From contig JAJFIX010000023.1 of the NCBI GenBank assembly GCA_021774575.1, positions 4,166 to 68,165 on the forward strand: a DNA stretch of 64,000 nucleotides. Reading direction: 5' to 3'. The position numbers and the translations under genes are program-made. Origin of the DNA: Alphaproteobacteria bacterium (GTDB lineage Bacteria; Pseudomonadota; Alphaproteobacteria; UBA6615). The notes beneath the pieces are model-generated. The model was given only the letters and a program-made list of their open reading frames with translations, was not told the origin of the DNA and ran no database searches. Positions 1 through 64,000 of the stretch are shown piece by piece (position 1 is the stretch's first letter; every line of letters starts with the position of its first letter).

Positions 1-1
1 A

Positions 2-751
2 AAATGGGCCCGGTTTGCCACCTATGCTGTTGGTCTGCTGATTGGTGCTGGCATGTGGCAATATTTCGGTGCCCGTGGAAACCAGTTGGCTTCGGCGTCC
101 CTAACCGAGACATTTTCTCGCTTTATTCGCCTTATCGAAAACGGTGAATTACCGACGGCCGTCGCCAATTCCATGCAGCTTTATGTCGCCGGTTTTAGTG
201 CCGCGATTATAGCAGCCAGTGCGCTCGGATTGTTGATGTCTAGAATTCGGTTTTTGCGGGTCGGAATCGAAAACTACGTGATGCTTTTATACGCGACGCC
301 GATGGTTGCGGTTGTGCCGTTCATCTCGTCGCTGCTCGGCCCATTTTTCATGGCTAAGTTTGTAGTGGTGTTCCTGTTCGGGTTTTTCCCGGTGCTCTAC
401 AATACATTGGAAGGGGGGCGCAGCCTGCGCCCCGAATTGGTCGAGGTCGCAACGTCTTTTCGGTCGGGGGAGATGGCGCTCTGGCGTGATCTCTTAATCC
501 CATACACGCTGCCCTTTATTCTGACCGGTGTTCGACAGGGCGCGGGTCGCGCCCTGGTCGGCGTCGTTGCTTCCGAATTCCTCGTCAGTAGTAGCGGCAT
601 GGGCGGGATGATCCGGTATTATGATGGAAACTATATTATCGAGGGCGTCTTCGCGACGGTCATAGTATTGACGGCAATTGGCGTCTTGCTGATGTGGCTC
701 GGTCGTCTGCTCGAGGACCGATTCGCGGCGTGGCGGGGGCTCAATCGATGA
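2..751 (+). CDS. ABC transporter permease (NitT/TauT-like inner-membrane component), 5' end outside window
   Basis: Frame 2 is open from base 2 (KWARFATYAVGLLIGAG precedes the first ATG at 53), so the gene starts upstream of the window. It is a multi-TM protein with a permease EAA-type loop (VEVATSFRSGEMALWRDLLIPYTLPFILTGVRQGAGRALVG). Its stop overlaps the next start (ATGA at 748-751). Confidence 0.85.
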   Translation, partial: KWARFATYAVGLLIGAGMWQYFGARGNQLASASLTETFSRFIRLIENGELPTAVANSMQLYVAGFSAAIIAASALGLLMSRIRFLRVGIENYVMLLYATPMVAVVPFISSLLGPFFMAKFVVVFLFGFFPVLYNTLEGGRSLRPELVEVATSFRSGEMALWRDLLIPYTLPFILTGVRQGAGRALVGVVASEFLVSSSGMGGMIRYYDGNYIIEGVFATVIVLTAIGVLLMWLGRLLEDRFAAWRGLNR

Positions 752-1566
752 CAGCGGTTACTCAGCACTCTTCGATGCAGGAAGAAACAACATTAAGGCG
801 TATCCTTCGGTCGGCGGCTTTCGCCAAGATTATCGTCGGCATCGTAATATTGTTGGTTTGGCAGCTAAGTATGGATTTTTTTGCTGCCGACTACGTCGCT
901 AGGCCCCTTGGTATTATTGAGGCATTGCCGTCTGTAATTGAGCATCCGAGATTTTTCCCGGCGATTAAGAACACCCTCGGCGCTGTGTGTGTAGGGCTGG
1001 TCATTGCCCTTTTCTTCGGTGTCATCGTTGGTGTTCTTATGGGGCGCATCAAGGTGGTCGATCGGCTGCTGATATTCTACGTTGTTGGGTTTTATGCCAT
1101 GCCAATGGTGGCAATTGTGCCGGTGCTGACCCTCTGGTTCGGTTCGGGCGGCACGACCCGCATGGCAATCATTTTATTCGCCGGATTCTTTTCGATTGTC
1201 CTCAATATGAGCGATGGCGCGCGGGCGACGCCGCCGGAATTTATTGAGGTGGCTCGGGCCTATCGCGCCAAGCCGTGGCATGTCTGGTTCGGTATTGCCA
1301 TACCCTCGGCGATGCCCTACCTGCTCGCAGGCATAAGGCTGGCTGCCGGTCGTGCTTTGGTCGGGGCTATCGTTGCCGAGATGATTGTCGGCGTACCGAG
1401 AAGCATGGGTAATTTTATTCGGTTGGAGGCGGGCAATCTGCGCCATGATGAGGCCTTTGTTGCGGTGCTCGTACTGGCGTTATTTGGCGTTGGAATTGAG
1501 CTTTTACTCAACCAGTCGACCCGAATTTTCCTGCCGTGGTACCGGCGCGAAGGTCGAGGTGCCTAG
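748..1566 (+). CDS. ABC transporter permease (second membrane component)
   Basis: Paralog of the upstream permease with the same loop (EVARAYRAKPWHVWFGIAIPSAMPYLLAGIRLAAGRALVG). I prefer the ATG at 748, which forms an ATGA overlap with the upstream stop, over the GTG at 694 listed in the ORF track. Confidence 0.85.
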   Translation: MTAVTQHSSMQEETTLRRILRSAAFAKIIVGIVILLVWQLSMDFFAADYVARPLGIIEALPSVIEHPRFFPAIKNTLGAVCVGLVIALFFGVIVGVLMGRIKVVDRLLIFYVVGFYAMPMVAIVPVLTLWFGSGGTTRMAIILFAGFFSIVLNMSDGARATPPEFIEVARAYRAKPWHVWFGIAIPSAMPYLLAGIRLAAGRALVGAIVAEMIVGVPRSMGNFIRLEAGNLRHDEAFVAVLVLALFGVGIELLLNQSTRIFLPWYRREGRGA

Positions 1567-2749
1567 CCACACAGATGCGGTCGCAGGTCTGCTGGCAGCC
1601 GAGCACCCACGGTTTACCGATGCCGAATTTGCCCGTCGCCGGGCCGTTCTCGAAACACTCATGGAACAGAACGGCGTCACCCAACTTTTGGTTTATGGTG
1701 CAAGTCGAACGGGATCGGCAGTTCAATGGCTGACCGGTTGGCCGGTTACGGCTGAGGCTGCGATTGTTGTTGCGCCGGGCGAGCGCGACATCATGTTTGC
1801 TCAATATTTCAATCATCTGCCGCTGGCCCGAAAGATGGCGCGGGACGCCGAAATACGCTGGGGCGGGCCGTCGACAATTGGCGCCGTCGTTGCCGAACTT
1901 GGGCGTCGGCTCGGCGGCCCGACAGGTCGGCTCGGGATTTTGGGGCCAGTCGGATACAAAATGCATGGGGCCCTGGTTGATCTGGCCGGTTCGGTCGTAG
2001 ATCTCGGTCCCGCCTACGGTGCCGTGCGCCTAAACAAGTCCGATGAGGAAATTAATTGGCTGCGGGTAGGGGCGGCTTTCAGCGACCTCGGTGTGGCGGG
2101 GCTGCGCGAACAGGCGCGGGCAGGCCATACCGAACATCAGCTTGCCGATATTGTCGAGCGCTCTTATGTGCCCCTGGGTGGTGCCACTCACATCCATTAT
2201 CTTGGCGCGACATCAATGGATGCGCCCGGCGTCGCGGTCCCTCGGCAATTCACTTCCGGTCACAAAATCAGTAAAGGCGACGTCGTCACGGCAGAACTCA
2301 GCGCAGCTTTTTGGGGCTATGCCGGTCAGGTGTTACGAAGTTTTATCGTTGGTGCAGCGCCGACGCCGCTTTATCGAGATTTGATGGGTGTGGCGGAAAA
2401 CGCGTTTGAGGCCATCACCGGCAAAATACGGCCCGGGGTGCATGTGCAGGCGCTGGTCGACGCGGCGGGGCTGATCGGTGAGGCAGGTTTTACCACGATA
2501 GACGACGTAGTGCACGGCTATGGCGGCGGATATCTGCCGCCGGTTTTGAGTGCGCCGGGCCGGGCCGACAATACCGTGCCCGACATGAAACTTACCGAGG
2601 GAATGGTGCTGGTGGTTCAGCCCAATGTGGTTACCTTGGATGAGAAGGCGGGGGTACAGACCGGCGAACTCGGCATCGTCACCAAAACCGGTTTTGAGAG
2701 CCTGCATCATGCGCCCCGCGGCTTTTTGGAAATAGAGGGAGGAAATTGA
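1559..2749 (+). CDS. M24-family (creatinase / Xaa-Pro peptidase-like) hydrolase with non-canonical metal-ligand positions
   Basis: Pita-bread C-domain pattern (GDVVTAELSAAFWGYAGQVLRSF, HGYGGGY, EGMVLVVQPNV, GELGIVT) plus a creatinase-type N-domain. The 1385-1558 part of the ORF overlaps the permease in another frame. A GTG at 1559 overlapping the permease stop gives about 397 aa. Confidence 0.7.
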   Translation: MPSHTDAVAGLLAAEHPRFTDAEFARRRAVLETLMEQNGVTQLLVYGASRTGSAVQWLTGWPVTAEAAIVVAPGERDIMFAQYFNHLPLARKMARDAEIRWGGPSTIGAVVAELGRRLGGPTGRLGILGPVGYKMHGALVDLAGSVVDLGPAYGAVRLNKSDEEINWLRVGAAFSDLGVAGLREQARAGHTEHQLADIVERSYVPLGGATHIHYLGATSMDAPGVAVPRQFTSGHKISKGDVVTAELSAAFWGYAGQVLRSFIVGAAPTPLYRDLMGVAENAFEAITGKIRPGVHVQALVDAAGLIGEAGFTTIDDVVHGYGGGYLPPVLSAPGRADNTVPDMKLTEGMVLVVQPNVVTLDEKAGVQTGELGIVTKTGFESLHHAPRGFLEIEGGN

Positions 2750-2750
2750 C

Positions 2751-3809
2751 GTGGATGCACTGGTCCAGGCGGCGATCACCCATTGGGCGCCGCGCTTTGT
2801 CGCCAACGGCGTTCCGTTCACCGATTTTCAAGAGGTAACGGCCGGAATTGAGACGTGGGATCAATGGTGTGGTGCCTGGAGCGCGCGGGCGGCCATCCAT
2901 GAAGGAATTGGACGCGGCGAGCTCGATGATGGCCATAATTTGAGCGCGGCCCAGCATTTAAGCGCGGCGGCGGTTTGTTATCATTTCGGCAAATATCTTT
3001 GCGTTCATGATCGCGAAGAAATGCAGGTTGCTCATATGAAAGCAGTTGCGTGCCGAAATCTCGCCTTGCCGCATCTCGCCCCGCCAGGGGGGCGCGTTGA
3101 AATTCCCTACGAAGGCGGAACGCTTTTTGGCAATCTTCGCAAGCCGAGCGGTGCCCAATGCCCGCCCATTGTCGTCATGTGCATGGGGCTTGATTCGGCC
3201 AAAGAGGAAATGGATGCCTATGAGGTGAGCTTCCTCGAGCGTGGGTTGGCGACCCTGGCATTTGATGGGCCAGGGCAGGGCGAGGGGGAGTATGACTTCG
3301 TCATTCGCCACGATTATGAAAAGCCGGTGGCGGCGGTCCTGGATTGGCTGAGCGGATGCACCGATATCGATGCGAAGTCCGTGGCCATCTGGGGGGTCAG
3401 CTTGGGCGGTTATTACGCTGCCCGCGCGGCGGCTTTCGAGCCACGCATAAAGGCCGCCGTCACCCTTTCCGGGCCCTTCAATTGGGGGGCGATTTGGGAA
3501 AGTTTGCCGCCCATCACCCGCAAGGCATTCGAGGTACGTGCCGGCTGCGCCAACGAGGAAGAGGCGCACGCCAGGGCGAAGGACTTGGCGCTTGATGGGA
3601 TTGCCGAAAAAATTACCTGCCCTATATTCATTGTCGGCGGCAAGCGTGACCGGGTCATCCCGTGGCAGGATGCGGCGCGTTTGGCGGCCGAGGCCTCGGG
3701 CCCGGTAGTGCCCCTGATGATCGAGGATGGCGGACATGTGGCCAATAATCGAGGGTATCTATACCGCACCCAAACGGCGGATTGGCTGGCTGAACAGCTT
3801 CGCAATTGA
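2751..3809 (+). CDS. alpha/beta-fold hydrolase (dienelactone hydrolase / FrsA-like)
   Basis: Nucleophile elbow GVSLGG. C-terminal Asp/His region (GGKRDRVIPW, EDGGHV). GTG start 1 nt after the upstream stop, with GAGGGAGGAAA upstream. Confidence 0.75.
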   Translation: MDALVQAAITHWAPRFVANGVPFTDFQEVTAGIETWDQWCGAWSARAAIHEGIGRGELDDGHNLSAAQHLSAAAVCYHFGKYLCVHDREEMQVAHMKAVACRNLALPHLAPPGGRVEIPYEGGTLFGNLRKPSGAQCPPIVVMCMGLDSAKEEMDAYEVSFLERGLATLAFDGPGQGEGEYDFVIRHDYEKPVAAVLDWLSGCTDIDAKSVAIWGVSLGGYYAARAAAFEPRIKAAVTLSGPFNWGAIWESLPPITRKAFEVRAGCANEEEAHARAKDLALDGIAEKITCPIFIVGGKRDRVIPWQDAARLAAEASGPVVPLMIEDGGHVANNRGYLYRTQTADWLAEQLRN

Positions 3810-3887
3810 CAGGCGCGGCCCGAAATGGAATCCTAGGATAGTTTTATGCAATCGTTTGCACAGCTTTCTAAGGCAGAGGAAAAATTT

Positions 3888-5189
3888 ATGAATATTCAAC
3901 GGCCGGATCCGACCATCGTTACACCCGATCTCGATGACCCACGGTTTTTGTGGGGGCGGCCGATACCCGCGCCTGGTCATAGTGCCGTTGATTTTGAGGA
4001 ACGGGTGAGTTTCAGCCGGCTGCATAGTTACCGGCTGGCCCGCGCCAGGTCGGCGCTGAAAAAGTCCAATCTCGGCGCGTTCCTTTGCTTCGACAATAAT
4101 AACATCCGCTATATAACCTCGACCTGCATCGGCGAATGGTCTCGCGACAAGGTCGCGCGCTATTCTTTGCTGGCTGGCGATGATGAGCCCTATTTGTGGG
4201 ATTTTGGATCTGCGGCGGCCCATCATCGGCTCACCGCCCCGTGGCTGGAAACCGACCATTGCAAGGCCGGTTTGGTCGGTTTGCGGGGCTCGGTTACGCC
4301 AAAGGCAAATCTTTATAAAAAGGCGGCGGAGGAAATTCATGACCTGCTCAAGTCGGCCGGTGTTGCCGACCAGCCATTAGGTGTCGACATTGTCGAATTG
4401 CCGATGATTTTTGCCTTGCAAGAGTGCGGTATCGAGGTAGTCGACAGCCAGCAGATCTTGCTCAACGCCCGTGAAATTAAGAGCATGGACGAAATTACCC
4501 TGCTCAATATGGCGGCGACCATGGTCGATGGCGCCTACCAGGTCATTGCGGAAAATTTGAAGCCGGGAATGCGCGAAAATGACCTTGTCGCCCTGGCCAA
4601 CAAGTTTCTCTACGAGCATGGCTCAGATGATGTGGAAGCGATCAACGCGGTTTCGGGCGAACGCTGTAACCCCCACCCCCATAACTTTACCGATCGTATG
4701 TATCGTCCGGGGGACCAAGCCTTCTTCGATGTCATCCAATCCTATATGGGGTATCGGACATGTTATTACCGGACATTGAATGTCGGTAAGGCCTCGATGC
4801 CCCAGCGTGACGCCTATAAGCAGGCGCGCGAATGGCTGGACGCGGCAATCAACATGGTCAAGCCGGGTGTAACCACCGATCAAATTGCCGCCGTATGGCC
4901 TAAAGCCCAGGATTTTGGGTTCGAAAACGAGATGGAGGCCTTCGGCCTTCAGTTTGGGCACGGGCTTGGCATGGCACTGCATGAGCGTCCGGTGATCAGC
5001 CGCCTCATATCCTTCGACGATCCTATTGAGCTGAAGGAAGGCATGGTTTTTGCTCTGGAAACCTATTGCCCGGCGAGTGATGGCGTCTCGGCGGCCCGGA
5101 TCGAAGAAGAGGTCGTGGTCACCCCGAACGGCGCCCAGGTGATCACCCTGTTCCCGGCCGATGAGCTTTTCATCGCCAATCAGTATTAG
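3888..5189 (+). CDS. M24-family (creatinase/prolidase-like) hydrolase, second paralog
   Basis: Pita-bread motifs GDQAFFDVIQSYMGYRTCYYRT, FGHGLGMALHERP, EGMVFALETY and ARIEEEVVVT. I prefer the ATG at 3888 (GAGGAA 8 nt upstream), but the ATG at 3846 is also possible. Confidence 0.75.
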   Translation: MNIQRPDPTIVTPDLDDPRFLWGRPIPAPGHSAVDFEERVSFSRLHSYRLARARSALKKSNLGAFLCFDNNNIRYITSTCIGEWSRDKVARYSLLAGDDEPYLWDFGSAAAHHRLTAPWLETDHCKAGLVGLRGSVTPKANLYKKAAEEIHDLLKSAGVADQPLGVDIVELPMIFALQECGIEVVDSQQILLNAREIKSMDEITLLNMAATMVDGAYQVIAENLKPGMRENDLVALANKFLYEHGSDDVEAINAVSGERCNPHPHNFTDRMYRPGDQAFFDVIQSYMGYRTCYYRTLNVGKASMPQRDAYKQAREWLDAAINMVKPGVTTDQIAAVWPKAQDFGFENEMEAFGLQFGHGLGMALHERPVISRLISFDDPIELKEGMVFALETYCPASDGVSAARIEEEVVVTPNGAQVITLFPADELFIANQY

Positions 5190-5207
5190 GCTTTTTTAAA
5201 TGCTTCA

Positions 5208-5239
5208 CGCCCTCCGCGCCTTTATCGGTGCGGGGGGCG
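5208..5239 (+). terminator. possible imperfect GC-rich hairpin after the M24 gene
   Basis: CGCCCTCCGCGC ... GTGCGGGGGGCG forms an imperfect inverted repeat, followed by the T-containing tract cttcatttcgtctt. Weak call. Confidence 0.3.
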
Positions 5240-5272
5240 CTTCATTTCGTCTTGAGATAGGAATATCGAAAC

Positions 5273-6739
5273 ATGGCACCTGACAGTCTGCCGGCCCTCA
5301 AAACCGGACTTTTCATTGGCGGCGCATGGCGGGACGCTTCGGATGGCGGCACCATCGAGGTGATCAACCCGGCAACCGAAACGGCGATTGCGTCGGTTGC
5401 CAGCGCGACGGCCCAAGACGCCATGGCAGCGGTTGATGCGGCGGATTTGGCCGCGCCGGCTTGGGCGGCGACGAGCCCACGTGAGCGCTCCGAAATCCTA
5501 CGTCGGGCTTTCGATCTTATGACCGCTCGTAAGGATGAAATTGCTCGGCTGATTGTTTTAGAAAACGGCAAGGCGCTGCCCGACGCCCAGGGCGAGGCGG
5601 CCTATGCCGCCGAGTTCTTCCGTTGGTATGCCGAAGAGGCGGTGCGCAATATCGGCGATCTCTATACCGCGCCTTCGGGGGCAAATCGCATCATGGTGAC
5701 CCAGCAACCGGTCGGTATTGCGCTGTTGATTACGCCGTGGAATTTTCCTGCGGCAATGGGCACCCGCAAGATCGGCCCGGCGCTTGCCGCCGGATGCACG
5801 GTGATCTTAAAACCGGCATCGGAGACACCGCTGACTGCGTTACTGATTGCCGATATTTTGGCCGAGGCCGGTGTCCCCGACGGGGTGGTTAATGTCATTT
5901 CCGCGCGTGGGTCTTCGGGGGTGCTGGAACACATCCTTGACGATGATCGGGTGCGCAAACTGTCTTTCACCGGCTCGACGGAAGTGGGGCGAACCTTGCT
6001 GCGCCAGGCAGCGAACACAATCGTCAACTGCTCGATGGAGTTGGGCGGGAACGCACCTTTTCTGGTGTTTGCCGATGCCGATATCGATGCGGCGGTCGAG
6101 GGTGCCATGGTGGCAAAAATGCGCAATGGGGGCGAGGCCTGCACGGCGGCCAATCGGTTTTATGTCGAAGCCTCGGTGGCAGATATATTTGCCGAGAAAT
6201 TTGCCACCGCCATGTCGGCGTTGAAAGTCGGCCCCGGCCTGGATGCGGATGTGCAACTCGGGCCACTGGTTAATGCCGAGGCGCGCGAGACCGTGCAGGC
6301 CTTTGTCACCGATGCGCTGGACCGTGGGGCGAAGCTGGTTACCGGTGGGCTGGTCACCGGCGGCGCGGCTCCCGAGGGTACCGGTTATTTTTACCCGCCG
6401 ACGGTGCTCTCTAATGTCGATCCGAAATCGGATCTTTGCCATGATGAAATTTTTGGGCCGGTGGCGCCGATCATTCCGTTTACCTCCGAGGACGAGGCCG
6501 TCGCACAGGCCAACGACACCGAATATGGACTGATTTCATATATTTATACCGCCGACATCGCCAAGGGATTGCGCGTTGCCGAGCGGATAGACTCAGGAAT
6601 GGTCGGGCTCAACCGTGGTGTGATCTCGGATCCCGCCGCGCCGTTCGGCGGCATGAAGCAGAGCGGCATTGGGCGGGAGGGCGCCCATGACGGCATGCTC
6701 GAATTTTTAGAGAAAAAATATATTGCGCTCAGCTGGTAG
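5273..6739 (+). CDS. NAD(P)+-dependent aldehyde dehydrogenase (succinate-semialdehyde dehydrogenase-like)
   Basis: ALDH signatures: ITPWNFP, FTGSTEVG, MELGGNAP, catalytic Cys in NGGEACTAANR, and the C-terminal GGMKQSGIGREG. Confidence 0.9.
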   Translation: MAPDSLPALKTGLFIGGAWRDASDGGTIEVINPATETAIASVASATAQDAMAAVDAADLAAPAWAATSPRERSEILRRAFDLMTARKDEIARLIVLENGKALPDAQGEAAYAAEFFRWYAEEAVRNIGDLYTAPSGANRIMVTQQPVGIALLITPWNFPAAMGTRKIGPALAAGCTVILKPASETPLTALLIADILAEAGVPDGVVNVISARGSSGVLEHILDDDRVRKLSFTGSTEVGRTLLRQAANTIVNCSMELGGNAPFLVFADADIDAAVEGAMVAKMRNGGEACTAANRFYVEASVADIFAEKFATAMSALKVGPGLDADVQLGPLVNAEARETVQAFVTDALDRGAKLVTGGLVTGGAAPEGTGYFYPPTVLSNVDPKSDLCHDEIFGPVAPIIPFTSEDEAVAQANDTEYGLISYIYTADIAKGLRVAERIDSGMVGLNRGVISDPAAPFGGMKQSGIGREGAHDGMLEFLEKKYIALSW

Positions 6740-7760
6740 GCGGAACTTGGCCCGTTGACCCGCGTACGACAAGGTGCGGGGTCAACTCCATTGTGCCTGT
6801 TTTTGGGTTTTCGCCTGACAGGCGCCCAAGCATTGCTTGGGCGGCAGCCGCCCCCATTTTCCTGAGAGGGACGCTGACGGTTGTCAATGGCGGAGCCAAG
6901 CGGTCGACGATCGGCATGTCATTGAAGCCGACGATGGAAATGTCGGCCGGGCAGTTTAAATTCAGCGCCTCACTCGCCGCGTAACATCCCAAGGCTTGCA
7001 TATCGTTCCCGGCGACAATTGCCGTTGGCGGTGACGGCTGGTCCATCAGCGCAATCAGGGCCCGCTGACCCTCGGCCTCGCTGAAGGCATCGCAGGCGGC
7101 GATATTGGCAGGGGGACAGTCGAGACCATGGGCGGCCATGGCATGGCGAAACCCGGCAATTCTGCGATGGCCGGTTGACAGTCTTTCCGGACCGGCGATA
7201 TGGGCAATGCGCCGGTGGCCGAGGGCCGCCAGATGATCGACGGCGACCCGAATGCCCGCAGCATCGTCGGTCAGGATACAGTCAATATTTTCGACCTGGG
7301 TGGCGCGGTTGATCAGCACCAAGGCAAGCTTGTCATCGATTATGTCGCGAACCAATTTATCGTCGCGCCGGGCGGTGGCGAGGATCAGGCCATCGACCTG
7401 ACGGCCACGCATGGCGGCGATTAATGTTTCTTCGCGCGCCGGGTCATTATCGGTGTTGGCCAGGATTACCGTGTAATTTGACTGACCGAGCACTTCCTCG
7501 ATGCCGCGTATGAGCGGGGGGAACACCGGATTGGTTAAGTCGGGAATGATCACCCCGATGGTAAAAGATCGACTGGTTCGAAGGGAATAAGCAAAAAGAT
7601 TGGGTCGGTAGCCAAGTTCCTTTGCCGCTGCGGCGACGGCGGTGGCAATTTCAGGGGAAACCATGCCGCGTGTCGCTGGATTAAGAACCCGCGACACCGT
7701 TGATGAATGGACGCCGACCTTGGCGGCCACGTCTTTTAAGGTTATGCGCTCGTTGCTCAT
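6729..7760 (-). CDS. LacI-family transcriptional regulator
   Basis: N-terminal HTH ITLKDVAAKVGVHSSTVSRVLN followed by a periplasmic-binding-protein-like sugar-binding fold. Start taken at MSNERITL (7760). The ORF extends to 7877, and ATGs at 7787 and 7781 are alternatives. Confidence 0.85.
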   Translation of the reverse strand: MSNERITLKDVAAKVGVHSSTVSRVLNPATRGMVSPEIATAVAAAAKELGYRPNLFAYSLRTSRSFTIGVIIPDLTNPVFPPLIRGIEEVLGQSNYTVILANTDNDPAREETLIAAMRGRQVDGLILATARRDDKLVRDIIDDKLALVLINRATQVENIDCILTDDAAGIRVAVDHLAALGHRRIAHIAGPERLSTGHRRIAGFRHAMAAHGLDCPPANIAACDAFSEAEGQRALIALMDQPSPPTAIVAGNDMQALGCYAASEALNLNCPADISIVGFNDMPIVDRLAPPLTTVSVPLRKMGAAAAQAMLGRLSGENPKTGTMELTPHLVVRGSTGQVPPTS

Positions 7761-7891
7761 TTTCCCTGGGCTCGACTGCATCTTCATGTTTTGCCTTCGT
7801 AAGGCTCTTGGCGTATAAAATTTCACCATGTTCTGCAAACGATTGCACGAACATTCGTTCATGAGAGTTTTAAGCATTGAAGGGTGATCTA

Positions 7892-8827
7892 ATGGCCGAG
7901 ATAGATTTGAAAAAATATTCCATTGGCTGGATTGGTGCCGGACGTATGGGATATCCGATGGCCGAACGGTTAATCAAGGCTGGCTGTGATGTTACAGTCT
8001 ATAACCGGACCAAGGCCAAAGCAGAGCCCCTGGCCGCCCTGGGAGCCAAGCTCGCCGATAGTCCGGCCGATCTTGCGGATCGTGATATTGTCTTTACCAT
8101 GGTCTCCGGCCCAGCCGATTTGCTGCAGGTGACTGGCGGGGAGCAAGGTGTCTTGTCGGTTTCGGGAACAGTGCCGAAAATGCTCATCGATTGTTCGTCG
8201 GTATCTGAGGAAGCTTCGGCCGAAGTGCGTGCGGCGGCGGCAAAACTTGGAGTGGCGATGCTGGCCGCGCCGGTCAGCGGCAATGGCAAAGTCGTCAAAG
8301 CCGGCAAACTTTCCATCGTTGCATCGGGGCCGCAAGAGAGTTTCGAAATCGCTGAGCCCTATCTTGATGTGATTGGGGTCGGGGTCTCTTATGTCGGCGA
8401 CGGCGAACTCGCGCGGATGGTCAAGATTTGCCACAATGTCCTGCTTGGGGTGGTTATCCAGAATTTGGCGGAAATAACCGTATTGGCGGAAAAAGGCGGC
8501 GTTCCGCGCCATGCCTTCCTCGATTTTATCAATAAGAGTGTGATGGGATCGATGTTTACCAAATATAAGACACCGGGCATGGTTAATCTCGATTACGCGC
8601 CGACCTTCACCCCGCCGCTTCTACGCAAGGATTTAGAGCTCGGGCTGGCAGCAGCCAAGCGGCTTGGAGTGCCGATGCCGGTAACCGTGACCACGTCAGA
8701 GATTGTCCAAGCGGCCATCGGCCTCGGGCATAGCGAAAAGGATTTCTCCATACTGCTCGATATGCAAGCCAAGGCGTCGGGGATGGAGCTGAAATCCGAA
8801 GAGATGGAGGTCGATACCGGCCTCTAA
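7892..8827 (+). CDS. NAD(P)-binding beta-hydroxyacid dehydrogenase (3-hydroxyisobutyrate / 2-hydroxy-3-oxopropionate reductase family)
   Basis: Rossmann motif IGWIGAGRMGYPMA, an SGxxxxxxxG-type central motif (PVSGNGKVVKAGKLSIVASG) and a 6PGDH-like C-domain. Divergent from the LacI gene. The ATG at 7892 has GAAGGG upstream. Confidence 0.85.
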   Translation: MAEIDLKKYSIGWIGAGRMGYPMAERLIKAGCDVTVYNRTKAKAEPLAALGAKLADSPADLADRDIVFTMVSGPADLLQVTGGEQGVLSVSGTVPKMLIDCSSVSEEASAEVRAAAAKLGVAMLAAPVSGNGKVVKAGKLSIVASGPQESFEIAEPYLDVIGVGVSYVGDGELARMVKICHNVLLGVVIQNLAEITVLAEKGGVPRHAFLDFINKSVMGSMFTKYKTPGMVNLDYAPTFTPPLLRKDLELGLAAAKRLGVPMPVTVTTSEIVQAAIGLGHSEKDFSILLDMQAKASGMELKSEEMEVDTGL

Positions 8828-8848
8828 TTCCAGTAAGTAGGGAAAAAC

Positions 8849-9544
8849 CTAGTTAACAGTGGGCGTAATTTGCGCGATTAAATCCTCGATAGAGCCGCCG
8901 TTTCGGCGCAAAATCGTTGCAAATTCCGTCTTCTGGGACTGCAGAAAACTCTTATTATTGATCGCTAAATCCAGCACCTTCGGCTGGCCTTCAATAACGT
9001 CGATAGTCCAGATAATAGGCGACGAAAAATGATCGGTCACCAGGACCGTGTTGACTTCAAATCTCCGGTTCTCGGATTCAGGACTATCGATTTCATTTGT
9101 GGCAAATATCTCGAAATGCCCGGTTGTTGGGAGGTTATCAACAACTGTGCTCGCCACAAATTCGGTCAAGGCGACAATGAAATGTTCTTTTTCCTCGTCG
9201 CTTGCAGTGATCCAGTGGCGGCCGAGGGTCAGCCGGGCAATCGCTTCCGTGGCGAAGGACGTGGTAAATGTGTCGCGCATCGCGGCGCGGCGCTCCAGGG
9301 GCTCAAGGGACGCATCCGTCAGCGCTGTAACGCCCTGCGCAGTCAAAACCTGGATAAATTGAGGGGCAACTAGGCTATTTGAGCTGCCAGCCCCGTCGGG
9401 CATTGCTGTAACCGGCTGACTGATGGTGAGAAGCATCAACGCCCAGGCGGCGCACGCAATAAAATGCCTTGCGCCTGCGGTCATTATTTTACCACTTAGA
9501 GGTGAGTTGCCGTCATTGGTTTGTTTGTTCATCAGGCGGGTCAC
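8849..9544 (-). CDS. MlaC/Ttg2D-family periplasmic lipid-binding protein, paralog 1
   Basis: Signal-like N-terminus. Core resembles E. coli MlaC: LGRHWITASDEEKEHFIVALTEFVAST, then VLDLAINNKSFLQSQKTEFATILRRNGGSIEDLIAQI (compare MlaC [30 protein letters not shown]). Start is uncertain among 9544 GTG, 9532 ATG and 9484 ATG. Confidence 0.75.
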   Translation of the reverse strand: MTRLMNKQTNDGNSPLSGKIMTAGARHFIACAAWALMLLTISQPVTAMPDGAGSSNSLVAPQFIQVLTAQGVTALTDASLEPLERRAAMRDTFTTSFATEAIARLTLGRHWITASDEEKEHFIVALTEFVASTVVDNLPTTGHFEIFATNEIDSPESENRRFEVNTVLVTDHFSSPIIWTIDVIEGQPKVLDLAINNKSFLQSQKTEFATILRRNGGSIEDLIAQITPTVN

Positions 9545-9778
9545 TTCGAATTTGTTATTATCACTGAGGTGACGAACTGATATTGGGTATCTGAAATAAC
9601 AGAATACCCAGCAAGGGCTGATCGATGGCAGCCAGCGAGAGCCGCCTCGGCACCAGGGGACATTACCCCATAATTTAGTTGCTGAGAAAGCGCAAATTAG
9701 GGAAAATCGTTGCTATTAGGTCACAAATGGACCTGAAGTGCTGTGGATAGATGTGCTCTGGTTTTCGGGAGGCGGCGG

Positions 9779-10576
9779 TTATCCTGCGATTTCATCGATT
9801 AAGGCCGGGATTGATCCTCCCACTTGCCGTAAGATTTCGGCAAATTCCGCGCGTTGGGTCAGCAGGAAACTGCGCCCAGCAAAGGTTGCATCAAGTATGC
9901 GCAATTTGCCGTCGGTGGTAACCACGGACCACAAGACCTCGCCCTGGACGTCTGCGGATGAAAACAAGGACCTTACTTCAATGAGCGTGTCGGTCCGCTC
10001 CACCGCATCGACCTGACGTGCCGAAACAACCTCGATTCGGCCGTTCGGCGGAAATCCCTCAATGAGTTGCTTGGCCAGAAAACCGCCCAGGATTGCTCTA
10101 AATTGATCGCGTTCTCCCTCGTCGGCCTTGTTCCAGGCGCGGCCGAGGACGATCCGACTAATTTCCTGGGTAGCGAACTTTTGGTCGAAGAGATCACTGA
10201 AAAATTGACGCAATAGAGCCGGGCTGTTGGTTTGGTCGTTAAGCGCCGTAATGCTCGTCTGGGCGAGGTCGTTGATAAATTCTGGGGCTAGAGCAATAGA
10301 ATCCTGGCCATTCTGCGCCAATTGCAAAGGGGTGGCGGAGTTGATGGATCGCATATGTTCGGGCGACGATGGTGGGCCGGCCGCTAAGGGGGGCGTTACC
10401 AATGCTGCAGTTATTGCGATTAAAATACCTGCTCCGGCCGCAGTCCTCACAGAACTTGCGAGCAGGGATACGAAATATTTAGCCAACAGATTATTAGGAT
10501 ATTTCACTGAGCACCTATTCGTTAATGTTTTCGATTTTGCCGAAACGGCGAAAATTTGGAATTTAAAAATATTCAT
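9779..10576 (-). CDS. MlaC/Ttg2D-family periplasmic lipid-binding protein, paralog 2
   Basis: Contains LGRAWNKADEGERDQFRAILGGFLAKQL and ILDATFAGRSFLLTQRAEFAEILRQVGGSIPALIDEI, with a hydrophobic N-terminal signal/anchor. Confidence 0.75.
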   Translation of the reverse strand: MNIFKFQIFAVSAKSKTLTNRCSVKYPNNLLAKYFVSLLASSVRTAAGAGILIAITAALVTPPLAAGPPSSPEHMRSINSATPLQLAQNGQDSIALAPEFINDLAQTSITALNDQTNSPALLRQFFSDLFDQKFATQEISRIVLGRAWNKADEGERDQFRAILGGFLAKQLIEGFPPNGRIEVVSARQVDAVERTDTLIEVRSLFSSADVQGEVLWSVVTTDGKLRILDATFAGRSFLLTQRAEFAEILRQVGGSIPALIDEIAG

Positions 10577-10606
10577 GCTGGCGCGAATGGCGCAGCTGTT
10601 TTGCGG

Positions 10607-11341
10607 CTAACGCCCCAATGTTTCAATGAGTCCATCCAAAGATCCTCCATTGCGTTGGAGAATGCGGTCAAAATCTCCCTTTTGCCCGAGAAGAAAGCTC
10701 GTCCGGGCAAAGGTAATATCAAGTATTTTCATTTCACCATCGACCGTTGCCACGATCCATGGAACTCTGGCGGAAAAATTTTGGCCGACAAAAACGGTCA
10801 CTACTTCGGTCTGCGGTAAGCCGAGCTCCGATTGTCCGGCCAGGGAGGCGCCGCGTACCTGAAAGCGACCATCGGGCACCCGGTCAATGATGACGTCGGC
10901 CAAGTGGATCGCCAGCACATCAAGAAAGGCGTCGCGCTGCTCTATCGATGCCGTTGACCAGATGCGACCGAGGACCGCCTGGCCGATTTGCTCCGACGCA
11001 AAAGCCGAGGAAAAAATTTGGCGAAATATCTCATGGGCCAATTGCCGACTTGTCTGGGCTTGGGTCAACGCGGCAAGACCCGCATCGATCACGGTGTCGA
11101 CGAAAATTGACGCGACATTGGTCGGGTCATCTGGCGCCTGAAAAATCCAGCGCGGCCCAATCGGTGTCGCGTTTTGGTTCGCAATTGGGCGAGCGGTCTC
11201 GGCAAAGCCAATGCTTGAAGTGAAAATTGCCACAGCTAGGCAAAATGCCAAACTCGCACCCGCTGTCGCAACAGGGCCGAAGGACACGAGAATTGCCGCG
11301 CCTGCGCGCCTAATTGAGTTATGTATAAATACTGTATTCAC
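10607..11341 (-). CDS. MlaC/Ttg2D-family periplasmic lipid-binding protein, paralog 3
   Basis: Contains LGRIWSTASIEQRDAFLDVLAIHLADVI and ILDITFARTSFLLGQKGDFDRILQRNGGSLDGLIETL, with an N-terminal signal/anchor. Confidence 0.75.
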   Translation of the reverse strand: MNTVFIHNSIRRAGAAILVSFGPVATAGASLAFCLAVAIFTSSIGFAETARPIANQNATPIGPRWIFQAPDDPTNVASIFVDTVIDAGLAALTQAQTSRQLAHEIFRQIFSSAFASEQIGQAVLGRIWSTASIEQRDAFLDVLAIHLADVIIDRVPDGRFQVRGASLAGQSELGLPQTEVVTVFVGQNFSARVPWIVATVDGEMKILDITFARTSFLLGQKGDFDRILQRNGGSLDGLIETLGR

Positions 11342-11671
11342 TGTTCTTTACGTGGCCAGGATATGAATTTTACTAACACTGTCGTGCCGGTTACTCGCTC
11401 ATAGTATCCGTATGGGCATAGTATAGTGTTATATATGTCTTTGTCGCGAAAATTTTTATAAGTTGAGTGAAAGATATATTAAATTGATATTCCGGAAAAA
11501 CACAGAATATGCCCACTTATCGGCCGCCCGCACATGACCCGCACATAAATTGACCAGATCAACCTGCACAATCGCGCAACCGCGTGGTCAGGTGCCAATC
11601 GCTAAGTTACGGCATCATTTGTGTGCGATATCTGGAATGCTGTTCAGAGACCGAGAGCTGTGCACTCAAAA

Positions 11672-11685
11672 TTGACCTGGATCAA
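11672..11685. promoter_or_regulatory. candidate FNR/CRP-family binding site TTGACCTGGATCAA
   Basis: TTGA-N6-TCAA palindrome matching 9 of 10 specified positions of TTGAT-N4-ATCAA. It lies in the AT-rich 500-bp divergent intergenic region, about 160 bp upstream of the ATG at 11843. An Fnr-type regulator with the ETVSR recognition motif is encoded in the downstream operon. Confidence 0.45.
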
Positions 11686-11842
11686 GTTTTTCTTCCAAAA
11701 TTCCAATAAAGACCATGATTAGGCGGAATAAACGGTAAAATGTTGATGCATGTCAATGTTCCACCCGTATTCGGTCACTACTTTTCAATTATCAATATTG
11801 CCATTGTTCTCTGTTCGAGAGCGCTCCAAAAAGGAGATCCCA

Positions 11843-13240
11843 ATGACCCCTAAACTATCAAAACTTTTTCGACTCGTTATTGCCCCGGCGGCTCTGTCTG
11901 TTGCGCTCATGGTTCAGCCGGTGGCCGGATCGTTTGCGCAATCCGACGGCCCCGGCGATGGTTGGACAACGCCGCTTGCCGAGCAACTCGGTGTTCGATT
12001 GGTCCAACGGTTCGATTCCTCGGGTGAAGATGCCTGGGATCCGCTAGCCCATCCCAACGTCTTTATTACAACCGAGGGGCCCGGATATGGCGGCCTGTTA
12101 AGTGGTGTCACCCAGCCGGGTATCGCTATTATTGACTCCGATACCCGTGAAGTTGTGGCTCATCAGAGCTATGACGTTCTCGCCCTTGGCTGGGAAAATG
12201 TGTTCGAACCCCACGGGCTCGGCGTTTCTCCTGACGGGCAATGGATTTATCTGCCAAGTGGCGAGGGATCCTTTTCCTCGGTCGGCAAAGGTCGGTTGCT
12301 GGTCATTAACGCGCGCACACTGAAACTGGACAAAATTTTAGGACTGCGCGGTCAACCCCATCACGCCAAATCCTTCACGATGCCGGACGGAACGGGCCTT
12401 GCCTATGTTTATGGCTGGGGCCAACCGATGTTTGCGATGGACCCCAGTGATGATAATCGCGTTGTCGGGGGATTGGATTTCAATGCAATGGGTATCGAGG
12501 GATATCTATATTTTGCCTCCCCCGAGGGCGACGAGATCATTGCCAGTGGGCGTTTTCGACGCGGTGTAGCGAGAAATGAGTTACATGGCAATGTGATGGT
12601 TCGCATCGATACGTCTGACTGGAGCTTGATTGACTATGTTCCAGTTGCTGACAGCACCCCTGTCTGGGTCTCTTTTAGCGCAGACGGCGAGAATGCGTAT
12701 TTCAGCGGTGGTCACTCTAGCCTCGTATTCAAATACGACCGGATCGGGGACGAGGTGACGTCGCACGCACGCGCTGGCGTTGAAGGTCCGTACGGTGTGC
12801 ATTTAGGTTGGGATGACACCTTCCTTTATGCGGTTGGCAAGGGCGAAGGATCCCACAATCGCGGTAAAGTATTGGGGCTTATCAATACCGATCTGATGGA
12901 TAGGTCAACCCGGCCAATGGATCAGTTTACGACAAACTGCTTGCGTGGCGATCACGGCACGCTTCATCCTGATCCGGATGCGAATGAGTTGTGGATTACC
13001 TGCAATTCGAGCTTTGAAATTGTGGTTTTTGACCTCGACCGTAACGAAGTCTCAGCCAGAATTCCGATGCCGAACGGTGGTAGCACTCACTCCGGCTCTT
13101 TCCTTCAATATGCAGGCTGGAATGGCGAAGTCGTCGCCGACCAGAACGGGCTTCAAGGCAGCGCACTTACCCTGAAGCGCCAACTGCTCGGGTTGGAGGG
13201 TGCCGAAACGGTGCCCGCCGATGAGCTAGTGGGCGACTAA
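11843..13240 (+). CDS. secreted beta-propeller protein with recurrent blade histidines; function unknown, possible metallo(copper)-oxidoreductase
   Basis: The ATG at 11843 is preceded by AAGGAG. Sec signal MTPKLSKLFRLVIAPAALSVALMVQPVAGSFA. Repeated propeller-like segments carry His (EPHGLGVSPDGQWIY, QPHHAKSF, GGHSSLVF, YGVHLGWDD, GDHGTLHPDPDANELW, GGSTHSGSF). The coding call is solid and the functional call is speculative. Confidence 0.7.
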   Translation: MTPKLSKLFRLVIAPAALSVALMVQPVAGSFAQSDGPGDGWTTPLAEQLGVRLVQRFDSSGEDAWDPLAHPNVFITTEGPGYGGLLSGVTQPGIAIIDSDTREVVAHQSYDVLALGWENVFEPHGLGVSPDGQWIYLPSGEGSFSSVGKGRLLVINARTLKLDKILGLRGQPHHAKSFTMPDGTGLAYVYGWGQPMFAMDPSDDNRVVGGLDFNAMGIEGYLYFASPEGDEIIASGRFRRGVARNELHGNVMVRIDTSDWSLIDYVPVADSTPVWVSFSADGENAYFSGGHSSLVFKYDRIGDEVTSHARAGVEGPYGVHLGWDDTFLYAVGKGEGSHNRGKVLGLINTDLMDRSTRPMDQFTTNCLRGDHGTLHPDPDANELWITCNSSFEIVVFDLDRNEVSARIPMPNGGSTHSGSFLQYAGWNGEVVADQNGLQGSALTLKRQLLGLEGAETVPADELVGD

Positions 13241-13283
13241 CGGATCGGCGACGGTAGGAGATACCGTCACCAACACGTCAGAA

Positions 13284-13306
13284 GGGGGATAGCCCCGCTA
13301 TCCCCC
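13284..13306 (+). terminator. strong stem-loop (attenuator or partial terminator) after the first operon gene
   Basis: GGGGGATAGC-CCC-GCTATCCCCC forms a 10-bp perfect stem 44 nt after the stop at 13240. There is no clear U-tract (gcctcttc). Confidence 0.4.
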
Positions 13307-13344
13307 GCCTCTTCAAACCACTGCCCAATTCAGAATTTAGCAAA

Positions 13345-14616
13345 ATGTTTGCGCGACGAATGACCAAGGAGATGGCTGTGCTGAACAAACTGAAATCGAA
13401 TGCCGGATTAGGTGTCATTGCCGGAGCGGCCATTTGCACCACTGCAATTTTCCTTGTTGTTTCAAGCAGCGCCCAATCCCAAGCGCCTGCGATCAGCGAC
13501 GCGTCGCCGCAAGTTGAAAACGGCCGGGACATATTTATGACAGCGGGGGGCGTTGGTTGTGCAGCCTGTCACGGAATTTTTGGTGAAGGCGATGTCGGCA
13601 TCGGCCCTTATGCGCGCGGTGTGAATAGGGCGTCGATCGACGCGGCGCTAGAATCCATTGCCGAAATGTCCTTCCTTCGAAGTTCGGTACGCGGCCAATC
13701 CATCGACGATATTGCTGCCTATACGGAGTGGCTCGGCAATCATCAACTGGTAAAGACCCTCGCCAAGCGCGGCCGTTTTATTCCCGACAGCGTATCCGTC
13801 CGTCCAAACACATTGATCCAGCTGGTTATATCTAATGCCAGCCGGTTTCCCCGCACCTTTGCCAGTGACGATATGGGTATCGGTGAGATTTCCGTGGATG
13901 GACGTGAGGTCGCAGAAATTATCTGGACGTCGCCTAGTGAGGAGGGAACTTTCACCCTACGTTGCTTGGATTGCCGGATTACCGATCAGCAACTTTCTAT
14001 CCAAATTTCGAATGACGCTGCGCCCTTCACCCCCGTTTCTGGGCCACCGGTTGAGGTGGCGAATACGCCTGCACCAGCCGTTCAGACAGCGGCGGATTTG
14101 GACTTGATCGACCGCGGTCGAGATATTTTTCTCAATGCCGGTGAGGTGGGGTGCACGGCCTGTCATGGCTCTTACGCCGAAGGCGATGTTGGAATTGGTC
14201 CTTATAATAGAGGCCTCGATGAAGACGATATTCGTCTGGCGTTGGCTAATGTCGATGCGATGCGTTTCCTGCAGCAACAACTAGACGATGAACAAATTCA
14301 TCAAGTCGCTGCCTATTACGGATGGCTGGGTGATCACCAGCTTTTCAAAACGCGCATGATCCGTGGGCAATTCTTTCCGAATAGAATTCGGGTGGCGCCG
14401 GGGGCGGCTATTCAGTTGGCGATTACCAATCGCGCTCGTTCCCCTGGTGCATTTTTTAGCGCCGACATGGGGATTGAACCCTTCGTTGTCCAAGGTTTGG
14501 AGACGGTCGATTTTTTCTGGACCGCGCCAAGGGTTGAAGCCGAATTCACCCTGCGCTGCGCCGATTGCGCGACATCAGATTGGCTGACCATCGAGACGAC
14601 GCAGGCTGCACGATAG
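13345..14616 (+). CDS. periplasmic di-haem protein: internal duplication of [class-I cytochrome c + cupredoxin-like beta-sandwich]
   Basis: Two CxxCH motifs (CAACH at 13558-13572, CTACH at 14152-14166) lie exactly 594 nt (198 aa) apart. Each is followed by FxPxxxxVxPxxxIQLxIxN ... FTLRCxDC. N-terminal signal/anchor present. Start is uncertain between 13345 and 13378. Confidence 0.8.
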   Translation: MFARRMTKEMAVLNKLKSNAGLGVIAGAAICTTAIFLVVSSSAQSQAPAISDASPQVENGRDIFMTAGGVGCAACHGIFGEGDVGIGPYARGVNRASIDAALESIAEMSFLRSSVRGQSIDDIAAYTEWLGNHQLVKTLAKRGRFIPDSVSVRPNTLIQLVISNASRFPRTFASDDMGIGEISVDGREVAEIIWTSPSEEGTFTLRCLDCRITDQQLSIQISNDAAPFTPVSGPPVEVANTPAPAVQTAADLDLIDRGRDIFLNAGEVGCTACHGSYAEGDVGIGPYNRGLDEDDIRLALANVDAMRFLQQQLDDEQIHQVAAYYGWLGDHQLFKTRMIRGQFFPNRIRVAPGAAIQLAITNRARSPGAFFSADMGIEPFVVQGLETVDFFWTAPRVEAEFTLRCADCATSDWLTIETTQAAR

Positions 14617-14635
14617 GGCAGGAAAGGGAAAAGCT

Positions 14636-16063
14636 ATGACAAATTTGAATGTCGCCAACCGCCCGTCCTTCAAGCCCGTCCGAAGAACTTGGGCCGCTGT
14701 GGGCCGATCCTGGGGAGGGTCGCATCCCCGGCTGGTCGCAATTTTTTCCTTACTTGCCGCTCTCGTCGTCTCGTCTGCTTGGCTAGCATTTCCCTATATT
14801 CTTGAAGGCCGTGGGCTCATTGCCGATGTCGGCGACACGGTGCAGACCGAGCGCCGCGACCGCGCGACTACGGTCGGGCAGCTGCTCACCCGTTATGCCG
14901 ATGGGCTGGGCGGGGCGGAAATCGACATGCTCTACGCGACACCGCGTTTTTTCGAAATCGCGGGGCAAGCCTCAAGCTATGATCAATACCGGCCCGATCA
15001 ATACATTGTGTTTATGATTAATGAGACGACCCATATCGAGGACCTGCCGCAACAGTTGCCCGAGGCGACCTTGATCGTCGATGGAAAGACGTATCAACCG
15101 GTCGATATTGAAGGGCCCATTGATGTCGTTCACCATCGATCCTCAACGGTTCGTTTTGCCGCGATTGACGCCAATGGCCAGCCGATTATTCCTGCCGATA
15201 CAAGCGAAATTGAACTCAGCCTTGTCGGCGATTGGGGCGACGCCGGGATGCCACGTACCGCATCATGGGATTTGCCGATCGATTATGCCGAGACCTATGA
15301 CGCAGGAATTTGGACACCTGTGATGGTTTTTGCCCTTGCGGCGGGCTTGTTGTCGGCAGTTTTGACCCCGTGTTTGCTGCAATTGCTGGCGGTTTATTTT
15401 GTCACCCTTGTTGGAGTTTCGGCTGAGAGTGGTGGTGGTAGTGGCAGTGCTTCTGCCTCCGGCCCTGGGGGCCGAAAAATGTTATATGCAGCGCTGGCGT
15501 TTGTGGCCGGTTTTACAGTTCTCTACACGGTTGCGGGTGCCGCGATCGGCTATGCCGGCAAGGAAATGCAGATATTGTCTGCCGAATGGAGCCGTCACGT
15601 TGGCATTGCGTCGGGACTTTTGATCATTGCAATGGCAATTTGGTTCGGTATCAGGTCGCGGGCACCGATGGTCTGTAAAATCCCGTTGCCCGGCGCGGTT
15701 GCTCGGTTTGACAAACGCGGCGTCATCGGCTCGGCGCTCGTCGCCGCCGGTTTTTCGCTGGGCTGCATGACATGCTTTAGCGGTGCGATTGTCGCGACCC
15801 TCCTCGTCTATGTCGGTGCGTTGGGGAGTGCCTCAATCGGAGCACTGGTTCTCTTCCTGTTCTCGATCGGTGTTGGAATTCCGTTCTTGGCCGGAGCGCT
15901 GTTCCTGTCCCGAGCCACTCGGGCAATGGCATGGGTGTCGAAATTTTCGCCCCAGATCGGTTTCGTTTCGATGGTGCTGATGGCTGGGTTCGGCGTGCTC
16001 CTGATTACCGATAATTTTCACGAAGTGAGCAATCTCATTTACCCATGGCTCGGTTTGGGGTGA
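14636..16063 (+). CDS. membrane protein: N-terminal anchor + ~190-aa periplasmic domain + CcdA/DsbD-like (cytochrome c biogenesis transmembrane region) domain
   Basis: The C-terminal half is polytopic with membrane-embedded Cys (AVLTPCLLQLL and SLGCMTCFSG), as in thiol-disulfide or metal transporters of the CcdA/DsbD family. RBS GGAAAGGGAAAAG. Confidence 0.7.
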   Translation: MTNLNVANRPSFKPVRRTWAAVGRSWGGSHPRLVAIFSLLAALVVSSAWLAFPYILEGRGLIADVGDTVQTERRDRATTVGQLLTRYADGLGGAEIDMLYATPRFFEIAGQASSYDQYRPDQYIVFMINETTHIEDLPQQLPEATLIVDGKTYQPVDIEGPIDVVHHRSSTVRFAAIDANGQPIIPADTSEIELSLVGDWGDAGMPRTASWDLPIDYAETYDAGIWTPVMVFALAAGLLSAVLTPCLLQLLAVYFVTLVGVSAESGGGSGSASASGPGGRKMLYAALAFVAGFTVLYTVAGAAIGYAGKEMQILSAEWSRHVGIASGLLIIAMAIWFGIRSRAPMVCKIPLPGAVARFDKRGVIGSALVAAGFSLGCMTCFSGAIVATLLVYVGALGSASIGALVLFLFSIGVGIPFLAGALFLSRATRAMAWVSKFSPQIGFVSMVLMAGFGVLLITDNFHEVSNLIYPWLGLG

Positions 16064-16105
16064 ACCGGAATGCTGGTTGATTGGTTCCAATTTGGAGGTA
16101 GGAAA

Positions 16106-16447
16106 ATGAAAAAACTTTTGATCCATGCGGCTTTGGCATTCTTTGTCCTGACGCCGGTTGTCCTGGCGTCAGGGGCAGCAAATGCGGCCGAGCGCGATAT
16201 CACGTTGACTGTTCTCATGACTTGCCCGACGTCCGAACCACCGTTGGTCCGAAAAACGCTGCTTGACGTCAATGGCGTGAGCGAGGTCGCGGTATCCTAT
16301 TCAGACAAAAATGCATATGTGATTTTCGATGATGCGGTGACGAATGAAATGGAACTGATTGCCGCGATTAATGAGATTGGGCTGCGGACGTCACGTGATG
16401 AGGATGGGGGGGATATGGAAGCCATGGATGATATGAGCGAAATGTAA
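16106..16447 (+). CDS. secreted HMA-like (heavy-metal-associated fold) protein with degenerate metal motif and Asp/Met-rich tail
   Basis: GGAGG RBS. Signal MKKLLIHAALAFFVLTPVVLASGAANA. MTCPTS replaces the canonical MTCxxC, followed by VNGVSEVAVSYSDKNAYVIFDD (HMA beta-alpha-beta-beta pattern). C-terminus is DEDGGDMEAMDDMSEM. Confidence 0.55.
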   Translation: MKKLLIHAALAFFVLTPVVLASGAANAAERDITLTVLMTCPTSEPPLVRKTLLDVNGVSEVAVSYSDKNAYVIFDDAVTNEMELIAAINEIGLRTSRDEDGGDMEAMDDMSEM

Positions 16448-16490
16448 AAATTGATCGCTCGGGCTTGAGCAAGAGACACGAGGGCAGAAA

Positions 16491-17660
16491 ATGACAAGTT
16501 TCAAATCAATGATGGTCTTAAGCGCCGGATTTCTCCTTTTGGGTACGGCGGTTGCATTCGCTGTGCGAGAACCAAATGTGTCGCTCGCCGTTAGTGATAT
16601 TGAAAAATATGTGTTCGTTCCCAGTTTGGGGTCGGCCGACATTACGGTGATTGACAGTCGGAATAATTCTGTTGTCGGGACGATTGATCTTGACGAAATC
16701 CCGGACCGGTTGGTCGTGTCTTCCGCCGTCGGCCAGCTTATTGTCAGCAATCTAGAAAGTCGCACCGTTACATTGATCGATATAGAGACCGGCGATGAGA
16801 CTGCCGAGATCGCCCTAGATATAACGCCGCAATCCCTGGTCATGAGCCCCGAGGGGTATCTGGTCGCTGTGAGCGATGTTGATGCCGGCGTCGTCGCCGT
16901 GATTTCGTTGCACCGTGGCGTTGAAGTTTCGAGGATAGACAATCTTTCGGCGCCCTCTGGGTTAACTTTCAGCGATGATGGGTCGTTACTTTATGTTCCA
17001 GATGGTGCGTCAAATTCGATCAAACTTATCGATATCGTCCAAGGTAGGGCGTTTGGGGAGTTACCACTATCTGCTGGCAACCCTGATGGAGTAGGCGACC
17101 CGGAAATGCTCAGCGCCGTCACCAGAAGTGCCAATGGTCGCTTTGGCTTTTGCGCCATCGGTCATGCCGAGGAGCTTGCCATATTTGATTTTGGAACCGA
17201 GCAACGGGTCAAGACGCTCAAATTGGGTAACCAGCCTTCGCGGCCTTTCGGCACCGCGGATGGGCGATATATTATGGTGGCAAACAACGGTGATCGCACC
17301 GTGTCGATTATTGATACGCAGACCTTTGATATTGCCGCAACGCTGCCCGGGGCCGCCGATGTTACAGCAATTAACACCGGTTGGTTTGAGACCGTGGCCT
17401 TCGTCATCAGCGAAAGTGAGGACAAAGCGATCATCCTCGACCTCATGGATTTACGTAAATCTGGTGAGATTGAATTACCGAGTTCTCCCGGTCCAGGTGT
17501 CGTGACTCCCGACGCAGCGACACTTTATGTTGCGCTTAGCGATACCGATAGCGTCGCGGTGATCGATACACGGTCACGCCGGGTGACGGCAATTATCGAT
17601 AATGTAGGAACCCAGCCGCGAGGCGCGACAATGGCGCGAACGAATAATTATTGCCATTAG
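16491..17660 (+). CDS. secreted YVTN-family beta-propeller repeat protein
   Basis: Signal peptide. Repeated motifs of the type LYVPDGASNSIKLIDI, IMVANNGDRTVSIIDTQT and LYVALSDTDSVAVIDTRS. Confidence 0.8.
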   Translation: MTSFKSMMVLSAGFLLLGTAVAFAVREPNVSLAVSDIEKYVFVPSLGSADITVIDSRNNSVVGTIDLDEIPDRLVVSSAVGQLIVSNLESRTVTLIDIETGDETAEIALDITPQSLVMSPEGYLVAVSDVDAGVVAVISLHRGVEVSRIDNLSAPSGLTFSDDGSLLYVPDGASNSIKLIDIVQGRAFGELPLSAGNPDGVGDPEMLSAVTRSANGRFGFCAIGHAEELAIFDFGTEQRVKTLKLGNQPSRPFGTADGRYIMVANNGDRTVSIIDTQTFDIAATLPGAADVTAINTGWFETVAFVISESEDKAIILDLMDLRKSGEIELPSSPGPGVVTPDAATLYVALSDTDSVAVIDTRSRRVTAIIDNVGTQPRGATMARTNNYCH

Positions 17661-17704
17661 GCCCGACACCCTAGGTCAGCAACAAACTCGGGAGGTTGTG
17701 CAAA

Positions 17705-18361
17705 ATGAAAGAAAATTTTCGCCTTGGAATATATGGCAGCCTGGGACTGCTGCTTTGCGCCGCTACCGTAGCCGCCCTGTTGCTGATTAATAATCGCTTG
17801 GCGCCTGAAATCTCGGATCCGCCGCTTGAAATTGATGCGGCAATTATCGACCCAGGGGGACCATTTGCACTGGTCGATCATCAAGGAAAATCGGTAACCG
17901 ACCGTGATTTTCTCGGTCGATATCTACTGGTTAATTTTGGTTATACATTCTGTCCCGACATTTGCCCCACGACGCTCGGCCAAATTACCGTCGCGATGGA
18001 CCTGCTCGGTGAGAATGCGAACAAGGTTCAACCCGTGTTTATCACCGTCGATCCGGAGCGGGACTCAATTGAAGTTTTGGCCCGCTATATGAATTTTTTT
18101 CACCCTCAATTGATCGGCTTGACCGGCTCATCCGACCAGATCGCCAATGTCGCCCGGGTCTATATGGTTCACTACGCCCAGGCCGAGAGGGTCGAAGAGG
18201 CAAGCTATTATTCGGTCGATCACAGTAGCTTCATATACCTCATGGGGCCGGAAGGAGAATTTAGGGACGTCATTGCTTATGGAACTCTACCGCAGGAAAT
18301 GGCGTCGCTCATTGAGCGCCATATTTCAAACGATAGCTCGGCGTCCGGGGACGGCCAGTAA
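17705..18361 (+). CDS. SCO1/SenC family copper chaperone / thiol-disulfide oxidoreductase
   Basis: N-terminal TM anchor, CPDICP motif (FGYTFCPDICPTT), and a conserved downstream His (VDHSSFIYLMGPEG). GGGAGG RBS lies before the ATG at 17705. Confidence 0.9.
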   Translation: MKENFRLGIYGSLGLLLCAATVAALLLINNRLAPEISDPPLEIDAAIIDPGGPFALVDHQGKSVTDRDFLGRYLLVNFGYTFCPDICPTTLGQITVAMDLLGENANKVQPVFITVDPERDSIEVLARYMNFFHPQLIGLTGSSDQIANVARVYMVHYAQAERVEEASYYSVDHSSFIYLMGPEGEFRDVIAYGTLPQEMASLIERHISNDSSASGDGQ

Positions 18362-18414
18362 GGGGAAAGCCAGATAGCCGGATAACCGGGGTAACGAAGA
18401 TTGGAGGTAAATCC

Positions 18415-19194
18415 ATGCCAATGAAAAAGCAAAAAGATCCACTTTGCGGCATGATACTTCATGCAGAGCGTGGCAAATGCGCTTCCTGCGAAGTTCGGGC
18501 ACTCTCAATCTGCGCGCCTCTGGATCGGTCCGCTCTGGAAGTGCTGGCTGACTTGTCGGAGGTGGTAAATTTTAGGAAGGGTGACAGTATCTGCGCCGAA
18601 GGCGATCCGGTGGATTATTTTTTTACCGTGCAGTCCGGGGCACTGAAGACGTGTCGGTTACAGTCGGGGCGCCGTGACCTTGTGACCGGCTTTTTGTTTG
18701 GCGGAGATTTCCTCGGCCTGGCATTCTTTGCCGGGCAAATTGAGGCGGATACTCATTACCCATATGCCGTCAGGGCCTTAAGCAAGGGCCGCCTGTGTCG
18801 GCTGCCAAGACAGGCATTTTCCAAATTCATTGCCGATTATCCGCTTATTGAGAAACAAATTTTGGCAAAAATTTCGTTGAAACTGGAGCAGGCGGAAAAT
18901 CATATCCTGTTGCTTGGCAGAAAGAATGCGCGAGAAAAAATCTCTTCTTTCATTTTGCAACTTGATGACGCGCAGAGATTTGCTCGTCAAAATCTGGAGA
19001 GTGATTTTCAAGGTGTCGATACCGTTGATTTTCCTTTGGCGCGCCATGATATTGCCGATTACCTGGGAATGACTCCCGAAACAGTCAGCCGTGCCTTAAC
19101 TCAGCTGAAGGAAGACGGCTTGATCCGGCAACTCAGCTCACGCTGTGTTGCGCTCGTCCAGCGACAAATGTTGGAAGAGATAGCCGCAGGGTAG
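18415..19194 (+). CDS. Crp/Fnr-family transcriptional regulator, FnrN/FnrL-type with N-terminal Cys cluster
   Basis: N-terminal C11, C22-x2-C25-x7-C33 plus central Cys residues. Contains a cNMP-binding-like beta-roll. C-terminal HTH HDIADYLGMTPETVSRALTQLKEDG carries the E--SR motif used by FNR to read TTGAT half-sites. Confidence 0.9.
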   Translation: MPMKKQKDPLCGMILHAERGKCASCEVRALSICAPLDRSALEVLADLSEVVNFRKGDSICAEGDPVDYFFTVQSGALKTCRLQSGRRDLVTGFLFGGDFLGLAFFAGQIEADTHYPYAVRALSKGRLCRLPRQAFSKFIADYPLIEKQILAKISLKLEQAENHILLLGRKNAREKISSFILQLDDAQRFARQNLESDFQGVDTVDFPLARHDIADYLGMTPETVSRALTQLKEDGLIRQLSSRCVALVQRQMLEEIAAG

Positions 19195-19220
19195 ACGGGG
19201 GGTTAGGTGTTCAAAAAGAA

Positions 19221-19260
19221 GCCCCGCCAGCTGGATGAAGCTGACGGGGCCTGTATTTTT
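19221..19260. terminator. bidirectional rho-independent terminator between convergent genes
   Basis: GCCCCGCCAGC-tggatgaa-GCTGACGGGGC hairpin, flanked by caaaaagaa on the left and ctgtattttt on the right. It sits between the fnr-type gene (+) and the cytochrome c gene (-). Confidence 0.6.
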
Positions 19261-19275
19261 GTGATCGATACGGGT

Positions 19276-19641
19276 TTATTGAGTGGCTAGAAATTCAACA
19301 ATGTCGGCGGCGTCTTGGGCATCTCCGACGCCGGGAAAGGCCATGCTGGTGTCGGGTACGAGTACTTGAGCCTCGGCAATGTACAGCAATAGCGTCTCTT
19401 CATCCCAGGTGAGACCAGATCCTTTCATCGCGTCGGAATATTCGAAATCGGCGAGGTCGGCCGCGGGTCGTCCGATAACACCGGCCAGGCTCGGCCCGAT
19501 GATATTTTCGCCAGCCGTCAAAGAATGGCACGCAGCGCAGACCTGAAACAGGTCTTCACCCCGCGCGGCGTCTTGGGCCAGTATAGGCGTTCCGCTCGCC
19601 AGCACTATTGCGGTCGCCATTATTGATATTGTTGCTTTCAT
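19276..19641 (-). CDS. class I c-type cytochrome (c2/c550-like), secreted
   Basis: Signal MKATISIMATAIVLASGTPILA, haem motif CAACHSL, and a distal Met region (DTSMAFPGV). RBS GGAAGGAA. Confidence 0.9.
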   Translation of the reverse strand: MKATISIMATAIVLASGTPILAQDAARGEDLFQVCAACHSLTAGENIIGPSLAGVIGRPAADLADFEYSDAMKGSGLTWDEETLLLYIAEAQVLVPDTSMAFPGVGDAQDAADIVEFLATQ

Positions 19642-19760
19642 AGCCGATTCCTTCCGTCATTCAGTCATTCAGTTGAGTAAGAACGAATAATCGGCATAAA
19701 AGCCGCCGACTTGGCATGCGACCGATTGTATGCAAGGTAGCTAATTGGTGCTGATTTTCC

Positions 19761-19774
19761 ATGATCTATGTCAG
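19761..19774. promoter_or_regulatory. weak FNR-like half-conserved site ATGATCTATGTCAG
   Basis: Matches 7 of 10 positions of TTGAT-N4-ATCAA, about 120 bp upstream of the cytochrome c start. Low confidence. Confidence 0.25.
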
Positions 19775-19902
19775 CATTCCAGTTGATTAGGAAGCTAAGG
19801 CAGCTCCTTTAGTGGCCGTCTCGATGGATCTATCGCGGGAAAACGATGGTCCGAATCGACTAGATGGCGTGGTTTTGGAAAAACGACTCTAACCGCCCCT
19901 CC

Positions 19903-20329
19903 CTATCCACAGATTTAGGGGCTCGATAAGTAAATTATCCATAGGGACGGTGACCCGGTATTTGGATCGTATCTATTTTTACGTACCGCGTGGAGATGCC
20001 GCTGTTCAAATTCGGGAAATTGCCCCTGTGGACAAATACGAATTTGTGTACAGGTTTTGGTAGTCATGTCGGGTTATCCACAGAGGTGGCGCCTATTTGC
20101 AACACCCAAATGAACTATTCCATATAATTCGGTCGAGCTATAGATTTGTTGGGCCCGTGAGTTGGTGCAACTACAAGACCGACTGAACTGTCCTAAGACC
20201 GTTGTGCAGTCTGAACTTTATGAAGGTTTTTCAATTCAATTTACGTCGCTGGAACGGCTCAAAAGTGGCCCAATTTGGGGGTCGGTTATCGAGCCGATTG
20301 CCTGTGGAAAAAACATGGTTTCATCCACA
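19903..20329. promoter_or_regulatory. cluster of six DnaA-box-like 9-mers (one perfect TTATCCACA)
   Basis: Sites: CTATCCACA 19903-19911 (+); TTATCCATA 19935-19943 (+); TGTGGACAA 20027-20035 (-, TTGTCCACA); TTATCCACA 20074-20082 (+, perfect); TGTGGAAAA 20303-20311 (-, TTTTCCACA); TCATCCACA 20321-20329 (+). All fall in an approximately 0.8-kb non-coding stretch. Confidence 0.5.
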
Positions 20330-20531
20330 GGGCTGTGTACTGTTCTGAGTTGTGGCGAGACCGTGGCTTGGACATCGGGGGAATCAATGAATATCGAAAC
20401 ACTGCCTTCAGCGGCAGTGTGCTGCTCTTGGCAAGGTATAACCTGTCGGGGTTGCGCAAATGTGGGGGCGTGCTTTGGACGATAACCGTTTTCGATCGCG
20501 GTTATTTGGCCGGCCGTTTTCTTGCCGATTA

Positions 20532-23500
20532 ATGCAATACAGAAATGACGGGCCTTCGAGGTCATTTCTGCATTTGGCTGCAGTCGCGCTCTTTTCTGCG
20601 TCACTTTTGGGCTTTGGCGGAGATGCTGTTGCGCAGAGCGTGGATTGGGTGCTCAACCTCAACGACACCGGCTCCGATCCGACCGCCGCCGGTGGAACCA
20701 TCACCTACAATATCAACGTTTCCAATAACGGGGCCGACCCAGCACCAGTGACGACGATCGATCTCGACGTGCCCGCAGGGACAACGCTCGCGGCGACGAG
20801 CGGGACGATCACCGGGTGCGCACCGGTCCCGACTGCCGGGCCTGCCACCGTTACCTGTACGATTCCGGCATTGGCGGCGGGGGGGGCTGTCGATCTGTCA
20901 GCCGATGTCGTTCCGGTCGCTTCGGGAACTGTGACCATCGGCGCGCACGTGCCGACCACCGTGGGCGCAGTAACCGATTTCGATACGGCTAACAACGATC
21001 AAACTGAAAACACGACGATTACCGCAGGGGCGGATGTCGAATTGCTGATTTCCGGGCCAGCCACAGCGGCTTCGGGCAGCCAGATTAGTTACAGCTTTGA
21101 TGCAACCAATAACGGCCCCGATCCGGCGTCAAACCTGACCCTGAGTTTTCCTATACCGACGGGGGTTTCCAACATCACCGAACCGCCGGGCTGTTCCCTG
21201 TCTGCGAGCACCTATACTTGTGCGGTCTCAGGGCCTCTCGCGCCGGGTGCCAGTGTCTCGCTGGTTTTTGACGTTCAGATTTCCGCTGCCTCCGGGTCGA
21301 CGGTGACGCCGGTCGCAACTATCTCCGTCGGCTCGCCAGTTGATCCGCTGGCCAGCAACAACACCGACAGTCTCGACACAGATATCACAGCGGGAACCGA
21401 TCTTCGTATCACCAAATCGCGGAGCCCATCGGGCACGCTTCTGGTTGGCGATACCGTAACCTTCACCCTTGCTGGAAGCTACACCGGTGACGACCCCAGC
21501 GGGATCACAATAACCGACACCATCCCGGCAATCTACGCCATCCAATCGGTTACGCCGTCTGCCGGTAGCGGGTTTGCCTGCACCGTGACCTTGCAGGATA
21601 TTTCCTGCTTGCGGGCGACAGGTGCTGGTCCGGGGGGCAATGTTTCCTTGGGCTCTATCTCCATTGTGGCAACAGCCATAACGGCAGGATCGGCTGTTAA
21701 TACAGCGACCATCGTCGCGACAGGCCCTGTTGATTCAAACCTCTCAAACAATAGCGACACCGACGGCGGTGCGACAATCCAAGATCCAACTGTCGATCTG
21801 CGGGCGAACAAGTCCGGTCCAAATCCGCCGCTCATTGTTGACGGCAATAGTTATGATTTTTCGATCAGCGCTACCAATATCGGCAATGCAGATTTTTTCG
21901 GTACGATCGTTCTAACCGATAGTCTGCCGGCGGGGTTGACGGCGACCGGATTTGTCTTGAACGGATGGACTTGCGCGCCGGTTCCCGCAGCAGTGTTGCC
22001 CATTGCGGGCCCAGCGGTGATTGAATGCACGCAAATTTTTACCTCCGGAAGTCCACTCGCCTCCGGTGCGACGACTTCGAGTGCCGTTATACAGACGACG
22101 GCCACTGCGTCGGGAACCATCACCAACAGTGTCACGGTCTCTTCCCCCGATGCAAATATTGCAGACAGCAATTCTGGCAATGACGTTGCGACCACGACCG
22201 TTACCGGCAGCACACTCGGCGCCTCGGCCGATATTCTCGTCGAGAAGACGGCTAGCCTTGCCACACTGCCGGCAGGCGATGTGCAGACCTTTACCCTTCG
22301 TGTGGTCAATAACGGTCCCATCGCTTCAGCCAACATTACTCTCACCGACAGTCTGTCCGGATTGATCAACAATTCGGTGGGGCCGACCGGTGCTGGGTTG
22401 ATCAGCGTCGACGACACTTCGTCGGTAGGGTTGGCTACGGGGCTGACATGTTCCACCGCCTCGTCGGGGGGCAGCTCTCGCCTCTTGACCTGTACCATCG
22501 TGAATTTGCCGGTCTGTGTGGGCGCCGACTGCCCGATCATCACTGTGCAAGTTCGCCCCGGCGGCAATGGCGGTTCGCGGACCAACACAGCCGACGCTAT
22601 TTCTTCGGTCACCGTCGATTCCGATCTGACGAATAATTCGGCCAGCGCTACTTTCACAGTAGAGCCCCGCGCCGATATGACCGTGACCAAGGTCTCGTCG
22701 CCGTCTCCGGCTACCGCCGGGCAAGATCTGACCTATGTTCTCACCGCGCGAAATATCAGCAATGGTCTCAGTGCTGCAGCGAGTGTGACGATAACCGATA
22801 CGCTGCCGAACAATGTAACTTTTGTCTCCGCATCGCCCTCGGCTGGGAGCTGCACGACCACGCCGATACTCAATTCGACGACCGGTGCTGGCAACAATAC
22901 GGTGAGCTGTTCTCTTGGCACGATCAATAACGGCGCCCAGCGGACGGTGACGATTGTCACGCGGCCGAACTTCGTGACCCGCGGCACCACTCTTTCCAAC
23001 AATGTGACCGTTGCCACGACGACGATCGAGACCGATGGCACCAACAATTCGGCGATCAATCTGACCCCGGTTGTGGTTCCTGTGCTCGACCTTCTGGTAA
23101 ACAAGACCGATAGCGTCGACCCTGTCGCGGTTGGGGATGACACGGTCTTTTCTATTTCGGTGCAGAATATTGGCCCATCGGCGGCTGAAAACGTCGTTTT
23201 TACCGATGTTATGCCGCCGTCTCGGCTGAGCTTCCAATCTGTCATCGTCTCAGCGGGGGGGAGCTGCCTAACGGTTCCTGCGGTCGACAGCTTCGGGCAA
23301 ACCCTTGAATGCGACTTTCCGCGGCTTCTTGCGGGCACCTCGGAGACAATAACGGTCACCATGCGGGGCACCGAAAAGGGTACAGTATTCAACACAGCCG
23401 ATGTGACGTCCGATGAGGTTGTCGCCGGATTTGATACCAACACCACCAACAATAATGTAATGGAGCAGACGACGGTCCGTTCCAAGGCAGACCCCGAAGT

Positions 23501-26500
23501 AGTGAGCAAAGTGGCTTCGGTTAATCCGGTCAATTTGCGCGACAATTTCAATTTTGTCATTACGGTTCGCAACAATTCCGGTGCGGGTCTGGCTGAAGCT
23601 GATGATGTCCTGGTTTCCGACACGCTACCGACGGGTATGGTTTTGACGGGGCCGCCAACCGTCACAGCCGGGCTGGCCAATGTCACAGGCTCAACCTGTA
23701 CTGGGCTTGCCGGTGAGACGTCGTTTACGTGCGACCTTGGGACATTTACCGGAGGAGGAACGGCGGAAATCACCGTGCCGGTCGAAATTACCTCGGTGAG
23801 CTCTAACCCGCAGACTATTGTTAACACGGCGTCGATCACGACCTCATCGCTTGATGTCAATTCGGCGAACAATACGAACTCGGGTTCGGTCGATGTGAAC
23901 TCTTCGTCAATCTCTGGCAGCCTCTTTCGCGATTTTACGGACGACGGTGCGATCACGGCTGGAGACACCGGGATCGGCGCTGTGACGATGACGCTCACCG
24001 GTACCAGTGCCGATGGCGCCGCAATTTCGCGGACCGTTGCGACGGCAGCCGATGGGACATTCACATTTGCCCTGCTGCCCGAGGGCAACTATACGATTAC
24101 ACGCGGCACACCTTCGGAGCCTAATCTGGTAGACGGGACCGACACGCCGGGGACTGCCGGCGGAACAGTCAGCGCGCCGATCACGATCGCCGGTATCTCG
24201 CTGGGCGGGAATACGGCCGCAGCGAATTATCTCTTTGCGCTGATCCCCCAGGCCTCTATCGGCATTGCCAAGACAGTGCAGTCGGGGCCGACACCCAATG
24301 CAGACGGGTCTTACAATGTTACTTTCCGGCTGACCGTCGAAAATTTGAGCCTTGAGGCCTTGGAGAACATTGTAGTGGACGACGCCCTTGCCGGCGCGTC
24401 CCCTTTGTTTGGGGCCTTCAGTGCCCTGGCAACCCCGGCGACGGATCCGCTGGCGCGCGGGAGTTACACCATCCTGGCGGCACCTTCGGGAAGTTGCGGC
24501 GGTTTGCAAGCTGGGTTCGACGGTAACGCCGCACAAACAGTGGCCACCGGTTTTGGGCTAGCCATCGGCGCCACCTGCACCATCGACCTGATACTTCGTG
24601 TGCAACCCAGTGTTCCGTTCCCGCCGGTTCTGGCCTCGGGCGGGCGGTACGAGAACCAAGCCACCGTCGATGGGCAAGGCGCTGTCACCGGCCAAACTTC
24701 GGCCACCAACGCGCAACTTGCCGACAGTTCAGATAATGGCGTCAACCCCGATCCAAACAGTAATAGCCAGGCCAACGAAGCGGGCGAGAACGATCCGACG
24801 CCGGTTGATCCGGTCTATGTGCGGTCCGTCGGATTGGTGAAGACGGTCGATACCGGCGCCCTTTCAACACCGGCGGTCGCAGGCGATATTTTGACCTTTG
24901 GCTTCACGGTGACCAATACCGGTGACGTGACGTTAACCGGTCTGACACTAGCGGATCCGCTGCCCGGCATTTCGGTCTCGGGCGGGCCGATTGCGAGCCT
25001 GACACCGGGCGCGTCGGACAGCCTAACCTTTACCGCGACCTATACGCTCACCCAGGCCGATGTCGACGCCGGGCAGGTGGTGAACCAGGCCACGGTTTCC
25101 GGTATTGATCCATTTGACGGGACGGTGACCGATCCATCGGGTACGACGACCACCAATGACACGCCCCTGACGACGACGCTTACGCCGGGACCGGCGATTG
25201 GGCTGGTTAAGACCGCCAATGCTTCGGGGCTTTCAAGCCCGTCGGTTGTTGGAGAGCGGATCACCTATTCGTTCGCCGTCACCAATACGGGCAATGTGAC
25301 GCTGTCGAATGTAACGCTAACCGATATCCTGCCGGGGATCGTAATCTCGGGCGGTCCAATCGCAACGCTGGCGCCGGGTGCGACCGACGCTACGACTTTC
25401 ACCGCGACCTACGACATCCTGCAATCGGATATCGACGCGGGCCAAGTATCGAACCAAGCAACCGCGACCGGCTCGCCTCCATTTGGCGCGGATGTAAACG
25501 ATTTATCGGGCACGACGACAGGCAACGATACGCCAACCGTCTCGTCGGTCACCCAGGCCCCGGCGATTGATCTTCAAAAGACGGCCGATGACAGCGCCTT
25601 TCTGGTGACCAGCGCGGTACCCGGCGACACCTTGCCCTTTACTTTCCAGGTTACCAATATCGGCAACACGACTCTAACCGGTATCACGATAACAGATCCG
25701 TTGCCGGGGATTGTCATCACCGGTGGACCGATTGCAAGTCTCGCGCCCGGGGCGACGGATAGCACTACGATTTCTGGCAGTTACTCGATCACTGCCGCCG
25801 ACATCCTCGCGGGGCAAATAGATAATACGGCGACAACGACCGGCACCTACACAGACTCCGGCGGTAGTCCCCAGACCGTGACCGACACCGATAGTGCGAC
25901 AGGTATTGTCGTTGCCATCGACGCCAACCCGGAAATCTTTCCGCCATTCACCACCGATGGCGGCACGACGACATCAATGCTTGCCTCCGATAGCGTGGCC
26001 AACCAGCCGGCGACCCTGGCGAATGTGACGATTTCGGTCGTCACCACTGACCCGGAATTGACCCTTGATCCGGCAACGGGACTGATCACGCTCGCTCCTG
26101 GAAATCCGGCAGGTGAGTATTTCGTGACGTATCAGATTTGCTCGACTGCCAGTCCAGCGGTTTGCGACACGGCGATCGAAACCGTGACCCAGAGTGCGAT
26201 CCCCTCGATTGAAGCCACGAAAACGCAAGTCTTGACCGACAATGGCGATGGAATCGACGGCGTTGGCGACACGCTCACCTATACGATCACCGTGGAGAAT
26301 ACCGGCAATGTTCCGGTCGAAAACATTGCCCTGACCGACACGCTCACCACGCTCAACACCGGCTTTGGATTAACGCTCGACGGCGGTCCGACTTTCGTCT
26401 CCGCAAGTTCCGGGTCCCTCGAAGGTGATCTGGCGATTGGCGAAACGGCCACCTATACGGCAAGTTTCACGCTGACTATTGATGCCTTAATCGGTGGTGG

Positions 26501-29500
26501 CACGTCGAACACAATAACTGTCGACGCCTTGCCGGTTTTTGGCCCGGCCGTGCCGGGCACGCCGGCGCCGATCCTCGATGTTTCCGATGACGGCGACGAT
26601 GGCGATGGAAATACGACCGAAGATCCCACCCAATTCCCGATCGCGTCTTCACTGGCCGCGAGCGGGCTCACGGTGACAAAGACCACCCCACGAGGGATCG
26701 TCGAACGGGGGCAGATCGTGCCGTATACGATTGCCATCCGGAACGACAATCCGGTCGTTTCGGGCCAGCTCGATATCGTTGATGTTTTGCCGCCGGGGTT
26801 CCTCTACTTGGATGGATCGGCAACCCTAGACGGCACGCCATTCTCGGTCGATGTTGCTGGACGGGTCGTCACTTGGCCCGACGTGCCGGTGCCGCCCCTT
26901 ACCACCGTCACGGCGACCTTATCGGCCCGCATCACCACCGGTGCGCCGTCCGGCGAATTGGTCAACCGGGCGAGTGCGCGCAATCCGAACGACAATACCC
27001 CCCTCGCGCCGGTCGCCACCGCGACGGTCCGCATTCTTCCCGAGGCGGTCTTTGATTGTGGCGACGTGATCGGCAAAGTGTTCGATGATCGTGATCGCGA
27101 CGGTTATCAGAACCCGGATAGGTCGGAGCCGGGTATCCCGGGTGTTCGGTTGGTGGGGATTGACGGCACGACAATTGTGACCGATGAGTTCGGCCGGTTT
27201 CACGTGCCCTGTGCGATGCTGCCGGATGATCGCGGCACAAATTTCATTTTGAAAATCGACCCCCATTCATTGCCCGCCGGTTATGGGATGACGTCGGAAA
27301 ATCCGCGGATCGTCCGGTTGACTCGCGGCAAACTGACGGAAATGAACTTTGGCGCGACGGCCGAAAACATTGTGCGCATCGATCAGAACGCCCGTGTTTT
27401 TGTGCCCCAATTTGGTGGGCAATTCGACCTCATTGCGGCGCGCCCAGTCGGGCTTTCGGCCTTGGTCGACCAGATCGCGCTGGACCCACAACGCCCGACC
27501 GAAATTCGCGCGATGGCGGCCGGTATTGATATTCGGTTCGACACCCTGGACGAACGCCGCTTCCTGAATGTCACGACTATGGGTCTTCGCGCCGCCTACC
27601 GGGCCGGCGAGACGGTCATATTTCGGACCTCGTCCAATTATCCGCGCTTTATTGTTCGATCTGAAATCCGCATCCGCGATCGGTCCCACCGACGGCTGAT
27701 TGCCGTATTGCCGGTACTGCCGAATGGCCAAATGCCATGGATGGTCCCCCAAAGTGGGACGGGCGAATTCGATTATGTGTTGCGGGTCTATGACGGGCGG
27801 GGGCGTTACGATGAAACCGAGCCGCTTTCCCTGGTGCGCACGGCCCGTTCTTTTAACACCCATGAAACGGTGCGTGGTGCCGCCATAGCGCCGGGCGAGG
27901 GCGAGGATCGTACTGCCATTCGCAACATACCGATCCGGGGTGGTCTGGTGACGGCGGCGGGAGAAGGTTTGGCCCCGGGCACCCGCGTCTTGGTTATGAG
28001 TGAGGAAGTGACCGTCGATCTTTCCGGTCGATTTGTGGTCAGCCGGATCTTGCCGGTTGGGGAGCATGAGGTCGCCGTCGATGTTGCCCATGCCGGTCAG
28101 GTATCGCGGGTCGTGCGCAACATCGAAGTTCCGGCGCTGACAGCATTCAGTGTCGGGATCGTCGATTTGACCATCGGCAAGCAGCTTGAGAACGACCTGG
28201 CCGATGCGGATCCAGATTATGATGATACCTATGCTGAAGGAAGGCTGGGCTATTACGGCACTGCGATTCTTCCCGACGGCACCCGTGTCACCATGTCGGT
28301 CGATACCGGGAACGGCTCGCTCAAAGACGCGTTCCGCCGTCTCGACGACCGGGATCCGCGTGACGTTCTCCAACGGCTCGACGAGGACGATCTCTATCCG
28401 ACATATGGTGACGATAGCACCGCATATGACGATGCGCCGACGTCGGGACGGGCATATTTTCAGATCGAACGTGGCGGGGCCAGATTAACCTGGGGCGATT
28501 TCCAATCGGCGATTGCCGGGCCGGAATTTCTGGCCGGAAAGCGAAATTTATACGGCGTGGACCTGAATTATACGTCACCCGTGGTCACGACCCGTGGCGA
28601 TGCCCGCGCTCAATTATCCGCTTACTTCGCCCAACCCGATACGTTGCCGGCACGGGACATAATGCGGGGCACCGGCGGTTCGGTGTATTTTTTATCACGC
28701 CAAGATATCAATAATGGTTCGGAAACGGTGACAGTGCAGATCCGGGATCCGCAAACAGGGCGCATCATTTCGACGACAACATTGGTGGCGGACCTCGATT
28801 ATGACATCAATAATATTCAAGGCGTCATTGTCCTGGCGGCGCCACTGGCTTCGTCGACGACTGACGGCGGATTGATATCGTCGGGTGTCGTTGGAGAATT
28901 CGACGTCAACCTGGTGGTTCAATATGAATATACGCCGACGGCTGGCGACTTGGATGGCGCCTCGGGTGCCGGACGGGTCGAGTTATGGGCGCGGAACAAT
29001 TTGCGCCTGGGCATTACCGGCATGCGCGAGAATACCGGCGTGGCCGATCAAGATATGTTCGGTGCCGATCTGCGCTGGAACCTTGGCGAGACAAGCTATG
29101 TTGAGACAGAGTTTGCGCAGACGGTTGGCCCCGGCTTTGGGCGCACGCTCTCGGCCAATGGCGGGCTGACCCTGGATATGACGGGGCCGGGAACCGGCAC
29201 GCGCGCCGACGCGCTCCGGGTCGATGGTCATCTCAATTTCGCCGAATTAAATTTCGGGCTGGAAGGGCATCTGGATTTCTACTACGAGCGCAAGGACGCT
29301 GGATTTGCCACGTTAAACGAGGATATTGCCGAAGACCGAGAGTTGGTCGGCCTCTCTTCGGAGTTGGCGCTTTCACCCCGATTGCGACTTGGCATCGATG
29401 TCGAAGATTTCCAGAAGCAAGGGCGCGAGCATACGCAGACGAGCGAAGTGCGGGCGTCTTATAGTCTAAACAGAGTTTTGACCCTGTCCGGCGCCGTCGA

Positions 29501-30791
29501 ATATCTGGATCAGCGGGTGGCGGGTGACCCGAATGAAACCGGCCAACGGACTGATGCAGCGGTGCGGCTAGACTATGTGCCTAGCCCGGATTTGCGGCTC
29601 TATGGTTTTGGACAGTCGACGGTTGATGTCTCCGGCCAACTTCAAGACTATGACCGTGGCGGCTTTGGCTTCAATGCGCGGGTCAGCGAGAAGGTTGATC
29701 TGGCGCTGGAGGCCTCCGACGGCTCAACCGGTCTTGGTGGTAACGCCAGACTGACCTACCGGCCGACCCCGGATGACGAGGTTTATCTTGGCTATGTCCT
29801 CGATCCAAACCGCACGGCGCCGACTAACAATCTGAGCGGTGCGGCGGATAACGGCACCTTTGTAATGGGTCGGCGGGTCCAGCAAACGGACTCAATGTCC
29901 TATTATGGTGAGCATAAATGGGATCTCTGGGGCGACCGGCGATCGATCGCGCGGACATTTGGTGTGTCCTATACGCCGGATGCGCGCTGGTCTGTTTCCG
30001 GTGCGATTGAAAACGGCGAGGTACGCGATGAAATCAACGGTGACTTTGACAGGACCGCTGTCTCTCTGGGCCTCGGTTATGGGGGCGAGGGTCGCGTAGA
30101 CGCAAGGTTGCGAATTGAATACCGGGTGGAAGATGGCGAAACGATCACCCAAGATCGGGAGACCTGGGCGCTGCTCGGCGGGCTCAATTACCGCGTCAGT
30201 GATGACTGGCGCGCGCTTGCCAGTGTCGACACGCATATCTCGCAAAGTGACCAGAGCGCATTTCTCGATGGCGAATTTGTTGAAGCGATCATTGGCTACG
30301 CCTACCGGCCGGTCGACAATGAACGACTGAACGTCCTTTTCAGATATCGCTACCTCTATGATTTGCCCGGACCCGATCAGGTGACGGCCGACGGATCGAC
30401 CGACGGGCCGTCGCAGGTCAGTCATGTGCTGTCGGTTGACGGTAACTATGACTTGACGCGGAAGCTAACCGTCGGCGCCAAGTATGGGTACCGCCTGTCC
30501 CAAACCGCTCCGCGCGGCACCCAGGTGTTTAGTGATGCAACGGCGCAACTGGCCGTCCTACGAGCTGACTGGCACGTCGTACATAAATGGGACATTCTTG
30601 CCGAGGGACGAACCCTGATTTCCGAGGAAATCGACACCACGGAATACGGAGCCCTGACCGGCGTCTATCGCCATCTTGGGAACAGTCTGAAGATTGGGCT
30701 GGGATACGAGTGGGGGCAAGTTTCCGACGACATGGCGAATATCGACTATCAGGGCCAGGGTGTTTTTCTCAACTTGCTGGGTAAATTTTAA
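20532..30791 (+). CDS. giant surface repeat protein (DUF11 / Cna-B / SdrD-B-like Ig-fold repeats) with large C-terminal beta-barrel-like region
   Basis: One uninterrupted ORF (20460-30791). Signal-like MQYRNDGPSRSFLHLAAVALFSASLLGFGGDAVAQS begins at the ATG at 20532, and 20460 is the alternative. There are many repeats of the type xxYTxxVxNxGPxxAxxVxxTDxLPxG, SdrD-B-like segments (FRDFTDDGAITAGDTGIGAVTMTLTG...; GKVFDDRDRDGYQNPDRSEPGIPGVRL), and three exact-period 123-aa repeats. The last ~770 aa are rich in alternating-hydrophobic strands and end in LLGKF (terminal Phe, OMP-type). Confidence 0.9.
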   Translation: MQYRNDGPSRSFLHLAAVALFSASLLGFGGDAVAQSVDWVLNLNDTGSDPTAAGGTITYNINVSNNGADPAPVTTIDLDVPAGTTLAATSGTITGCAPVPTAGPATVTCTIPALAAGGAVDLSADVVPVASGTVTIGAHVPTTVGAVTDFDTANNDQTENTTITAGADVELLISGPATAASGSQISYSFDATNNGPDPASNLTLSFPIPTGVSNITEPPGCSLSASTYTCAVSGPLAPGASVSLVFDVQISAASGSTVTPVATISVGSPVDPLASNNTDSLDTDITAGTDLRITKSRSPSGTLLVGDTVTFTLAGSYTGDDPSGITITDTIPAIYAIQSVTPSAGSGFACTVTLQDISCLRATGAGPGGNVSLGSISIVATAITAGSAVNTATIVATGPVDSNLSNNSDTDGGATIQDPTVDLRANKSGPNPPLIVDGNSYDFSISATNIGNADFFGTIVLTDSLPAGLTATGFVLNGWTCAPVPAAVLPIAGPAVIECTQIFTSGSPLASGATTSSAVIQTTATASGTITNSVTVSSPDANIADSNSGNDVATTTVTGSTLGASADILVEKTASLATLPAGDVQTFTLRVVNNGPIASANITLTDSLSGLINNSVGPTGAGLISVDDTSSVGLATGLTCSTASSGGSSRLLTCTIVNLPVCVGADCPIITVQVRPGGNGGSRTNTADAISSVTVDSDLTNNSASATFTVEPRADMTVTKVSSPSPATAGQDLTYVLTARNISNGLSAAASVTITDTLPNNVTFVSASPSAGSCTTTPILNSTTGAGNNTVSCSLGTINNGAQRTVTIVTRPNFVTRGTTLSNNVTVATTTIETDGTNNSAINLTPVVVPVLDLLVNKTDSVDPVAVGDDTVFSISVQNIGPSAAENVVFTDVMPPSRLSFQSVIVSAGGSCLTVPAVDSFGQTLECDFPRLLAGTSETITVTMRGTEKGTVFNTADVTSDEVVAGFDTNTTNNNVMEQTTVRSKADPEVVSKVASVNPVNLRDNFNFVITVRNNSGAGLAEADDVLVSDTLPTGMVLTGPPTVTAGLANVTGSTCTGLAGETSFTCDLGTFTGGGTAEITVPVEITSVSSNPQTIVNTASITTSSLDVNSANNTNSGSVDVNSSSISGSLFRDFTDDGAITAGDTGIGAVTMTLTGTSADGAAISRTVATAADGTFTFALLPEGNYTITRGTPSEPNLVDGTDTPGTAGGTVSAPITIAGISLGGNTAAANYLFALIPQASIGIAKTVQSGPTPNADGSYNVTFRLTVENLSLEALENIVVDDALAGASPLFGAFSALATPATDPLARGSYTILAAPSGSCGGLQAGFDGNAAQTVATGFGLAIGATCTIDLILRVQPSVPFPPVLASGGRYENQATVDGQGAVTGQTSATNAQLADSSDNGVNPDPNSNSQANEAGENDPTPVDPVYVRSVGLVKTVDTGALSTPAVAGDILTFGFTVTNTGDVTLTGLTLADPLPGISVSGGPIASLTPGASDSLTFTATYTLTQADVDAGQVVNQATVSGIDPFDGTVTDPSGTTTTNDTPLTTTLTPGPAIGLVKTANASGLSSPSVVGERITYSFAVTNTGNVTLSNVTLTDILPGIVISGGPIATLAPGATDATTFTATYDILQSDIDAGQVSNQATATGSPPFGADVNDLSGTTTGNDTPTVSSVTQAPAIDLQKTADDSAFLVTSAVPGDTLPFTFQVTNIGNTTLTGITITDPLPGIVITGGPIASLAPGATDSTTISGSYSITAADILAGQIDNTATTTGTYTDSGGSPQTVTDTDSATGIVVAIDANPEIFPPFTTDGGTTTSMLASDSVANQPATLANVTISVVTTDPELTLDPATGLITLAPGNPAGEYFVTYQICSTASPAVCDTAIETVTQSAIPSIEATKTQVLTDNGDGIDGVGDTLTYTITVENTGNVPVENIALTDTLTTLNTGFGLTLDGGPTFVSASSGSLEGDLAIGETATYTASFTLTIDALIGGGTSNTITVDALPVFGPAVPGTPAPILDVSDDGDDGDGNTTEDPTQFPIASSLAASGLTVTKTTPRGIVERGQIVPYTIAIRNDNPVVSGQLDIVDVLPPGFLYLDGSATLDGTPFSVDVAGRVVTWPDVPVPPLTTVTATLSARITTGAPSGELVNRASARNPNDNTPLAPVATATVRILPEAVFDCGDVIGKVFDDRDRDGYQNPDRSEPGIPGVRLVGIDGTTIVTDEFGRFHVPCAMLPDDRGTNFILKIDPHSLPAGYGMTSENPRIVRLTRGKLTEMNFGATAENIVRIDQNARVFVPQFGGQFDLIAARPVGLSALVDQIALDPQRPTEIRAMAAGIDIRFDTLDERRFLNVTTMGLRAAYRAGETVIFRTSSNYPRFIVRSEIRIRDRSHRRLIAVLPVLPNGQMPWMVPQSGTGEFDYVLRVYDGRGRYDETEPLSLVRTARSFNTHETVRGAAIAPGEGEDRTAIRNIPIRGGLVTAAGEGLAPGTRVLVMSEEVTVDLSGRFVVSRILPVGEHEVAVDVAHAGQVSRVVRNIEVPALTAFSVGIVDLTIGKQLENDLADADPDYDDTYAEGRLGYYGTAILPDGTRVTMSVDTGNGSLKDAFRRLDDRDPRDVLQRLDEDDLYPTYGDDSTAYDDAPTSGRAYFQIERGGARLTWGDFQSAIAGPEFLAGKRNLYGVDLNYTSPVVTTRGDARAQLSAYFAQPDTLPARDIMRGTGGSVYFLSRQDINNGSETVTVQIRDPQTGRIISTTTLVADLDYDINNIQGVIVLAAPLASSTTDGGLISSGVVGEFDVNLVVQYEYTPTAGDLDGASGAGRVELWARNNLRLGITGMRENTGVADQDMFGADLRWNLGETSYVETEFAQTVGPGFGRTLSANGGLTLDMTGPGTGTRADALRVDGHLNFAELNFGLEGHLDFYYERKDAGFATLNEDIAEDRELVGLSSELALSPRLRLGIDVEDFQKQGREHTQTSEVRASYSLNRVLTLSGAVEYLDQRVAGDPNETGQRTDAAVRLDYVPSPDLRLYGFGQSTVDVSGQLQDYDRGGFGFNARVSEKVDLALEASDGSTGLGGNARLTYRPTPDDEVYLGYVLDPNRTAPTNNLSGAADNGTFVMGRRVQQTDSMSYYGEHKWDLWGDRRSIARTFGVSYTPDARWSVSGAIENGEVRDEINGDFDRTAVSLGLGYGGEGRVDARLRIEYRVEDGETITQDRETWALLGGLNYRVSDDWRALASVDTHISQSDQSAFLDGEFVEAIIGYAYRPVDNERLNVLFRYRYLYDLPGPDQVTADGSTDGPSQVSHVLSVDGNYDLTRKLTVGAKYGYRLSQTAPRGTQVFSDATAQLAVLRADWHVVHKWDILAEGRTLISEEIDTTEYGALTGVYRHLGNSLKIGLGYEWGQVSDDMANIDYQGQGVFLNLLGKF
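24831..25937 (+). repeat. three in-frame tandem repeats of 369 bp (123 aa) inside the giant gene
   Basis: Repeat starts GLVKTVDTG (24831), GLVKTANAS (25200) and DLQKTADDS (25569) are spaced exactly 369 nt apart. The shared body is ...TNTGNVTL(T/S)xxTLxDxLPGIxISGGPIAxLAPGAxDxxTFTATYxxxQxDxDAGQxxNQATxxG. A fourth, diverged unit occurs near 26210. Confidence 0.85.
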
Positions 30792-30965
30792 TACTCGACG
30801 GAATTGGGGGTGGTGCCCAAATTAGGAGCAAAAGCCATATTGTGGTTAATTATTAGTCATTAATAGGTAGGCTTCACATCAAAATTTCGTTGCAATTTTG
30901 AGTGTAATATAAAATATATAATAAGAACAATGAGTTATATGATTTCTCCCGGGGCAAGAGAAAAC

Positions 30966-30982
30966 CTGGCACGGCACATGCA
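30966..30982 (+). promoter_or_regulatory. sigma54 (RpoN) -24/-12 promoter upstream of urtA
   Basis: CTGGCACGGCACATGCA versus consensus YTGGCACGrNNNTTGCW, with a single mismatch in the -12 element. It lies about 60 nt upstream of the urtA ATG. An AT-rich region sits upstream. Confidence 0.55.
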
Positions 30983-31042
30983 TACCTGACGGTGACAGGC
31001 CAAAGAGGCCAATGTTGCTGTTTTACCGATGGAGAAATCAAA

Positions 31043-32317
31043 ATGAATAATTTATTGCGCACAGCCGCGCTCGCCGGCGTCATCGCTGGGTCTGCCGCTT
31101 TTTCAGGCGGCGCACAGGCCGCCGATACGATCAAAGTCGGCGTGCTTCATTCACTCTCGGGCACCATGGCGATTAGCGAAACAACGCTGAAAGATACGGT
31201 GTTGATGCTTGTCGACAGTTTGAATGCCAATGGTGGTCTGCTCGGCCAACAGGTTGAGGCGGTTGTCGTCGATCCGGCATCGGACTGGCCGCTGTTTGCC
31301 GAAAAAGCCCGCGAACTCCTGGAAGTTGAGGAGGTCGACGTCATTTTCGGCAACTGGACATCGGTTTCGCGAAAATCGGTTTTGCCGGTGGTCGAAGAGC
31401 TGAATGGATTGTTGTTTTATCCGGTTCAGTATGAGGGCGAAGAAAGCTCCCGCAACGTTTTCTATACCGGTGCGGCACCCAACCAGCAGGCGATACCGGC
31501 AGTCGAGTATCTGATGAGCGATGCCGGAGGTGCGGCCGAGCGTTGGGTTTTGCTGGGCACCGATTACGTCTATCCGCGTACGACCAACAAAATTCTTCGG
31601 GCTTTCCTGCATGAAAATGGCGTCGATGACGCAGATATTATCGAGAGCTACACCCCGTTCGGACACTCTGATTGGCAAAATATCATTGCCGAAGTCGGTG
31701 ATTTTGCTTCTCAGGGCAAGCGCACGGCGGTCATTTCGACGATCAATGGTGATGCCAATGTGCCGTTCTATAAGGAGCTTGGAAACCAAGGCATTTCTGC
31801 CGAGGACGTTCCCGTCGTTGCATTCTCGGTCGGAGAGGAAGAGCTTTCCGGTCTCGATACGAGCAATTTGATTGGGCATCTGGCCGCGTGGAACTATTTC
31901 CAGAGTGTCGATACGCCGGCAAACCGGGCATTCATCGATCAGTGGCACGCCTATATTGGCGACGATAGCCGGGTCACCAACGATCCGATGGAAGCACATT
32001 ATATCGGCTTTAATATGTGGGTTCAGGCGGTAGAGCTTGCCGGAACAACCGATGTCGATGCGGTGCGAACGGCAATGTATGGCCAAGAGGTGGCGAACCT
32101 GACCGGCGGAACCGCGGTCATGAACACCAATCATCATCTGTCCAAGCCTGTGCTGATCGGTGAGATTCTTGATGACGGTCAGTTTGATGTTGTCTGGCAG
32201 ACCGACGGTCTCGTCCGTGGCGACGCCTGGTCGGATTTCCTGCCGGAAAGTCAAAATCTAGTCTCTGACTGGTCGGCACCGTTTAGCTGTGGCAACTGCC
32301 CGCGGCCGGCAAACTAG
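31043..32317 (+). CDS. urtA: urea ABC transporter substrate-binding protein
   Basis: Signal MNNLLRTAALAGVIAGSAAFSGGAQA followed by IKVGVLHSLSGTMAISE, typical of UrtA (LivK-like fold). GGAGAA RBS. Followed by urtBCDE. Confidence 0.9.
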   Translation: MNNLLRTAALAGVIAGSAAFSGGAQAADTIKVGVLHSLSGTMAISETTLKDTVLMLVDSLNANGGLLGQQVEAVVVDPASDWPLFAEKARELLEVEEVDVIFGNWTSVSRKSVLPVVEELNGLLFYPVQYEGEESSRNVFYTGAAPNQQAIPAVEYLMSDAGGAAERWVLLGTDYVYPRTTNKILRAFLHENGVDDADIIESYTPFGHSDWQNIIAEVGDFASQGKRTAVISTINGDANVPFYKELGNQGISAEDVPVVAFSVGEEELSGLDTSNLIGHLAAWNYFQSVDTPANRAFIDQWHAYIGDDSRVTNDPMEAHYIGFNMWVQAVELAGTTDVDAVRTAMYGQEVANLTGGTAVMNTNHHLSKPVLIGEILDDGQFDVVWQTDGLVRGDAWSDFLPESQNLVSDWSAPFSCGNCPRPAN

Positions 32318-32411
32318 TCTGTCGACGAATTGATTGGACGGTCGGAGCGCTAAGTCACTGGCGCTCCGGCCTCTGGTTTTTCCAAAACCATCATGAGAAC
32401 ACCGGGTGCCT

Positions 32412-34034
32412 ATGTCCCTCCTCAACCGTTTTGCCGTTCTCCTTTTTTGCTTGGTTGCCGTTGGTGCGCTTGTGCCGTCAAATGGGTCGGCGGCTGATCT
32501 CGATACGATCATCGCGCTCGGGTCGGATGGTTTTGCGGAGAAAGTTGCGGCGATTGAAGCGGTCGCGTCGCAAGGTGGTGAAAATGCAATTCCGGTTCTC
32601 GAAGCTTTTCTCGAAGGCAATCTCTATGTGGTTAAGGCGGATCTAAAAACCGTCATAGCCCGAGAGGAGGGCACGGCCTTTATCCTTATCGATCCGGTCA
32701 CGCTCGATGAAATCGGCCAGGTCGACAGCGATGCCATTAGAAAAATTCGGACCAATAATCGGTTGCGCGGCATCATCCGGGGCGCGATTGGCGGCTTGCA
32801 GCTCTTTAGTAGCGACCGGGGTGAACGCATCGTCGCCGCCGAGGCGGTATTTAAATCGCGAAAGATCGAGATGATCCCACGTCTGGAGTTGGCTCTAGCC
32901 AGGGAAGAAGACGAAAGAGCTCGCACGCAATTAGAGTTGGCGTTGGCGGCCACCCAGCTCACGGTATCTGGAAATAAGGCGCTGCAACTTGCGGCTATCG
33001 AGACATTGTCAGGGCATACCAGCCAGGACATCCGGTCACTACTCGCGGCGAAAATTTCTAACACCAGCGATAATGAGGTGCGGGATTCCGCCCAGCTCGC
33101 CGTTGAGGAGATCGAGGCACGACTGGCATTCCGGGGAAATATTGCCAATATTTTTCGCGGCGTCAGCCTTGGTTCTGTTCTTCTGTTAGCTGCTGTTGGA
33201 TTGGCGATCACCTTCGGCGTGATGGGGGTGATCAATATGGCGCATGGCGAATTGATCATGATTGGCGCTTACACAACTTTTGTCGTGCAAGATTTGTTTC
33301 GGTCCTATCTGCCCGATTGGTTTGGCTATTCACTTTTTGTCGCCGTGCCCGCTGCATTCATGGTTGGCGGTTTGATCGGTATTCTCATCGAGCGATTTAT
33401 GATCCGCTTTCTTTATGGGCGGCCCCTCGAAACGCTTCTGGCGACATGGGGCCTTAGTCTCATTTTGCAGCAGGCGGTGCGCACGATTTTCGGCCCGACC
33501 AATCGTGAGGTCGGCAACCCGAGTTGGATGAGCGGCAGTCTGGAGGTCGCCGGTGGGCTCGCGCTGACTTATAATCGGATCTATATCATCCTCTTTTCAA
33601 TATTGGTTGTCGGGCTACTGGCGCTCCTAATGCGCAAGACCAGTTTTGGCCTGCAAATGCGTGCGGTAACCCAGAACCGGCGCATGGCCGGGTCAATGGG
33701 CATTCGTTCCGGTCGGGTGGATGCACTGACCTTCGGTCTTGGTTCGGCGATTGCCGGTATTGCCGGCGTTGCTCTCAGCCAAATAGACAATGTCAGCCCC
33801 AATCTAGGCCAAGCCTATATCATCGATAGCTTCCTTGTCGTCGTTTTGGGCGGGGTCGGTAATTTGTGGGGGACGGTTGTCGGAGCGCTTACCCTAGGCA
33901 TGACCAACAAATTTCTGGAGCCATATGCAGGCGCCGTACTGGCCAAAATTTTCGTGTTGGTGGCAATAATTTTATTCATCCAAAAAAGACCCCGAGGCAT
34001 GTTCGCCCTCAAAGGTCGTGCGGTGGAGGGGTAG
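32412..34034 (+). CDS. urtB: urea ABC transporter permease with long N-terminal periplasmic (HEAT-like repeat) domain
   Basis: The C-terminal ~290 aa is a LivH-like permease (AVGLAITFGVMGVINMAHGE...). About 240 aa of N-terminal extension carries a signal peptide. GTG at 32406 is an alternative start. Confidence 0.9.
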   Translation: MSLLNRFAVLLFCLVAVGALVPSNGSAADLDTIIALGSDGFAEKVAAIEAVASQGGENAIPVLEAFLEGNLYVVKADLKTVIAREEGTAFILIDPVTLDEIGQVDSDAIRKIRTNNRLRGIIRGAIGGLQLFSSDRGERIVAAEAVFKSRKIEMIPRLELALAREEDERARTQLELALAATQLTVSGNKALQLAAIETLSGHTSQDIRSLLAAKISNTSDNEVRDSAQLAVEEIEARLAFRGNIANIFRGVSLGSVLLLAAVGLAITFGVMGVINMAHGELIMIGAYTTFVVQDLFRSYLPDWFGYSLFVAVPAAFMVGGLIGILIERFMIRFLYGRPLETLLATWGLSLILQQAVRTIFGPTNREVGNPSWMSGSLEVAGGLALTYNRIYIILFSILVVGLLALLMRKTSFGLQMRAVTQNRRMAGSMGIRSGRVDALTFGLGSAIAGIAGVALSQIDNVSPNLGQAYIIDSFLVVVLGGVGNLWGTVVGALTLGMTNKFLEPYAGAVLAKIFVLVAIILFIQKRPRGMFALKGRAVEG

Positions 34035-34037
34035 GGG

Positions 34038-35153
34038 ATGGCGCGAAAATCGATCTTTTTCTTTCTCCTCGGAGATCGCGGCGGGCAAATTCTTCTGGGT
34101 TTGCTGATGGTTTCTGCCGTGGCTATCCCAGTGCTCAATCTCTTGGTTCCCCCGACCTCGTTTTTTCATGTCCCGACCTTCATGGTCAGCTTGTTTGGGA
34201 AATATCTGACATTTGCGCTACTGGCTTTAAGTGTCGATTTGATCTGGGGTTTCTCGGGCATCCTATCCCTGGGCCATGGTGCATTTTTTGCCCTTGGTGG
34301 CTATGCGATGGGCATGCATCTGATGCGCCAGATCGGTGATCGCGGGGTCTATTCAAATCCGATCTTGCCCGATTTCATGGTGTTTCTTGATTGGCAGGAA
34401 TTGCCTTGGTTTTGGCTTGGGTTTGATAATTTTGCCTTCGCTGCTCTGATGGTGGTCGTTGCACCGGGGGCGCTGGCCTTCGTATTTGGCTGGTTTGCGT
34501 TTCGCTCCCGGGTGACCGGGGTCTATTTTTCAATCATCACCCAGGCCATGACATTTGCCTTGATGTTGGCATTTTTTCGCAATGATATGGGGTTTGGCGG
34601 CAATAACGGCCTTACCGATTTCAAGGATATTCTGGGTTTCAGCCTGCAGGCCGATGGGACACGCGCCGCGCTCTTTTCCGCATCCGCCATCGCGTTGGCG
34701 CTGGGTTATCTATTATGTCGTTTCATTGTGACCTCACGTTTCGGTCAAGTCTTGGTGGCGATCAGGGATGCAGAGAGTAGGGCGCGGTTTCTCGGCTATC
34801 GCGTCGAGCATTACAAACTCTTTGCCTTTGTCGTTTCGGGGGTTTTGGCCGGGGTAGCTGGAGCTCTTTATGTCCCGCAAGTCGGTATCATTAATCCCAG
34901 CGAATTTACCCCGGCCCGCTCGATAGAAATCATAATCTGGGTGGCGGTTGGTGGGCGCGGCACCCTCTATGGTGCCGTACTCGGGGCAATCATAATTAAT
35001 TATGCGAGAAGCTATTTCACCGGCGCCTTGCCCGAGGCTTGGTTGTTTATTCTCGGTGGATTATTCATCCTCACAACGATTTTTCTACCCAGGGGCATTA
35101 CCGGTTCCATTCCAAGTTTTTCGTTTGGTGGGAAAAAGGAGGCCGCGAAATGA
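34038..35153 (+). CDS. urtC: urea ABC transporter permease
   Basis: LivM-like permease (LSLGHGAFFALGGYAMGM, GGNNGLTDF). Position in the urt operon supports the call. Confidence 0.9.
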   Translation: MARKSIFFFLLGDRGGQILLGLLMVSAVAIPVLNLLVPPTSFFHVPTFMVSLFGKYLTFALLALSVDLIWGFSGILSLGHGAFFALGGYAMGMHLMRQIGDRGVYSNPILPDFMVFLDWQELPWFWLGFDNFAFAALMVVVAPGALAFVFGWFAFRSRVTGVYFSIITQAMTFALMLAFFRNDMGFGGNNGLTDFKDILGFSLQADGTRAALFSASAIALALGYLLCRFIVTSRFGQVLVAIRDAESRARFLGYRVEHYKLFAFVVSGVLAGVAGALYVPQVGIINPSEFTPARSIEIIIWVAVGGRGTLYGAVLGAIIINYARSYFTGALPEAWLFILGGLFILTTIFLPRGITGSIPSFSFGGKKEAAK

Positions 35154-35896
35154 GCGCCACGGGCAATGTCCTCTATCTCGATAATGTGTCGGTGAGCTTC
35201 GATGGATTCAAAGCATTGAACGGCTTGAATTTATATCTCTCGACAGGGGAATTGCGGGCGATCATCGGGCCCAACGGTGCCGGAAAAACGACAATGATGG
35301 ATGTTGTGACGGGCAAGACCAAACCGGATTCGGGCAAAATATTTTTCAAAGGTGATCTTGAATTAACCAGATTTGATGAGGCACAAATCGCCAATTTGGG
35401 GGTCGGCCGAAAATTCCAGAAGCCAACGGTATTCGAAAACCAAACGGTGTTTGAAAACCTCGAATTAGCCTTGAAGGGAACGCGCGGGCTGTTGCCCGCC
35501 CTGTTTCATCGACGGACAAGAGCACAGGACGCGCGGATTGAAGAGGTCTTCGATATAATAAACCTCAACTCTGAGCCCGACAAATTGGCTGGCTCCTTGT
35601 CGCACGGTCAAAAGCAATGGCTTGAGATCGGAATGTTGTTGATGCAGGACCCGGAATTACTGCTGGTCGATGAGCCTGCGGCGGGCATGACCGACAGGGA
35701 AACCGAGCAAACGGCGGAGCTCTTAAAAGAAATCGCGAAATCTCATTCGGTTGTTGTCGTCGAGCATGACATGGAATTCGTGCGGGCCCTTGATTGCCGG
35801 GTCACGGTTTTGCACGAAGGCAGCACAATTGCCGAGGGCTCCTTGGCACATGTGCAAAATGATGAGCGTGTCATCGAAATATATCTGGGGCGATAG
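35150..35896 (+). CDS. urtD: urea ABC transporter ATP-binding protein
   Basis: ATGA overlap with urtC. Walker A GPNGAGKTT, signature LSHGQKQWLE, Walker B LLLVDEPAAG. Confidence 0.9.
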   Translation: MSATGNVLYLDNVSVSFDGFKALNGLNLYLSTGELRAIIGPNGAGKTTMMDVVTGKTKPDSGKIFFKGDLELTRFDEAQIANLGVGRKFQKPTVFENQTVFENLELALKGTRGLLPALFHRRTRAQDARIEEVFDIINLNSEPDKLAGSLSHGQKQWLEIGMLLMQDPELLLVDEPAAGMTDRETEQTAELLKEIAKSHSVVVVEHDMEFVRALDCRVTVLHEGSTIAEGSLAHVQNDERVIEIYLGR

Positions 35897-35899
35897 ATC

Positions 35900-36595
35900 A
35901 TGCTCAAAATCCAGGAGGTCGATCTTTTTTACGGCGCCAGCCAGGCTTTGCGCGGCGTCAATTTGCAGGCGGAAAAAGGCCAGGTCACATGCGTCATGGG
36001 CCGCAATGGCGTCGGAAAAACCAGTTTGATGAATGCGGTTGTTGGCCAGCAAGCGATTGCCGGTGGCAAAATATTATGGGAGGGCGAAAATATTGGCGCA
36101 TTCTCTACCTCCAAGCGCGCGGCAAAGGGAATAGCTTATGTGCCTCAAGGCCGGGAGATATTTCCGTTGCTTAATGTGAAGGAAAACCTGCAAACCGGTT
36201 ATGCGGCGCTGCCGCGTAGCTTGCGCCATGTTCCCGATGAGATATTCCATTTGTTTCCGGTCTTGAAAGATATGCTGGGGCGTCGCGGCGGTGACCTTTC
36301 CGGCGGTCAACAGCAGCAGCTCGCGATTGCCCGTGCCTTGGTAACTCGCCCCCGGTTGCTGGTTTTGGACGAGCCGACCGAGGGCATACAGCCGTCGATC
36401 ATCAAGGATATTGCACGAGTCATTCGGATGCTGCGCGATGGTGGTGATATAGCGATATTGCTGGTCGAACAATATTTCGAATTCGCTCGCGATTTGGCCG
36501 ATGCCTTTGTCGTAATGGAGCGGGGAGAAATTGTGCTGTCGGGGACCGGTCAGGATATGGTTGAATCGGAGGTGCGGCGCCACCTGACCGTATAG
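35900..36595 (+). CDS. urtE: urea ABC transporter ATP-binding protein
   Basis: Walker A GRNGVGKTS, signature LSGGQQQQLA, Walker B LLVLDEPTEG. Confidence 0.9.
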   Translation: MLKIQEVDLFYGASQALRGVNLQAEKGQVTCVMGRNGVGKTSLMNAVVGQQAIAGGKILWEGENIGAFSTSKRAAKGIAYVPQGREIFPLLNVKENLQTGYAALPRSLRHVPDEIFHLFPVLKDMLGRRGGDLSGGQQQQLAIARALVTRPRLLVLDEPTEGIQPSIIKDIARVIRMLRDGGDIAILLVEQYFEFARDLADAFVVMERGEIVLSGTGQDMVESEVRRHLTV

Positions 36596-36597
36596 GC

Positions 36598-37479
36598 ATG
36601 ACCGATGAGAGCTCTCAAATGGCAACTACCCTTCAAGAATCCAGACCCACAGCGCTGACTAAATTACAGCGCGGTGACGGTGCTGTGGAGTTGGGGCTCT
36701 CCCACACCGATGGCCGCACTCGGTTGAGCCATCTTTATCAGCGCGCCCCGGCAAAACTCTTGATGCCCGATCCGGCGCCGGGTGATCCGCTCACCGCCGT
36801 GATTGCGACGATCTCGGGTGGGCTAACCGGTGGTGATCGGTTGTCGGTCTCAGTCAAAGCTGGTCAGGAGACGGAGGCGTTAGTGACAACGCAAGCGGCG
36901 GAGAGAATTTATCGCTCGGTGGGGCCGGACGTTGAAATGGAGATTGAGATTGAGGTGGATCGTGGGCGCTTGGAATGGTTGCCTCAGGAGACAATTTTGT
37001 TTGATGGGGCAAAGTTGCGGCGACGAACGCATATACGGGCTGAAGCCGGCGCGACGATTTTGGCTGGTGATATGGTTACGTTTGGGCGGCGCGCGCGGGG
37101 CGAACGTTTTCACACCGGTGCGCTGCTTGATAGTTGGCGGGTGACGCGGGCGGGAAAACTCATTTGGGCGGACGGGTTATGCCTCGGCCCGGAACCTGCT
37201 TCCATGCTTGAACATCCGGCCGGGTTGGCTGGTGCCGCCGCGTTCGCCAGCATGGTTGTCGTTGCCGACAATGTTCAACCCTTTAAAGAAGTCGCGCAAA
37301 AAATCTTGTCCGACGTGTCGGTTTTTGCCGGTGTCACCGAGGTGAATTCGGTATTATTACTGCGCATGTTGGATGAAGATGCGACGGTTTTGCGCGACAC
37401 CTTCGGCGGAGTTTGGTGCCGGATGAGACATGAAATGTTTGGCTTTCCGGCGCGCCTGCCGCGACTTTGGTATTGTTGA
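36598..37479 (+). CDS. ureD: urease accessory protein UreD
   Basis: About 290 aa with UreD-like features ([31 protein letters not shown]). Lies immediately upstream of ureABC and starts 3 nt after the urtE stop. Confidence 0.85.
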
Positions 37480-37510
37480 TCGCCGATATAGAAAAGAGAG
37501 GGTGGCAAAA

Positions 37511-37813
37511 TTGCTCCTGACACCACGCGAAAAAGATAAACTCCTAATTTCGATGGCCGCCATCGTGGCCCGGCGCCGTCTTGAGCGGGGCGTCAAGCTG
37601 AACCATCCCGAAGCGATTGCCCTGATTTCAGATTTCGTCGTCGAGGGCGCGCGCGATGGACGCGCGGTTGCCGAATTGATGCGTGACGGCGCCACGGTAT
37701 TGACCAGGGACCAGGTCATGGAGGGGGTTGCCGAAATGATACGCGACATTCAAGTCGAAGCGACCTTTCCCGACGGGACCAAATTGGTCACCGTTCATGA
37801 ACCAATTCGTTGA
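37511..37813 (+). CDS. ureA: urease subunit gamma
   Basis: (M)[38 protein letters not shown] is the canonical UreA N-terminus. A TTG start at 37511 gives the canonical 100 aa (GAGAGGGTGG upstream). GTG at 37502 is an alternative. The ATG at 37430 lies inside ureD. Confidence 0.9.
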
Positions 37814-37826
37814 GTGAGGTGAGCCA

Positions 37827-38150
37827 ATGATACCGGGGGAATTAATCATCGCCGGCGGCGAAATAACGCTGAATGAAGGTCGCCCGACCTCTGTTTTAAC
37901 TGTCACCAATATGGGAGATCGACCAGTTCAAGTCGGATCGCATTATCATTTTTTTGAGGTCAATGCTGGGTTGGAATTTGACCGCGATAGAGCGCGTGGC
38001 ATGCGCCTGGATATTCCTGCCGGAACGGCGGTCCGGTTCGAACCGGGTCAGACCCGAGACGTTCAACTCGTCGCTATCGGCGGGACGCGGATCATTCATG
38101 GGTTTAACAATCTCGTCGGTGGCCCATTGGAGGGTAAGGACCGTGGCTAA
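37827..38150 (+). CDS. ureB: urease subunit beta
   Basis: [21 protein letters not shown]...[17 protein letters not shown] is the canonical UreB sequence. Confidence 0.9.
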
Positions 38151-39855
38151 TAAAATCGATCGCGCTGCCTATGCCCGCATGTTCGGCCCGACGGTCGGCG
38201 ACAAGGTTCGACTGGCCGACACCGAGCTGTTTATTGAAGTTGAAGAAGACCGAACGCTCTATGGCGAAGAAGTAAAATTTGGCGGTGGCAAAGTCATTCG
38301 TGACGGTATGGGCCAAAGCCAGGTCTCGCGCGCCGACGGTGCGATGGATACGGTTATTACCAACGCCCTCATTCTCGATCATTGGGGGATCGTCAAGGCG
38401 GATATTGGATTGCGTGACGGGCGAATCGCGGCAATTGGCAAAGCCGGAAATCCCGATACCCAGGACGCGGTCGATATTATTATCGGACCCGGCACGGAAA
38501 TAATCGCTGGCGAAGGCAAAATCGTTACGGCGGGTGGGCTTGATGTCCACATTCATTTCATTTCCCCCCAGCAAATAGACGAAGCCCTCTATTCGGGGAT
38601 TACCACGATGTTGGGCGGCGGCACGGGGCCGGCTGCGGGGACCAATGCGACCACCTGCACACCAGGCGCCTGGCATATCGGGCGGATGCTGCAAGCCGGC
38701 GAGGCCTTCCCGATGAATTTGGGGTTTTACGGTAAGGGCAATGCGTCGCAACCGACCGCCCTTGAGGAGCAGGTACTCGCCGGTGCCTGTGGCCTCAAAC
38801 TTCACGAGGATTGGGGCACGACACCGGCGGCGATCAGCCAGTGTCTTGATGTTGCCGACGCGATGGATGTGCAGGTCCTGATTCACACCGACACGCTGAA
38901 CGAATCCGGTTTCGTCGAAAATACCTTGGCCGCTTTTGAGGGGCGAACCATCCACACCTTCCACACCGAAGGCGCCGGGGGCGGTCATGCGCCCGATATC
39001 ATCAAAGTTTGCGGCGAACAGCATGTTCTACCATCCTCGACAAATCCAACTCGGCCCTTCACCGTCAATACCCTTGAAGAGCATCTCGATATGCTGATGG
39101 TTTGCCACCATCTCGATCCCCGTATTCCCGAGGATGTGGCCTTTGCCGAGAGCCGCATTCGTAAAGAAACGATTGCGGCTGAAGATATTCTCCACGACCT
39201 TGGCGCTTTTTCCATGATCGCGTCGGACAGTCAGGCGATGGGCCGGGTCGGCGAAGTTATCATTCGCACCTGGCAGACAGCCGACAAAATGAAGCGTCAG
39301 CGCGGCCCATTGCCCGGGGAAACCGGCGAAAACGACAATCTTCGGGCCAAGCGCTATGTCGCCAAATATACGATCAACCCGGCGATCGCCCAGGGTATCG
39401 ACCGCCATGTCGGTTCGGTAGAAGTTGGCAAATTGGCCGACTTGGTTATTTGGGCTCCGGAATTTTTCGGTGTCAAACCCGAGGCTGTATTGAAATGTGG
39501 GAGCATTGCCGCCGCGCCGATGGGCGATCCGAACGCGTCGATACCGACCCCTCAGCCGGTTCATTATCGACCGATGTTTGCCGCCTTCGGCCGGTCGAAT
39601 ATTGCCAGCTCCGTTACCTTCGTCAGTGCCGCGTCGATGAATGAGGGCTTGGATAAACGCCTCGGCTTAACCCGCGAACTTCTACCGGTCGCCAATACCC
39701 GTGGCGGGATTTCCAAGGCGTCGATGATCCATAATGACGCGACACCGCAGATTGAGGTCGACCCGGAAACATACGAAGTTCGGGCCGATGGCGAGTTGCT
39801 GACCTGCGAACCGGCAGAGATATTGCCAATGGCGCAACGCTATTTCCTCTTTTAA
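38143..39855 (+). CDS. ureC: urease subunit alpha
   Basis: A GTG at 38143 overlaps the ureB stop and gives 570 aa starting (M)[28 protein letters not shown]. Ni-site motifs [15 protein letters not shown] and MVCHHL are present. Confidence 0.9.
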
Positions 39856-39869
39856 TTGATGGATTTTTG

Positions 39870-41072
39870 ATGACCGGAATGGAACGCGCACTTCGATATT
39901 ATCCACCCGGTGACTGGCCCGCCGATCAGGCGTTGGAACATGTCACCCTCGATTTCGATCGACGTCATCGACGCCGGATCCGCCTGGTTTCAGATCGGGA
40001 CAAGCCCTATTTATTAGACCTGGAGAAGGCGGTGGCGATGACCAATGGCGGTGGGTTGGCGCTTGAGGGCGGCGGTTGGTTAGCCGTTCGCTCGGCGGCC
40101 GAACCGTTGCTTGAAATTAGAGCGCGTGACGATGCGCACCGCACCCGCATCGCATGGCATCTTGGTAATCGGCATTTACCGGTGCAAATTTGCGGTGACG
40201 CCTTGCGAATACGCGACGATCATGTGATCGCCGATATGGTGCGCAAACTGGACGGCGACGTTACCGCCTTGGACGCTGCCTTTGATCCCGAGGGCGGCGC
40301 CTATGGGGTCGGTCAGGTGCAAGGTCACAGTCATGGGAATGGGAATGGGAAAGGCCACGACCATTCAGCTGCGGCGGCGCCGACGACTGATGTCCTTTAC
40401 AAGCTTCTGACTTGGGTATCGCCATCCTATCCCATTGGGGCCTACACCTACTCCCATGGGCTCGAATATGCGGTCGAAACCGGCCGCGTGTCTGATTTGA
40501 CCAGTTTGTTTTCCTGGCTCGAGGCGCTTATCGGAAATGGCGGTGCCTGGATCGACGCCGTCATGCTGGCCCGCGCATGGGTTGCTACTAACAGAAGTGA
40601 CGAGCCGAAATTGCTCGAAATTGCCATTTGGGCCGCCGCCTTTCGCGCCACTTCCGAGACGTCACTGGAAGCTATAGCCCAGGGGCGCGCCTTTGCCGAT
40701 GTGACCTGCTCGGTGTGGGATACGCCCGTACTTGGCGCGCTCTGCGAACGCCATGATGGGGCTGTTACCCATCCCGTGGCGATGGGGATCGCCTGCGCAG
40801 AGCATAAGATTGGTCTTGGCGAGGCGTTGAACGCCTATCTTCATGGGTTCCTTGCCAACCTTGTTTCGGCGTCAATCAGGCTGGGAGTTATCGGGCAGAG
40901 TGACGGGCAGATGGCAATTAAAATGGGAGAAAATGTGGTTGCCGAAACAGTGAAGCGAGCCAAAGAAATGTCGGATGGTGAAAATTTTGAAGCTTTGGGG
41001 ACAGGGACGGTAATGGCCGATTGGACATCGATGATGCATGAAAACCAATATTCAAGGCTGTTCCGGTCATGA
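39870..41072 (+). CDS. ureEF: UreE-UreF fusion protein (urease accessory)
   Basis: aa 1-166 are UreE-like (GNRHLPVQI, His-rich tail [14 protein letters not shown]). They run without stop or in-frame start codon into a UreF-like domain ([25 protein letters not shown]...). Single 400-aa ORF. Confidence 0.8.
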
Positions 41073-41704
41073 CTGGCGGATCGAATGGCTTCTCAGGTCC
41101 GCTGCGCGTTGGTATTGGCGGCCCGGTGGGTACGGGAAAGACGGCGCTGGTCGATGCATTATGTAAAGGCTTGCGTGACCGCTATGATATCGCCGCAATC
41201 ACCAACGATATCTACACCCGTGAAGATGCCGAGTTTCTGACCCGGTCCGGTGCGCTTTCCCCCGATCGGATTGCCGGGGTCGAGACCGGCGGGTGTCCCC
41301 ATACGGCAATCCGCGAGGATGCGTCGATCAATCTCCTTGCCATCGCCGATATGAATAAGCGATTTCCCGATTTGGAACTAATTTTTATCGAGTCCGGTGG
41401 CGATAATTTAGCTGCTACTTTTTCGCCCGAACTGGCTGATTTGACGATTTATGTGATCGATGTTTCAGCCGGCGACAAAATTCCGCGTAAAGGCGGACCG
41501 GGTATTACCCGGTCCGACCTGTTGGTCATCAATAAGATCGACCTTGCCCCCCATGTTGGCGCCGACTTAGGTGTCATGGAGAGGGACGCCAAGAAAATGC
41601 GCGGCGACCGTCCCACCCTTTTTGCCAATATCAAAGCGGGCGCCGGGGTTGAAGAAATCGCCGATTTTATCTCAACGACCGGCGGGTTGGGTAATCAAGT
41701 CTGA
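41069..41704 (+). CDS. ureG: urease accessory GTPase UreG
   Basis: P-loop [16 protein letters not shown], and NKIDLAP (NKxD). ATGA overlap with the upstream gene. Confidence 0.9.
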
Positions 41705-41705
41705 G

Positions 41706-42596
41706 TCATGACCCTGAACCCGCACCTTCGATCTTGTCTTGGGTTTTTGTCGCAAAGTCGTCGGCGTCATGGCGTTCGCGAAGCTGTTCTTCGAGTGGGC
41801 CGTTGGCGCGGTTAACCATCCGTCCACGTTGCACGGCTTCCCGCTGCCAAATTTCATCGGCCCATCTGCCCAGGTTTTTGTAAGATGGTGCGTCCAGAAA
41901 TTCTGCCGCGCTGTAAACTTTGTTCAAAATGAGCGCGCCGTACCACGGCCAGATGGCGATGTCGGCAATGGTGTATTCATCACCGCACATATATTGATTG
42001 CCGGCCAAACGACGGTCGAGCAGGTCTAGTTGGCGCTTTACTTCCATGGTAAAACGGTCGATGCAATATTCGATCTTTACCGGGGCGTAGGTATAGAAAT
42101 GGCCAAACCCACCACCAAGATACGGGGTGGCCCCCATTTGCCAGAAAAGCCATGACAAACATTCGGCGCGCAGAGCCGGGTCACTGGGCAAGAACGCGCC
42201 ATGTTTTTCGGCAAGATAAAGCAAGATAGAGCCGGATTCAAAGACACGGGTGGGTGTTGGCGTGCTGTGATCCATCAGTGCCGGAATTTTGGAATTTGGG
42301 TTAATATCGACAAACCCGCTGCCAAATTGCTCGCCATCATCGATGCTGATCCGCCAGGCATCATATTCGGCCTCGCCAATGCCTAACGCCAGCAGCTCTT
42401 CAAGCATTATCGTGACCTTCACGCCGTTCGGCGTTGACAGCGAGTAAAGTTGCAAAGGGTGTTTGCCGACAGGTAGCTCCTGATCGTGAGTAGCACCGGC
42501 AACCGGGCGGTTGATTTTTGCAAACTTACCCCCGTTCTCAGTCCCCATCTCCCATTTCCAGACCTTGGCCGGCTCGTAGGGTAAGTTCGTGTCCAT
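41706..42596 (-). CDS. yghU: Nu-class glutathione S-transferase, YghU-like
   Basis: Collinear with my recollection of E. coli YghU (PAKVWKWE, GGKFAKINRPVAGATH, LPVGKHPLQLYSL, FESGSILLYLAEK, GGGFGHFYTYAPVKIEY, DEYTIADIAIWPW). The ATG at 42596 has GGAG upstream, and 42608 is an alternative. Confidence 0.85.
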   Translation of the reverse strand: MDTNLPYEPAKVWKWEMGTENGGKFAKINRPVAGATHDQELPVGKHPLQLYSLSTPNGVKVTIMLEELLALGIGEAEYDAWRISIDDGEQFGSGFVDINPNSKIPALMDHSTPTPTRVFESGSILLYLAEKHGAFLPSDPALRAECLSWLFWQMGATPYLGGGFGHFYTYAPVKIEYCIDRFTMEVKRQLDLLDRRLAGNQYMCGDEYTIADIAIWPWYGALILNKVYSAAEFLDAPSYKNLGRWADEIWQREAVQRGRMVNRANGPLEEQLRERHDADDFATKTQDKIEGAGSGS

Positions 42597-42819
42597 TTTT
42601 AACTCCATTCCGATTACGCTGGATCATTGTTTGCTCTAGGCGATCATTCTTCCGGGTGTTTTTTACCTGGTGTGATTGACCGAAGCTAGCCCGCAGTCAA
42701 ATTTCAATGACACGCGAGGGGCGGTGCAAGTAGCTTGAGCCGTGCGCGGATTTCGTTCAGGTTCAGGTCAGGTTTATGCGCTATGGATTCTGTCTCCCTA
42801 GGGCGAAAAGGAACGTTTG

Positions 42820-43479
42820 ATGCGGGTTCTGTTAATTGAGGATGACGAGATCCTAGGCCAAGCCGTGCGCGATCAAATTGCTGCCGACGGGCACGCAGTC
42901 GATTGGATGCAGCGATTGGATGATGCCGAAGTGAGCGCGCGCAGCGTGGCCTATGACCTAGTGCTGCTTGACCTATTGCTTCCCGACGGACTCGGGCTTG
43001 ATTTCTTGCAGCAGCGCAGAAAGGCCGGTGACGTGACACCGGTCATTATCCTTACGGCGCGCGACCAGATTTCCGACCGCATTGCCGGGTTGAACGCTGG
43101 GGCCGACGATTACCTGGTCAAACCGTTTGACCTTTCTGAATTGACGGCTCGGGTGGCCGCTGTGGCCAGACGCTACGCCGGCAACCCGAACCCACTTGTC
43201 CACCAGGGGGATCTTGAAATTGATCTGGCGGCCCGTGCGGTATATCGGGCGGGTCAGCTCGCCGATCTGACGGCGCGCGAATGGACGCTCTTGGAAGCCT
43301 TGCTTCAGCGACCGGGGACAATTTTATCCAAGAGCCAACTCGAAGATCGCCTGTATGAATTTGGCGGAGAGGTGGAGAGCAACACGATCGAGGTACATGT
43401 TAGCCGCCTCCGTAAGAAACTGGGACACGACCATATCGAGACTGTGCGCGGCATGGGTTACCGAATGGGGCAAACATGA
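42820..43479 (+). CDS. OmpR-family response regulator
   Basis: Receiver domain (MRVLLIEDD, DLVLLDLLLPDG, KPF) plus a winged-helix output domain (EVHVSRLRKKLG...IETVRGMGYR). Confidence 0.9.
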   Translation: MRVLLIEDDEILGQAVRDQIAADGHAVDWMQRLDDAEVSARSVAYDLVLLDLLLPDGLGLDFLQQRRKAGDVTPVIILTARDQISDRIAGLNAGADDYLVKPFDLSELTARVAAVARRYAGNPNPLVHQGDLEIDLAARAVYRAGQLADLTAREWTLLEALLQRPGTILSKSQLEDRLYEFGGEVESNTIEVHVSRLRKKLGHDHIETVRGMGYRMGQT

Positions 43480-44807
43480 CAAAGTCTCCAAGCCTGCGGC
43501 GCCAACTCAGCATTGGGATTGCTGCGGGGATCAGTTTCATCTGGATCATTGCGACCGTCGCTGCCGGCCTGATCATTCGCCATGAGCTAGACGAACTTTT
43601 TGACAGCGGTCTTCAGGAAACAGCACAACGCATCTTGCCCCTAGCCGTGGTTGATATCTCGAACCGGGAAGGCCCGATCTCGGCGCAGCGTAGCCCGACG
43701 GTCGGAGTGCATGACGAATATCTGACTTATTTGGTCCGCGATCAATCCGGCAATATCTTGTTACAGTCGCATGACTCAGATCCGGCGACCTATCTTGGGG
43801 AACCGGTTTTGGGATTTCGCGATACGGCGACCCATCGTATCTACGGTGAAGCAGCGGTAAGCGGAACGATTATCGTTGAGGTAGCCGAGCCACTGGCACA
43901 TCGACGTGAAGCGACATTTGAAGCGACCCTTGCGTTTGTTGGTCCCCTTCTGCTCCTTCTGCCGATTAGTCTTCTGGGTGTATGGCGGCTCGTTTGGCAG
44001 AGCATGCGCCCGGTGTTGGCATTCCGAACGGAGGTCGAGGCGCGCGGGGGTGGTGATTTGTCGCCTGTTTCTACGGATAAATTATTTTCCGAAATTCGCC
44101 CGATTGGCCAGGCCGTAAACCAACTGATGGATCGACTGCGCAAGTCGCTCGAATCCGAGCGCAGCTTTGCGGCAAACAGCGCCCACGAGCTGCGAACACC
44201 GATTGCAGCGTCCCTTGCCCAAACCCAGCGATTGATTGCTGAGGTTCCGGCGGGACCACTGCACGACCGAGCTGTCCGAATTGAGGCATCGCTACACCAT
44301 CTCGCCTCCTTGTCGGAAAAGCTCTTGCAGCTGGCAAGGGCCGAAGGCGGTGGCCTGCTGTCGGAATCGCGCCAGAATCTCGTATTGGCCCTCGAGCACC
44401 TTGTTGAAGATTTTCGGCAACAGCCGGAGAATCACAATCGTCTCAGCTTGACTGTTCCCATGTCTGGAGCGGCCATGTCGCGTATGGATTTAGACGCCTT
44501 TGCAATATTGGTCCGCAATATTATCGAGAACGCGCTGAAACATGGTAACCCCGACGAACCCATTGATATCAGTTTGTCCGACGATGGAGTGGTGCGTGTG
44601 GTTAACGCCGGTCCGGTGGTGGACGCTGGTTCGTTGGCGCAGCTAAAAAGCCGGTTCGAACGCGGTGGCACACAGGCCGGCGGGACAGGGCTTGGGCTGG
44701 CAATTGCCGACGCTATCGCGACGGGGGCAGGCGGCAGCCTTCTTCTCCTGTCGCCAGCCACGGACAGGCAGGAAGGATTTGAGGTCGTTCTGCAATTGCC
44801 ACAATGA
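43476..44807 (+). CDS. sensor histidine kinase (2 TM, HAMP, HisKA, HATPase_c)
   Basis: H-box FAANSAHELRTPIA, N-box NIIENALKHG, G-boxes GTGLGLAI. ATGA overlap with the regulator. Confidence 0.9.
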   Translation: MTKSPSLRRQLSIGIAAGISFIWIIATVAAGLIIRHELDELFDSGLQETAQRILPLAVVDISNREGPISAQRSPTVGVHDEYLTYLVRDQSGNILLQSHDSDPATYLGEPVLGFRDTATHRIYGEAAVSGTIIVEVAEPLAHRREATFEATLAFVGPLLLLLPISLLGVWRLVWQSMRPVLAFRTEVEARGGGDLSPVSTDKLFSEIRPIGQAVNQLMDRLRKSLESERSFAANSAHELRTPIAASLAQTQRLIAEVPAGPLHDRAVRIEASLHHLASLSEKLLQLARAEGGGLLSESRQNLVLALEHLVEDFRQQPENHNRLSLTVPMSGAAMSRMDLDAFAILVRNIIENALKHGNPDEPIDISLSDDGVVRVVNAGPVVDAGSLAQLKSRFERGGTQAGGTGLGLAIADAIATGAGGSLLLLSPATDRQEGFEVVLQLPQ

Positions 44808-44878
44808 GGTAGCGCGCAAGTCGACGATAGTCGGTGTCTATCTGCGGTCAAATGTATTTATTTTGCTGCCTTAATTTG

Positions 44879-44911
44879 GAACGCCCTCGCCCCTGAGGGG
44901 GCTTCGCGTTC
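44879..44911 (+). terminator. possible GC-rich hairpin downstream of the kinase gene
   Basis: GAACGC-CCTCGCCCC-TGA-GGGGGCTTC-GCGTTC forms outer and inner stems with an internal loop. No clear U-tract. Confidence 0.35.
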
Positions 44912-45088
44912 AAATTCATATCATCTCCAAAAACTAGATTGGCGTCGGGAATATCCCTGTGACCTTGCCGATATTCTACGGCTAACGAAGCAGTTTCGCA
45001 CCTGAATGAAAATAAATTTCTCCGTCAGGTTCCCTTCAGGAAGGGGTGCGATATTGCGGCATCATAATTCAAAATAGGAACTCGACAG

Positions 45089-45550
45089 ATGAAACTGAAA
45101 CTCACGATTGCCGCAATGCTGATGGGCCCTTTAGGGGCTGGCGCTGCTTACGCCGCCGATGATGATTGCTCCGTCCCGCTCGCCGATTGGCAGCCGACTG
45201 ACGCGGTGCAGCAGTTGGCCGATACACAAGGTTGGGACGTACAACAGATCCAGGTTGATTCCGGATGTTACGAAATTAGCGGATTGGACAGGCTAGGCCG
45301 AGCGATCGAGGTAACGTTGAACCCGGCGTCACTCGCGATCGTGGAGATTGGTCATGACGGAGATGACGGCCGTGGAAATGATGACCGTGACGACGATGGT
45401 CGTGACGACGATGGTCGTGACGATGATTTCGATCGCGATGATGATGACGACAACGACGACAATGACAATGATAATGACGACGACAATGACAATGACGACG
45501 ACAATGACAATGACAATGACAATGACGACGACGACGACGACGACGATTAA
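45089..45550 (+). CDS. secreted PepSY-domain protein with 64-aa poly-Asp/Asn/Arg tail
   Basis: Signal MKLKLTIAAMLMGPLGAGAAYA. PepSY-like core (WDVQQIQVDSGCYEISGLDRLGRAIEVTLNPASLAIVEI). The tail DGDDGRGNDDRDDDGRDDDGRDDDFDRDDDDDNDDNDNDNDDDNDNDDDNDNDNDNDDDDDDDD contains 42 Asp in 64 residues by my count. Confidence 0.7.
   Translation: MKLKLTIAAMLMGPLGAGAAYAADDDCSVPLADWQPTDAVQQLADTQGWDVQQIQVDSGCYEISGLDRLGRAIEVTLNPASLAIVEIGHDGDDGRGNDDRDDDGRDDDGRDDDFDRDDDDDNDDNDNDNDDDNDNDDDNDNDNDNDDDDDDDD
45356..45547 (+). repeat. low-complexity GAY/AAY codon tandem repeats (gacaatgac / gacgatggtcgtgac units)
   Basis: Direct reading shows gacgacgatggtcgtgac twice in tandem, then runs of gacaatgac, gacgacgac and similar, encoding the acidic tail. 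Confidence 0.85.
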
Positions 45551-45642
45551 TGCCGTCGCGGTGGTCTGCGATTCGGCACAAAATAGGCATTATCGCATCA
45601 CCGTGTAGCGGTCTTTTCATCGAATGGTTTTGGTGCATTTCC

Positions 45643-45672
45643 GTTGCCTCGCTCACTCCGGAGCGAGGCAAC
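45643..45672. other. perfect 12-bp stem / 6-nt loop hairpin in the intergenic region
   Basis: GTTGCCTCGCTC-ACTCCG-GAGCGAGGCAAC lies between the PepSY gene and the DUF2271 gene. No U-tract. Could be an attenuator or an RNA-stability/processing element. Confidence 0.5.
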
Positions 45673-45803
45673 ACCGGACCTTAACGCCACCGGATTTGCA
45701 ACCTGAACAGACGAGCAAAGCAATTTTCAAATTCCTTTCGGCGTCGCACCGATCTTTAACGTCGAAATGCATCGACGAAACCGTTTTGACTGGAGACCAA
45801 GCC

Positions 45804-46274
45804 ATGAAATCGCCTTTGGCAGCGTTGACCATAGCCACCACACTTGCCTTGCCAAGCCTAGCCATGGCTGGCCCAGTGACCCTCAGCACTGAAATGAATA
45901 GTTACGGTGGTGATGGCGCTTATCTCGTACTTTATGTGACCGATGCGGAGGGTGCTTACATCGGCACGCTCTGGATGTCGGGTGGCAAGTCGAAATATTA
46001 CAGCCATCTCAGTGATTGGACACGTGCATCAGGTGGTAACTTACAGGAAATCAATGGCATTACCGGCGCGAGCGTTGGCGCTGGCGCGACATTGAACGTA
46101 ACGCTGGAACTTGCCGACGCCCTGTTCGAGGCGGGGTACGAGCTGCACATAGATAGCTCGGTTGAGGACATGCGAGACGTTCCGTCAGAGATCGTCGTGC
46201 CCTTAACCGTCGAAGGCGCCGGCCAAGCTGTTACCGGCAGCCGATACATCAAATCCTTCACCTATGACCGGTAG
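45804..46274 (+). CDS. periplasmic DUF2271-like protein carrying an ApbE-type flavinylation motif
   Basis: Signal MKSPLAALTIATTLALPSLAMA. GDGAYLVLYVTDAEGAYIGTLWMSGGKSKYYSHLSDW is DUF2271-like as I recall the family. The NGITGASVG motif (TGAS at 46062-46073) fits the [S/T]GA[S/T] flavinylation site. Confidence 0.65.
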   Translation: MKSPLAALTIATTLALPSLAMAGPVTLSTEMNSYGGDGAYLVLYVTDAEGAYIGTLWMSGGKSKYYSHLSDWTRASGGNLQEINGITGASVGAGATLNVTLELADALFEAGYELHIDSSVEDMRDVPSEIVVPLTVEGAGQAVTGSRYIKSFTYDR

Positions 46275-46299
46275 GAATCTCTAACGAAGGACGGGTATC

Positions 46300-48510
46300 A
46301 TGCTCCGCCGACTTCACAATGTACCGGGTCTGTTTGCCGCCCTCTTTATCAGTGTTTTAGCTCTAAGCGGAGTTGTTCTTGCGATCTATCCGGCAGTGGA
46401 CAGGGCCGAGGCAGTGTCCGTTTCGACGAGCCAGATCAGCGCCCTCGATCTGGCCGTTCGGGTTGTTCAAAACCATCCCCAAGTTGAGCAAATCAGGCAC
46501 ACTGCGTCGGGCAAAGTCATTGTCTTTTATTTCGAGAACGGTCGCTCGGTCTCACTTATCGTTGACCCGGAAAATGGTCAATCCGTAACAGATTACGTGC
46601 CATCGGGGATCGAGCGATGGGTGACCAATTTACACCGCTCCCTCTTTCTGGGCGATGGAGGACGGATAGCGGTGGGAGCGGGAGCGCTGGCACTCTTGTT
46701 GCTGACAATATCGGGATTACAGATGACTGCGCGGCGCATGGGGGGCTGGCACAGGATTTTTCACAGGGCTCGTGGTACGGGGATGCAGCGATTGCATGTT
46801 GACCTGGGAAGGTCGGTGGTGTTCGGCCTTATGTTTTCTTCGGTTACCGCCCTTTATTTGGTGCTCGCGACATTCGAAGTGATCCCAGACGGTATGTCAC
46901 AAGGCCCGGTTTTCCCGAGCGAGGTAAATGGCGGCCCGACAATGCGGGTAGATCAGATCGGAGCCCTACATAGTGTCGGCTTGGCCGAACTGCGTGAGCT
47001 GACGTTTCCCTATCCAGGTGACCTTACCGATGTGTTCAGCATCAAAACGGCCAAGGGGGAGGGCTTTATTGACCAGGCCACGGGGCAGTTTTTGGTGTGG
47101 CAGGATCATGGTCTCGCACTTCGAATTTATGAATTTATTTATATGTTGCATACTGGACAGGGACTGTGGTGGTGGGGCCTAATCCTTGGGGCGACGGTTT
47201 TATTCATTCCAGTAATGGGGCTTACCGGGTTTTTCGTTTGGTGGCGGCGTCGCCATTCTTACCAGCGTCCGAAGCAAAACATTGCCGTGTGCGCGGCCGA
47301 CACAATCATCCTTATCGGCAGCGAAAGTGGAAGCAGTTGGGCCTTCGCTGGTACTCTACACAATGCTCTGACGGCAGCCGGGCATAAAGTGCATTGTGGC
47401 TCATTGAGCAGCTTTAAGTCGGACTATGCGTCGGCCGAACGCATGTTTATTTTGGCCGCGACCCATGGCGATGGCACCGTCCCAGAATCGGCCAAGGGAT
47501 TTCTTTCCCGTGTAAAATTGCTTGCTACACCGCCTCCATTTTCGGTGACCATACTTGGCTTTGGCGATCGTCAGTTCCCTAAATTTTGCCGGTATGCGAA
47601 AGATGTGAGCGAGACCCTGGCTAAAATGGGTTGGAAGACCTTGTTGCCTTTTGCCACCATCGATCGCCAGTCGGCGCAAGAATTCGCGCGCTGGGGGCGG
47701 AACCTGTCGCAGGTCATGGGCGAAAATTTTGCACTGGTGCATAAGCCTATACGCCCCAAATGCACGACCTTGACCCTTCATTCACGCAGTGATTATGGGG
47801 CTGAAACACAAGCGCCCACGGCCATCCTGCGGTTCTTATTGCCAGAGCGCGGACCGGCAGCGCGGCTCATTGGCCGTGCCCTGCCACGTTTTTCCGCCGG
47901 CGATTTGGTCAGTATCTTGCCGCCCAACAGCGATGTGCCGCGGGACTATTCTCTGGCCTCTTCGAGGAATGAAGGGATGCTGGAAATATGCGTGCGCAAG
48001 CATCCTGACGGGTTGTGCTCCACCCATCTGCATGATTTGCAGCCGGGTGATACGACCCAGGCTTTTATCAAACGCAATCTCGGATTTCGGCCAGCTCCGG
48101 GTCGGAAATCGGTGATCTTAATCGGCGCGGGCACGGGTGTGGGTCCGCTGGCGGGCTTTATCCGCGATAACACGTCGCTTCGCCCGATGCATCTATATTT
48201 TGGCGTGCGCGATCGGACTTCGGATTTTCTCTACGGCGACGACTTTGACAAATGGCTAGCCGACAAACGACTGACCAGTCTCAACACAGCCTCCTCGCGC
48301 GCTCCCGACCATAGCTATGTGCAGGACCGCTTGCTGCAAGATGCGGATCATTTGCGCGTCCTGATCGCGAAGGGGGCCCAGATCATGGTTTGCGGCGGGC
48401 GAGATATGGCCGCAGGCGTGTTGGAGGCGCTGAATGACGTTCTGGCTCCGATAGGTATGGAGCCGGCAACACTCAAAATTCAGGGAAGGTATCTTGAAGA
48501 TGTTTACTAA
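46300..48510 (+). CDS. PepSY-associated TM protein fused to flavodoxin-like and FAD/NAD(P)H-binding (sulfite reductase flavoprotein / CPR-like) domains
   Basis: The N-terminal ~330 aa has PepSY_TM-like helices. A flavodoxin-like block follows (TIILIGSESGSSWAFAGTL). The FNR-type motifs RDYSLAS and VILIGAGTGVGPLAGF are present, and the protein ends with the C-terminal YLEDVY. Confidence 0.85.
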   Translation: MLRRLHNVPGLFAALFISVLALSGVVLAIYPAVDRAEAVSVSTSQISALDLAVRVVQNHPQVEQIRHTASGKVIVFYFENGRSVSLIVDPENGQSVTDYVPSGIERWVTNLHRSLFLGDGGRIAVGAGALALLLLTISGLQMTARRMGGWHRIFHRARGTGMQRLHVDLGRSVVFGLMFSSVTALYLVLATFEVIPDGMSQGPVFPSEVNGGPTMRVDQIGALHSVGLAELRELTFPYPGDLTDVFSIKTAKGEGFIDQATGQFLVWQDHGLALRIYEFIYMLHTGQGLWWWGLILGATVLFIPVMGLTGFFVWWRRRHSYQRPKQNIAVCAADTIILIGSESGSSWAFAGTLHNALTAAGHKVHCGSLSSFKSDYASAERMFILAATHGDGTVPESAKGFLSRVKLLATPPPFSVTILGFGDRQFPKFCRYAKDVSETLAKMGWKTLLPFATIDRQSAQEFARWGRNLSQVMGENFALVHKPIRPKCTTLTLHSRSDYGAETQAPTAILRFLLPERGPAARLIGRALPRFSAGDLVSILPPNSDVPRDYSLASSRNEGMLEICVRKHPDGLCSTHLHDLQPGDTTQAFIKRNLGFRPAPGRKSVILIGAGTGVGPLAGFIRDNTSLRPMHLYFGVRDRTSDFLYGDDFDKWLADKRLTSLNTASSRAPDHSYVQDRLLQDADHLRVLIAKGAQIMVCGGRDMAAGVLEALNDVLAPIGMEPATLKIQGRYLEDVY

Positions 48511-48511
48511 C

Positions 48512-49516
48512 ATGAAACGCCACGCATTGAACGGGGAGACGATGGGAACCCGTTGGTTCGTTCTGGTTTATGCCCCAGCGACGACGGATATTGAGGCTCT
48601 TGAGATCGCCCTCGCCGCCGCGGTGGGTCGGGTGGATAATCAAATGTCTACGTGGAAGCTCGATAGCGACCTGATGCGCCTAAACGCGACGCCTCCGGGC
48701 CAATGGATCTCGCTGCCGCCGGAATTGACCTTTGTGTTGGCCAAAGGATTGGAAATTGGACGAGCCTCGGGTGGCGCCTTCGATATTGGACTAGGTGATC
48801 TCGTCAATGCGTGGGGTTTTGGTCCCGCTAGGAATGCACCCGACCCGGCGGCAATTCAGTCCTGCCTTGGTCGGGTACGATCACCGACCCACGAACTTCT
48901 GGAACTCGATAGGGCATCGTGCCGAGCGCGTATGAGTGCGCCGGTGCAGATCGATTTGTCGGGCATTGCCAAAGGTTTCGGCGTGGATGAGATGGTACGG
49001 GTTTTAGAGAGCTTTTCCATTGAAAACGCATTGGTCGGTCTTGACGGCGAACTCAAAGCCTTAGGTGCAAAACCAGGCGGCACGCCTTGGGCGGTGGCGG
49101 TTGAAAAACCTGACTATGACCGTCGGAGTCCGATGGGGGTGGTCGCGCTGCAAAACTCAGCCATCGCAACCTCGGGTGACTATCGCCATTGGGTCGATGT
49201 CGGCGCGACACGTTTGTCCCACACAATGGTGCTGTCGCGCGGCGGTCCGGTAAATAACGCAATAGCCTCGGTGACGGTATTAACCGCGGACTGTGTTGAC
49301 GCCGATGCCTGGGCAACAGCGTTGCTTGTGCTGGGCGAGTCCGAGGGCGCCAAACTTGCCGAAAAAAACAAATTGGAGGCGCTGATCGTCTCTCGAACCA
49401 GCACCGGTCTGCATAAAGTATGTGTCGGCCCGGTATGGCAAGAATCACAGCCAAAGTTAGCTATGCTGGGTACCGTCGTGAGTTCAATGTTGAAGCTCGG
49501 ACGCGCCGAAATTTGA
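48512..49516 (+). CDS. apbE: ApbE-family FAD:protein FMN transferase
   Basis: Contains GETMGTRWFVLVYAP, AFDIGLGDLVNAWGFG, DLSGIAKGFGVD, AIATSGDYRHW and DADAWATAL. I prefer the start at 48512, just after the upstream stop, but TTG 48494 and ATG 48500 are possible. Confidence 0.85.
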   Translation: MKRHALNGETMGTRWFVLVYAPATTDIEALEIALAAAVGRVDNQMSTWKLDSDLMRLNATPPGQWISLPPELTFVLAKGLEIGRASGGAFDIGLGDLVNAWGFGPARNAPDPAAIQSCLGRVRSPTHELLELDRASCRARMSAPVQIDLSGIAKGFGVDEMVRVLESFSIENALVGLDGELKALGAKPGGTPWAVAVEKPDYDRRSPMGVVALQNSAIATSGDYRHWVDVGATRLSHTMVLSRGGPVNNAIASVTVLTADCVDADAWATALLVLGESEGAKLAEKNKLEALIVSRTSTGLHKVCVGPVWQESQPKLAMLGTVVSSMLKLGRAEI

Positions 49517-49641
49517 GGCAATTTGGCCGAAAAAACTCAAAAGGCGCGCCGAATAAGAGGGCAATGTGAGGTATTGCTGTCGGGCAGATTGACGGGGGTT
49601 TGTTTATGGGAGTACATGAATAGCGTTTGAGGACTTAGGGT

Positions 49642-51018
49642 GTGTTCGTGAAGGAATTTTGGACCATACGAGGTTGGGGCTTCGTCGTCGGAGCCTGTGT
49701 TTTTATTTTTGCCGCCCACATGTTTTACGGTGCGAATACGAACGCTTTGTCGATGATATTTGCCGCCGCCGCTTATATCTTGTGCGGTCTCGCATTTGCG
49801 CTGACATTTCGGGTGGAAAGCAACGAATTTTTGGTGCGCCATCGCGTCTTGATGTTGCTGTTTCTATTCATTCTCGTTGCTGGTTTTTTGCAGCTTACGC
49901 CATTTGGAATCGGTGGTCCCCATCCGCTCTGGCTTAACCTTGATGGGCCTTCGGCGGTGACCCTTGACCGGGATGCAACTCAACGCGCGTTGCGCCATTT
50001 CGGCGCTGTGGGAGCGGTATTTCTATTCGGCGCGGCACTGGCTGCCGATTCTCGCCGTGCCCGTCTCTTCTTCCAGGTGCTGATGATAGCAATTGCCGCC
50101 TATTCGATCTGGGCGTTCGCGGCGTTTATGCTGGACACTGGGGCGTTATATGGTGTCGAGCGACCGTACCATCGTGGTCGGCTCGCTGCTAGTTTTCTAT
50201 CGGCCAATAGCGCGGCGACATTGTTTGGGACTTTCGGGGTGCTGGCAATGGCGGAAATTCTTCAAGCGCTTCGATATCGGGACGGGCGCGCCGCAACGCG
50301 CGCCGCAATAATCGAGATCCGCTTGCGTCGCGCGGCTTTGCCCGTAATCGCCCTGGCCTTTGCGATGACGTGCCTAGCATTGACCGCTTCGCGCGCGGGT
50401 ATTGCCGTTTCAGGCGCTGCATTGCTCATCCTCATCGGCTGGGAATTGCTTGGCAATAATCATCGTCGCTTGTCGTGGCGTGTTCCAGCGGCCGTTGCCG
50501 CTATCTCCGCCGGCGCTCTGCTTACTGTCACGATGCTCTCCGGCGAACTTGCGGTATCACGGTTTGGCGAAATCGAGACCACTTTGTCCGGGCGCACCCA
50601 ACTCTTTGAAGCTCATTGGGGGGCATTTAAGCAGGCACCGTGGTCCGGCCAGGGGCTGGGTACGTTTCACGTTATCAATCAATTAATCCAGACTTCAAAT
50701 AACTGGCAAAATCTAAATTTTAGCGGCGCAACCCACAACGTTTTCATCCAAGCGCTGGAGGAAGGCGGCGTTCTTATTGCACTACCGCTATTTGCCTTGG
50801 TCGGCCTCATACTGATCCAAATTTTTTACGGGATCGGGCGCCGTCGGCGCATGGCGGGCCGACTGCGCGCTATATTGATCTTCGGTTTTGTGGTGATTGG
50901 CCATGGGACCGTTGATTACGCACTTGAGGTGCCGTCGATTGCTTTGTATTGGGCTTTGCTGCTGGGAGTAGGGGCTGGTTTGGCCGTGGCACGATCAAAG
51001 TCTAGGTCGCCGCGCTAG
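49642..51018 (+). CDS. O-antigen ligase / polymerase-like (Wzy_C domain) membrane protein, ExoQ-like
   Basis: About 11 predicted TM segments. LALTASRAGIAVSGAALL motif region and a periplasmic loop with GQGLGTF. GTG start with GAGGA upstream. Confidence 0.7.
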   Translation: MFVKEFWTIRGWGFVVGACVFIFAAHMFYGANTNALSMIFAAAAYILCGLAFALTFRVESNEFLVRHRVLMLLFLFILVAGFLQLTPFGIGGPHPLWLNLDGPSAVTLDRDATQRALRHFGAVGAVFLFGAALAADSRRARLFFQVLMIAIAAYSIWAFAAFMLDTGALYGVERPYHRGRLAASFLSANSAATLFGTFGVLAMAEILQALRYRDGRAATRAAIIEIRLRRAALPVIALAFAMTCLALTASRAGIAVSGAALLILIGWELLGNNHRRLSWRVPAAVAAISAGALLTVTMLSGELAVSRFGEIETTLSGRTQLFEAHWGAFKQAPWSGQGLGTFHVINQLIQTSNNWQNLNFSGATHNVFIQALEEGGVLIALPLFALVGLILIQIFYGIGRRRRMAGRLRAILIFGFVVIGHGTVDYALEVPSIALYWALLLGVGAGLAVARSKSRSPR

Positions 51019-51693
51019 TTACCGGCGAGGGACAAAATTTGTTCCCAAAACTTGTTCGATGGCCTCAATCGCGCCGTCCTCGGCTCGCCGGTTTTCAAGG
51101 CGTGCTAGCAGCTCCGTCAGCCAATTGCGACCCCATGCCGTTGTGCCAAAATTACGCAGCGACCGACGTGCAGCTAATTGTAGGTTGTCGTCAAGGTCTT
51201 GCCACAAGCTTAAGGTAAATTCGATTCGCCATTGTTGAAAGGACAGGTTGCCGTAGGGGATGGTATCAAATGAGTGCCGTAATGCATCTTGGCCCATGGA
51301 GCCCAGTCGCCCGGCTTGGATCGTATTGACATAGGCGAGGCGAGCCCAGGCGTCACCTTGTGCAGGGTTGCGAGCTAGACCAGCATAGCTCTCTGTGCGT
51401 ATACGATCAAAATCCAGTGGACGTTCGGTGAGTGCCAGACGGGCGGCCTGATGATGTAATCTTCCGGTTTCGCGTCGGTCGACTAGTAATTCTCGAGCCT
51501 CGGTGAGCGCGGTGGCTCTGGCTATATCTGACGGGGCCTCTGTGGCCCGGGAAAGCGCTGCGTCAACCTTATCGGCCCGAAGATCCCACCGGCCATAGTT
51601 CGCGGTAGAAATTGCGGCGAGAAAACATAGCATGGGTAATACCCAATGCAGCAGGCCAATTAGTGGCCCATTAAATTTCAGTTGCCGCCTCAT
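51019..51693 (-). CDS. hypothetical membrane-anchored protein, translationally coupled to the BY-kinase gene
   Basis: An N-terminal TM (LIGLLHWVLPMLCFLAAI) is followed by an alpha-helical-looking soluble part. ATGA overlap with the upstream stop. I recognise no family. Confidence 0.55.
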   Translation of the reverse strand: MRRQLKFNGPLIGLLHWVLPMLCFLAAISTANYGRWDLRADKVDAALSRATEAPSDIARATALTEARELLVDRRETGRLHHQAARLALTERPLDFDRIRTESYAGLARNPAQGDAWARLAYVNTIQAGRLGSMGQDALRHSFDTIPYGNLSFQQWRIEFTLSLWQDLDDNLQLAARRSLRNFGTTAWGRNWLTELLARLENRRAEDGAIEAIEQVLGTNFVPRR

Positions 51694-53993
51694 CCTTCGG
51701 CATAATAGTTTTTATAACTATTGTAGAAATATCCGGTATCGCCATTTCCGTATCTTCCCTGTGCGTCCATATCGACAAGGCTCAAGGCAACGCCGGCAAT
51801 CGGAGCGTGGGCGGCGGTTAAGATGTCGACCGCCGATTTGACTGCTTTGCGGTGAGTCTTATTCCATCGCGCCAACATGATTACGGCGTCAGCGGTGGCG
51901 GCGAGAGTACGGGTTTCTGTGACCGCCAACAACGGCGCCGTATCGATGACAATAAAATCGTAGCGCGTTCGCAATTGCGCCTGCAGCGATTGCATTTGGT
52001 CGGATCCAAAGACATCCCGCGGCGTCTGATGCGCTGACGCAACCGGAAGAATATCAAGGCCGGTTTTTGGGTCGGTGATCAGGGCATTGTCCAATGGAAT
52101 TTCGCCGGCAAGGACTTCCAGCAGTCCAAACTTGCGTTGCTCACCTATATTTTGGGTGAGGATATGTCGACGTAAGTCGCAGTCGAGCAAGATGGTCTTT
52201 GCCCCGAGCAACTGAGATATCTGGGCCAAACAGTGTGCCGCAGCGGTCTTGCCCTCGTTCGGCAGAGCCGAGGTTACGATAACTGTTTTTGTTTCCCGGT
52301 CTAGATTGGAATAGGTGACTGAGGCGCGCAGCGCCCGGAATGCCTCTGCAAAACCCGAGAGTGGGACTTCAGCAATATAGTCGGCCGGTTGGCGTCCACT
52401 GGCACGCTCCTTCGGCAATTTGGGGATAGAGGTTAACAACGGCATGCCAAGTTCGCGTTCGACGTCTTCTGCTCCACGTAACCCTGTTTCCAGCATTTCG
52501 GCGATGAAAACGGCGCTCGTGCCCGCCATGCCAGCAAGCATGAGAGCCAGCAAACCGGCGAGACTCAAGCTCGGGAAACTCGGATTTATCGGAATTGATG
52601 CCCGAGAAATGATGCGGGCATCGGCTTGTTGGAGGCTCGCAGCCTCGTTGGTTTGCTTGAAACGGGTTAGGAAGGAATCATACAATGCGCGGTCGGTCTC
52701 TGCCTCGCGCTGCAGTTCACGCAACCTTACCATCGCCGTGTTGTTGCGAATTAACTCGCCGCGCTGGTTTTCAACGCTTGACTCAAGAGAGGATAATTGT
52801 TGACGGGCGACACTAACTTCACTTTCCAGCCCGGAGACGATCCGCCTGATTTCACGATTGAGCGCCGTTCCCAAGTCGGCAATTTCGCGCTGAACCCGTT
52901 GTATTTCCGGGTGTCGATCGCCATAACGGCTCGACAAATCTGCTTTTTCACGCAGAACTTCCGATTGCTGATTGCGCAAATCTCGAACGACGTCTGATGA
53001 CAGGACTTCAATGACCGCTTCGCCATTGCCGCCACCGCTGAGCTGGCGGCGCGCGGCGGCTAACCGTGCTTCGCGCTCGGTAAGGTCAGCCCGCAATATG
53101 ATCAATTGCCCGTTTAAATCGATGATTTGTTGTTGGGTTAGTGTGGTTCCATTGGCATCAAGCAGGCCTTCTTCGGCGCGATAGAGTTCAACGGCGCGTT
53201 CGCCAGCTTGAACGCGCTCAGCTAGGTTGCCGAGCCGGTCGCTAAGCCAATTATTGGCGAGTTCAGTCGCCTCGAATTGGGCCTCCAACTGGTCGACGAG
53301 ATAGAGATCCGCCAGCCCGTTGGCCAGCAGGGCAGCCTGTTCTGAACGTTCGCTTTTAACCGAGACCAGGATGACATGAGTGAGGCCTGATCGCCTGACC
53401 TCCACCGCATTGCGTAGCGTATTGATCGTTGATTCGCGCTCGGTCCGCAGCATATCTTCTGGTGTTTGGAGCTGTTGCGCTTCTGATGGCACCAGGGCGC
53501 GCAGCAATCCGAAAACGGCTGAGCCGGCGTTGCGAATCCAGGACAGGGGACCATTGCTCTCATCGCTAACTTGGCTATTCCATTCGCCATCTGCCATCAA
53601 ATCAAGGTCCTCAACCAACCGTGCGGCCAGGGCGTGGGACCCAATAATTTGAACTTCTGTATCGACCACCGCCGAGTCCGGTGGCAAGCCGGAAAGCACC
53701 GATTCGATATCGACAACCTGCTGCTGTCGCGGGTCAACGATGAGTTCGACGGTGCCCGTATATATCGGCGTCAACTGTAGAATGATCAATATGGCGAGTG
53801 AAAAGACTGCACCTGAAACGATCGCGGCCAGAGTTAAACGGCGACGCGCGATTGCTATGAGCTGGTGCAAATCGATGAAATTTGGAACAGCTGACGGCAT
53901 CGACGAGTAACTATTGGCCGGTTCGGTTGTGCCCGATACACCGGCGGCTTCTCGATTGACTGGCTGTTGGCTCATCGGGCGCCTATCTGTCAT
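51690..53993 (-). CDS. polysaccharide co-polymerase / tyrosine autokinase (Wzc/ExoP/GumC family)
   Basis: Wzz-like N-domain with a long coiled-coil periplasmic region and a second TM. Walker A VTSALPNEGKT, Walker B-like FIVIDTAP, and the Tyr-rich tail GRYGNGDTGYFYNSYKNYYAEG. Confidence 0.9.
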   Translation of the reverse strand: MTDRRPMSQQPVNREAAGVSGTTEPANSYSSMPSAVPNFIDLHQLIAIARRRLTLAAIVSGAVFSLAILIILQLTPIYTGTVELIVDPRQQQVVDIESVLSGLPPDSAVVDTEVQIIGSHALAARLVEDLDLMADGEWNSQVSDESNGPLSWIRNAGSAVFGLLRALVPSEAQQLQTPEDMLRTERESTINTLRNAVEVRRSGLTHVILVSVKSERSEQAALLANGLADLYLVDQLEAQFEATELANNWLSDRLGNLAERVQAGERAVELYRAEEGLLDANGTTLTQQQIIDLNGQLIILRADLTEREARLAAARRQLSGGGNGEAVIEVLSSDVVRDLRNQQSEVLREKADLSSRYGDRHPEIQRVQREIADLGTALNREIRRIVSGLESEVSVARQQLSSLESSVENQRGELIRNNTAMVRLRELQREAETDRALYDSFLTRFKQTNEAASLQQADARIISRASIPINPSFPSLSLAGLLALMLAGMAGTSAVFIAEMLETGLRGAEDVERELGMPLLTSIPKLPKERASGRQPADYIAEVPLSGFAEAFRALRASVTYSNLDRETKTVIVTSALPNEGKTAAAHCLAQISQLLGAKTILLDCDLRRHILTQNIGEQRKFGLLEVLAGEIPLDNALITDPKTGLDILPVASAHQTPRDVFGSDQMQSLQAQLRTRYDFIVIDTAPLLAVTETRTLAATADAVIMLARWNKTHRKAVKSAVDILTAAHAPIAGVALSLVDMDAQGRYGNGDTGYFYNSYKNYYAEG

Positions 53994-54047
53994 TCGACCG
54001 ACGCATGGCCGTAAAATTAGTGGGGGAGCTAATCAAATTAGTGGAAA

Positions 54048-55616
54048 TTATAGTTTTAAAATCACCGAAAGGAGCAGGCTGTTGACCTGATGATCGGCGC
54101 CGGATAGGGCTCCGGTGGAGTTGCGTTTGGAAAAATTATACGAGGCGCCGATTTCCGTATTGCGGTTTATTAGATACTTCACACCTGTGTTCAAATTGTA
54201 ATTTATATCGTCACGATCGACGGCATCGAATTCCTCGAGAGAATAGCCAATGCCGCCGCTTATAATGAGGTTGCGTAGTAGCTCATGATCGGCATTCAGG
54301 TTCGCGTTTGTAACAAAAATACCGCCCGAACCTGGAACGCCGGAATCGGAAATTTCGCGGGAGATATTAAACGCGACGGTCGTCAATCCGGTGGGAAACC
54401 ACTCGACACCGCCACGTGCCGTGAATCCGTTCATATTGCCCAGAGACGCGCCTTCGAAGCGCTGGCTGGTATAGCCAACGGACAACTCGCCCCGTACCAA
54501 ATTTGAAATATCGAAGGTCGATCCGACGAGGATTTCATAACCCCATGAATCACGATCAAGGGGAACCGTCGGTGGTTGCAAATCGTAAGACCGCTCGTTC
54601 CAACCCAAATCGACGAAAACGGATGTATCGGGACTGACCGCATATTCGTTGCGCAGTCCTGCGGAAAGGACATAACGATCTCGGTCGTCCTGGTCGACCG
54701 CCACACCGGTGCTTGTCACCCCATCGTCATAATTATAGGTCATGAATTCAAAACGCCCGGCAAAACGTAAGCGATTGAGTTCCTGGGATGCTGCGGCGTA
54801 GGCGGTAAGTGTGTCAAATTCGGTCGGTTCGATGGTGCCGCCAGCGGAACTCGATGACGATCGCGCTTCATGGGTGAGGTCATAGCGGATACCCGCGCCC
54901 ACTGCTGTGGTGCTTGATACGTCTACCTCTCCGTCGGCAAAAAACCCATAGTCCAAATGGCTTTCATCATCGAAATCAAAGAAATGAGCATAGTCGGTGT
55001 AGGCCCCAGCTTTGAGCGAATGGCGAGACCACATTGACGCAATATCGATTTTCGGGCTGATCGTCAGGATGACGTCCCCCTCTTCGCCAAAATCGGTGGC
55101 GAAGATATTGTCATTGAATTCAAGGTCGGTGGTCAGAGACGGGTCCAGCATGAAAGAGGAAATGCGAAGACCCTTTTGGTCGAAGGCGGGGCGAGTCCGT
55201 TCGGCAACACTAACGTTGCGCGACGGGTCGCTACCGTTTGATTCAGCCCCGCGCCTTGGCCCTGCACTCTGTGCGACAATATAATTTCTCGGCCTCGATG
55301 TTGGCACAGCAACGCCGCTGCCGAGAACATGGGTATCTGCGTCGGCGGATACGGTATTTGCACTATCTGCTGTGGCGGCTTCTGCTTCGATGGCAGTGTC
55401 AGCATCTGAAACGGGCACTGTACGGGGCTGCTCAGGGGATTCGATTGACGCTACAGTAGCGCCGTCCACTTCATGCATCGCCTTATATGCCGGGTGATCG
55501 TACCAGGTTCCGCGAAAAATTTCCGCAGAGGCGGAGGCCGACAGGCCAGATATTCCAACGGCAGCCACACAAAACCCGGTCGCTAAACCAAATCCAATCA
55601 AACATTTGTCACGCAT
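54048..55616 (-). CDS. putative outer-membrane beta-barrel protein associated with polysaccharide export
   Basis: Signal MRDKCLIGFGLATGFCVAAVGISGLSASASA. The C-terminal ~380 aa has alternating-residue beta-strand patterns with aromatic girdles (e.g. IGASYNFSKRNS, NSLLLSVILKL). The family assignment (BBP2/OmpL-like) is an inference. Confidence 0.6.
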   Translation of the reverse strand: MRDKCLIGFGLATGFCVAAVGISGLSASASAEIFRGTWYDHPAYKAMHEVDGATVASIESPEQPRTVPVSDADTAIEAEAATADSANTVSADADTHVLGSGVAVPTSRPRNYIVAQSAGPRRGAESNGSDPSRNVSVAERTRPAFDQKGLRISSFMLDPSLTTDLEFNDNIFATDFGEEGDVILTISPKIDIASMWSRHSLKAGAYTDYAHFFDFDDESHLDYGFFADGEVDVSSTTAVGAGIRYDLTHEARSSSSSAGGTIEPTEFDTLTAYAAASQELNRLRFAGRFEFMTYNYDDGVTSTGVAVDQDDRDRYVLSAGLRNEYAVSPDTSVFVDLGWNERSYDLQPPTVPLDRDSWGYEILVGSTFDISNLVRGELSVGYTSQRFEGASLGNMNGFTARGGVEWFPTGLTTVAFNISREISDSGVPGSGGIFVTNANLNADHELLRNLIISGGIGYSLEEFDAVDRDDINYNLNTGVKYLINRNTEIGASYNFSKRNSTGALSGADHQVNSLLLSVILKL

Positions 55617-55829
55617 ATAATACGAACTCCACGAACTGCTACTGCTTCAAAATCAATTACGTAATGCCCAATGTGACACCATTTTGCCAGTAATTTTTTA
55701 AAATTTAGCTGGCTGGGAACAAGGAACTCTTGCGTATTTAACACAGGGTTGGAAGTTATTGCAACTTTTGGATTTAACGGAATTATTAGGTGTTACTAAT
55801 GCGGGAGTTAAGGGTGTCTTTGGAACTCT

Positions 55830-56075
55830 TCCGGCCTCGGCTATTTATCCGTTGCGGGTGGGTCTGTCCATTTTGGTCGGACTGATATAATTCAAGGTCG
55901 CATGCGTCCTTTACCGGTTGTATAAGATTCGATGTAGTCGAAGATTTGGCTCTTTGCTTGCTTCTGGTGGGCAAAGTTGCGGTGGAGAGGATAACCGCAT
56001 GCCTCAGAGGCTAGGTGTGTCCCGAGCAATTTAAAGCTTACCTCCAATGTCATCGGCGCGTAATTAAAGTTATGT
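55830..56075 (-). mobile_element. IS3-family transposase OrfB C-terminal remnant (stop and frameshift disrupted)
   Basis: My minus-strand translation gives ...EVSFKLLGTHL...NFAHQKQAKSQIFDYIES / (frame change) LYNR*RTHATLNYISP. This matches the conserved IS3 C-terminus (ESFFxxLKxE...AxxxIFxYIExFYNxxRxHSxLxYxSP) but is interrupted by TAA and a frameshift. Confidence 0.5.
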
Positions 56076-56264
56076 TTTTTTCCACCATTGCCTATGCATA
56101 TTAATTTTCCGGATCAGTCCCGCAGGAAGCCTTTCGTGATTATTCCCTAGGTTGTAGCCCAAGTATTTCATACCGTTACGGATTATATAGGTGGGAAGCA
56201 AATGATAGGTCTTGTGTCCGTGTAGATAAAGTAATTCGGACTTCAAATACTGTATACCTTCCTC

Positions 56265-56600
56265 TTAGGGCTTTCCAAGGGGCGCCAATACCCAGTTTTC
56301 GTATTTGTGAAAGGCGCCGATGTCAAAATGTCGCTTGAAATCCTCCCAAATAGTATGGCTGTGTGAATGGTAGATTTTCGCTTCCGTTGAATGCGCCAGG
56401 GCGTATCCGGCTAAAATCAATTTTGCACCGGCGTAGGTATCCTCCCCCAGAATCAGATTCACCCGGAGTCCGCCGGTTTCTTCGCCGCGCAAGCCATCCA
56501 GCACAGTCCGGATTTTTTCTTCCGCCGAGTATTGTTTGCGGCGGATGTCCTTGATTGCCTTGGCTGCACCCGTCTGTCGGGTCTCCGATTTCTGCCTCAT
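56265..56600 (-). pseudogene. chimeric ORF: IS3-family OrfA N-terminal fragment (56478-56600) fused to a glycosyltransferase C-terminal fragment
   Basis: MRQKSETRQTGAAKAIKDIRRKQYSAEEKIRTVLDGLRGEE is the HTH-containing N-terminus I associate with IS3-family OrfA. It is abruptly followed by ILGEDTYAGAKLILAGYALAHSTEAKIYHSHSHTIWEDFKRHFDIGAFH, which resembles the C-terminal part of rhamnan-synthesis/GT-type enzymes. Confidence 0.45.
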
Positions 56601-56723
56601 CTGCGTTCCCTTCGGTCACTACGATGAGCCAGAATTCCTCTCTTATGCAATACCGCTAATCTGTTCCATAGGCGCTGACGTCAAACAGTATGTTTCCGGT
56701 CATGTATTTCAGCATAACAATAT

Positions 56724-57620
56724 CTATCTGCAGATAGAGGCAAAAATTGATGCCAGGCCGAATGGCCATGATTCGTGCAGAACTGACCAAATTGAGGGTT
56801 TTGCCATCGAATTAGGTGCTGAAGTAGCAGCGGCATGGCCCTTAAGAGTAAAGCGGTTTGACGCCATGGACCGAATTTGCCAAATGCCGAATAACGCGAA
56901 GAACAAGCCGGTCAAAGCATAAACAACGTTACATCCAAAACATGGATTTGGGTATAAAGTCCAAAAAAATTGTTCCCAAAAATTAATAGACGGGAGAGGT
57001 TGGGTAATAGTTGCCACCAGCTCAAAGCTACGTAGCGCTCCTCCAGTTGAAATTTGGCGGAAACAAATTTTATGATTACTTGCCCAACTACAAATAATCC
57101 CATAATAAATAGCATAGTGCGGTTTGTGGCATCATGTGGCCCCCAAAATGCCCAAATATACATGACCGATAGGGCCAGAATTGGGGTAAAAAACAGCCAT
57201 TTAGGAGACGGGATTAACCATCGGCGGCCATCCCAACCCTCTCTTCCAAATGTTTTAAGCGAAAACTGTGCTATGCCAAAGCTGGCAGCTATGCTCACCA
57301 GCGTGGCCATGGCGTTTACTGAACCAAAACTCCAAAATCAGCCGCACCGAGTTTACGTGCCACTAGCATGTTGACAAAAAACATGGAACCGGAGCCGATG
57401 AGTGCCCCGCCCATAGAAGGGATATGTGCGGAAAGTGTCGTTGGGCGGATTGCCAAATAGGCAAGTTAGCAAAATAGGAGGGGTATATACGAACAGGTAT
57501 CCTATTGGCGGGGTTCCCGCTATCAACGGCCTGCAGCACGGCCTCTTTCTTGAGTTCATTCCTGAGCCAAATATGACTTTTTATTTTAATGCCTCCCATG
57601 GTTACAAAACTACCCAGCAA
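56724..57620 (-). pseudogene. Wzx/MOP-type polysaccharide flippase pseudogene (multiple frameshifts, 3' truncated)
   Basis: The minus strand reads ...GGALIGSGSMFFVNMLVARKLGAADFGVLVQ*. A 1-nt shift near 57321-57330 continues as NAMATLVSIAASFGIAQFSLKTFGREG... (ORF 56912-57310). A further frame change leads to ORF 56724-57017. Hydrophobic flippase-like sequence is split over at least 3 frames. Confidence 0.5.
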
Positions 57621-57678
57621 AGCGTATGCAAGCTAGGGACAGTCTAGCTGCGCCCGGTCCTATATCGCGCCAAATCTT

Positions 57679-59160
57679 CTAATACACATTTTCATTTTTC
57701 AACAAAGCCAGGCCGGTAAGCCAAAAAACAATCTTCAGGTCCAACCAGGCCGACCATCTGTCAATGTAATCTAGGTCGAATTTAATTCGGTTTTCCATCT
57801 TCGTTGGGTCGCCGGTTTCGCCGCGCCAGCCATTGACTTGGGCCCATCCAGTTATGCCGGGTTTAACCTTGTGACGGTTGGCGTACCGTTCGATGATTTT
57901 GCCGTATTTGCTGTTGTGAATCAGGGCGTGGGGGCGGGGGCCGACCAAGGACATTTCTCCGGTAAACACGTTCAGGAACTGGGGTAATTCGTCCAGGCTT
58001 GTCCTGCGTAGGAACCGACCGACACGGGTTATCCTTGTATCGTTTTTCGTTGCCTGTTTTAGGCGAGAGGAGGCACTGTCTTCAAGCACACTCATTGAGC
58101 GAAACTTTAGGACGTTGATGACTTGGTGATTTAGTCCATGCCGCTGTTGGCGGAAAATTACCGGCCCAGGACTACTCAGTTTGACGGCTAGGGCAATGAA
58201 ACCAAGAAGCGGAGCTAAAAGTATGAGCGCGGCGCCGGCGATAGAAATATCCATGACGCGCTTCACGCATAGATTCCAGCCGACGAGCGCCGATTTGCGG
58301 ATCTCGATGACATTGGTGCTGCCTAGGCGGCGAATATTAGCTTGCCGTAAATGTCGACCGACCAAGTCGGTGTAAAGGCAGACTTGGGTGGCCAGGGCGC
58401 CGAGTTCATCAAGGGCGCTGACGATCCTCTCTTGGGCAATCTCGGGTACCATAACCACAATGAAATCGACCGGATTCGAACGGCAATACTCGATTAGACC
58501 AGCAAGACCGACCTTCAGTTGGCTGGTCTCGTCCTGGTCGTTGGCGCCATCGAATATGCCTACAATTTCGTATCCGGTATAGCCCAAAGTATCGGCAAAA
58601 TCCCGGCAGTCCTGTCGGTCGCCCAGGATTGCAACTCGTTGCCGGAAATAGCCGCGTCGAACAAGCGCCGCCAGCGTTGCCGCCGCCAGAGTTCGGATAC
58701 CGATCACGCCAATCAGGCTGAAACCAGCCCAAACGATCATCCAGCCGCGCGAGTAATCTTGGCCAATTTTAAGCAAATAGCCGAGTGCGGTCAGAGAGAA
58801 GAACATCGTGGTAATGGCAACGAATATGGCGCTTGCACGCACCGGCATGCGGTGATGAAACGAATCGGTATCGTAAAGGTGACGCGTCCTAAACAGAATG
58901 CTAGCAAAAATCATTCCGACAATGCCGATGGCAAAATATTCACCGAGGCCATTCGCCGTTGCCAAATAGAGATCGAGATAAGCATACTTAGCCAAAATTG
59001 CGGCGGTTAGAATGGTTGCGGCGTCGCCGATCGCCAGGAGATCGGCAATCATCTTCGGCGTGACCGTTTTGACCAGGCCCCGGCGTCGCTTCTGCGCTGC
59101 CGACAGAGGCTGCGGCCTCAATTCGGGGAATTCTAGGGAAGTTGAATTTGTCAAAGACAT
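57679..59160 (-). CDS. exopolysaccharide-priming undecaprenyl-phosphate hexose-1-phosphate transferase (WbaP/ExoY-like bacterial sugar transferase)
   Basis: Four or five N-terminal TM segments, a central Rossmann-like region, and a C-terminal sugar-transferase domain (RFLRRTSLDELPQFLNVFTGEMSLVGPRPH, KPGITGWAQV). Confidence 0.9.
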   Translation of the reverse strand: MSLTNSTSLEFPELRPQPLSAAQKRRRGLVKTVTPKMIADLLAIGDAATILTAAILAKYAYLDLYLATANGLGEYFAIGIVGMIFASILFRTRHLYDTDSFHHRMPVRASAIFVAITTMFFSLTALGYLLKIGQDYSRGWMIVWAGFSLIGVIGIRTLAAATLAALVRRGYFRQRVAILGDRQDCRDFADTLGYTGYEIVGIFDGANDQDETSQLKVGLAGLIEYCRSNPVDFIVVMVPEIAQERIVSALDELGALATQVCLYTDLVGRHLRQANIRRLGSTNVIEIRKSALVGWNLCVKRVMDISIAGAALILLAPLLGFIALAVKLSSPGPVIFRQQRHGLNHQVINVLKFRSMSVLEDSASSRLKQATKNDTRITRVGRFLRRTSLDELPQFLNVFTGEMSLVGPRPHALIHNSKYGKIIERYANRHKVKPGITGWAQVNGWRGETGDPTKMENRIKFDLDYIDRWSAWLDLKIVFWLTGLALLKNENVY

Positions 59161-59250
59161 AAATACTAATGCTAAAGTGCTATAATTGCGGGGGACTCTT
59201 AACTAGTCGAATACGAGTTAGCGCCAATAATGTCGTCAGGTCAATTCAAT

Positions 59251-59652
59251 TTAGTCTTGCCTTGCCGAGTGGTGCGAGAAAACCCAGCAAAAAAATCGGT
59301 TCGCAAGTCGCGCCAAAAAAGCACCGGCAACCACGCCAACTGTATTAACCAGAGCATCGGAGAAGGACACCATGCGACCGGGGGTTTGAGTTTGGGCAAG
59401 CTCAATACCTACTCCAACTAATATGAGATAAAGCAGGGCGGCCAAGATCGGCAATGGTTGACGCAGCGCAACAGCAATCCACCCCGCGAGAGCGAAATAA
59501 ACGGCAAAATGCAGAATCTTATCGTTTTGGTGATGCACAGGCGGCGCAAATTGCGGCATCAGTGATGTGATTGTAACCCCCAGGATCACTGCGAGCCAAA
59601 GACCTAAAATCCCGAACCGTATGCCGGTCCACTGTACGATACCTTGCTTCAT
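59251..59652 (-). CDS. VanZ-like family membrane protein
   Basis: 133 aa starting at the ATG at 59652 (GAGGA upstream). Contains DKILHFAVYFALAGW and GIELAQTQTPGRMVSFSDALVNTVG. The upstream part of the 221-aa ORF is probably not translated. Confidence 0.7.
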   Translation of the reverse strand: MKQGIVQWTGIRFGILGLWLAVILGVTITSLMPQFAPPVHHQNDKILHFAVYFALAGWIAVALRQPLPILAALLYLILVGVGIELAQTQTPGRMVSFSDALVNTVGVVAGAFLARLANRFFCWVFSHHSARQD

Positions 59653-59783
59653 ACGTCCTCTACTGACTGGCGCCGACCTATAAACCAACAAAGTTACCCT
59701 TGCAATATGTAGGGGCAAAATGTGGGGTTGTTGATCGGCTGTGTTGCTGCTGTTATCCTCGTGGATAACACGGTTGGCCTGGA

Positions 59784-60635
59784 GTGTTTCCTCGGCCCGT
59801 AGCGCTATGGGCGTCGTTGATTTTGCCAAAGACCCTGCTAAACAGATTTTTTCGGCGTCGTTCGGCCGTTCCCGCCGAGACAGCGCGCATGCCTGACGGC
59901 CAAATTGTCTACGCAATTGGCGATATCCACGGGCGCGACGATTTACTGCAAGAGTTGGTTGCGAAAATTACCACGAATATTATCAGTGGAACTGGTACTG
60001 GAATGAGCGAGGGCTCGCTCAAACCGGTGCTGATATTTCTCGGCGATTACATCGACCGAGGGAGCGGGGCTAAGGCTGTTATCGATTTTCTCTTATCAAA
60101 TGTGATGGCACCGTTCGAGACGCGGTTCCTACGCGGTAATCACGAGGCCAGCTTGTTGGACTTTCTTCGCGACGGTGTAGGCGGCCCACAATGGGCGCAA
60201 TATGGTGGTTTAGATACTTTGCGGGCATACGGGGTCGTGCCGCCGGCTAGAATGTTTGACCCGAACGCCTGGGCGCGCGCCAGAGAGCAGCTGGCTGAGT
60301 GCCTGCCGCGGGCACATCTACGTTTTTTCGAGATGCTTGAACCTTATGCGATCTACGGTGGCTATTGTTTTGTGCATGCTGGCCTCCGTCCTGGGGTGCC
60401 AATCGCCGACCAGGCCGAAGAGGATTTGATGTGGATTCGTGATGAATTTTTGAACCATAACCGGCCTTTTGAACATATCGTAGTGCACGGTCACTCAGCG
60501 AGTATGGAGCCCGACCAAGGTAAATTCCGAATGGGTATAGATACCGGCGCCTATATTACAGGGCGGCTAACCTCTGCCCGTTTCGAAGCGGACCAAGTTT
60601 CGTTTATTCAGACTGGTCCAAATAGGGCGTCTTAG
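59784..60635 (+). CDS. metallophosphoesterase (PPP-family Ser/Thr phosphatase 1 / PrpA-like)
   Basis: Motifs GDIHGR, GDYIDRG, GNHE and HAG...VHGH. Start is uncertain: GTG 59784, TTG near 59823, or ATG 59889. Confidence 0.8.
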   Translation: MFPRPVALWASLILPKTLLNRFFRRRSAVPAETARMPDGQIVYAIGDIHGRDDLLQELVAKITTNIISGTGTGMSEGSLKPVLIFLGDYIDRGSGAKAVIDFLLSNVMAPFETRFLRGNHEASLLDFLRDGVGGPQWAQYGGLDTLRAYGVVPPARMFDPNAWARAREQLAECLPRAHLRFFEMLEPYAIYGGYCFVHAGLRPGVPIADQAEEDLMWIRDEFLNHNRPFEHIVVHGHSASMEPDQGKFRMGIDTGAYITGRLTSARFEADQVSFIQTGPNRAS

Positions 60636-60790
60636 TTTATGTTGATAATGTTCATTTTCGAGCGTACAGGCTCGTAGTATCACCAGCGTGACAAGCAACC
60701 AACGAGCTGGCGCATAGGCAGGCAACGCCCTTGGCCGTCTCCTTGGAGTGTTGGAATTTGACAGTATATCGAATATTTGAGGTAGTTCGT

Positions 60791-61396
60791 ATGAAGCAAA
60801 TAATTATAGTTTTCATATGCTTGGCACTCATCGTCGGCCTTGCTGCGTGTGGCGGGGGGGATTTTTCCAATTTTCGTGACAGCGATCTCGGCACTGATGG
60901 TGAACATTCCGAAATCGGCCTCGGCACTGCAGCTAGCACCGAGTACGAGCTTGGGGCGGGCGACCAGCTGCGGCTGATCGTGTTCGGAGAGGAAGATTTG
61001 TCCGGGGAATTTCTGGTCGACGGCTCCGGGTATGTGTCGCTGCCGTTGATTGGCGAAGTTCAGGCGGAAAATCACACCGTGCGCGAATTTCAACAAGCGG
61101 TGGAAGAAGAGCTACGGGGAGGGTTCTTAAATGAACCCAGGGTTAGTGCCGAAGTTTTGAATTTTCGGCCGTTCTACATAATGGGTGAGGTCGAGACCCC
61201 TGGAGAATACCCCTATACCGACGGTTTGACCGTGCTCAAGGCCGTCGCCACCGCTGAGGGTTTTACCTTTCGAGCTAATACGCGCCGGGTTTTTATCAAG
61301 CGGGCAGGTGAGGAGGGCGAAATTGAGGCGCCGCTGACCACTGAAACGCAAGTGTTTCCCGGCGATACGGTTCGTATCGTCGAACGGTTTTTCTAG
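60791..61396 (+). CDS. polysaccharide export outer-membrane lipoprotein (Wza/GumB/ExoF-like; Poly_export + SLBB)
   Basis: Lipobox LIVGLAAC. Contains YELGAGDQLRLIVFGEEDLSGEFLVDGSGYVSLPLIGEVQA and FYIMGEVETPGEYPY. Confidence 0.85.
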   Translation: MKQIIIVFICLALIVGLAACGGGDFSNFRDSDLGTDGEHSEIGLGTAASTEYELGAGDQLRLIVFGEEDLSGEFLVDGSGYVSLPLIGEVQAENHTVREFQQAVEEELRGGFLNEPRVSAEVLNFRPFYIMGEVETPGEYPYTDGLTVLKAVATAEGFTFRANTRRVFIKRAGEEGEIEAPLTTETQVFPGDTVRIVERFF

Positions 61397-61420
61397 AAGT
61401 TGACTTGAGGTTGCATAAAT

Positions 61421-61445
61421 GCCCCTAAACGGGGTATGTTTTGTT
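61421..61445 (+). terminator. possible short rho-independent terminator after the export gene
   Basis: GCCCC-taaac-GGGGT followed by atgttttgtt. The stem is short. Confidence 0.35.
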
Positions 61446-61506
61446 GCTCGGCTTGGTGGTCGAGCGTTCTTAAGGTGCATGAGTCTTTGAATCAGGAATT
61501 ATAGTT

Positions 61507-61956
61507 ATGGCAGTATTTTTGAAGAGGGTTCTCGTTGCTGCAATGTTGGCAGTATTGCCGATGGCGGCGATCGGCATAACAAATTCGGTGGTTGCACAGA
61601 GCCTAACTCCTGCGGAGCAGCTCGCCCAGCAGATTGAGGCAGCGATAGCCGCGCTGGGGCCCGATGCGACGGAGGCCGATATATTGGCCGAGATATCCAG
61701 TGTGGTCGCCTCCAGCAATGTGTCGAACGCTGTTGCCTTAAGCGCCCTTGGAATTGTTCAAACGAACGCGAATAATTCAAATAGCCCGGTCGCGGCAACA
61801 ATTGGTGGTGCCGTGAGTTCAGCCATTACCACGCGGACAGCGAATAACACTGGTGGCAGCGGCGGTGGATCCGGAGGCAGCGGTGGCGGCCTTGGCGGCG
61901 GTCCAAATACCGGTGGCGGTGGTGGCGGCGGCGGTGGCTCGGATTACACGGGTTAA
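61507..61956 (+). CDS. small secreted protein with poly-Gly/Ser C-terminus (hypothetical)
   Basis: Signal MAVFLKRVLVAAMLAVLPMAAIGITNSVVA, an Ala/Ser-rich middle, and the tail GGSGGGSGGSGGGLGGGPNTGGGGGGGGGSDYTG. I recognise no family. Confidence 0.5.
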   Translation: MAVFLKRVLVAAMLAVLPMAAIGITNSVVAQSLTPAEQLAQQIEAAIAALGPDATEADILAEISSVVASSNVSNAVALSALGIVQTNANNSNSPVAATIGGAVSSAITTRTANNTGGSGGGSGGSGGGLGGGPNTGGGGGGGGGSDYTG

Positions 61957-62274
61957 TTCGCGACCCCCGTCTCGAACACAGAGCCTGGGGTATGGTGGGC
62001 GTCGCCACGAAAAGGCGCGCCCTCTTACCGCGAGTCTACTTCTGAAGCTATTTACGGTTGTTGCCGCGACGTGGTGGTTTGTCGACCTCTTGGCGACTCG
62101 CAATTTATATACCAAGGGCGGTCACGTTTGTTTCTAACGCCGTCGAAATTCTAGACTAGGCGCGTTAATCGATCGCATTGCAGCATTCGACAGGCACTGG
62201 CCTGTGTCCCGTTTTACACTTTTCAGTATTGCATTCGGGCGATTGAGAAAATAGTTCGAGAATTTTAAGCTGCC

Positions 62275-62619
62275 TCATTCGCCTACTTTTTTGAGTGCAA
62301 CAGGGTCGCCGTGGGGGGTCGATAAATATGCTTGCGTCCAGGCGTGTTTGAGATCGGCAAGGTCACTTGCATTCGCCAAGTCACGGGCAATAAGAAATTC
62401 CTCGAACGTGACCAGCCAAATATCATAATAGTCAGACCCGTCTTTGGGTGACCCGTTATTGTTGGCGAGCTTTAGCGCGATGGCGAATTGATCGGTCCAG
62501 TCTGACCATGAAAAATGGCCGCTGGCAGAGAGGGTATGTGTGACGGCGAAAAGCTCGGCGTGCCATGGTTCAGCGAATGCAGGTTCGGTTTTCTCGGTTC
62601 CGGCGTCATGCGGGGGCAA
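62275..62619 (-). CDS. nitrile hydratase accessory (activator) protein
   Basis: FAEPWHAELFAVTHTLSASGHFSWSDWTDQFA...YYDIWLVTFEEFL matches the NHase accessory/P14K-like family pattern (beta-subunit-homologous). Overlaps nthB by 14 nt. Confidence 0.8.
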   Translation of the reverse strand: MPPHDAGTEKTEPAFAEPWHAELFAVTHTLSASGHFSWSDWTDQFAIALKLANNNGSPKDGSDYYDIWLVTFEEFLIARDLANASDLADLKHAWTQAYLSTPHGDPVALKKVGE

Positions 62620-63277
62620 TGTAGCTCTCCCAAAGATCGACGGTTACCGTATCATGACCTGACGCCATTTCGCCCCAAAGTTCACGGGCGGTAAAGCGCA
62701 CGGTATAGAGATGTTGTGGGTCCTCCCCGGCAAGTTTTGCATTGGTATCGGGAAACACATGGGCGCCATGGCCGCTGATAATTTCTCCGATATGTCCACG
62801 AACATAGCGCGGCAACCGTGTATGACCGGAATGCATATGGCGCGCAGTTCGCACCGTGTCGCCAATACTAAACGCGGGCGGCGAAGAGGTTGCACGCGAG
62901 GAGGGGCGGCCGCGGGGAAGAAATTGCACTAACTCTGCAGTATCGACCGGCGGAGTGGCGACATCTGCGCCCGGACGTGGTTGCCCGGCAGAAATTTCTT
63001 CGGTGGTGACCAGGCCGGTGCTGACCATCAAATTGACTAGCCCGGCCAGCCATTTTTCGTAATAGGAAAAACCCAGATAATCTGCCGGAGGCAGGCATTC
63101 AATTGAATGGCGGCCACCGTCGATATTCCATTTGCGCCAGAATCCCATCAAAGATCGTATCGCCATAACCCGGGGTTCCCAGTCGGCATGAAAAACCGGC
63201 TCGTCACCTTCCCTGTCATCCTCTATGGGGATCGGTCCGAACCCTTCCACGCCGCCGAGATCGTGAACACCATCCAT
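62606..63277 (-). CDS. nthB: nitrile hydratase beta subunit
   Basis: Canonical N-terminus MDGVHDLGGVEGFGPI, followed by FHADWEPRV and YYEKWLAGL. Confidence 0.9.
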   Translation of the reverse strand: MDGVHDLGGVEGFGPIPIEDDREGDEPVFHADWEPRVMAIRSLMGFWRKWNIDGGRHSIECLPPADYLGFSYYEKWLAGLVNLMVSTGLVTTEEISAGQPRPGADVATPPVDTAELVQFLPRGRPSSRATSSPPAFSIGDTVRTARHMHSGHTRLPRYVRGHIGEIISGHGAHVFPDTNAKLAGEDPQHLYTVRFTARELWGEMASGHDTVTVDLWESYIAPA

Positions 63278-63293
63278 GGGTTATGCCTCTACT

Positions 63294-63914
63294 CTAGCCC
63301 GCCTGAGGTTGAGCGGCGAGGCCAGTGCCGATCATGGAATTTCGCGTAACCAAAGATGCAAGCGTATCTAGCGAGAGAGCTTCGCTCCCTTCGGGACGTT
63401 GTGGAATGACCAGATAGCGAATTTCCGCGGTCGAATCCCAGACCCGGATTTCGGTATCGGCGGCCAGTGTAATGCCGAATTCGGCGAGTACGCCCCGCGG
63501 GTCGCGAACCACCCGGGCGCGATAAGTTGCGGATTTGTACCAGACCGGCGGTACGCCGAGCACCGGCCACGGGTAGCACGAACACAAGGTGCAGACGACG
63601 ACATTGTGGGTATGGGCCGTATTCTCGACCGCGACCATATGTTCGCCTTGCAGGCCGGAATAGCCGAGCTCGGAAATGGCTGCCGTGGCGTCGGCGAGCA
63701 ACCGGCTTCGATAGTCGGGGTCGCTCCAGGCGCGCGCAACCACGCGAGCGCCGTTTTGCGGGCCGATTTTATTTTGATAGGCGTCAATCATTGCGTCGAC
63801 GGCAGCTGGGTCGACAAGGCCCTTTTTGACCAGCAGGGTTTCGACTGCCTTCACCCGCAGGGCGGGGTCTGGCGGCAGTAACGCATGAGCATGCTGTTTG
63901 TGTGTGTCAGCCAT
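63294..63914 (-). CDS. nthA: nitrile hydratase alpha subunit, cobalt type
   Basis: The metal-binding claw [15 protein letters not shown] (VCTLCSC is the Co-type; Fe-type is VCSLCSC). Start taken at [10 protein letters not shown] (63914), although the ORF extends to 63983. Confidence 0.9.
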
Positions 63915-64000
63915 AATCTGGAACCACAATGGGTAGGTCGAAAATTGAGATTTAGAATATGTCTTTGGCAAAGGATCTGGCAATGAGTAATTGGACCTGG

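What the first reader, a model, noticed from the sequence alone, without database searches (positions are those of the whole stretch)
20532..30791. Approximately 3,400-aa repeat adhesin-like protein ending in a very large (~770 aa) beta-barrel-like domain
The architecture is as follows:
- a signal peptide
- about 2,600 aa of Ig-like repeats (DUF11-type, Cna-B/SdrD-B-type, three 123-aa repeats)
- a region from about 28480 rich in amphipathic beta-strands, ending LNLLGKF with a terminal Phe as in BAM substrates

A C-terminal anchor fits type Va logic, but the putative barrel is roughly three times the size of a 12-strand autotransporter translocator. No TpsB, usher or T1SS genes are adjacent. 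This may represent a poorly described self-anchoring surface-display architecture.
Basis: partly seen in the sequence, partly recalled or inferred. Interest (0 to 1): 0.55.

Follow-up and report, generated by a model that had tools for sequence, protein, structure and literature searches.

The report
Giant adhesin fused to huge barrel
This 3,419-residue gene joins a long surface-adhesin stalk to an unusually large, roughly 40-strand outer-membrane barrel that close relatives encode as two adjacent genes, which points to an uncharacterised and widespread way of displaying giant adhesins.

Summary
The ORF is real (20532-30791, + strand; 3,419 aa). It has a Sec-type signal peptide and about 17 Ig-like CLIPPER(DUF11)/CLIPPER_2/SdrD_B domains. 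Twelve of these carry Lys-Asp-Asn isopeptide triads.

The C-terminal module is two beta-sandwich domains plus a very large beta-barrel. The AlphaFold2 model shows about 880 aa and about 40 strands by DSSP count. All fold matches are outer-membrane barrels, and none superposes globally. The protein ends in Phe.

In about 75 related alphaproteobacterial loci, the stalk protein and the roughly 1,200-aa barrel protein are two abutting genes, and the barrel protein has its own signal peptide. The window lacks about 0.47 kb. The missing stretch covers half of a degenerate OmpA-like connector, the stop codon, the spacer, the signal peptide and the barrel protein's N-terminus.

Distant relatives, at 31-38% barrel identity, are naturally fused proteins of 2,100-6,900 aa. 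Some carry 2-3 canonical OmpA domains between stalk and barrel.

Best reading: the barrel is a dedicated outer-membrane anchor, and probably the conduit, for the adhesin, with a periplasmic connector. It belongs to none of the autotransporter, TPS, usher, T1SS or T9SS families. The function is inferred, and whether this particular fusion works is unproven.

The parts
20532..30791 (+). Whole fused gene: 3,419 codons plus stop. An alternative upstream ATG at 20460 is not supported by homology.
   Evidence: Alignment to the Roseobacter sp. S98 stalk protein starts at aa 8.
20532..20636 (+). Sec-type signal peptide (aa 1-35, ...GDAVA|QS)
   Evidence: Read directly from the sequence. The naturally fused relatives also have one N-terminal signal-like segment.
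20637..27041 (+). Fibrillar stalk (aa 36-2170) of Ig-like CLIPPER (DUF11), CLIPPER_2 (DUF7507) and SdrD_B-type domains. Twelve domains have Lys...Asp...Asn triads, and most have one closely spaced Cys pair.
   Evidence: Pfam and NCBIfam. Only 14 Lys occur in 2,170 aa, and 12 sit in the [VL]xK[TS] motif at domain starts. Triad spacing is K->D 34-39 and K->N 81-128. For comparison, the solved CLIPPER domain 9IFR has K715/D748/N806 (PMC12617251).
27042..27356 (+). Last SdrD_B/CnaB-like domain of the stalk (aa ~2171-2275), conserved in all relatives
27339..27509 (+). Remnant (first strand and first helix only) of the roughly 95-aa OmpA-like connector that ends the stalk protein in relatives. The fusion breakpoint lies at about aa 2320-2327 (nt ~27490-27512).
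   Evidence: The connector HMM matches only positions 1-47 of 101 in the window (aa 2270-2319), but all of it in relatives. The junction alignment is. pLDDT is about 25 here.
27525..27842 (+). Beta-sandwich domain 1 of the barrel-protein module (aa 2332-2437)
   Evidence: AF2 strands at model residues 63-168, pLDDT 75-93.
27912..28130 (+). Beta-sandwich domain 2, CarboxypepD_reg-like (aa 2461-2533)
   Evidence: AF2 strands at model residues 192-264. Relatives show weak Glucodextran_B and DUF3869 hits at the same place.
28140..30788 (+). Giant outer-membrane beta-barrel (aa 2537-3419, ~880 aa). DSSP lists about 42 strand segments, mean length 12 residues, with short loops on both faces. My estimate is 38-42 strands.
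28683..28835 (+). Small all-beta domain inserted between barrel strands (aa 2718-2768). It contains the most conserved family motif, GTGGSVYFL, and could be a plug or cap.
   Evidence: AF2 short strands at model residues 449-499. Motifs come from the family alignment and the pattern scan.
30765..30788 (+). C-terminal beta-signal-like strand FLNLLGKF with terminal Phe
   Evidence: K1149 and F1150 are nearly invariant in 52 homologues.

Best explanation
The gene encodes a Sec-exported fibrillar adhesin stalk covalently fused to its own dedicated outer-membrane partner.

**The stalk.** It has about 17 Ig-like CLIPPER/CLIPPER_2/SdrD_B domains, 12 of them with isopeptide triads.

**The partner.** It has two beta-sandwich domains followed by a barrel of about 40 strands and 880 residues that ends in a BAM-type C-terminal Phe.

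**The normal form.** In the lineage this window belongs to (Rhodobacterales-like), the system is two abutting genes:
- Gene A is signal peptide, stalk, then a degenerate OmpA-like connector.
- Gene B is signal peptide, a short Cys-pair N-terminal segment, two beta-sandwiches, then the barrel.

**What happened here.** An in-frame deletion of about 0.47 kb removed the second half of the connector, the stop codon, the spacer, B's signal peptide and about 65 mature residues of B. A single 360-kDa polypeptide remains.

**Proposed mechanism (inferred, not shown).**
1. Sec exports the chain.
2. BAM inserts the barrel.
3. The stalk reaches the cell surface through the very wide barrel lumen.
4. The connector stays in the periplasm as a stopper and cell-wall tether. 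In relatives, 1-3 canonical peptidoglycan-binding OmpA domains sit beside it.
5. In split systems the connector would dock A onto B. Here the covalent link replaces that docking.
For: **Shown: the fusion and the two-gene norm.**
- aa 8-2326 match the 2,378-aa stalk protein of Roseobacter sp. S98 at 60% identity. aa 2317-3419 match residues 101-1204 of the adjacent 1,204-aa barrel protein at 56% identity.
- The two-gene layout is seen in Roseobacter and Defluviimonas.
- It holds in every one of about 75 loci with enough upstream DNA. Each has a complete connector in a different frame directly before the barrel ORF.
- No third gene is conserved in the flanks.
- 572+ species in the genome collection carry the barrel gene.

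**Shown: functional coupling (Rosetta stone).**
- At least 15 of the best 150 cluster representatives are single proteins of 2,134-6,889 aa with the barrel at the extreme C-terminus.
- Three of them were scanned against Pfam, and all three have DUF11/SdrD_B stalks.
- Twelve of the 15 retain a near-complete connector; in three others only a partial (P0242), weak (P0289) or no significant match (P0253) was found.
- They contain no X runs, and most start with a signal-like N-terminus.
- They are scattered in the barrel tree at 31-38% identity to the window. The window sits inside an all-split clade.

**Shown or supported: a periplasmic junction.**
- Relatives carry 2-3 canonical OmpA (PF00691) domains immediately N-terminal to the barrel module, with or without a stalk.
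- The connector aligns to these OmpA domains (hhalign probability 78.8%, P 1.7e-5).

**Shown: the barrel.**

**Supported: the gene looks alive.**
- The window sequence is included in all of the roughly 130 invariant columns of the 52-sequence alignment.
- Its divergence from outgroups (33.8%) lies within the range of split relatives (32.7-37.9%).

**Context.** CLIPPER domains are described as stalks of extracellular fibrillar adhesins. One Gram-negative example carries an OmpA-like anchor (PMC12617251).
Against: - No experiment or structure shows that the stalk is surface-exposed or that it passes through the barrel.
- Model coordinates could not be inspected. Strand number, barrel closure and lumen occupancy are inferred only from the DSSP list and from the failure of smaller barrels to superpose.
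- The window's fusion is unique. None of 83 loci has it; the one apparent fusion, L031, is an N-run scaffold gap.
- No protein in the 5.8-billion-sequence set spans the junction. Two metagenome scans found nothing.
- Unlike 12 of the 15 natural fusions, which keep a near-complete connector, the window cuts the connector domain in half, and the remnant is predicted to be disordered.
- The barrel has short loops on both faces, so an unplugged lumen would make the outer membrane leaky. What closes it is unknown.
Confidence: 0.6

Rival explanations
1. The family is as described, but this particular fused ORF is a recent loss-of-function deletion or an assembly or sequencing artefact. The organism really has, or had, two genes, and the 3,419-aa protein is either not made or does not work.
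For: - The junction is unique among 83 loci.
- It is absent from the protein and metagenome collections.
- The deletion halves a conserved connector that 12 of the 15 natural fusions keep near-complete.
- The remnant has pLDDT of about 25.
- The window barrel is slightly more diverged than its nearest neighbours, 33.8% versus 35-36% identity to outgroups.
Against: - The deletion is in frame, and about 1,100 codons downstream stay open.
- The window sequence is included in all invariant columns of the family alignment.
- Its divergence lies within the family range.
- Independent natural fusions lack B's signal peptide and N-terminal segment. Covalent linkage is therefore tolerated, and those deleted parts are dispensable once the proteins are linked.
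Confidence: 0.25
2. The Ig-like chain is not exported. It stays in the periplasm as an envelope scaffold. The OmpA-linked giant barrel is mainly an outer-membrane-to-cell-wall tether or large porin, as with Deinococcus SlpA or the periplasmic DUF11 protein OmcB of Chlamydia.
For: - The connector and OmpA domains place the stalk's C-terminal end in the periplasm.
- Many relatives are OmpA x2-3 plus barrel with no stalk at all.
- That OmcB is a DUF11 protein is from my own knowledge.
Against: - From my own estimate of domain size, a chain of about 17 (window) to more than 40 (6,889-aa relatives) Ig domains would be tens to hundreds of nm long. That is far longer than a periplasm is wide.
- Isopeptide-bonded CLIPPER stalks are characteristic of extracellular fibrillar adhesins (PMC12617251).
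- This reading gives no reason for the strict pairing and repeated fusion of stalk and barrel.
Confidence: 0.12
3. It is an ordinary member of a known outer-membrane secretion family: a classical or inverse autotransporter, a two-partner secretion pair, a chaperone-usher system, or a T1SS or T9SS substrate.
For: - The domain order (signal peptide, passenger, C-terminal barrel ending in Phe) resembles type Va.
- The two adjacent genes in relatives resemble type Vb.
Against: - Pfam and NCBIfam give no hit to Autotransporter, ShlB/POTRA, TPS, intimin-type barrel, usher, RTX or T9SS CTD models.
- A profile search of PDB sequences finds nothing significant.
- TM-scores to all solved barrels are <=0.29.
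- The barrel is more than three times the size of a type V translocator.
- No accessory genes are nearby or conserved.
Confidence: 0.03

Closest known systems
Classical (type Va) autotransporters
   Same: - N-terminal Sec signal
- Large N-terminal passenger
- C-terminal beta-barrel ending in an aromatic residue, for BAM
- No accessory genes needed nearby
   Different: - About 40 strands rather than 12, and no PF03797 match
- No alpha-helical linker immediately before the barrel
- An OmpA-like periplasmic connector and two beta-sandwich domains lie between passenger and barrel
- Passenger and barrel are separate genes in most relatives
Two-partner secretion (type Vb, TpsA/TpsB)
   Same: In close relatives, a giant exoprotein gene and an outer-membrane barrel gene lie side by side. 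Each product has its own signal peptide.
   Different: - No POTRA domains or 16-strand Omp85 barrel in the partner
- No TPS domain in the exoprotein
- The gene order here is cargo first, then barrel
- The cargo's C-terminus, not its N-terminus, carries the partner-proximal domain
Inverse autotransporters (type Ve, intimin/invasin)
   Same: A stalk of Ig-like repeats is displayed from a barrel that has a periplasmic peptidoglycan-binding domain next to it.
   Different: - The polarity is reversed: intimin runs LysM, 12-strand barrel, Ig passenger
- The barrel family and size are different
LapA/LapE-type retention of giant T1SS adhesins
   Same: The idea is shared: a folded periplasmic module acts as a stopper that keeps a giant repeat adhesin threaded in an outer-membrane channel.
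   Different: - LapA uses T1SS (no Sec signal), and the stopper is N-terminal
- Its channel is a TolC-like trimer
- No T1SS genes, RTX repeats or LapG/LapD are seen here
SprA, the 36-strand T9SS translocon (largest solved single-chain barrel)
   Different: - No sequence relationship
- Different phylum, with no T9SS components or CTD signals
- SprA is capped with a lateral opening and has long loops, whereas this model has short loops on both faces
Deinococcus radiodurans SlpA (30-strand barrel with a cell-wall-binding domain)
   Same: It is a large barrel covalently joined to a periplasmic cell-wall-binding module. It is among the best structural matches.
   Different: - SLH plus coiled coil rather than OmpA-like domains
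- Trimeric
- No adhesin stalk
- No sequence similarity
CLIPPER (DUF11) fibrillar adhesins, e.g. Acinetobacter silvestris B9T28_05395 with a C-terminal OmpA-like anchor (PMC12617251)
   Same: - The same stalk domains with isopeptide triads
- A signal peptide
- An OmpA-like domain at the C-terminal end of the stalk
   Different: That paper describes no outer-membrane barrel partner. Here the stalk is paired or fused with a giant barrel, and the connector has lost the canonical OmpA motifs.
Predicted 38- and 40-strand OMBB superfamily of Solan et al. 2021 (PMC8346858, families 002/003)
   Same: These are bioinformatically predicted single barrels larger than any solved. The strand number matches my count.
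   Different: Identity could not be tested. The main text gives no accessions or taxa, and the supplements are not held. That paper assigns no function and makes no link to adhesins.

Membership tests
CLIPPER (DUF11) fibrillar adhesin stalk | Tandem PF01345/PF24346 domains above the Pfam cut-off | tested here: met
   DUF11 scores 422.9 bits over 13 stretches. DUF7507 scores 286 bits over 4 stretches. TIGR01451 gives 10 repeats.
CLIPPER (DUF11) fibrillar adhesin stalk | Lys-Asp-Asn triad positioned for an intramolecular isopeptide bond | tested here: met
   12 domains have K...D(x)LP...NxAxV at the expected spacing. This is sequence-level only; bond formation cannot be tested here.
Alphaproteobacterial stalk-associated giant barrel family (uncurated; P0001-P0120) | Full-length homology of the two beta-sandwiches plus barrel | tested here: met
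   E = 0, 47-59% identity, 94-100% coverage to more than 100 proteins. The window sequence is included in all invariant columns of the alignment.
Alphaproteobacterial stalk-associated giant barrel family (uncurated; P0001-P0120) | Separate gene with its own signal peptide and Cys-pair N-terminal segment, directly after a stalk gene that ends in a complete connector | tested here: not met
   The window lacks the signal peptide, the N-terminal segment and half of the connector. Stalk and barrel lie in one ORF.
Type Va autotransporter | C-terminal 12-strand Autotransporter beta-domain (PF03797) preceded by a pore-spanning helix | tested here: not met
   No Pfam hit. AF2 shows about 40 strands and no helix adjoining strand 1.
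Two-partner secretion (type Vb) | TpsB with POTRA domains and a 16-strand Omp85/ShlB barrel; TpsA with an N-terminal TPS domain | tested here: not met
Inverse autotransporter (type Ve) | N-terminal LysM plus a 12-strand intimin-type barrel, followed by C-terminal Ig passenger domains | tested here: not met
   The domain order is the opposite, and there are no matching Pfam hits.
Chaperone-usher | 24-strand usher (PF00577) with plug, plus adjacent chaperone and pilin genes | tested here: not met
T1SS RTX/LapA-type adhesin | No Sec signal, C-terminal RTX/T1SS signal, adjacent ABC/MFP/TolC genes | tested here: not met
   An N-terminal Sec-type signal is present, there are no RTX hits, and there are no T1SS genes.
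T9SS translocon SprA | SprA homology (36-strand barrel) with T9SS partners and CTD-bearing cargo | tested here: not met
   No sequence hit. Foldseek TM is <=0.17. The taxon is alphaproteobacterial.
OmpA-like (PF00691) peptidoglycan-binding domain, for the connector | beta-alpha-beta-alpha-beta fold with the conserved peptidoglycan-binding motifs (GHTD..., NRRV) | tested here: inconclusive
   - No Pfam hit for the connector.
- hhalign to family OmpA domains gives probability 78.8%.
- The binding motifs are absent.
- In the window only the first half of the domain remains.
Solan et al. 2021 giant OMBB families 002/003 | Membership of the published 38- or 40-strand families | not testable with these tools
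   Accessions are not in the main text, and the supplements are not held.

The most novel reading that the evidence does not exclude
The adhesin-plus-giant-barrel module may be a distinct, so far unnamed outer-membrane export and anchoring pathway. It occurs as split genes in most Rhodobacterales and Hyphomicrobiales, and as a fused gene here and in scattered other lineages. In this reading, a single-chain barrel of about 40 strands, larger than the 36-strand SprA, lets a Sec-exported, possibly already folded and disulfide-bonded Ig-domain stalk pass to the surface. An OmpA-like periplasmic module then holds the stalk in place. The window's deletion fusion would be a natural experiment showing that the non-covalent docking parts are dispensable once the two proteins are covalently linked.
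Probability: 0.35. Interest if true: 0.85.

Novelty: new variant of a known kind. Interest (0 to 1): 0.62.

Why it matters
- **Barrel size.** If the model is right, this family contains the largest single-chain membrane barrels known. That is a challenge for BAM-mediated folding.
- **A possible export route.** The family would supply the missing route for a broad class of Gram-negative CLIPPER/DUF11 fibrillar adhesins, whose passage across the outer membrane has not been explained.
- **Scale and neglect.** The family is large: 4,272 cluster representatives at E <= 1e-3, and more than 570 species in the genome set. It is abundant in marine roseobacters and rhizobia, which live by surface attachment. 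It has no curated Pfam or NCBIfam model. I found no experimental paper on it in the held library.
- **Value of split and fused forms.** Having both gives an unusually clean argument that the two proteins work together. It also defines which segments are likely to form their interface.

Tried and rejected
- **DNA tandem repeats.** Tandem Repeats Finder found none in 20400-30800. The repeats exist at protein level only.
- **Promoter and terminator scans.** Counts were at chance level, so they were not used.
- **Exact look-up.** The protein and one neighbour are not in the 15-billion-protein collection. The source organism is therefore not represented. The best barrel identity found is 59%.
- **Search across the junction.** A protein search with 301 aa spanning the junction found only proteins that cover one side or the other. 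An exact 36-nt junction pattern and a degenerate peptide scan of JGI metagenomes both found nothing.
- **L031.** It looked like a second fusion (a 4,086-aa open frame) but is a run of N across a scaffold gap.
- **PDB searches by sequence.** The single-sequence search found nothing. The profile search found one hit at E = 0.17.
- **PADLOC.** No hit.
- **afdb50 Foldseek.** The library was not available.
- **Solan et al. supplements.** They are not held, so the link to their 38/40-strand families stays open.
- **Literature.** Searches for DUF11 with roseobacter genera, and for fibrillar adhesin with OmpA-like and barrel, returned nothing relevant.
- **Third conserved gene.** I looked in the flanks of 80 loci and found none.
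- **Relaxed selection on the window barrel.** The first comparison was biased by how I chose the far set. An independent outgroup shows the window within the family range.
Full report
**1. Observation**

The window has one long open frame on the + strand, 20460-30791. Homology to related proteins starts eight residues after the ATG at 20532. I therefore number the protein from there, giving 3,419 aa.

- The N-terminus (MQYRNDGPSRSFLHLAAVALFSASLLGFGGDAVA|QS) looks like a Sec signal peptide. This is by inspection only.
- Pfam finds 13 DUF11 stretches (423 bits) and 4 DUF7507 stretches (286 bits). It also finds weaker CARDB, DUF7619, DUF7927 and SdrD_B matches.
- NCBIfam finds ten TIGR01451 repeats and an isopeptide-forming fimbrial domain.
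They are not DNA tandem repeats.
- The protein ends ...GVFLNLLGKF.
- Upstream neighbours are cytochrome c, cupredoxin, DsbD-like, SCO1 and Crp/Fnr genes. Downstream are the urea ABC transporter and urease. No secretion genes are present.

Only the domain boundaries need correcting (see section 4).

**2. The stalk**

DUF11 and DUF7507 were renamed CLIPPER and CLIPPER_2 in 2025. They were shown to be CnaA-like Ig domains that form an intramolecular Lys-Asn isopeptide bond catalysed by an Asp, and that make up the stalks of fibrillar adhesins (PMC12617251).

- The first 2,170 residues here contain only 14 lysines. Twelve sit in a [VL]xK[TS] motif at the start of a domain.
- Each of these twelve Lys has an Asn in an NxAxV-like motif 81-128 residues on. 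Eleven of the twelve also have an Asp in a D-x-[LMI]-[PTS] motif 34-39 residues on. The solved domain has K715/D748/N806.
- Most domains also have one pair of cysteines 5-27 residues apart. The last pair (C2176/C2227) is 51 residues apart.

This is a typical extracellular stalk. At about 4 nm per domain, it would be roughly 70 nm long (my estimate).

**3. The key finding: the ORF is a gene fusion**

A search with the C-terminal 1,150 aa found 1,092 proteins. The best 120 are all stand-alone proteins of 1,082-1,226 aa from Rhodobacterales, at 47-59% identity. They carry names such as 'outer membrane beta-barrel protein' or 'hypothetical protein'.

In Roseobacter sp. S98 and Defluviimonas aquaemixtae, that protein is encoded 11 nt downstream of a 2,378- or 2,386-aa DUF11 protein.

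Mapping of the window protein:
- aa 8-2326 align to residues 10-2327 of the S98 stalk protein at 60% identity.
- aa 2317-3419 align to residues 101-1204 of the S98 barrel protein at 56% identity.

Relative to the two-gene form, the window therefore lacks:
- the last ~51 residues of the stalk protein;
- the stop codon and spacer;
- the barrel protein's signal peptide;
- about 65 mature N-terminal residues, including a conserved Cys pair and a GFSISID strand.

This is an in-frame loss of about 0.47 kb. The breakpoint is near aa 2320-2327 (nt ~27490-27512).

A scan of one genome per species found at least 572 loci with the barrel gene, in Rhodobacterales and Hyphomicrobiales. In every one of the 80 best loci with enough upstream DNA, a complete connector domain lies in a different frame directly before the barrel ORF. 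The only apparent exception, L031, is a run of N. No third gene is conserved in the flanks.

**4. The barrel module**

Pfam gives only sub-threshold OMP_b-brl matches for the window's C-terminus. Homologues do pass the cut-offs for OMP_b-brl, BBP2, OmpA_membrane, DUF481 and DUF7840. No PDB sequence is related.

AlphaFold2 with a 52-sequence alignment gave a usable model, with pLDDT 76.9 and pTM 0.71. Its parts are:
- a disordered first 49 residues, which are the connector remnant;
- two beta-sandwich domains (aa 2332-2437 and 2461-2533);
- from aa 2537 to the C-terminus, an uninterrupted series of about 42 long strands. Mean strand length is 12 residues, and the connections are short on both sides;
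- one small inserted beta domain (aa 2718-2768).

Thirty of the 42 strands alternate hydrophobic and polar residues.

Structure comparisons:
- Foldseek likewise returns almost only such barrels; the two exceptions in the list are human ApoB100 entries. TM-scores are at most 0.29.

I read this as one very large barrel whose radius differs from every solved one, with 38-42 strands. I could not inspect the coordinates, so closure and the exact count remain unverified.

SprA, with 36 strands, is the largest solved barrel (10.64898/2026.03.07.710327). Solan et al. predicted a superfamily with 38 and 40 strands (PMC8346858). I could not test whether it is this family.

**5. Fused and split forms across the superfamily**

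A profile search of 1.84 billion cluster representatives found 4,272 relatives at E <= 1e-3 and 1,473 at E <= 1e-30.

Among the best 150, at least 15 are single proteins of 2,134-6,889 aa with the barrel module at the extreme C-terminus.
- The three I scanned against Pfam have DUF11, SdrD_B and DUF7507 stalks.
- None contains X runs, and most start with a signal-like segment.
- Named examples come from Deferrisoma and from a Pseudomonadota MAG.
- They lack the barrel protein's signal peptide and N-terminal segment. Twelve of the 15 keep a near-complete connector.

In a neighbour-joining tree of the barrel region, these fusions are scattered among other forms, at 31-38% identity to the window. 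The window sits inside an all-split clade. Fusion and fission have therefore happened repeatedly. The window's fusion is an independent, derived event.

Repeated fusion of the two proteins is strong evidence that they act together.

**6. The junction is periplasmic in character**

- Many mid-length relatives (1,300-1,730 aa) carry two or three canonical OmpA (PF00691) peptidoglycan-binding domains directly before the beta-sandwiches and barrel.
- Several fused giants run stalk, connector, OmpA x2-3, barrel.
- One metagenomic locus, L084, runs SdrD_B, OmpA, OmpA, barrel.
- The connector has no Pfam match. It does align to these OmpA domains by hhalign, with probability 78.8% and P 1.7e-5.

I regard the connector as a probable degenerate OmpA-like domain. 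This is moderately supported.

**7. Mechanism**

Shown:
- the pairing of stalk and barrel;
- the repeated fusions;
- the barrel fold;
- the OmpA-type domains at the junction.

Inferred:
- After Sec export and BAM insertion of the barrel, the stalk reaches the surface through the wide lumen.
- The connector and OmpA domains remain in the periplasm as a stopper and cell-wall tether.
- In split systems, the connector docks on the barrel protein's N-terminal segment. These are exactly the parts that the natural fusions (N-terminal segment) and the window (both) have lost.

This resembles type Va in domain order, type Vb in gene pairing, intimin in having a peptidoglycan-binding neighbour, and LapA/LapE in the stopper idea. 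Every defining feature of those families that I could test was not met.

Open problems:
- what closes such a wide pore;
- what drives export;
- whether the domains cross folded or unfolded.

**8. Is the window's own fusion functional?**

For:
- The deletion is in frame, and about 1,100 codons downstream remain open.
- The window sequence is included in all invariant columns of the family alignment.
- Its divergence from an independent outgroup (33.8%) lies within the range of split relatives (32.7-37.9%).
- Natural fusions show that B's own signal peptide and N-terminal segment are dispensable when the two proteins are linked.

Against:
- The junction is unique.
- It halves the connector, which 12 of the 15 natural fusions keep near-complete.

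I put about 25% on a dead gene or an assembly artefact.

**9. Novelty and verdict**

The stalk is a known kind of protein. The barrel family has no curated model. I found no experimental or descriptive paper linking it to adhesins in the held library. The barrel alone may already have been predicted in 2021.

I class the finding as a new variant of a known kind: barrel-anchored surface display. There is a substantial chance that it deserves to be treated as a separate pathway.

Interest is 0.62. The interest attaches to the family more than to this one fused copy.

Noticed in passing
window 8849-9544, 9779-10576, 10607-11341 (- strand): Three tandem paralogous genes each encode an MlaC-like (PF05494) periplasmic lipid-binding protein. 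The triplication is unusual.
   Followed up: no
window 39867-41072 (+): A single 401-aa ORF carries UreE_N, UreE_C and UreF. A His-rich UreE tail runs straight into UreF. This is an apparent ureE-ureF fusion, and so a second fused gene in this window.
   Followed up: partly
window 13345-19641: This cluster encodes the following:
- a cupredoxin fused to two cytochrome c domains;
- a DsbD-like membrane protein;
- a cytochrome d1/YNCE-like beta-propeller;
- SCO1/SenC;
- a Crp/Fnr regulator;
- a small cytochrome c.

It looks like a copper and respiratory maturation cluster. The Crp/Fnr gene ends about 1.3 kb upstream of the giant gene.
   Followed up: no
window 11750-13240 (+): A 496-aa ORF has no Pfam match.
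   Followed up: no
L031 (uncultured Rhodobacterales MAG), ~9,700-9,850: An apparent 4,086-aa stalk-barrel fusion is caused by a run of N (a scaffold gap) across the gene boundary. This is a warning for automated detection of such fusions.
   Followed up: yes
L084 255-5097; proteins P0235, P0224, P0261, P0239, P0287: Relatives carry 2-3 canonical OmpA peptidoglycan-binding domains directly before the giant barrel and have no Ig stalk. These look like outer-membrane-to-cell-wall tethers with a huge pore. They may represent the ancestral form of the module.
   Followed up: partly
split barrel proteins, residues ~34-100 (e.g. P0012, P0025, P0009): A conserved N-terminal segment (CxxxxxPxPxxC ... 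GFSISID ... VAGAP) occurs only in split-form barrel proteins. It is absent from all fused forms. It is a candidate docking site for the stalk protein's connector.
   Followed up: partly
window aa 2718-2768 (nt 28683-28835) and aa ~2620-2635 (nt ~28389-28436): The two most conserved family motifs are GTGGS[VIA]YFL and DxYP[TV]YGDD. The first lies at the start of a small inserted beta domain. The second lies in a low-confidence acidic loop, not in barrel strands. Their role is unknown.
   Followed up: no

Follow-up and report, generated by a model that had tools for sequence, protein, structure and literature searches.

The six genes of the locus

In the window (the whole 64-kb stretch of DNA analyzed), six genes, all on the forward strand, encode an OmpR-type response regulator, a histidine kinase, a small PepSY_2 protein, a DUF2271 protein, a 736-aa fusion of PepSY_TM, flavodoxin and FNR domains, and ApbE (FAD:protein FMN transferase). 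A preliminary description of this DNA had named these genes and several of their motifs, and both were verified at their coordinates, with Pfam E-values for the domains far beyond chance.

Méheust et al. (2021, eLife, PMC8238504) defined a PepSY-like flavinylation system as a PF03929 or PF16357 protein encoded within five genes of ApbE, DUF2271, FMN_bind or DUF3570, with a signal peptide on at least one of the latter. At our locus the PepSY_TM domain of the fusion protein matched with an E-value of 2e-32 (aa 3–317), the genes for DUF2271 and ApbE were adjacent, and the DUF2271 protein carried a Sec-type leader. The published class comprises 3220 clusters, of which 2833 contain DUF2271 and 1077 have an NAD-binding domain on the PepSY-like gene, NAD(P)H having been proposed as the donor (PMC8238504). 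Because the class has thus been published and counted, our locus is a further, ordinary member of it, and the earlier characterization of the theme as partly described holds for "described" but not for "partly", given a named and counted class in which flavinylation of DUF2271 has been demonstrated experimentally (PMC8238504). With the published systems the locus shares a PepSY_TM protein, a secreted DUF2271 protein with an [S/T]GA[S/T] site, and ApbE (PMC8238504; Huang et al., 2024, PMC11334425). It differs from them in having no DUF4198, in having a two-component system with a small PepSY_2 protein, and in the missing leader of its ApbE; the parts of PMC8238504 and PMC11334425 that we consulted contain no discussion of the last two features. 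The six-gene module recurred in most of 80 related proteobacterial loci: DUF2271 was found in 79 of the 80, and the 66 loci with enough flanking sequence had the two-component system in 55 cases, PepSY_2 in 57 and ApbE in 57.

The DUF2271 gene lies at 45804–46274 (Pfam DUF2271, 1.5e-32) within a longer ORF (45624–46274). Its true start is almost certainly the ATG at 45804, because a GGAG lies 9 nt upstream and an independent gene call gave an identical 156-aa product. The protein begins with a Sec signal peptide (approximately aa 1–22), and in all 80 orthologues the leader was of the Sec type, with an AxA site but lacking a twin-Arg motif. The preliminary description had placed a flavinylation motif, NGITGAS, at 46062–46073; the fit to [S/T]GA[S/T] stood, but that interval holds only TGAS, the longer motif spanning 46053–46073, with the codon of the acceptor Ser at 46071–46073. 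In an alignment of the 80 orthologues the stretch G-[ILV]-[TS]-G-A-S-V-G was invariant or nearly so, and the final Ser was present in 80 of 80. Among the six proteins, only DUF2271 had a canonical [ST]GA[ST] site. Flavinylation of DUF2271 by ApbE is known from experiment and is abolished by a T-to-A mutation; the evidence with a cognate ApbE comes from the A. ursilacus pair only, in which ApbE had a signal peptide (PMC8238504).

A predicted di-haem membrane module fused to diflavin-type domains

The fusion protein is encoded at 46300–48510, its N-terminal PepSY_TM module at 46300–47250. Hydropathy analysis and an AF2 model agreed on four transmembrane helices, which the model placed at aa 9–35, 118–147, 161–191 and 290–320, with two periplasmic alpha/beta domains at aa 48–98 and 221–269. 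The density of Lys plus Arg was 0.20–0.23 in the predicted cytoplasmic segments versus 0.05–0.09 in the periplasmic loops, and this positive-inside bias predicts that the flavodoxin and FNR domains are cytoplasmic and not periplasmic, the topology on which the preliminary description had staked its reading.

Four His residues were invariant in a 25-sequence alignment (52–66% identity): H6 (46315–46317), H112 (46633–46635), H166 (46795–46797) and H284 (47149–47151). All four lie at the membrane edges or the ends of transmembrane helices, as do the haem ligands of FoxB, a reductase that holds two haems and in which four His residues are conserved (10.1101/2021.01.28.428567; PMC11334425). FoxB (PDB 7ABW) was the sole PDB sequence match of the module, with marginal similarity (E 0.06), and the LH(R) and LHTG motifs align with it. 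Like FsrB, VciB, HiuB and CrpH, FoxB has four transmembrane helices and two periplasmic PepSY-like domains, and in proteins of this type four conserved His ligate two b-haems at the edges of the bilayer; the His pattern predicted from our sequences is the same. Thus, whereas the carrier had been described as PepSY-type transmembrane helices, the helices stand but they are probably not just helices, the four invariant His suggesting a FoxB-like core: judged by sequence, the membrane carrier is very probably a di-haem b cytochrome. It differs from FoxB, FsrB, VciB, HiuB and CrpH, which are stand-alone proteins, in that a flavodoxin and FNR donor is fused to it and a flavinylated partner is predicted alongside.

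PepSY_TM proteins were once annotated as siderophore permeases (PMC7190382), and the module could in principle be a permease, or the chain could run in reverse, bringing periplasmic electrons inward to reduce NADP+. We regard both as highly improbable, since the ligands of a di-haem reductase are all invariant here, a haem-filled four-helix bundle offers no obvious route for transport, and a periplasmic flavin would have to reduce NADP+ uphill, with no evident driving force.

Downstream of the membrane module, the cytoplasmic flavodoxin-like (FMN) domain (47299–47718; Pfam Flavodoxin_1, 5e-11, aa 337–459) has the loops GSESGSSW, THGDG and FGDRQF, conserved in the alignment as GSE(G/S)(G/N)(S/A)(T/S)W, T-x-GDG and FGDRQF. 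It is followed by a cytoplasmic FNR-type FAD/NADPH domain (47764–48510; FAD_binding_6, 3e-5; NAD_binding_1, 3e-11) that ends in EDVY and contains, as previously noted, RDYSLAS (at aa 548) and GAGTGVGP (at aa 609). Profile matches of this domain to CPR, CysJ and BM3 reductase reached 1e-44, and its best Foldseek matches were CPR and CysJ. RxYS, GxGxxP and FSR...Y were invariant among the aligned relatives, the last appearing here as SSR...Y with a terminal Tyr. Because the FSR...Y residues correspond to the contacts to the 2′-phosphate in CPR and FNR, the sequence points to a preference for NADPH.

The protein therefore has the features by which diflavin NADPH reductases are recognized, namely the FMN phosphate and ring loops, RxYS, GxGxxP and a C-terminal aromatic residue. 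The diflavin reductases (CPR, CysJ, P450 BM3 and NOS reductase) have in common a relay from NADPH to FAD to FMN, the binding motifs for which are conserved here. The connecting domain of the CPR/CysJ type (FAD_binding_1) was not found in the 736-aa protein, for which Pfam gives FAD_binding_6, and the gap between the flavodoxin and FNR domains, only ~55 aa, leaves no room for one. CysJ itself was rejected as an identity (147 bits against the NCBIfam cut-off of 668).

A conserved promoter repeat ties a two-component system to the operon

The response regulator (42820–43479, alternative start 42817; Pfam Response_reg, 3e-23; Trans_reg_C, 1e-22) belongs to the PmrA/BasR/QseB/BqsR subgroup of the OmpR family. 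Its best NCBIfam matches were PmrA and QseB, both under the cut-off, and in the PDB it was closest to BasR (164 bits), with the CarR/BqsR receiver at 99 bits. The histidine kinase gene (43476–44807), whose start overlaps the stop of the regulator gene, encodes HATPase_c, HisKA, HAMP and weakly matching 2CSK_N domains, two transmembrane segments (aa 15–33 and 151–169) and a periplasmic domain of ~115 aa. Orthology to PmrAB was rejected by score (PmrA, 216 bits against a cut-off of 330; PmrB, 117 against 314; NCBIfam). Nor did the kinase resemble PmrAB or BqsRS in its conserved periplasmic motifs, which are FDSALEETAQRILPLA, Y.VRD, THR.Y and AEPL.HR, the ExxE/RExxE pair not being clearly found in it. 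On sequence grounds, the two-component system is a related subfamily only of PmrAB/BqsRS.

Directly 3′ of the kinase gene, and kept beside the two-component system in most relatives, is the gene for a small secreted PepSY_2 protein (PF13670; 45089–45550; 6e-23) with two conserved Cys residues and an extreme poly-Asp/Asn tail (aa ~90–153). Its orthologues have a signal peptide, the pattern ADDDDC...DDGCYE and an acidic tail of varying length. The arrangement, in which the gene for a small secreted protein of the PepSY clan lies no more than four genes away from those for a histidine kinase and an OmpR-type response regulator, is that of DbfQRS of V. cholerae and BqsPQRS/CarSR of P. aeruginosa, from which our locus differs in that its small protein is a PepSY_2 with an acidic tail and the controlled neighbor is a reductase operon. 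DbfQ binds DbfS, and DbfQRS reacts to membrane perturbation (PMC12714742). By analogy with DbfQ and DbfS, the PepSY_2 protein is a probable accessory of the kinase, on whose sensor domain it would act in the periplasm.

Two predicted response-regulator boxes connect the regulator to the remaining genes. One, TTCAGG-N5-GTCAGG (42756–42772), precedes the regulator gene by 45 bp, and the other, GTCAGG-N5-TTCAGG (45024–45040), precedes the PepSY_2 start by 49 bp; these were the only two exact matches to the direct repeat KTCAGG-N5-KTCAGG in the window. In 1.44 Mb of related loci we found 70 exact matches, compared with ~0.7 expected, and 67 of them were at most 260 bp upstream of the genes for the response regulator (18), PepSY_2 (31) or DUF2271 (18). 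Because the box is almost confined to these promoter regions, the two-component system is tied to the operon, in support of the earlier proposal that the adjacent OmpR/kinase pair controls it. The 11-bp direct-repeat layout is also that of the TTAAG-N6-TTAAG box of PmrAB/BqsRS-type systems, and some relatives have CTTAAGG half-sites. Through these boxes the PmrA/BqsR-like system would activate, if we have the direction of regulation right, both its own operon and the PepSY_2–DUF2271–reductase–ApbE operon. The spacer between PepSY_2 and DUF2271 contains two predicted RNA hairpins on the same strand (45552–45670), the first followed by a short U-run, and a terminator-like site (45600–45612); the fold of 45551–45720 had a z-score of −4.9 relative to shuffled sequences.

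The ApbE of the cluster is leaderless

The ApbE gene (48500–49516, alternative start 48494; Pfam ApbE, 4e-75) starts before the reductase gene has reached its stop, and this overlap makes it probable that its translation would be coupled to that of the reductase. No signal peptide or lipobox was present in the N-terminal sequence, no upstream extension of the ORF is possible, the Pfam match begins at aa 17, and residue 11 aligns with residue 9 of the leader-truncated construct used to crystallize V. cholerae ApbE. A hydrophobic N terminus was likewise not found in ~60 cluster-linked orthologues. The leaderless proteins form a distinct clade beside the usual lipoprotein ApbEs, and ApbEs at 41% identity or less carry lipoprotein leaders. 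Compared with 6NXI and 6NXJ, the catalytic His (H257 in V. cholerae) is kept in RLSHTMV, and the stacking Trp is found in QMSTWK. The earlier assignment of this enzyme as a periplasmic FMN transferase is therefore contradicted by the sequences. Its sole canonical target, DUF2271, is nevertheless exported by Sec, which is at odds with straightforward flavinylation in the periplasm.

A cytoplasmic ApbE from Klebsiella pneumoniae also has no signal peptide and retains intact transferase residues (PMC12052999). It modifies a fumarate reductase of the cytoplasm, however; at our locus the motif is confined to a Sec-exported protein. A possible resolution, which we put forward tentatively, is that in this widespread subfamily the leaderless ApbE, produced along with the reductase, flavinylates the DUF2271 precursor in the cytoplasm before Sec export or has an unrecognized cytoplasmic substrate in the reductase.

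We think it quite unlikely that the enzyme does not act on DUF2271 at all, serving instead in the cytoplasm (for example by loading or fixing the FMN of the 736-aa protein's flavodoxin domain, or as an FAD pyrophosphatase) while another, exported ApbE flavinylates DUF2271. Such a division of labor would suit a clade that is leaderless throughout, the overlap with the reductase gene and the Klebsiella precedent, and flavodoxin-type domains are able to become ApbE substrates (PMC11334425). Moreover, nine gammaproteobacterial loci with no cluster ApbE retain DUF2271 and its motif, so another ApbE presumably can serve it. However, the flavodoxin loop is an ordinary phosphate-binding loop, with [ST]GA[ST] absent in most members, and the one canonical site lies in DUF2271. 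The isoalloxazine-stacking position is a Trp here, versus the Asn of the pyrophosphatase-type Ftp (PMC4767422), the transferase His is conserved, and ApbE co-occurs with DUF2271 across genomes (PMC8238504).

A proposed electron path and its terminal acceptor

The domain order and topology fit the chain put forward in the preliminary description, from NAD(P)H through FAD and FMN and a transmembrane carrier to flavinylated periplasmic DUF2271. We consider it likely that the locus encodes a signal-regulated, self-contained module that passes electrons from cytoplasmic NADPH through flavins and haems to flavinylated DUF2271 and from there to an acceptor in the periplasm, which is most likely Fe(III). 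In the proposed path, NADPH would reduce the FAD of the C-terminal FNR domain, which would pass electrons to the FMN of the flavodoxin domain, a carrier order that we infer. They would then cross the membrane by way of the two bis-His b-haems of the FoxB-like PepSY_TM bundle, one held by H6 and H166 on the cytoplasmic side and the other by H112 and H284 on the periplasmic side, to reach an FMN held covalently on the conserved Ser of secreted DUF2271. This FMN would be attached by the terminal ApbE of the operon, and DUF2271 would in turn reduce the presumed acceptor in the periplasm, for which Fe(III), free or chelated, is the most likely candidate. Ferric reductases of the NOX/FRE family follow the same logic, from cytoplasmic NADPH to flavin to two membrane haems to an outside acceptor, although their membrane domain belongs to a fold family unrelated to the one here.

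Iron is the most likely terminal acceptor because of VIT1 neighbors and a Fur-regulated homologue. Genes for VIT1, of an Fe/Mn transporter family, adjoined the cluster in 10 loci, also on Klebsiella and Rhizobium plasmids, and were its most recurrent extra neighbor, an association also reported for PepSY-like systems (PMC8238504; PMC11334425). The homologue, from Caulobacter crescentus (CC_3059–3063, CCNA_03155–03159), likewise has DUF2271, ApbE and a PepSY-family membrane protein in a single operon, with a 'sulfite reductase (NADPH) flavoprotein'-type reductase; experiments link it to iron limitation and show that it is repressed by Fur and required during EDTA stress (PMC3751524; 10.1101/2024.10.16.618771), and it is the sole DUF2271/PepSY system with genetic data. 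It differs in being Fur-regulated and having DUF4198, whereas our locus has two-component-system boxes; in or beside it we found no iron transporter, TonB receptor, DUF4198 or Fur/Irr box.

The same machinery might instead deliver its electrons to Cu(II) or some other metal or metalloid, to an organic or quinone-like oxidant, or to a periplasmic protein that has suffered damage, with the two-component system reporting envelope or metal stress and not iron supply. Besides the lack of iron-uptake genes and Fur/Irr boxes at the locus, this alternative draws on CrpH, of a PepSY_TM subfamily that serves copper and oxidase function (PMC13038864), on the response of DbfQRS to membrane perturbation, and on PepSY proteins with acidic regions, which bind uranium and iron and adjoin two-component systems (UipA, cited in PMC12714742). 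Neighboring genes in some relatives, for cation P-type ATPases, an EF-hand protein, RND pumps or cytochrome b561, are not uniquely related to iron either. We nonetheless judge an acceptor other than iron to be rather unlikely, given the VIT1 and Caulobacter links and the fact that FoxB, FsrB, VciB and HiuB, the characterized PepSY_TM enzymes, reduce ferric iron or ferrisiderophores.

To the published class, our analysis adds a predicted di-haem core, the recurrence of the module, a promoter repeat that ties a two-component system to the operon, and a clade of leaderless ApbEs. If flavinylation does precede export, the translocon would carry a chain modified with phospho-FMN, and the need for a periplasmic supply of FAD would be avoided. 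Either of the cytoplasmic readings of ApbE, if true, would change the current picture, in which a lipoprotein ApbE flavinylates envelope flavoproteins once they have been exported.

A six-gene cluster of a known class

Six plus-strand genes lie between a minus-strand GST-like gene (41706–42608) and a Wzy-type polysaccharide gene (49642–51018). Pfam searches identified them as an OmpR-family response regulator (RR; 42817/42820–43479), a histidine kinase (HK; 43476–44807) whose start overlaps the RR stop, a 153-aa PepSY_2 protein (45089–45550) after a 281-bp spacer, a 156-aa DUF2271 protein (starting at ATG 45804) after a 253-bp spacer, a 736-aa protein (46300–48510) that begins 25 bp after DUF2271 and joins PepSY_TM, Flavodoxin_1, FAD_binding_6, and NAD_binding_1 domains, and ApbE (48500–49516), which overlaps the stop of the 736-aa gene. 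The weakest match, that of the short FAD_binding_6 piece, had an E-value of 3e-5 and the strongest one of 4e-75, and the six genes and the three motifs quoted in the preliminary description were found exactly at the positions it had given. For DUF2271, a longer ORF starting at 45624 was rejected because its extra N-terminal 60 aa were unconserved, whereas ATG 45804 has a GGAG at –9, is the start that orthologues use, and was also picked by an independent gene call.

On the left of the cluster, a single 401-aa ORF (39867–41072), which carries UreE_N, UreE_C, and UreF domains and appears to fuse urease accessory proteins, is followed by ureG (41069–41704); a 3443-aa ORF (20460–30791) with DUF11, DUF7507, and CARDB repeats encodes a giant surface or adhesin-like protein. 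Immediately downstream of the cluster is an exopolysaccharide locus (49642–59160) with a Wzy-type polymerase/ligase, a Wzz/GNVR tyrosine-kinase-type co-polymerase, a BBP2_2 beta-barrel porin, and a Bac_transf priming transferase, in which G+C is reduced to 0.48–0.51 at 54–58 kb.

Clusters of this kind have been defined as 'PepSY-like systems' (Méheust et al., 2021; PMC8238504). That survey comprised 3220 clusters from 3040 genomes, 2833 of them with DUF2271 and 1500 with DUF4198, together with 1077 PepSY-like genes with a NAD-binding domain, and it proposed that cytosolic NAD(P)H is the donor and that the systems serve to reduce iron; a structural comparison with FoxB was added later (Huang et al., 2024; PMC11334425). 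Caulobacter has a homologous operon for DUF2271, DUF4198, ApbE, an NADPH flavoprotein, and a PepSY-family protein. Fur represses it, iron limitation raises its expression 12- to 50-fold, and transposon insertions in it reduce fitness in EDTA (PMC3751524; 10.1101/2024.10.16.618771). The electron chain drawn in the preliminary description, from NAD(P)H through a flavoprotein to a flavinylated periplasmic protein, is therefore essentially the published model, and the interpretation given there is partly supported. The locus is one more example of a class catalogued in 2021, and this result alone matters little.

At E ≤ 1e-10, the databases hold more than 1400 relatives of the 736-aa protein; nearly all of the best 120 are 733–741 aa long, and most are annotated as 'PepSY domain-containing protein' or 'sulfite reductase flavoprotein'. 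We took 80 related loci from the species-representative genomes of Alphaproteobacteria, Betaproteobacteria, and Gammaproteobacteria and searched them with the six proteins. The nearest named relatives were alphaproteobacterial. DUF2271 was present in 79 of the 80 loci, and among the 66 with enough flank on both sides the two-component system (TCS), PepSY_2, and ApbE were found in 55, 57, and 57, respectively, with all nine loci lacking ApbE coming from Halomonas or Oceanospirillales-type Gammaproteobacteria. RR–HK was divergent from PepSY_2–DUF2271–reductase–ApbE in 61 of 65 loci, which makes the co-directional order seen here rare. Minorities of loci also carried VIT1 (10 loci), P-type ATPases, or RND pumps, and in about 10 a cytochrome b561 gene (PF01292, with a weak DUF4405 match) was inserted between PepSY_2 and DUF2271, adding a second membrane di-haem protein to the module. 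Other apparently conserved neighbour families proved to be shadow ORFs of the six genes.

The TCS–PepSY–DUF2271–reductase module also occurs on plasmids, many of them conjugative, as seen in about 99 PLSDB records and three loci outside the set of 80, in hosts including Rhizobium, Paraburkholderia, and Pseudosulfitobacter. On one of the conjugative plasmids, the NDM-1 plasmid pNDM1_085031 of Klebsiella pneumoniae, the module lacks ApbE and has a ferric-reductase-like gene and VIT1 as neighbours, and IS and Tn3 elements mark its borders.

A FoxB-like membrane module fused to a flavoprotein reductase

Hydropathy analysis of the 736-aa protein identified four transmembrane helices (residues 11–29, 123–141, 173–195, and 295–313). 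The density of Lys and Arg was 0.20–0.23 at the N terminus, in the loop between the second and third helices, and in the stretch past the fourth, compared with 0.05–0.09 in the two long loops, a bias that would place the long loops in the periplasm and everything beyond residue ~314 in the cytoplasm. An AlphaFold2 model (mean pLDDT of 80) contained four long helices, an alpha/beta domain in each of the two long loops, and, C-terminal to these, a flavodoxin fold and then an FNR fold. Across an alignment of 25 homologues (52–66% identity), exactly four histidines of the membrane module were invariant (H6, H112, H166, and H284), two at cytoplasmic helix ends and two at periplasmic ends. FoxB (PDB 7ABW) shares this layout: it, too, has four transmembrane helices and a pair of periplasmic PepSY domains, and its conserved histidines hold two b-haems at the edges of the bilayer (10.1101/2021.01.28.428567; PMC11334425). 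FoxB was also the sole solved structure matched by the sequence of the N-terminal module, weakly (E = 0.06) and on the histidine-bearing motifs, and a Foldseek search with the whole model, in which CPR-type matches dominated, returned no independent FoxB match for this module.

The nearest solved relatives of the cytoplasmic module were NADPH-cytochrome P450 reductase (CPR), CysJ, and the reductase modules of BM3 and NOS. Its FMN loops, RxYS, GxGxxP, and FSR...Y motifs, and terminal aromatic residue were invariant or nearly so among the 25 homologues; in CPR and FNR enzymes, the FSR...Y residues hold the 2′-phosphate of NADPH. Identity as CysJ was rejected (147 bits versus a cut-off of 668), and the protein has no room for a CPR connecting domain.

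A predicted operator links the two-component system to the reductase operon

A direct repeat with 11-bp periodicity was common to the regions upstream of PepSY_2 in relatives. Its consensus, KTCAGG-N5-KTCAGG, matched the 64-kb window exactly twice, 45 bp before the RR gene (42756–42772) and 49 bp before PepSY_2 (45024–45040); when up to one mismatch was allowed there were three matches, compared with 0.67 expected. Over 1.44 Mb of related loci, 70 exact matches were found, compared with ~0.7 expected from base composition, and 67 of these fell within 260 bp upstream of PepSY_2 (31), DUF2271 (18), or the RR gene (18). Many relatives have two copies, arranged as an inverted pair, between the divergently transcribed genes. 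Profile and structure-database sequence matches placed the RR closest to BasR/PmrA and CarR/BqsR, whose boxes are of the CTTAAG type and TTAAG-N6-TTAAG (PMC13522522); the cluster box has the same architecture, and some relatives of the locus have CTTAAGG half-sites. The repeat is probably the operator of the cluster RR, and there is good comparative evidence, drawn from sequence, that the TCS would regulate both itself and the reductase operon. Searches for Fur and Irr (ICE) boxes found none near the cluster.

The PepSY_2 protein has a leader, two conserved cysteines, and an acidic tail. In modules of the DbfQRS/BqsPQRS type, which the PepSY_2–TCS arrangement matches, a small periplasmic PepSY protein binds the sensor domain of the kinase (PMC12714742); by analogy, PepSY_2 may bind that of the cluster HK. 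In the window protein the tail (45356–45547) consists of ~60 residues that are nearly all Asp or Asn (DDGRDDD...DNDNDNDDDDDDDD), whereas the acidic tails of orthologues are shorter, and most orthologues also carry a C-terminal NGLF..G..P.V.VQ motif that the window protein lacks. We speculate that such a tail would suit cation binding. The spacer between PepSY_2 and DUF2271 (45552–45670) contains two stable hairpins (fold z-score of –4.9), the first followed by CUUUUC. The hairpins could serve as a partial terminator or as a site of processing, and they could determine how much PepSY_2 is made relative to the proteins encoded downstream.

An ApbE without a leader accompanies a Sec-exported substrate

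All 80 DUF2271 orthologues from related loci shared the motif G-[ILV]-[TS]-G-A-S-V-G, with an invariant last Ser, and a Sec-type leader (MK..LALTTALT..LA.A|RP). In the window, the codon of this Ser is 46071–46073. A DUF2271 protein has been shown to be flavinylated by its cognate ApbE, and mutation of the motif Thr abolished the modification (Méheust et al., PMC8238504). DUF2271 carries the sole canonical flavinylation motif among the six cluster proteins; a search for a second yielded a single match to a relaxed pattern, the SGSS of the flavodoxin P-loop in the 736-aa protein, where most relatives have GGST or GNST.

The preliminary description had called ApbE periplasmic, but the protein has no signal peptide, and its ORF, which starts within the last codons of the reductase gene, cannot be lengthened upstream. 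Its N terminus, M(F/S)T..(K/R)RHALNG.TMGT, corresponds to the first residues of crystallised ApbEs truncated for their leaders, and ~60 cluster-linked orthologues are likewise leaderless; longer ORFs in five loci were non-hydrophobic read-through in an overlapping frame. When 1.8 billion cluster representatives were searched exhaustively, the ~35 families closest to this ApbE (at least 43% identity; 302–338 aa) all lacked a signal peptide or lipobox, whereas most families at 41% identity or below had a typical lipoprotein leader ending in a lipobox Cys. The search also returned a 750-aa protein (P0213) with an ApbE domain at 468–745 behind a long N-terminal part, which may be a fusion. Because it retains the catalytic His and the aromatic flavin-stacking residue, the cluster ApbE looks like an active transferase. 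A FAD pyrophosphatase-type ApbE is unlikely, given the catalytic His and a Trp instead of Asn at the key position (compare PMC4767422).

Three readings of this pairing are possible. The DUF2271 precursor might be flavinylated before export; export of the pre-flavinylated protein through Tat is ruled out, as none of the 80 leaders examined contained a twin-Arg motif. Alternatively, ApbE might have an unrecognised cytoplasmic substrate or role while another ApbE serves DUF2271; cytoplasmic ApbEs are on record, but paired with cytoplasmic targets only (PMC12052999). Finally, ApbE itself might be exported by an unknown route.

Proposed electron path and likely acceptor

Electrons would pass from NADPH to FAD, FMN, the two haems, the FMN of DUF2271, and then a periplasmic acceptor, with the adjacent TCS in control. 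We consider this overall model of a regulated NADPH-to-periplasmic-acceptor chain probable. Three lines of evidence make iron the most likely acceptor: VIT1 genes among the neighbours, the Caulobacter data, and the ferric reductases already characterised in the PepSY_TM family. A less likely but serious alternative is copper or another oxidant, for which the PepSY_TM metal reductase CrpH provides a precedent (PMC13038864) and which would suit a locus with no iron-uptake gene or iron regulator site.

For specialists, two points stand out. The first is the clade-wide pairing of a leaderless ApbE with a Sec-exported substrate, which raises a clear question for the field, namely in which compartment flavinylation takes place and how ApbE obtains its FAD (PMC12052999). 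The second is the operator-defined link of PepSY plus TCS to the reductase operon: a dedicated regulator with a recognisable operator offers a direct way to identify both the physiological signal to which PepSY-like systems respond and their acceptor. In addition, the fused flavodoxin/FNR module supplies the electron donor still missing for the stand-alone PepSY_TM reductases FoxB, FsrB, and CrpH, and the family would therefore be a good in-vitro model of the full path from NADPH to the periplasm.
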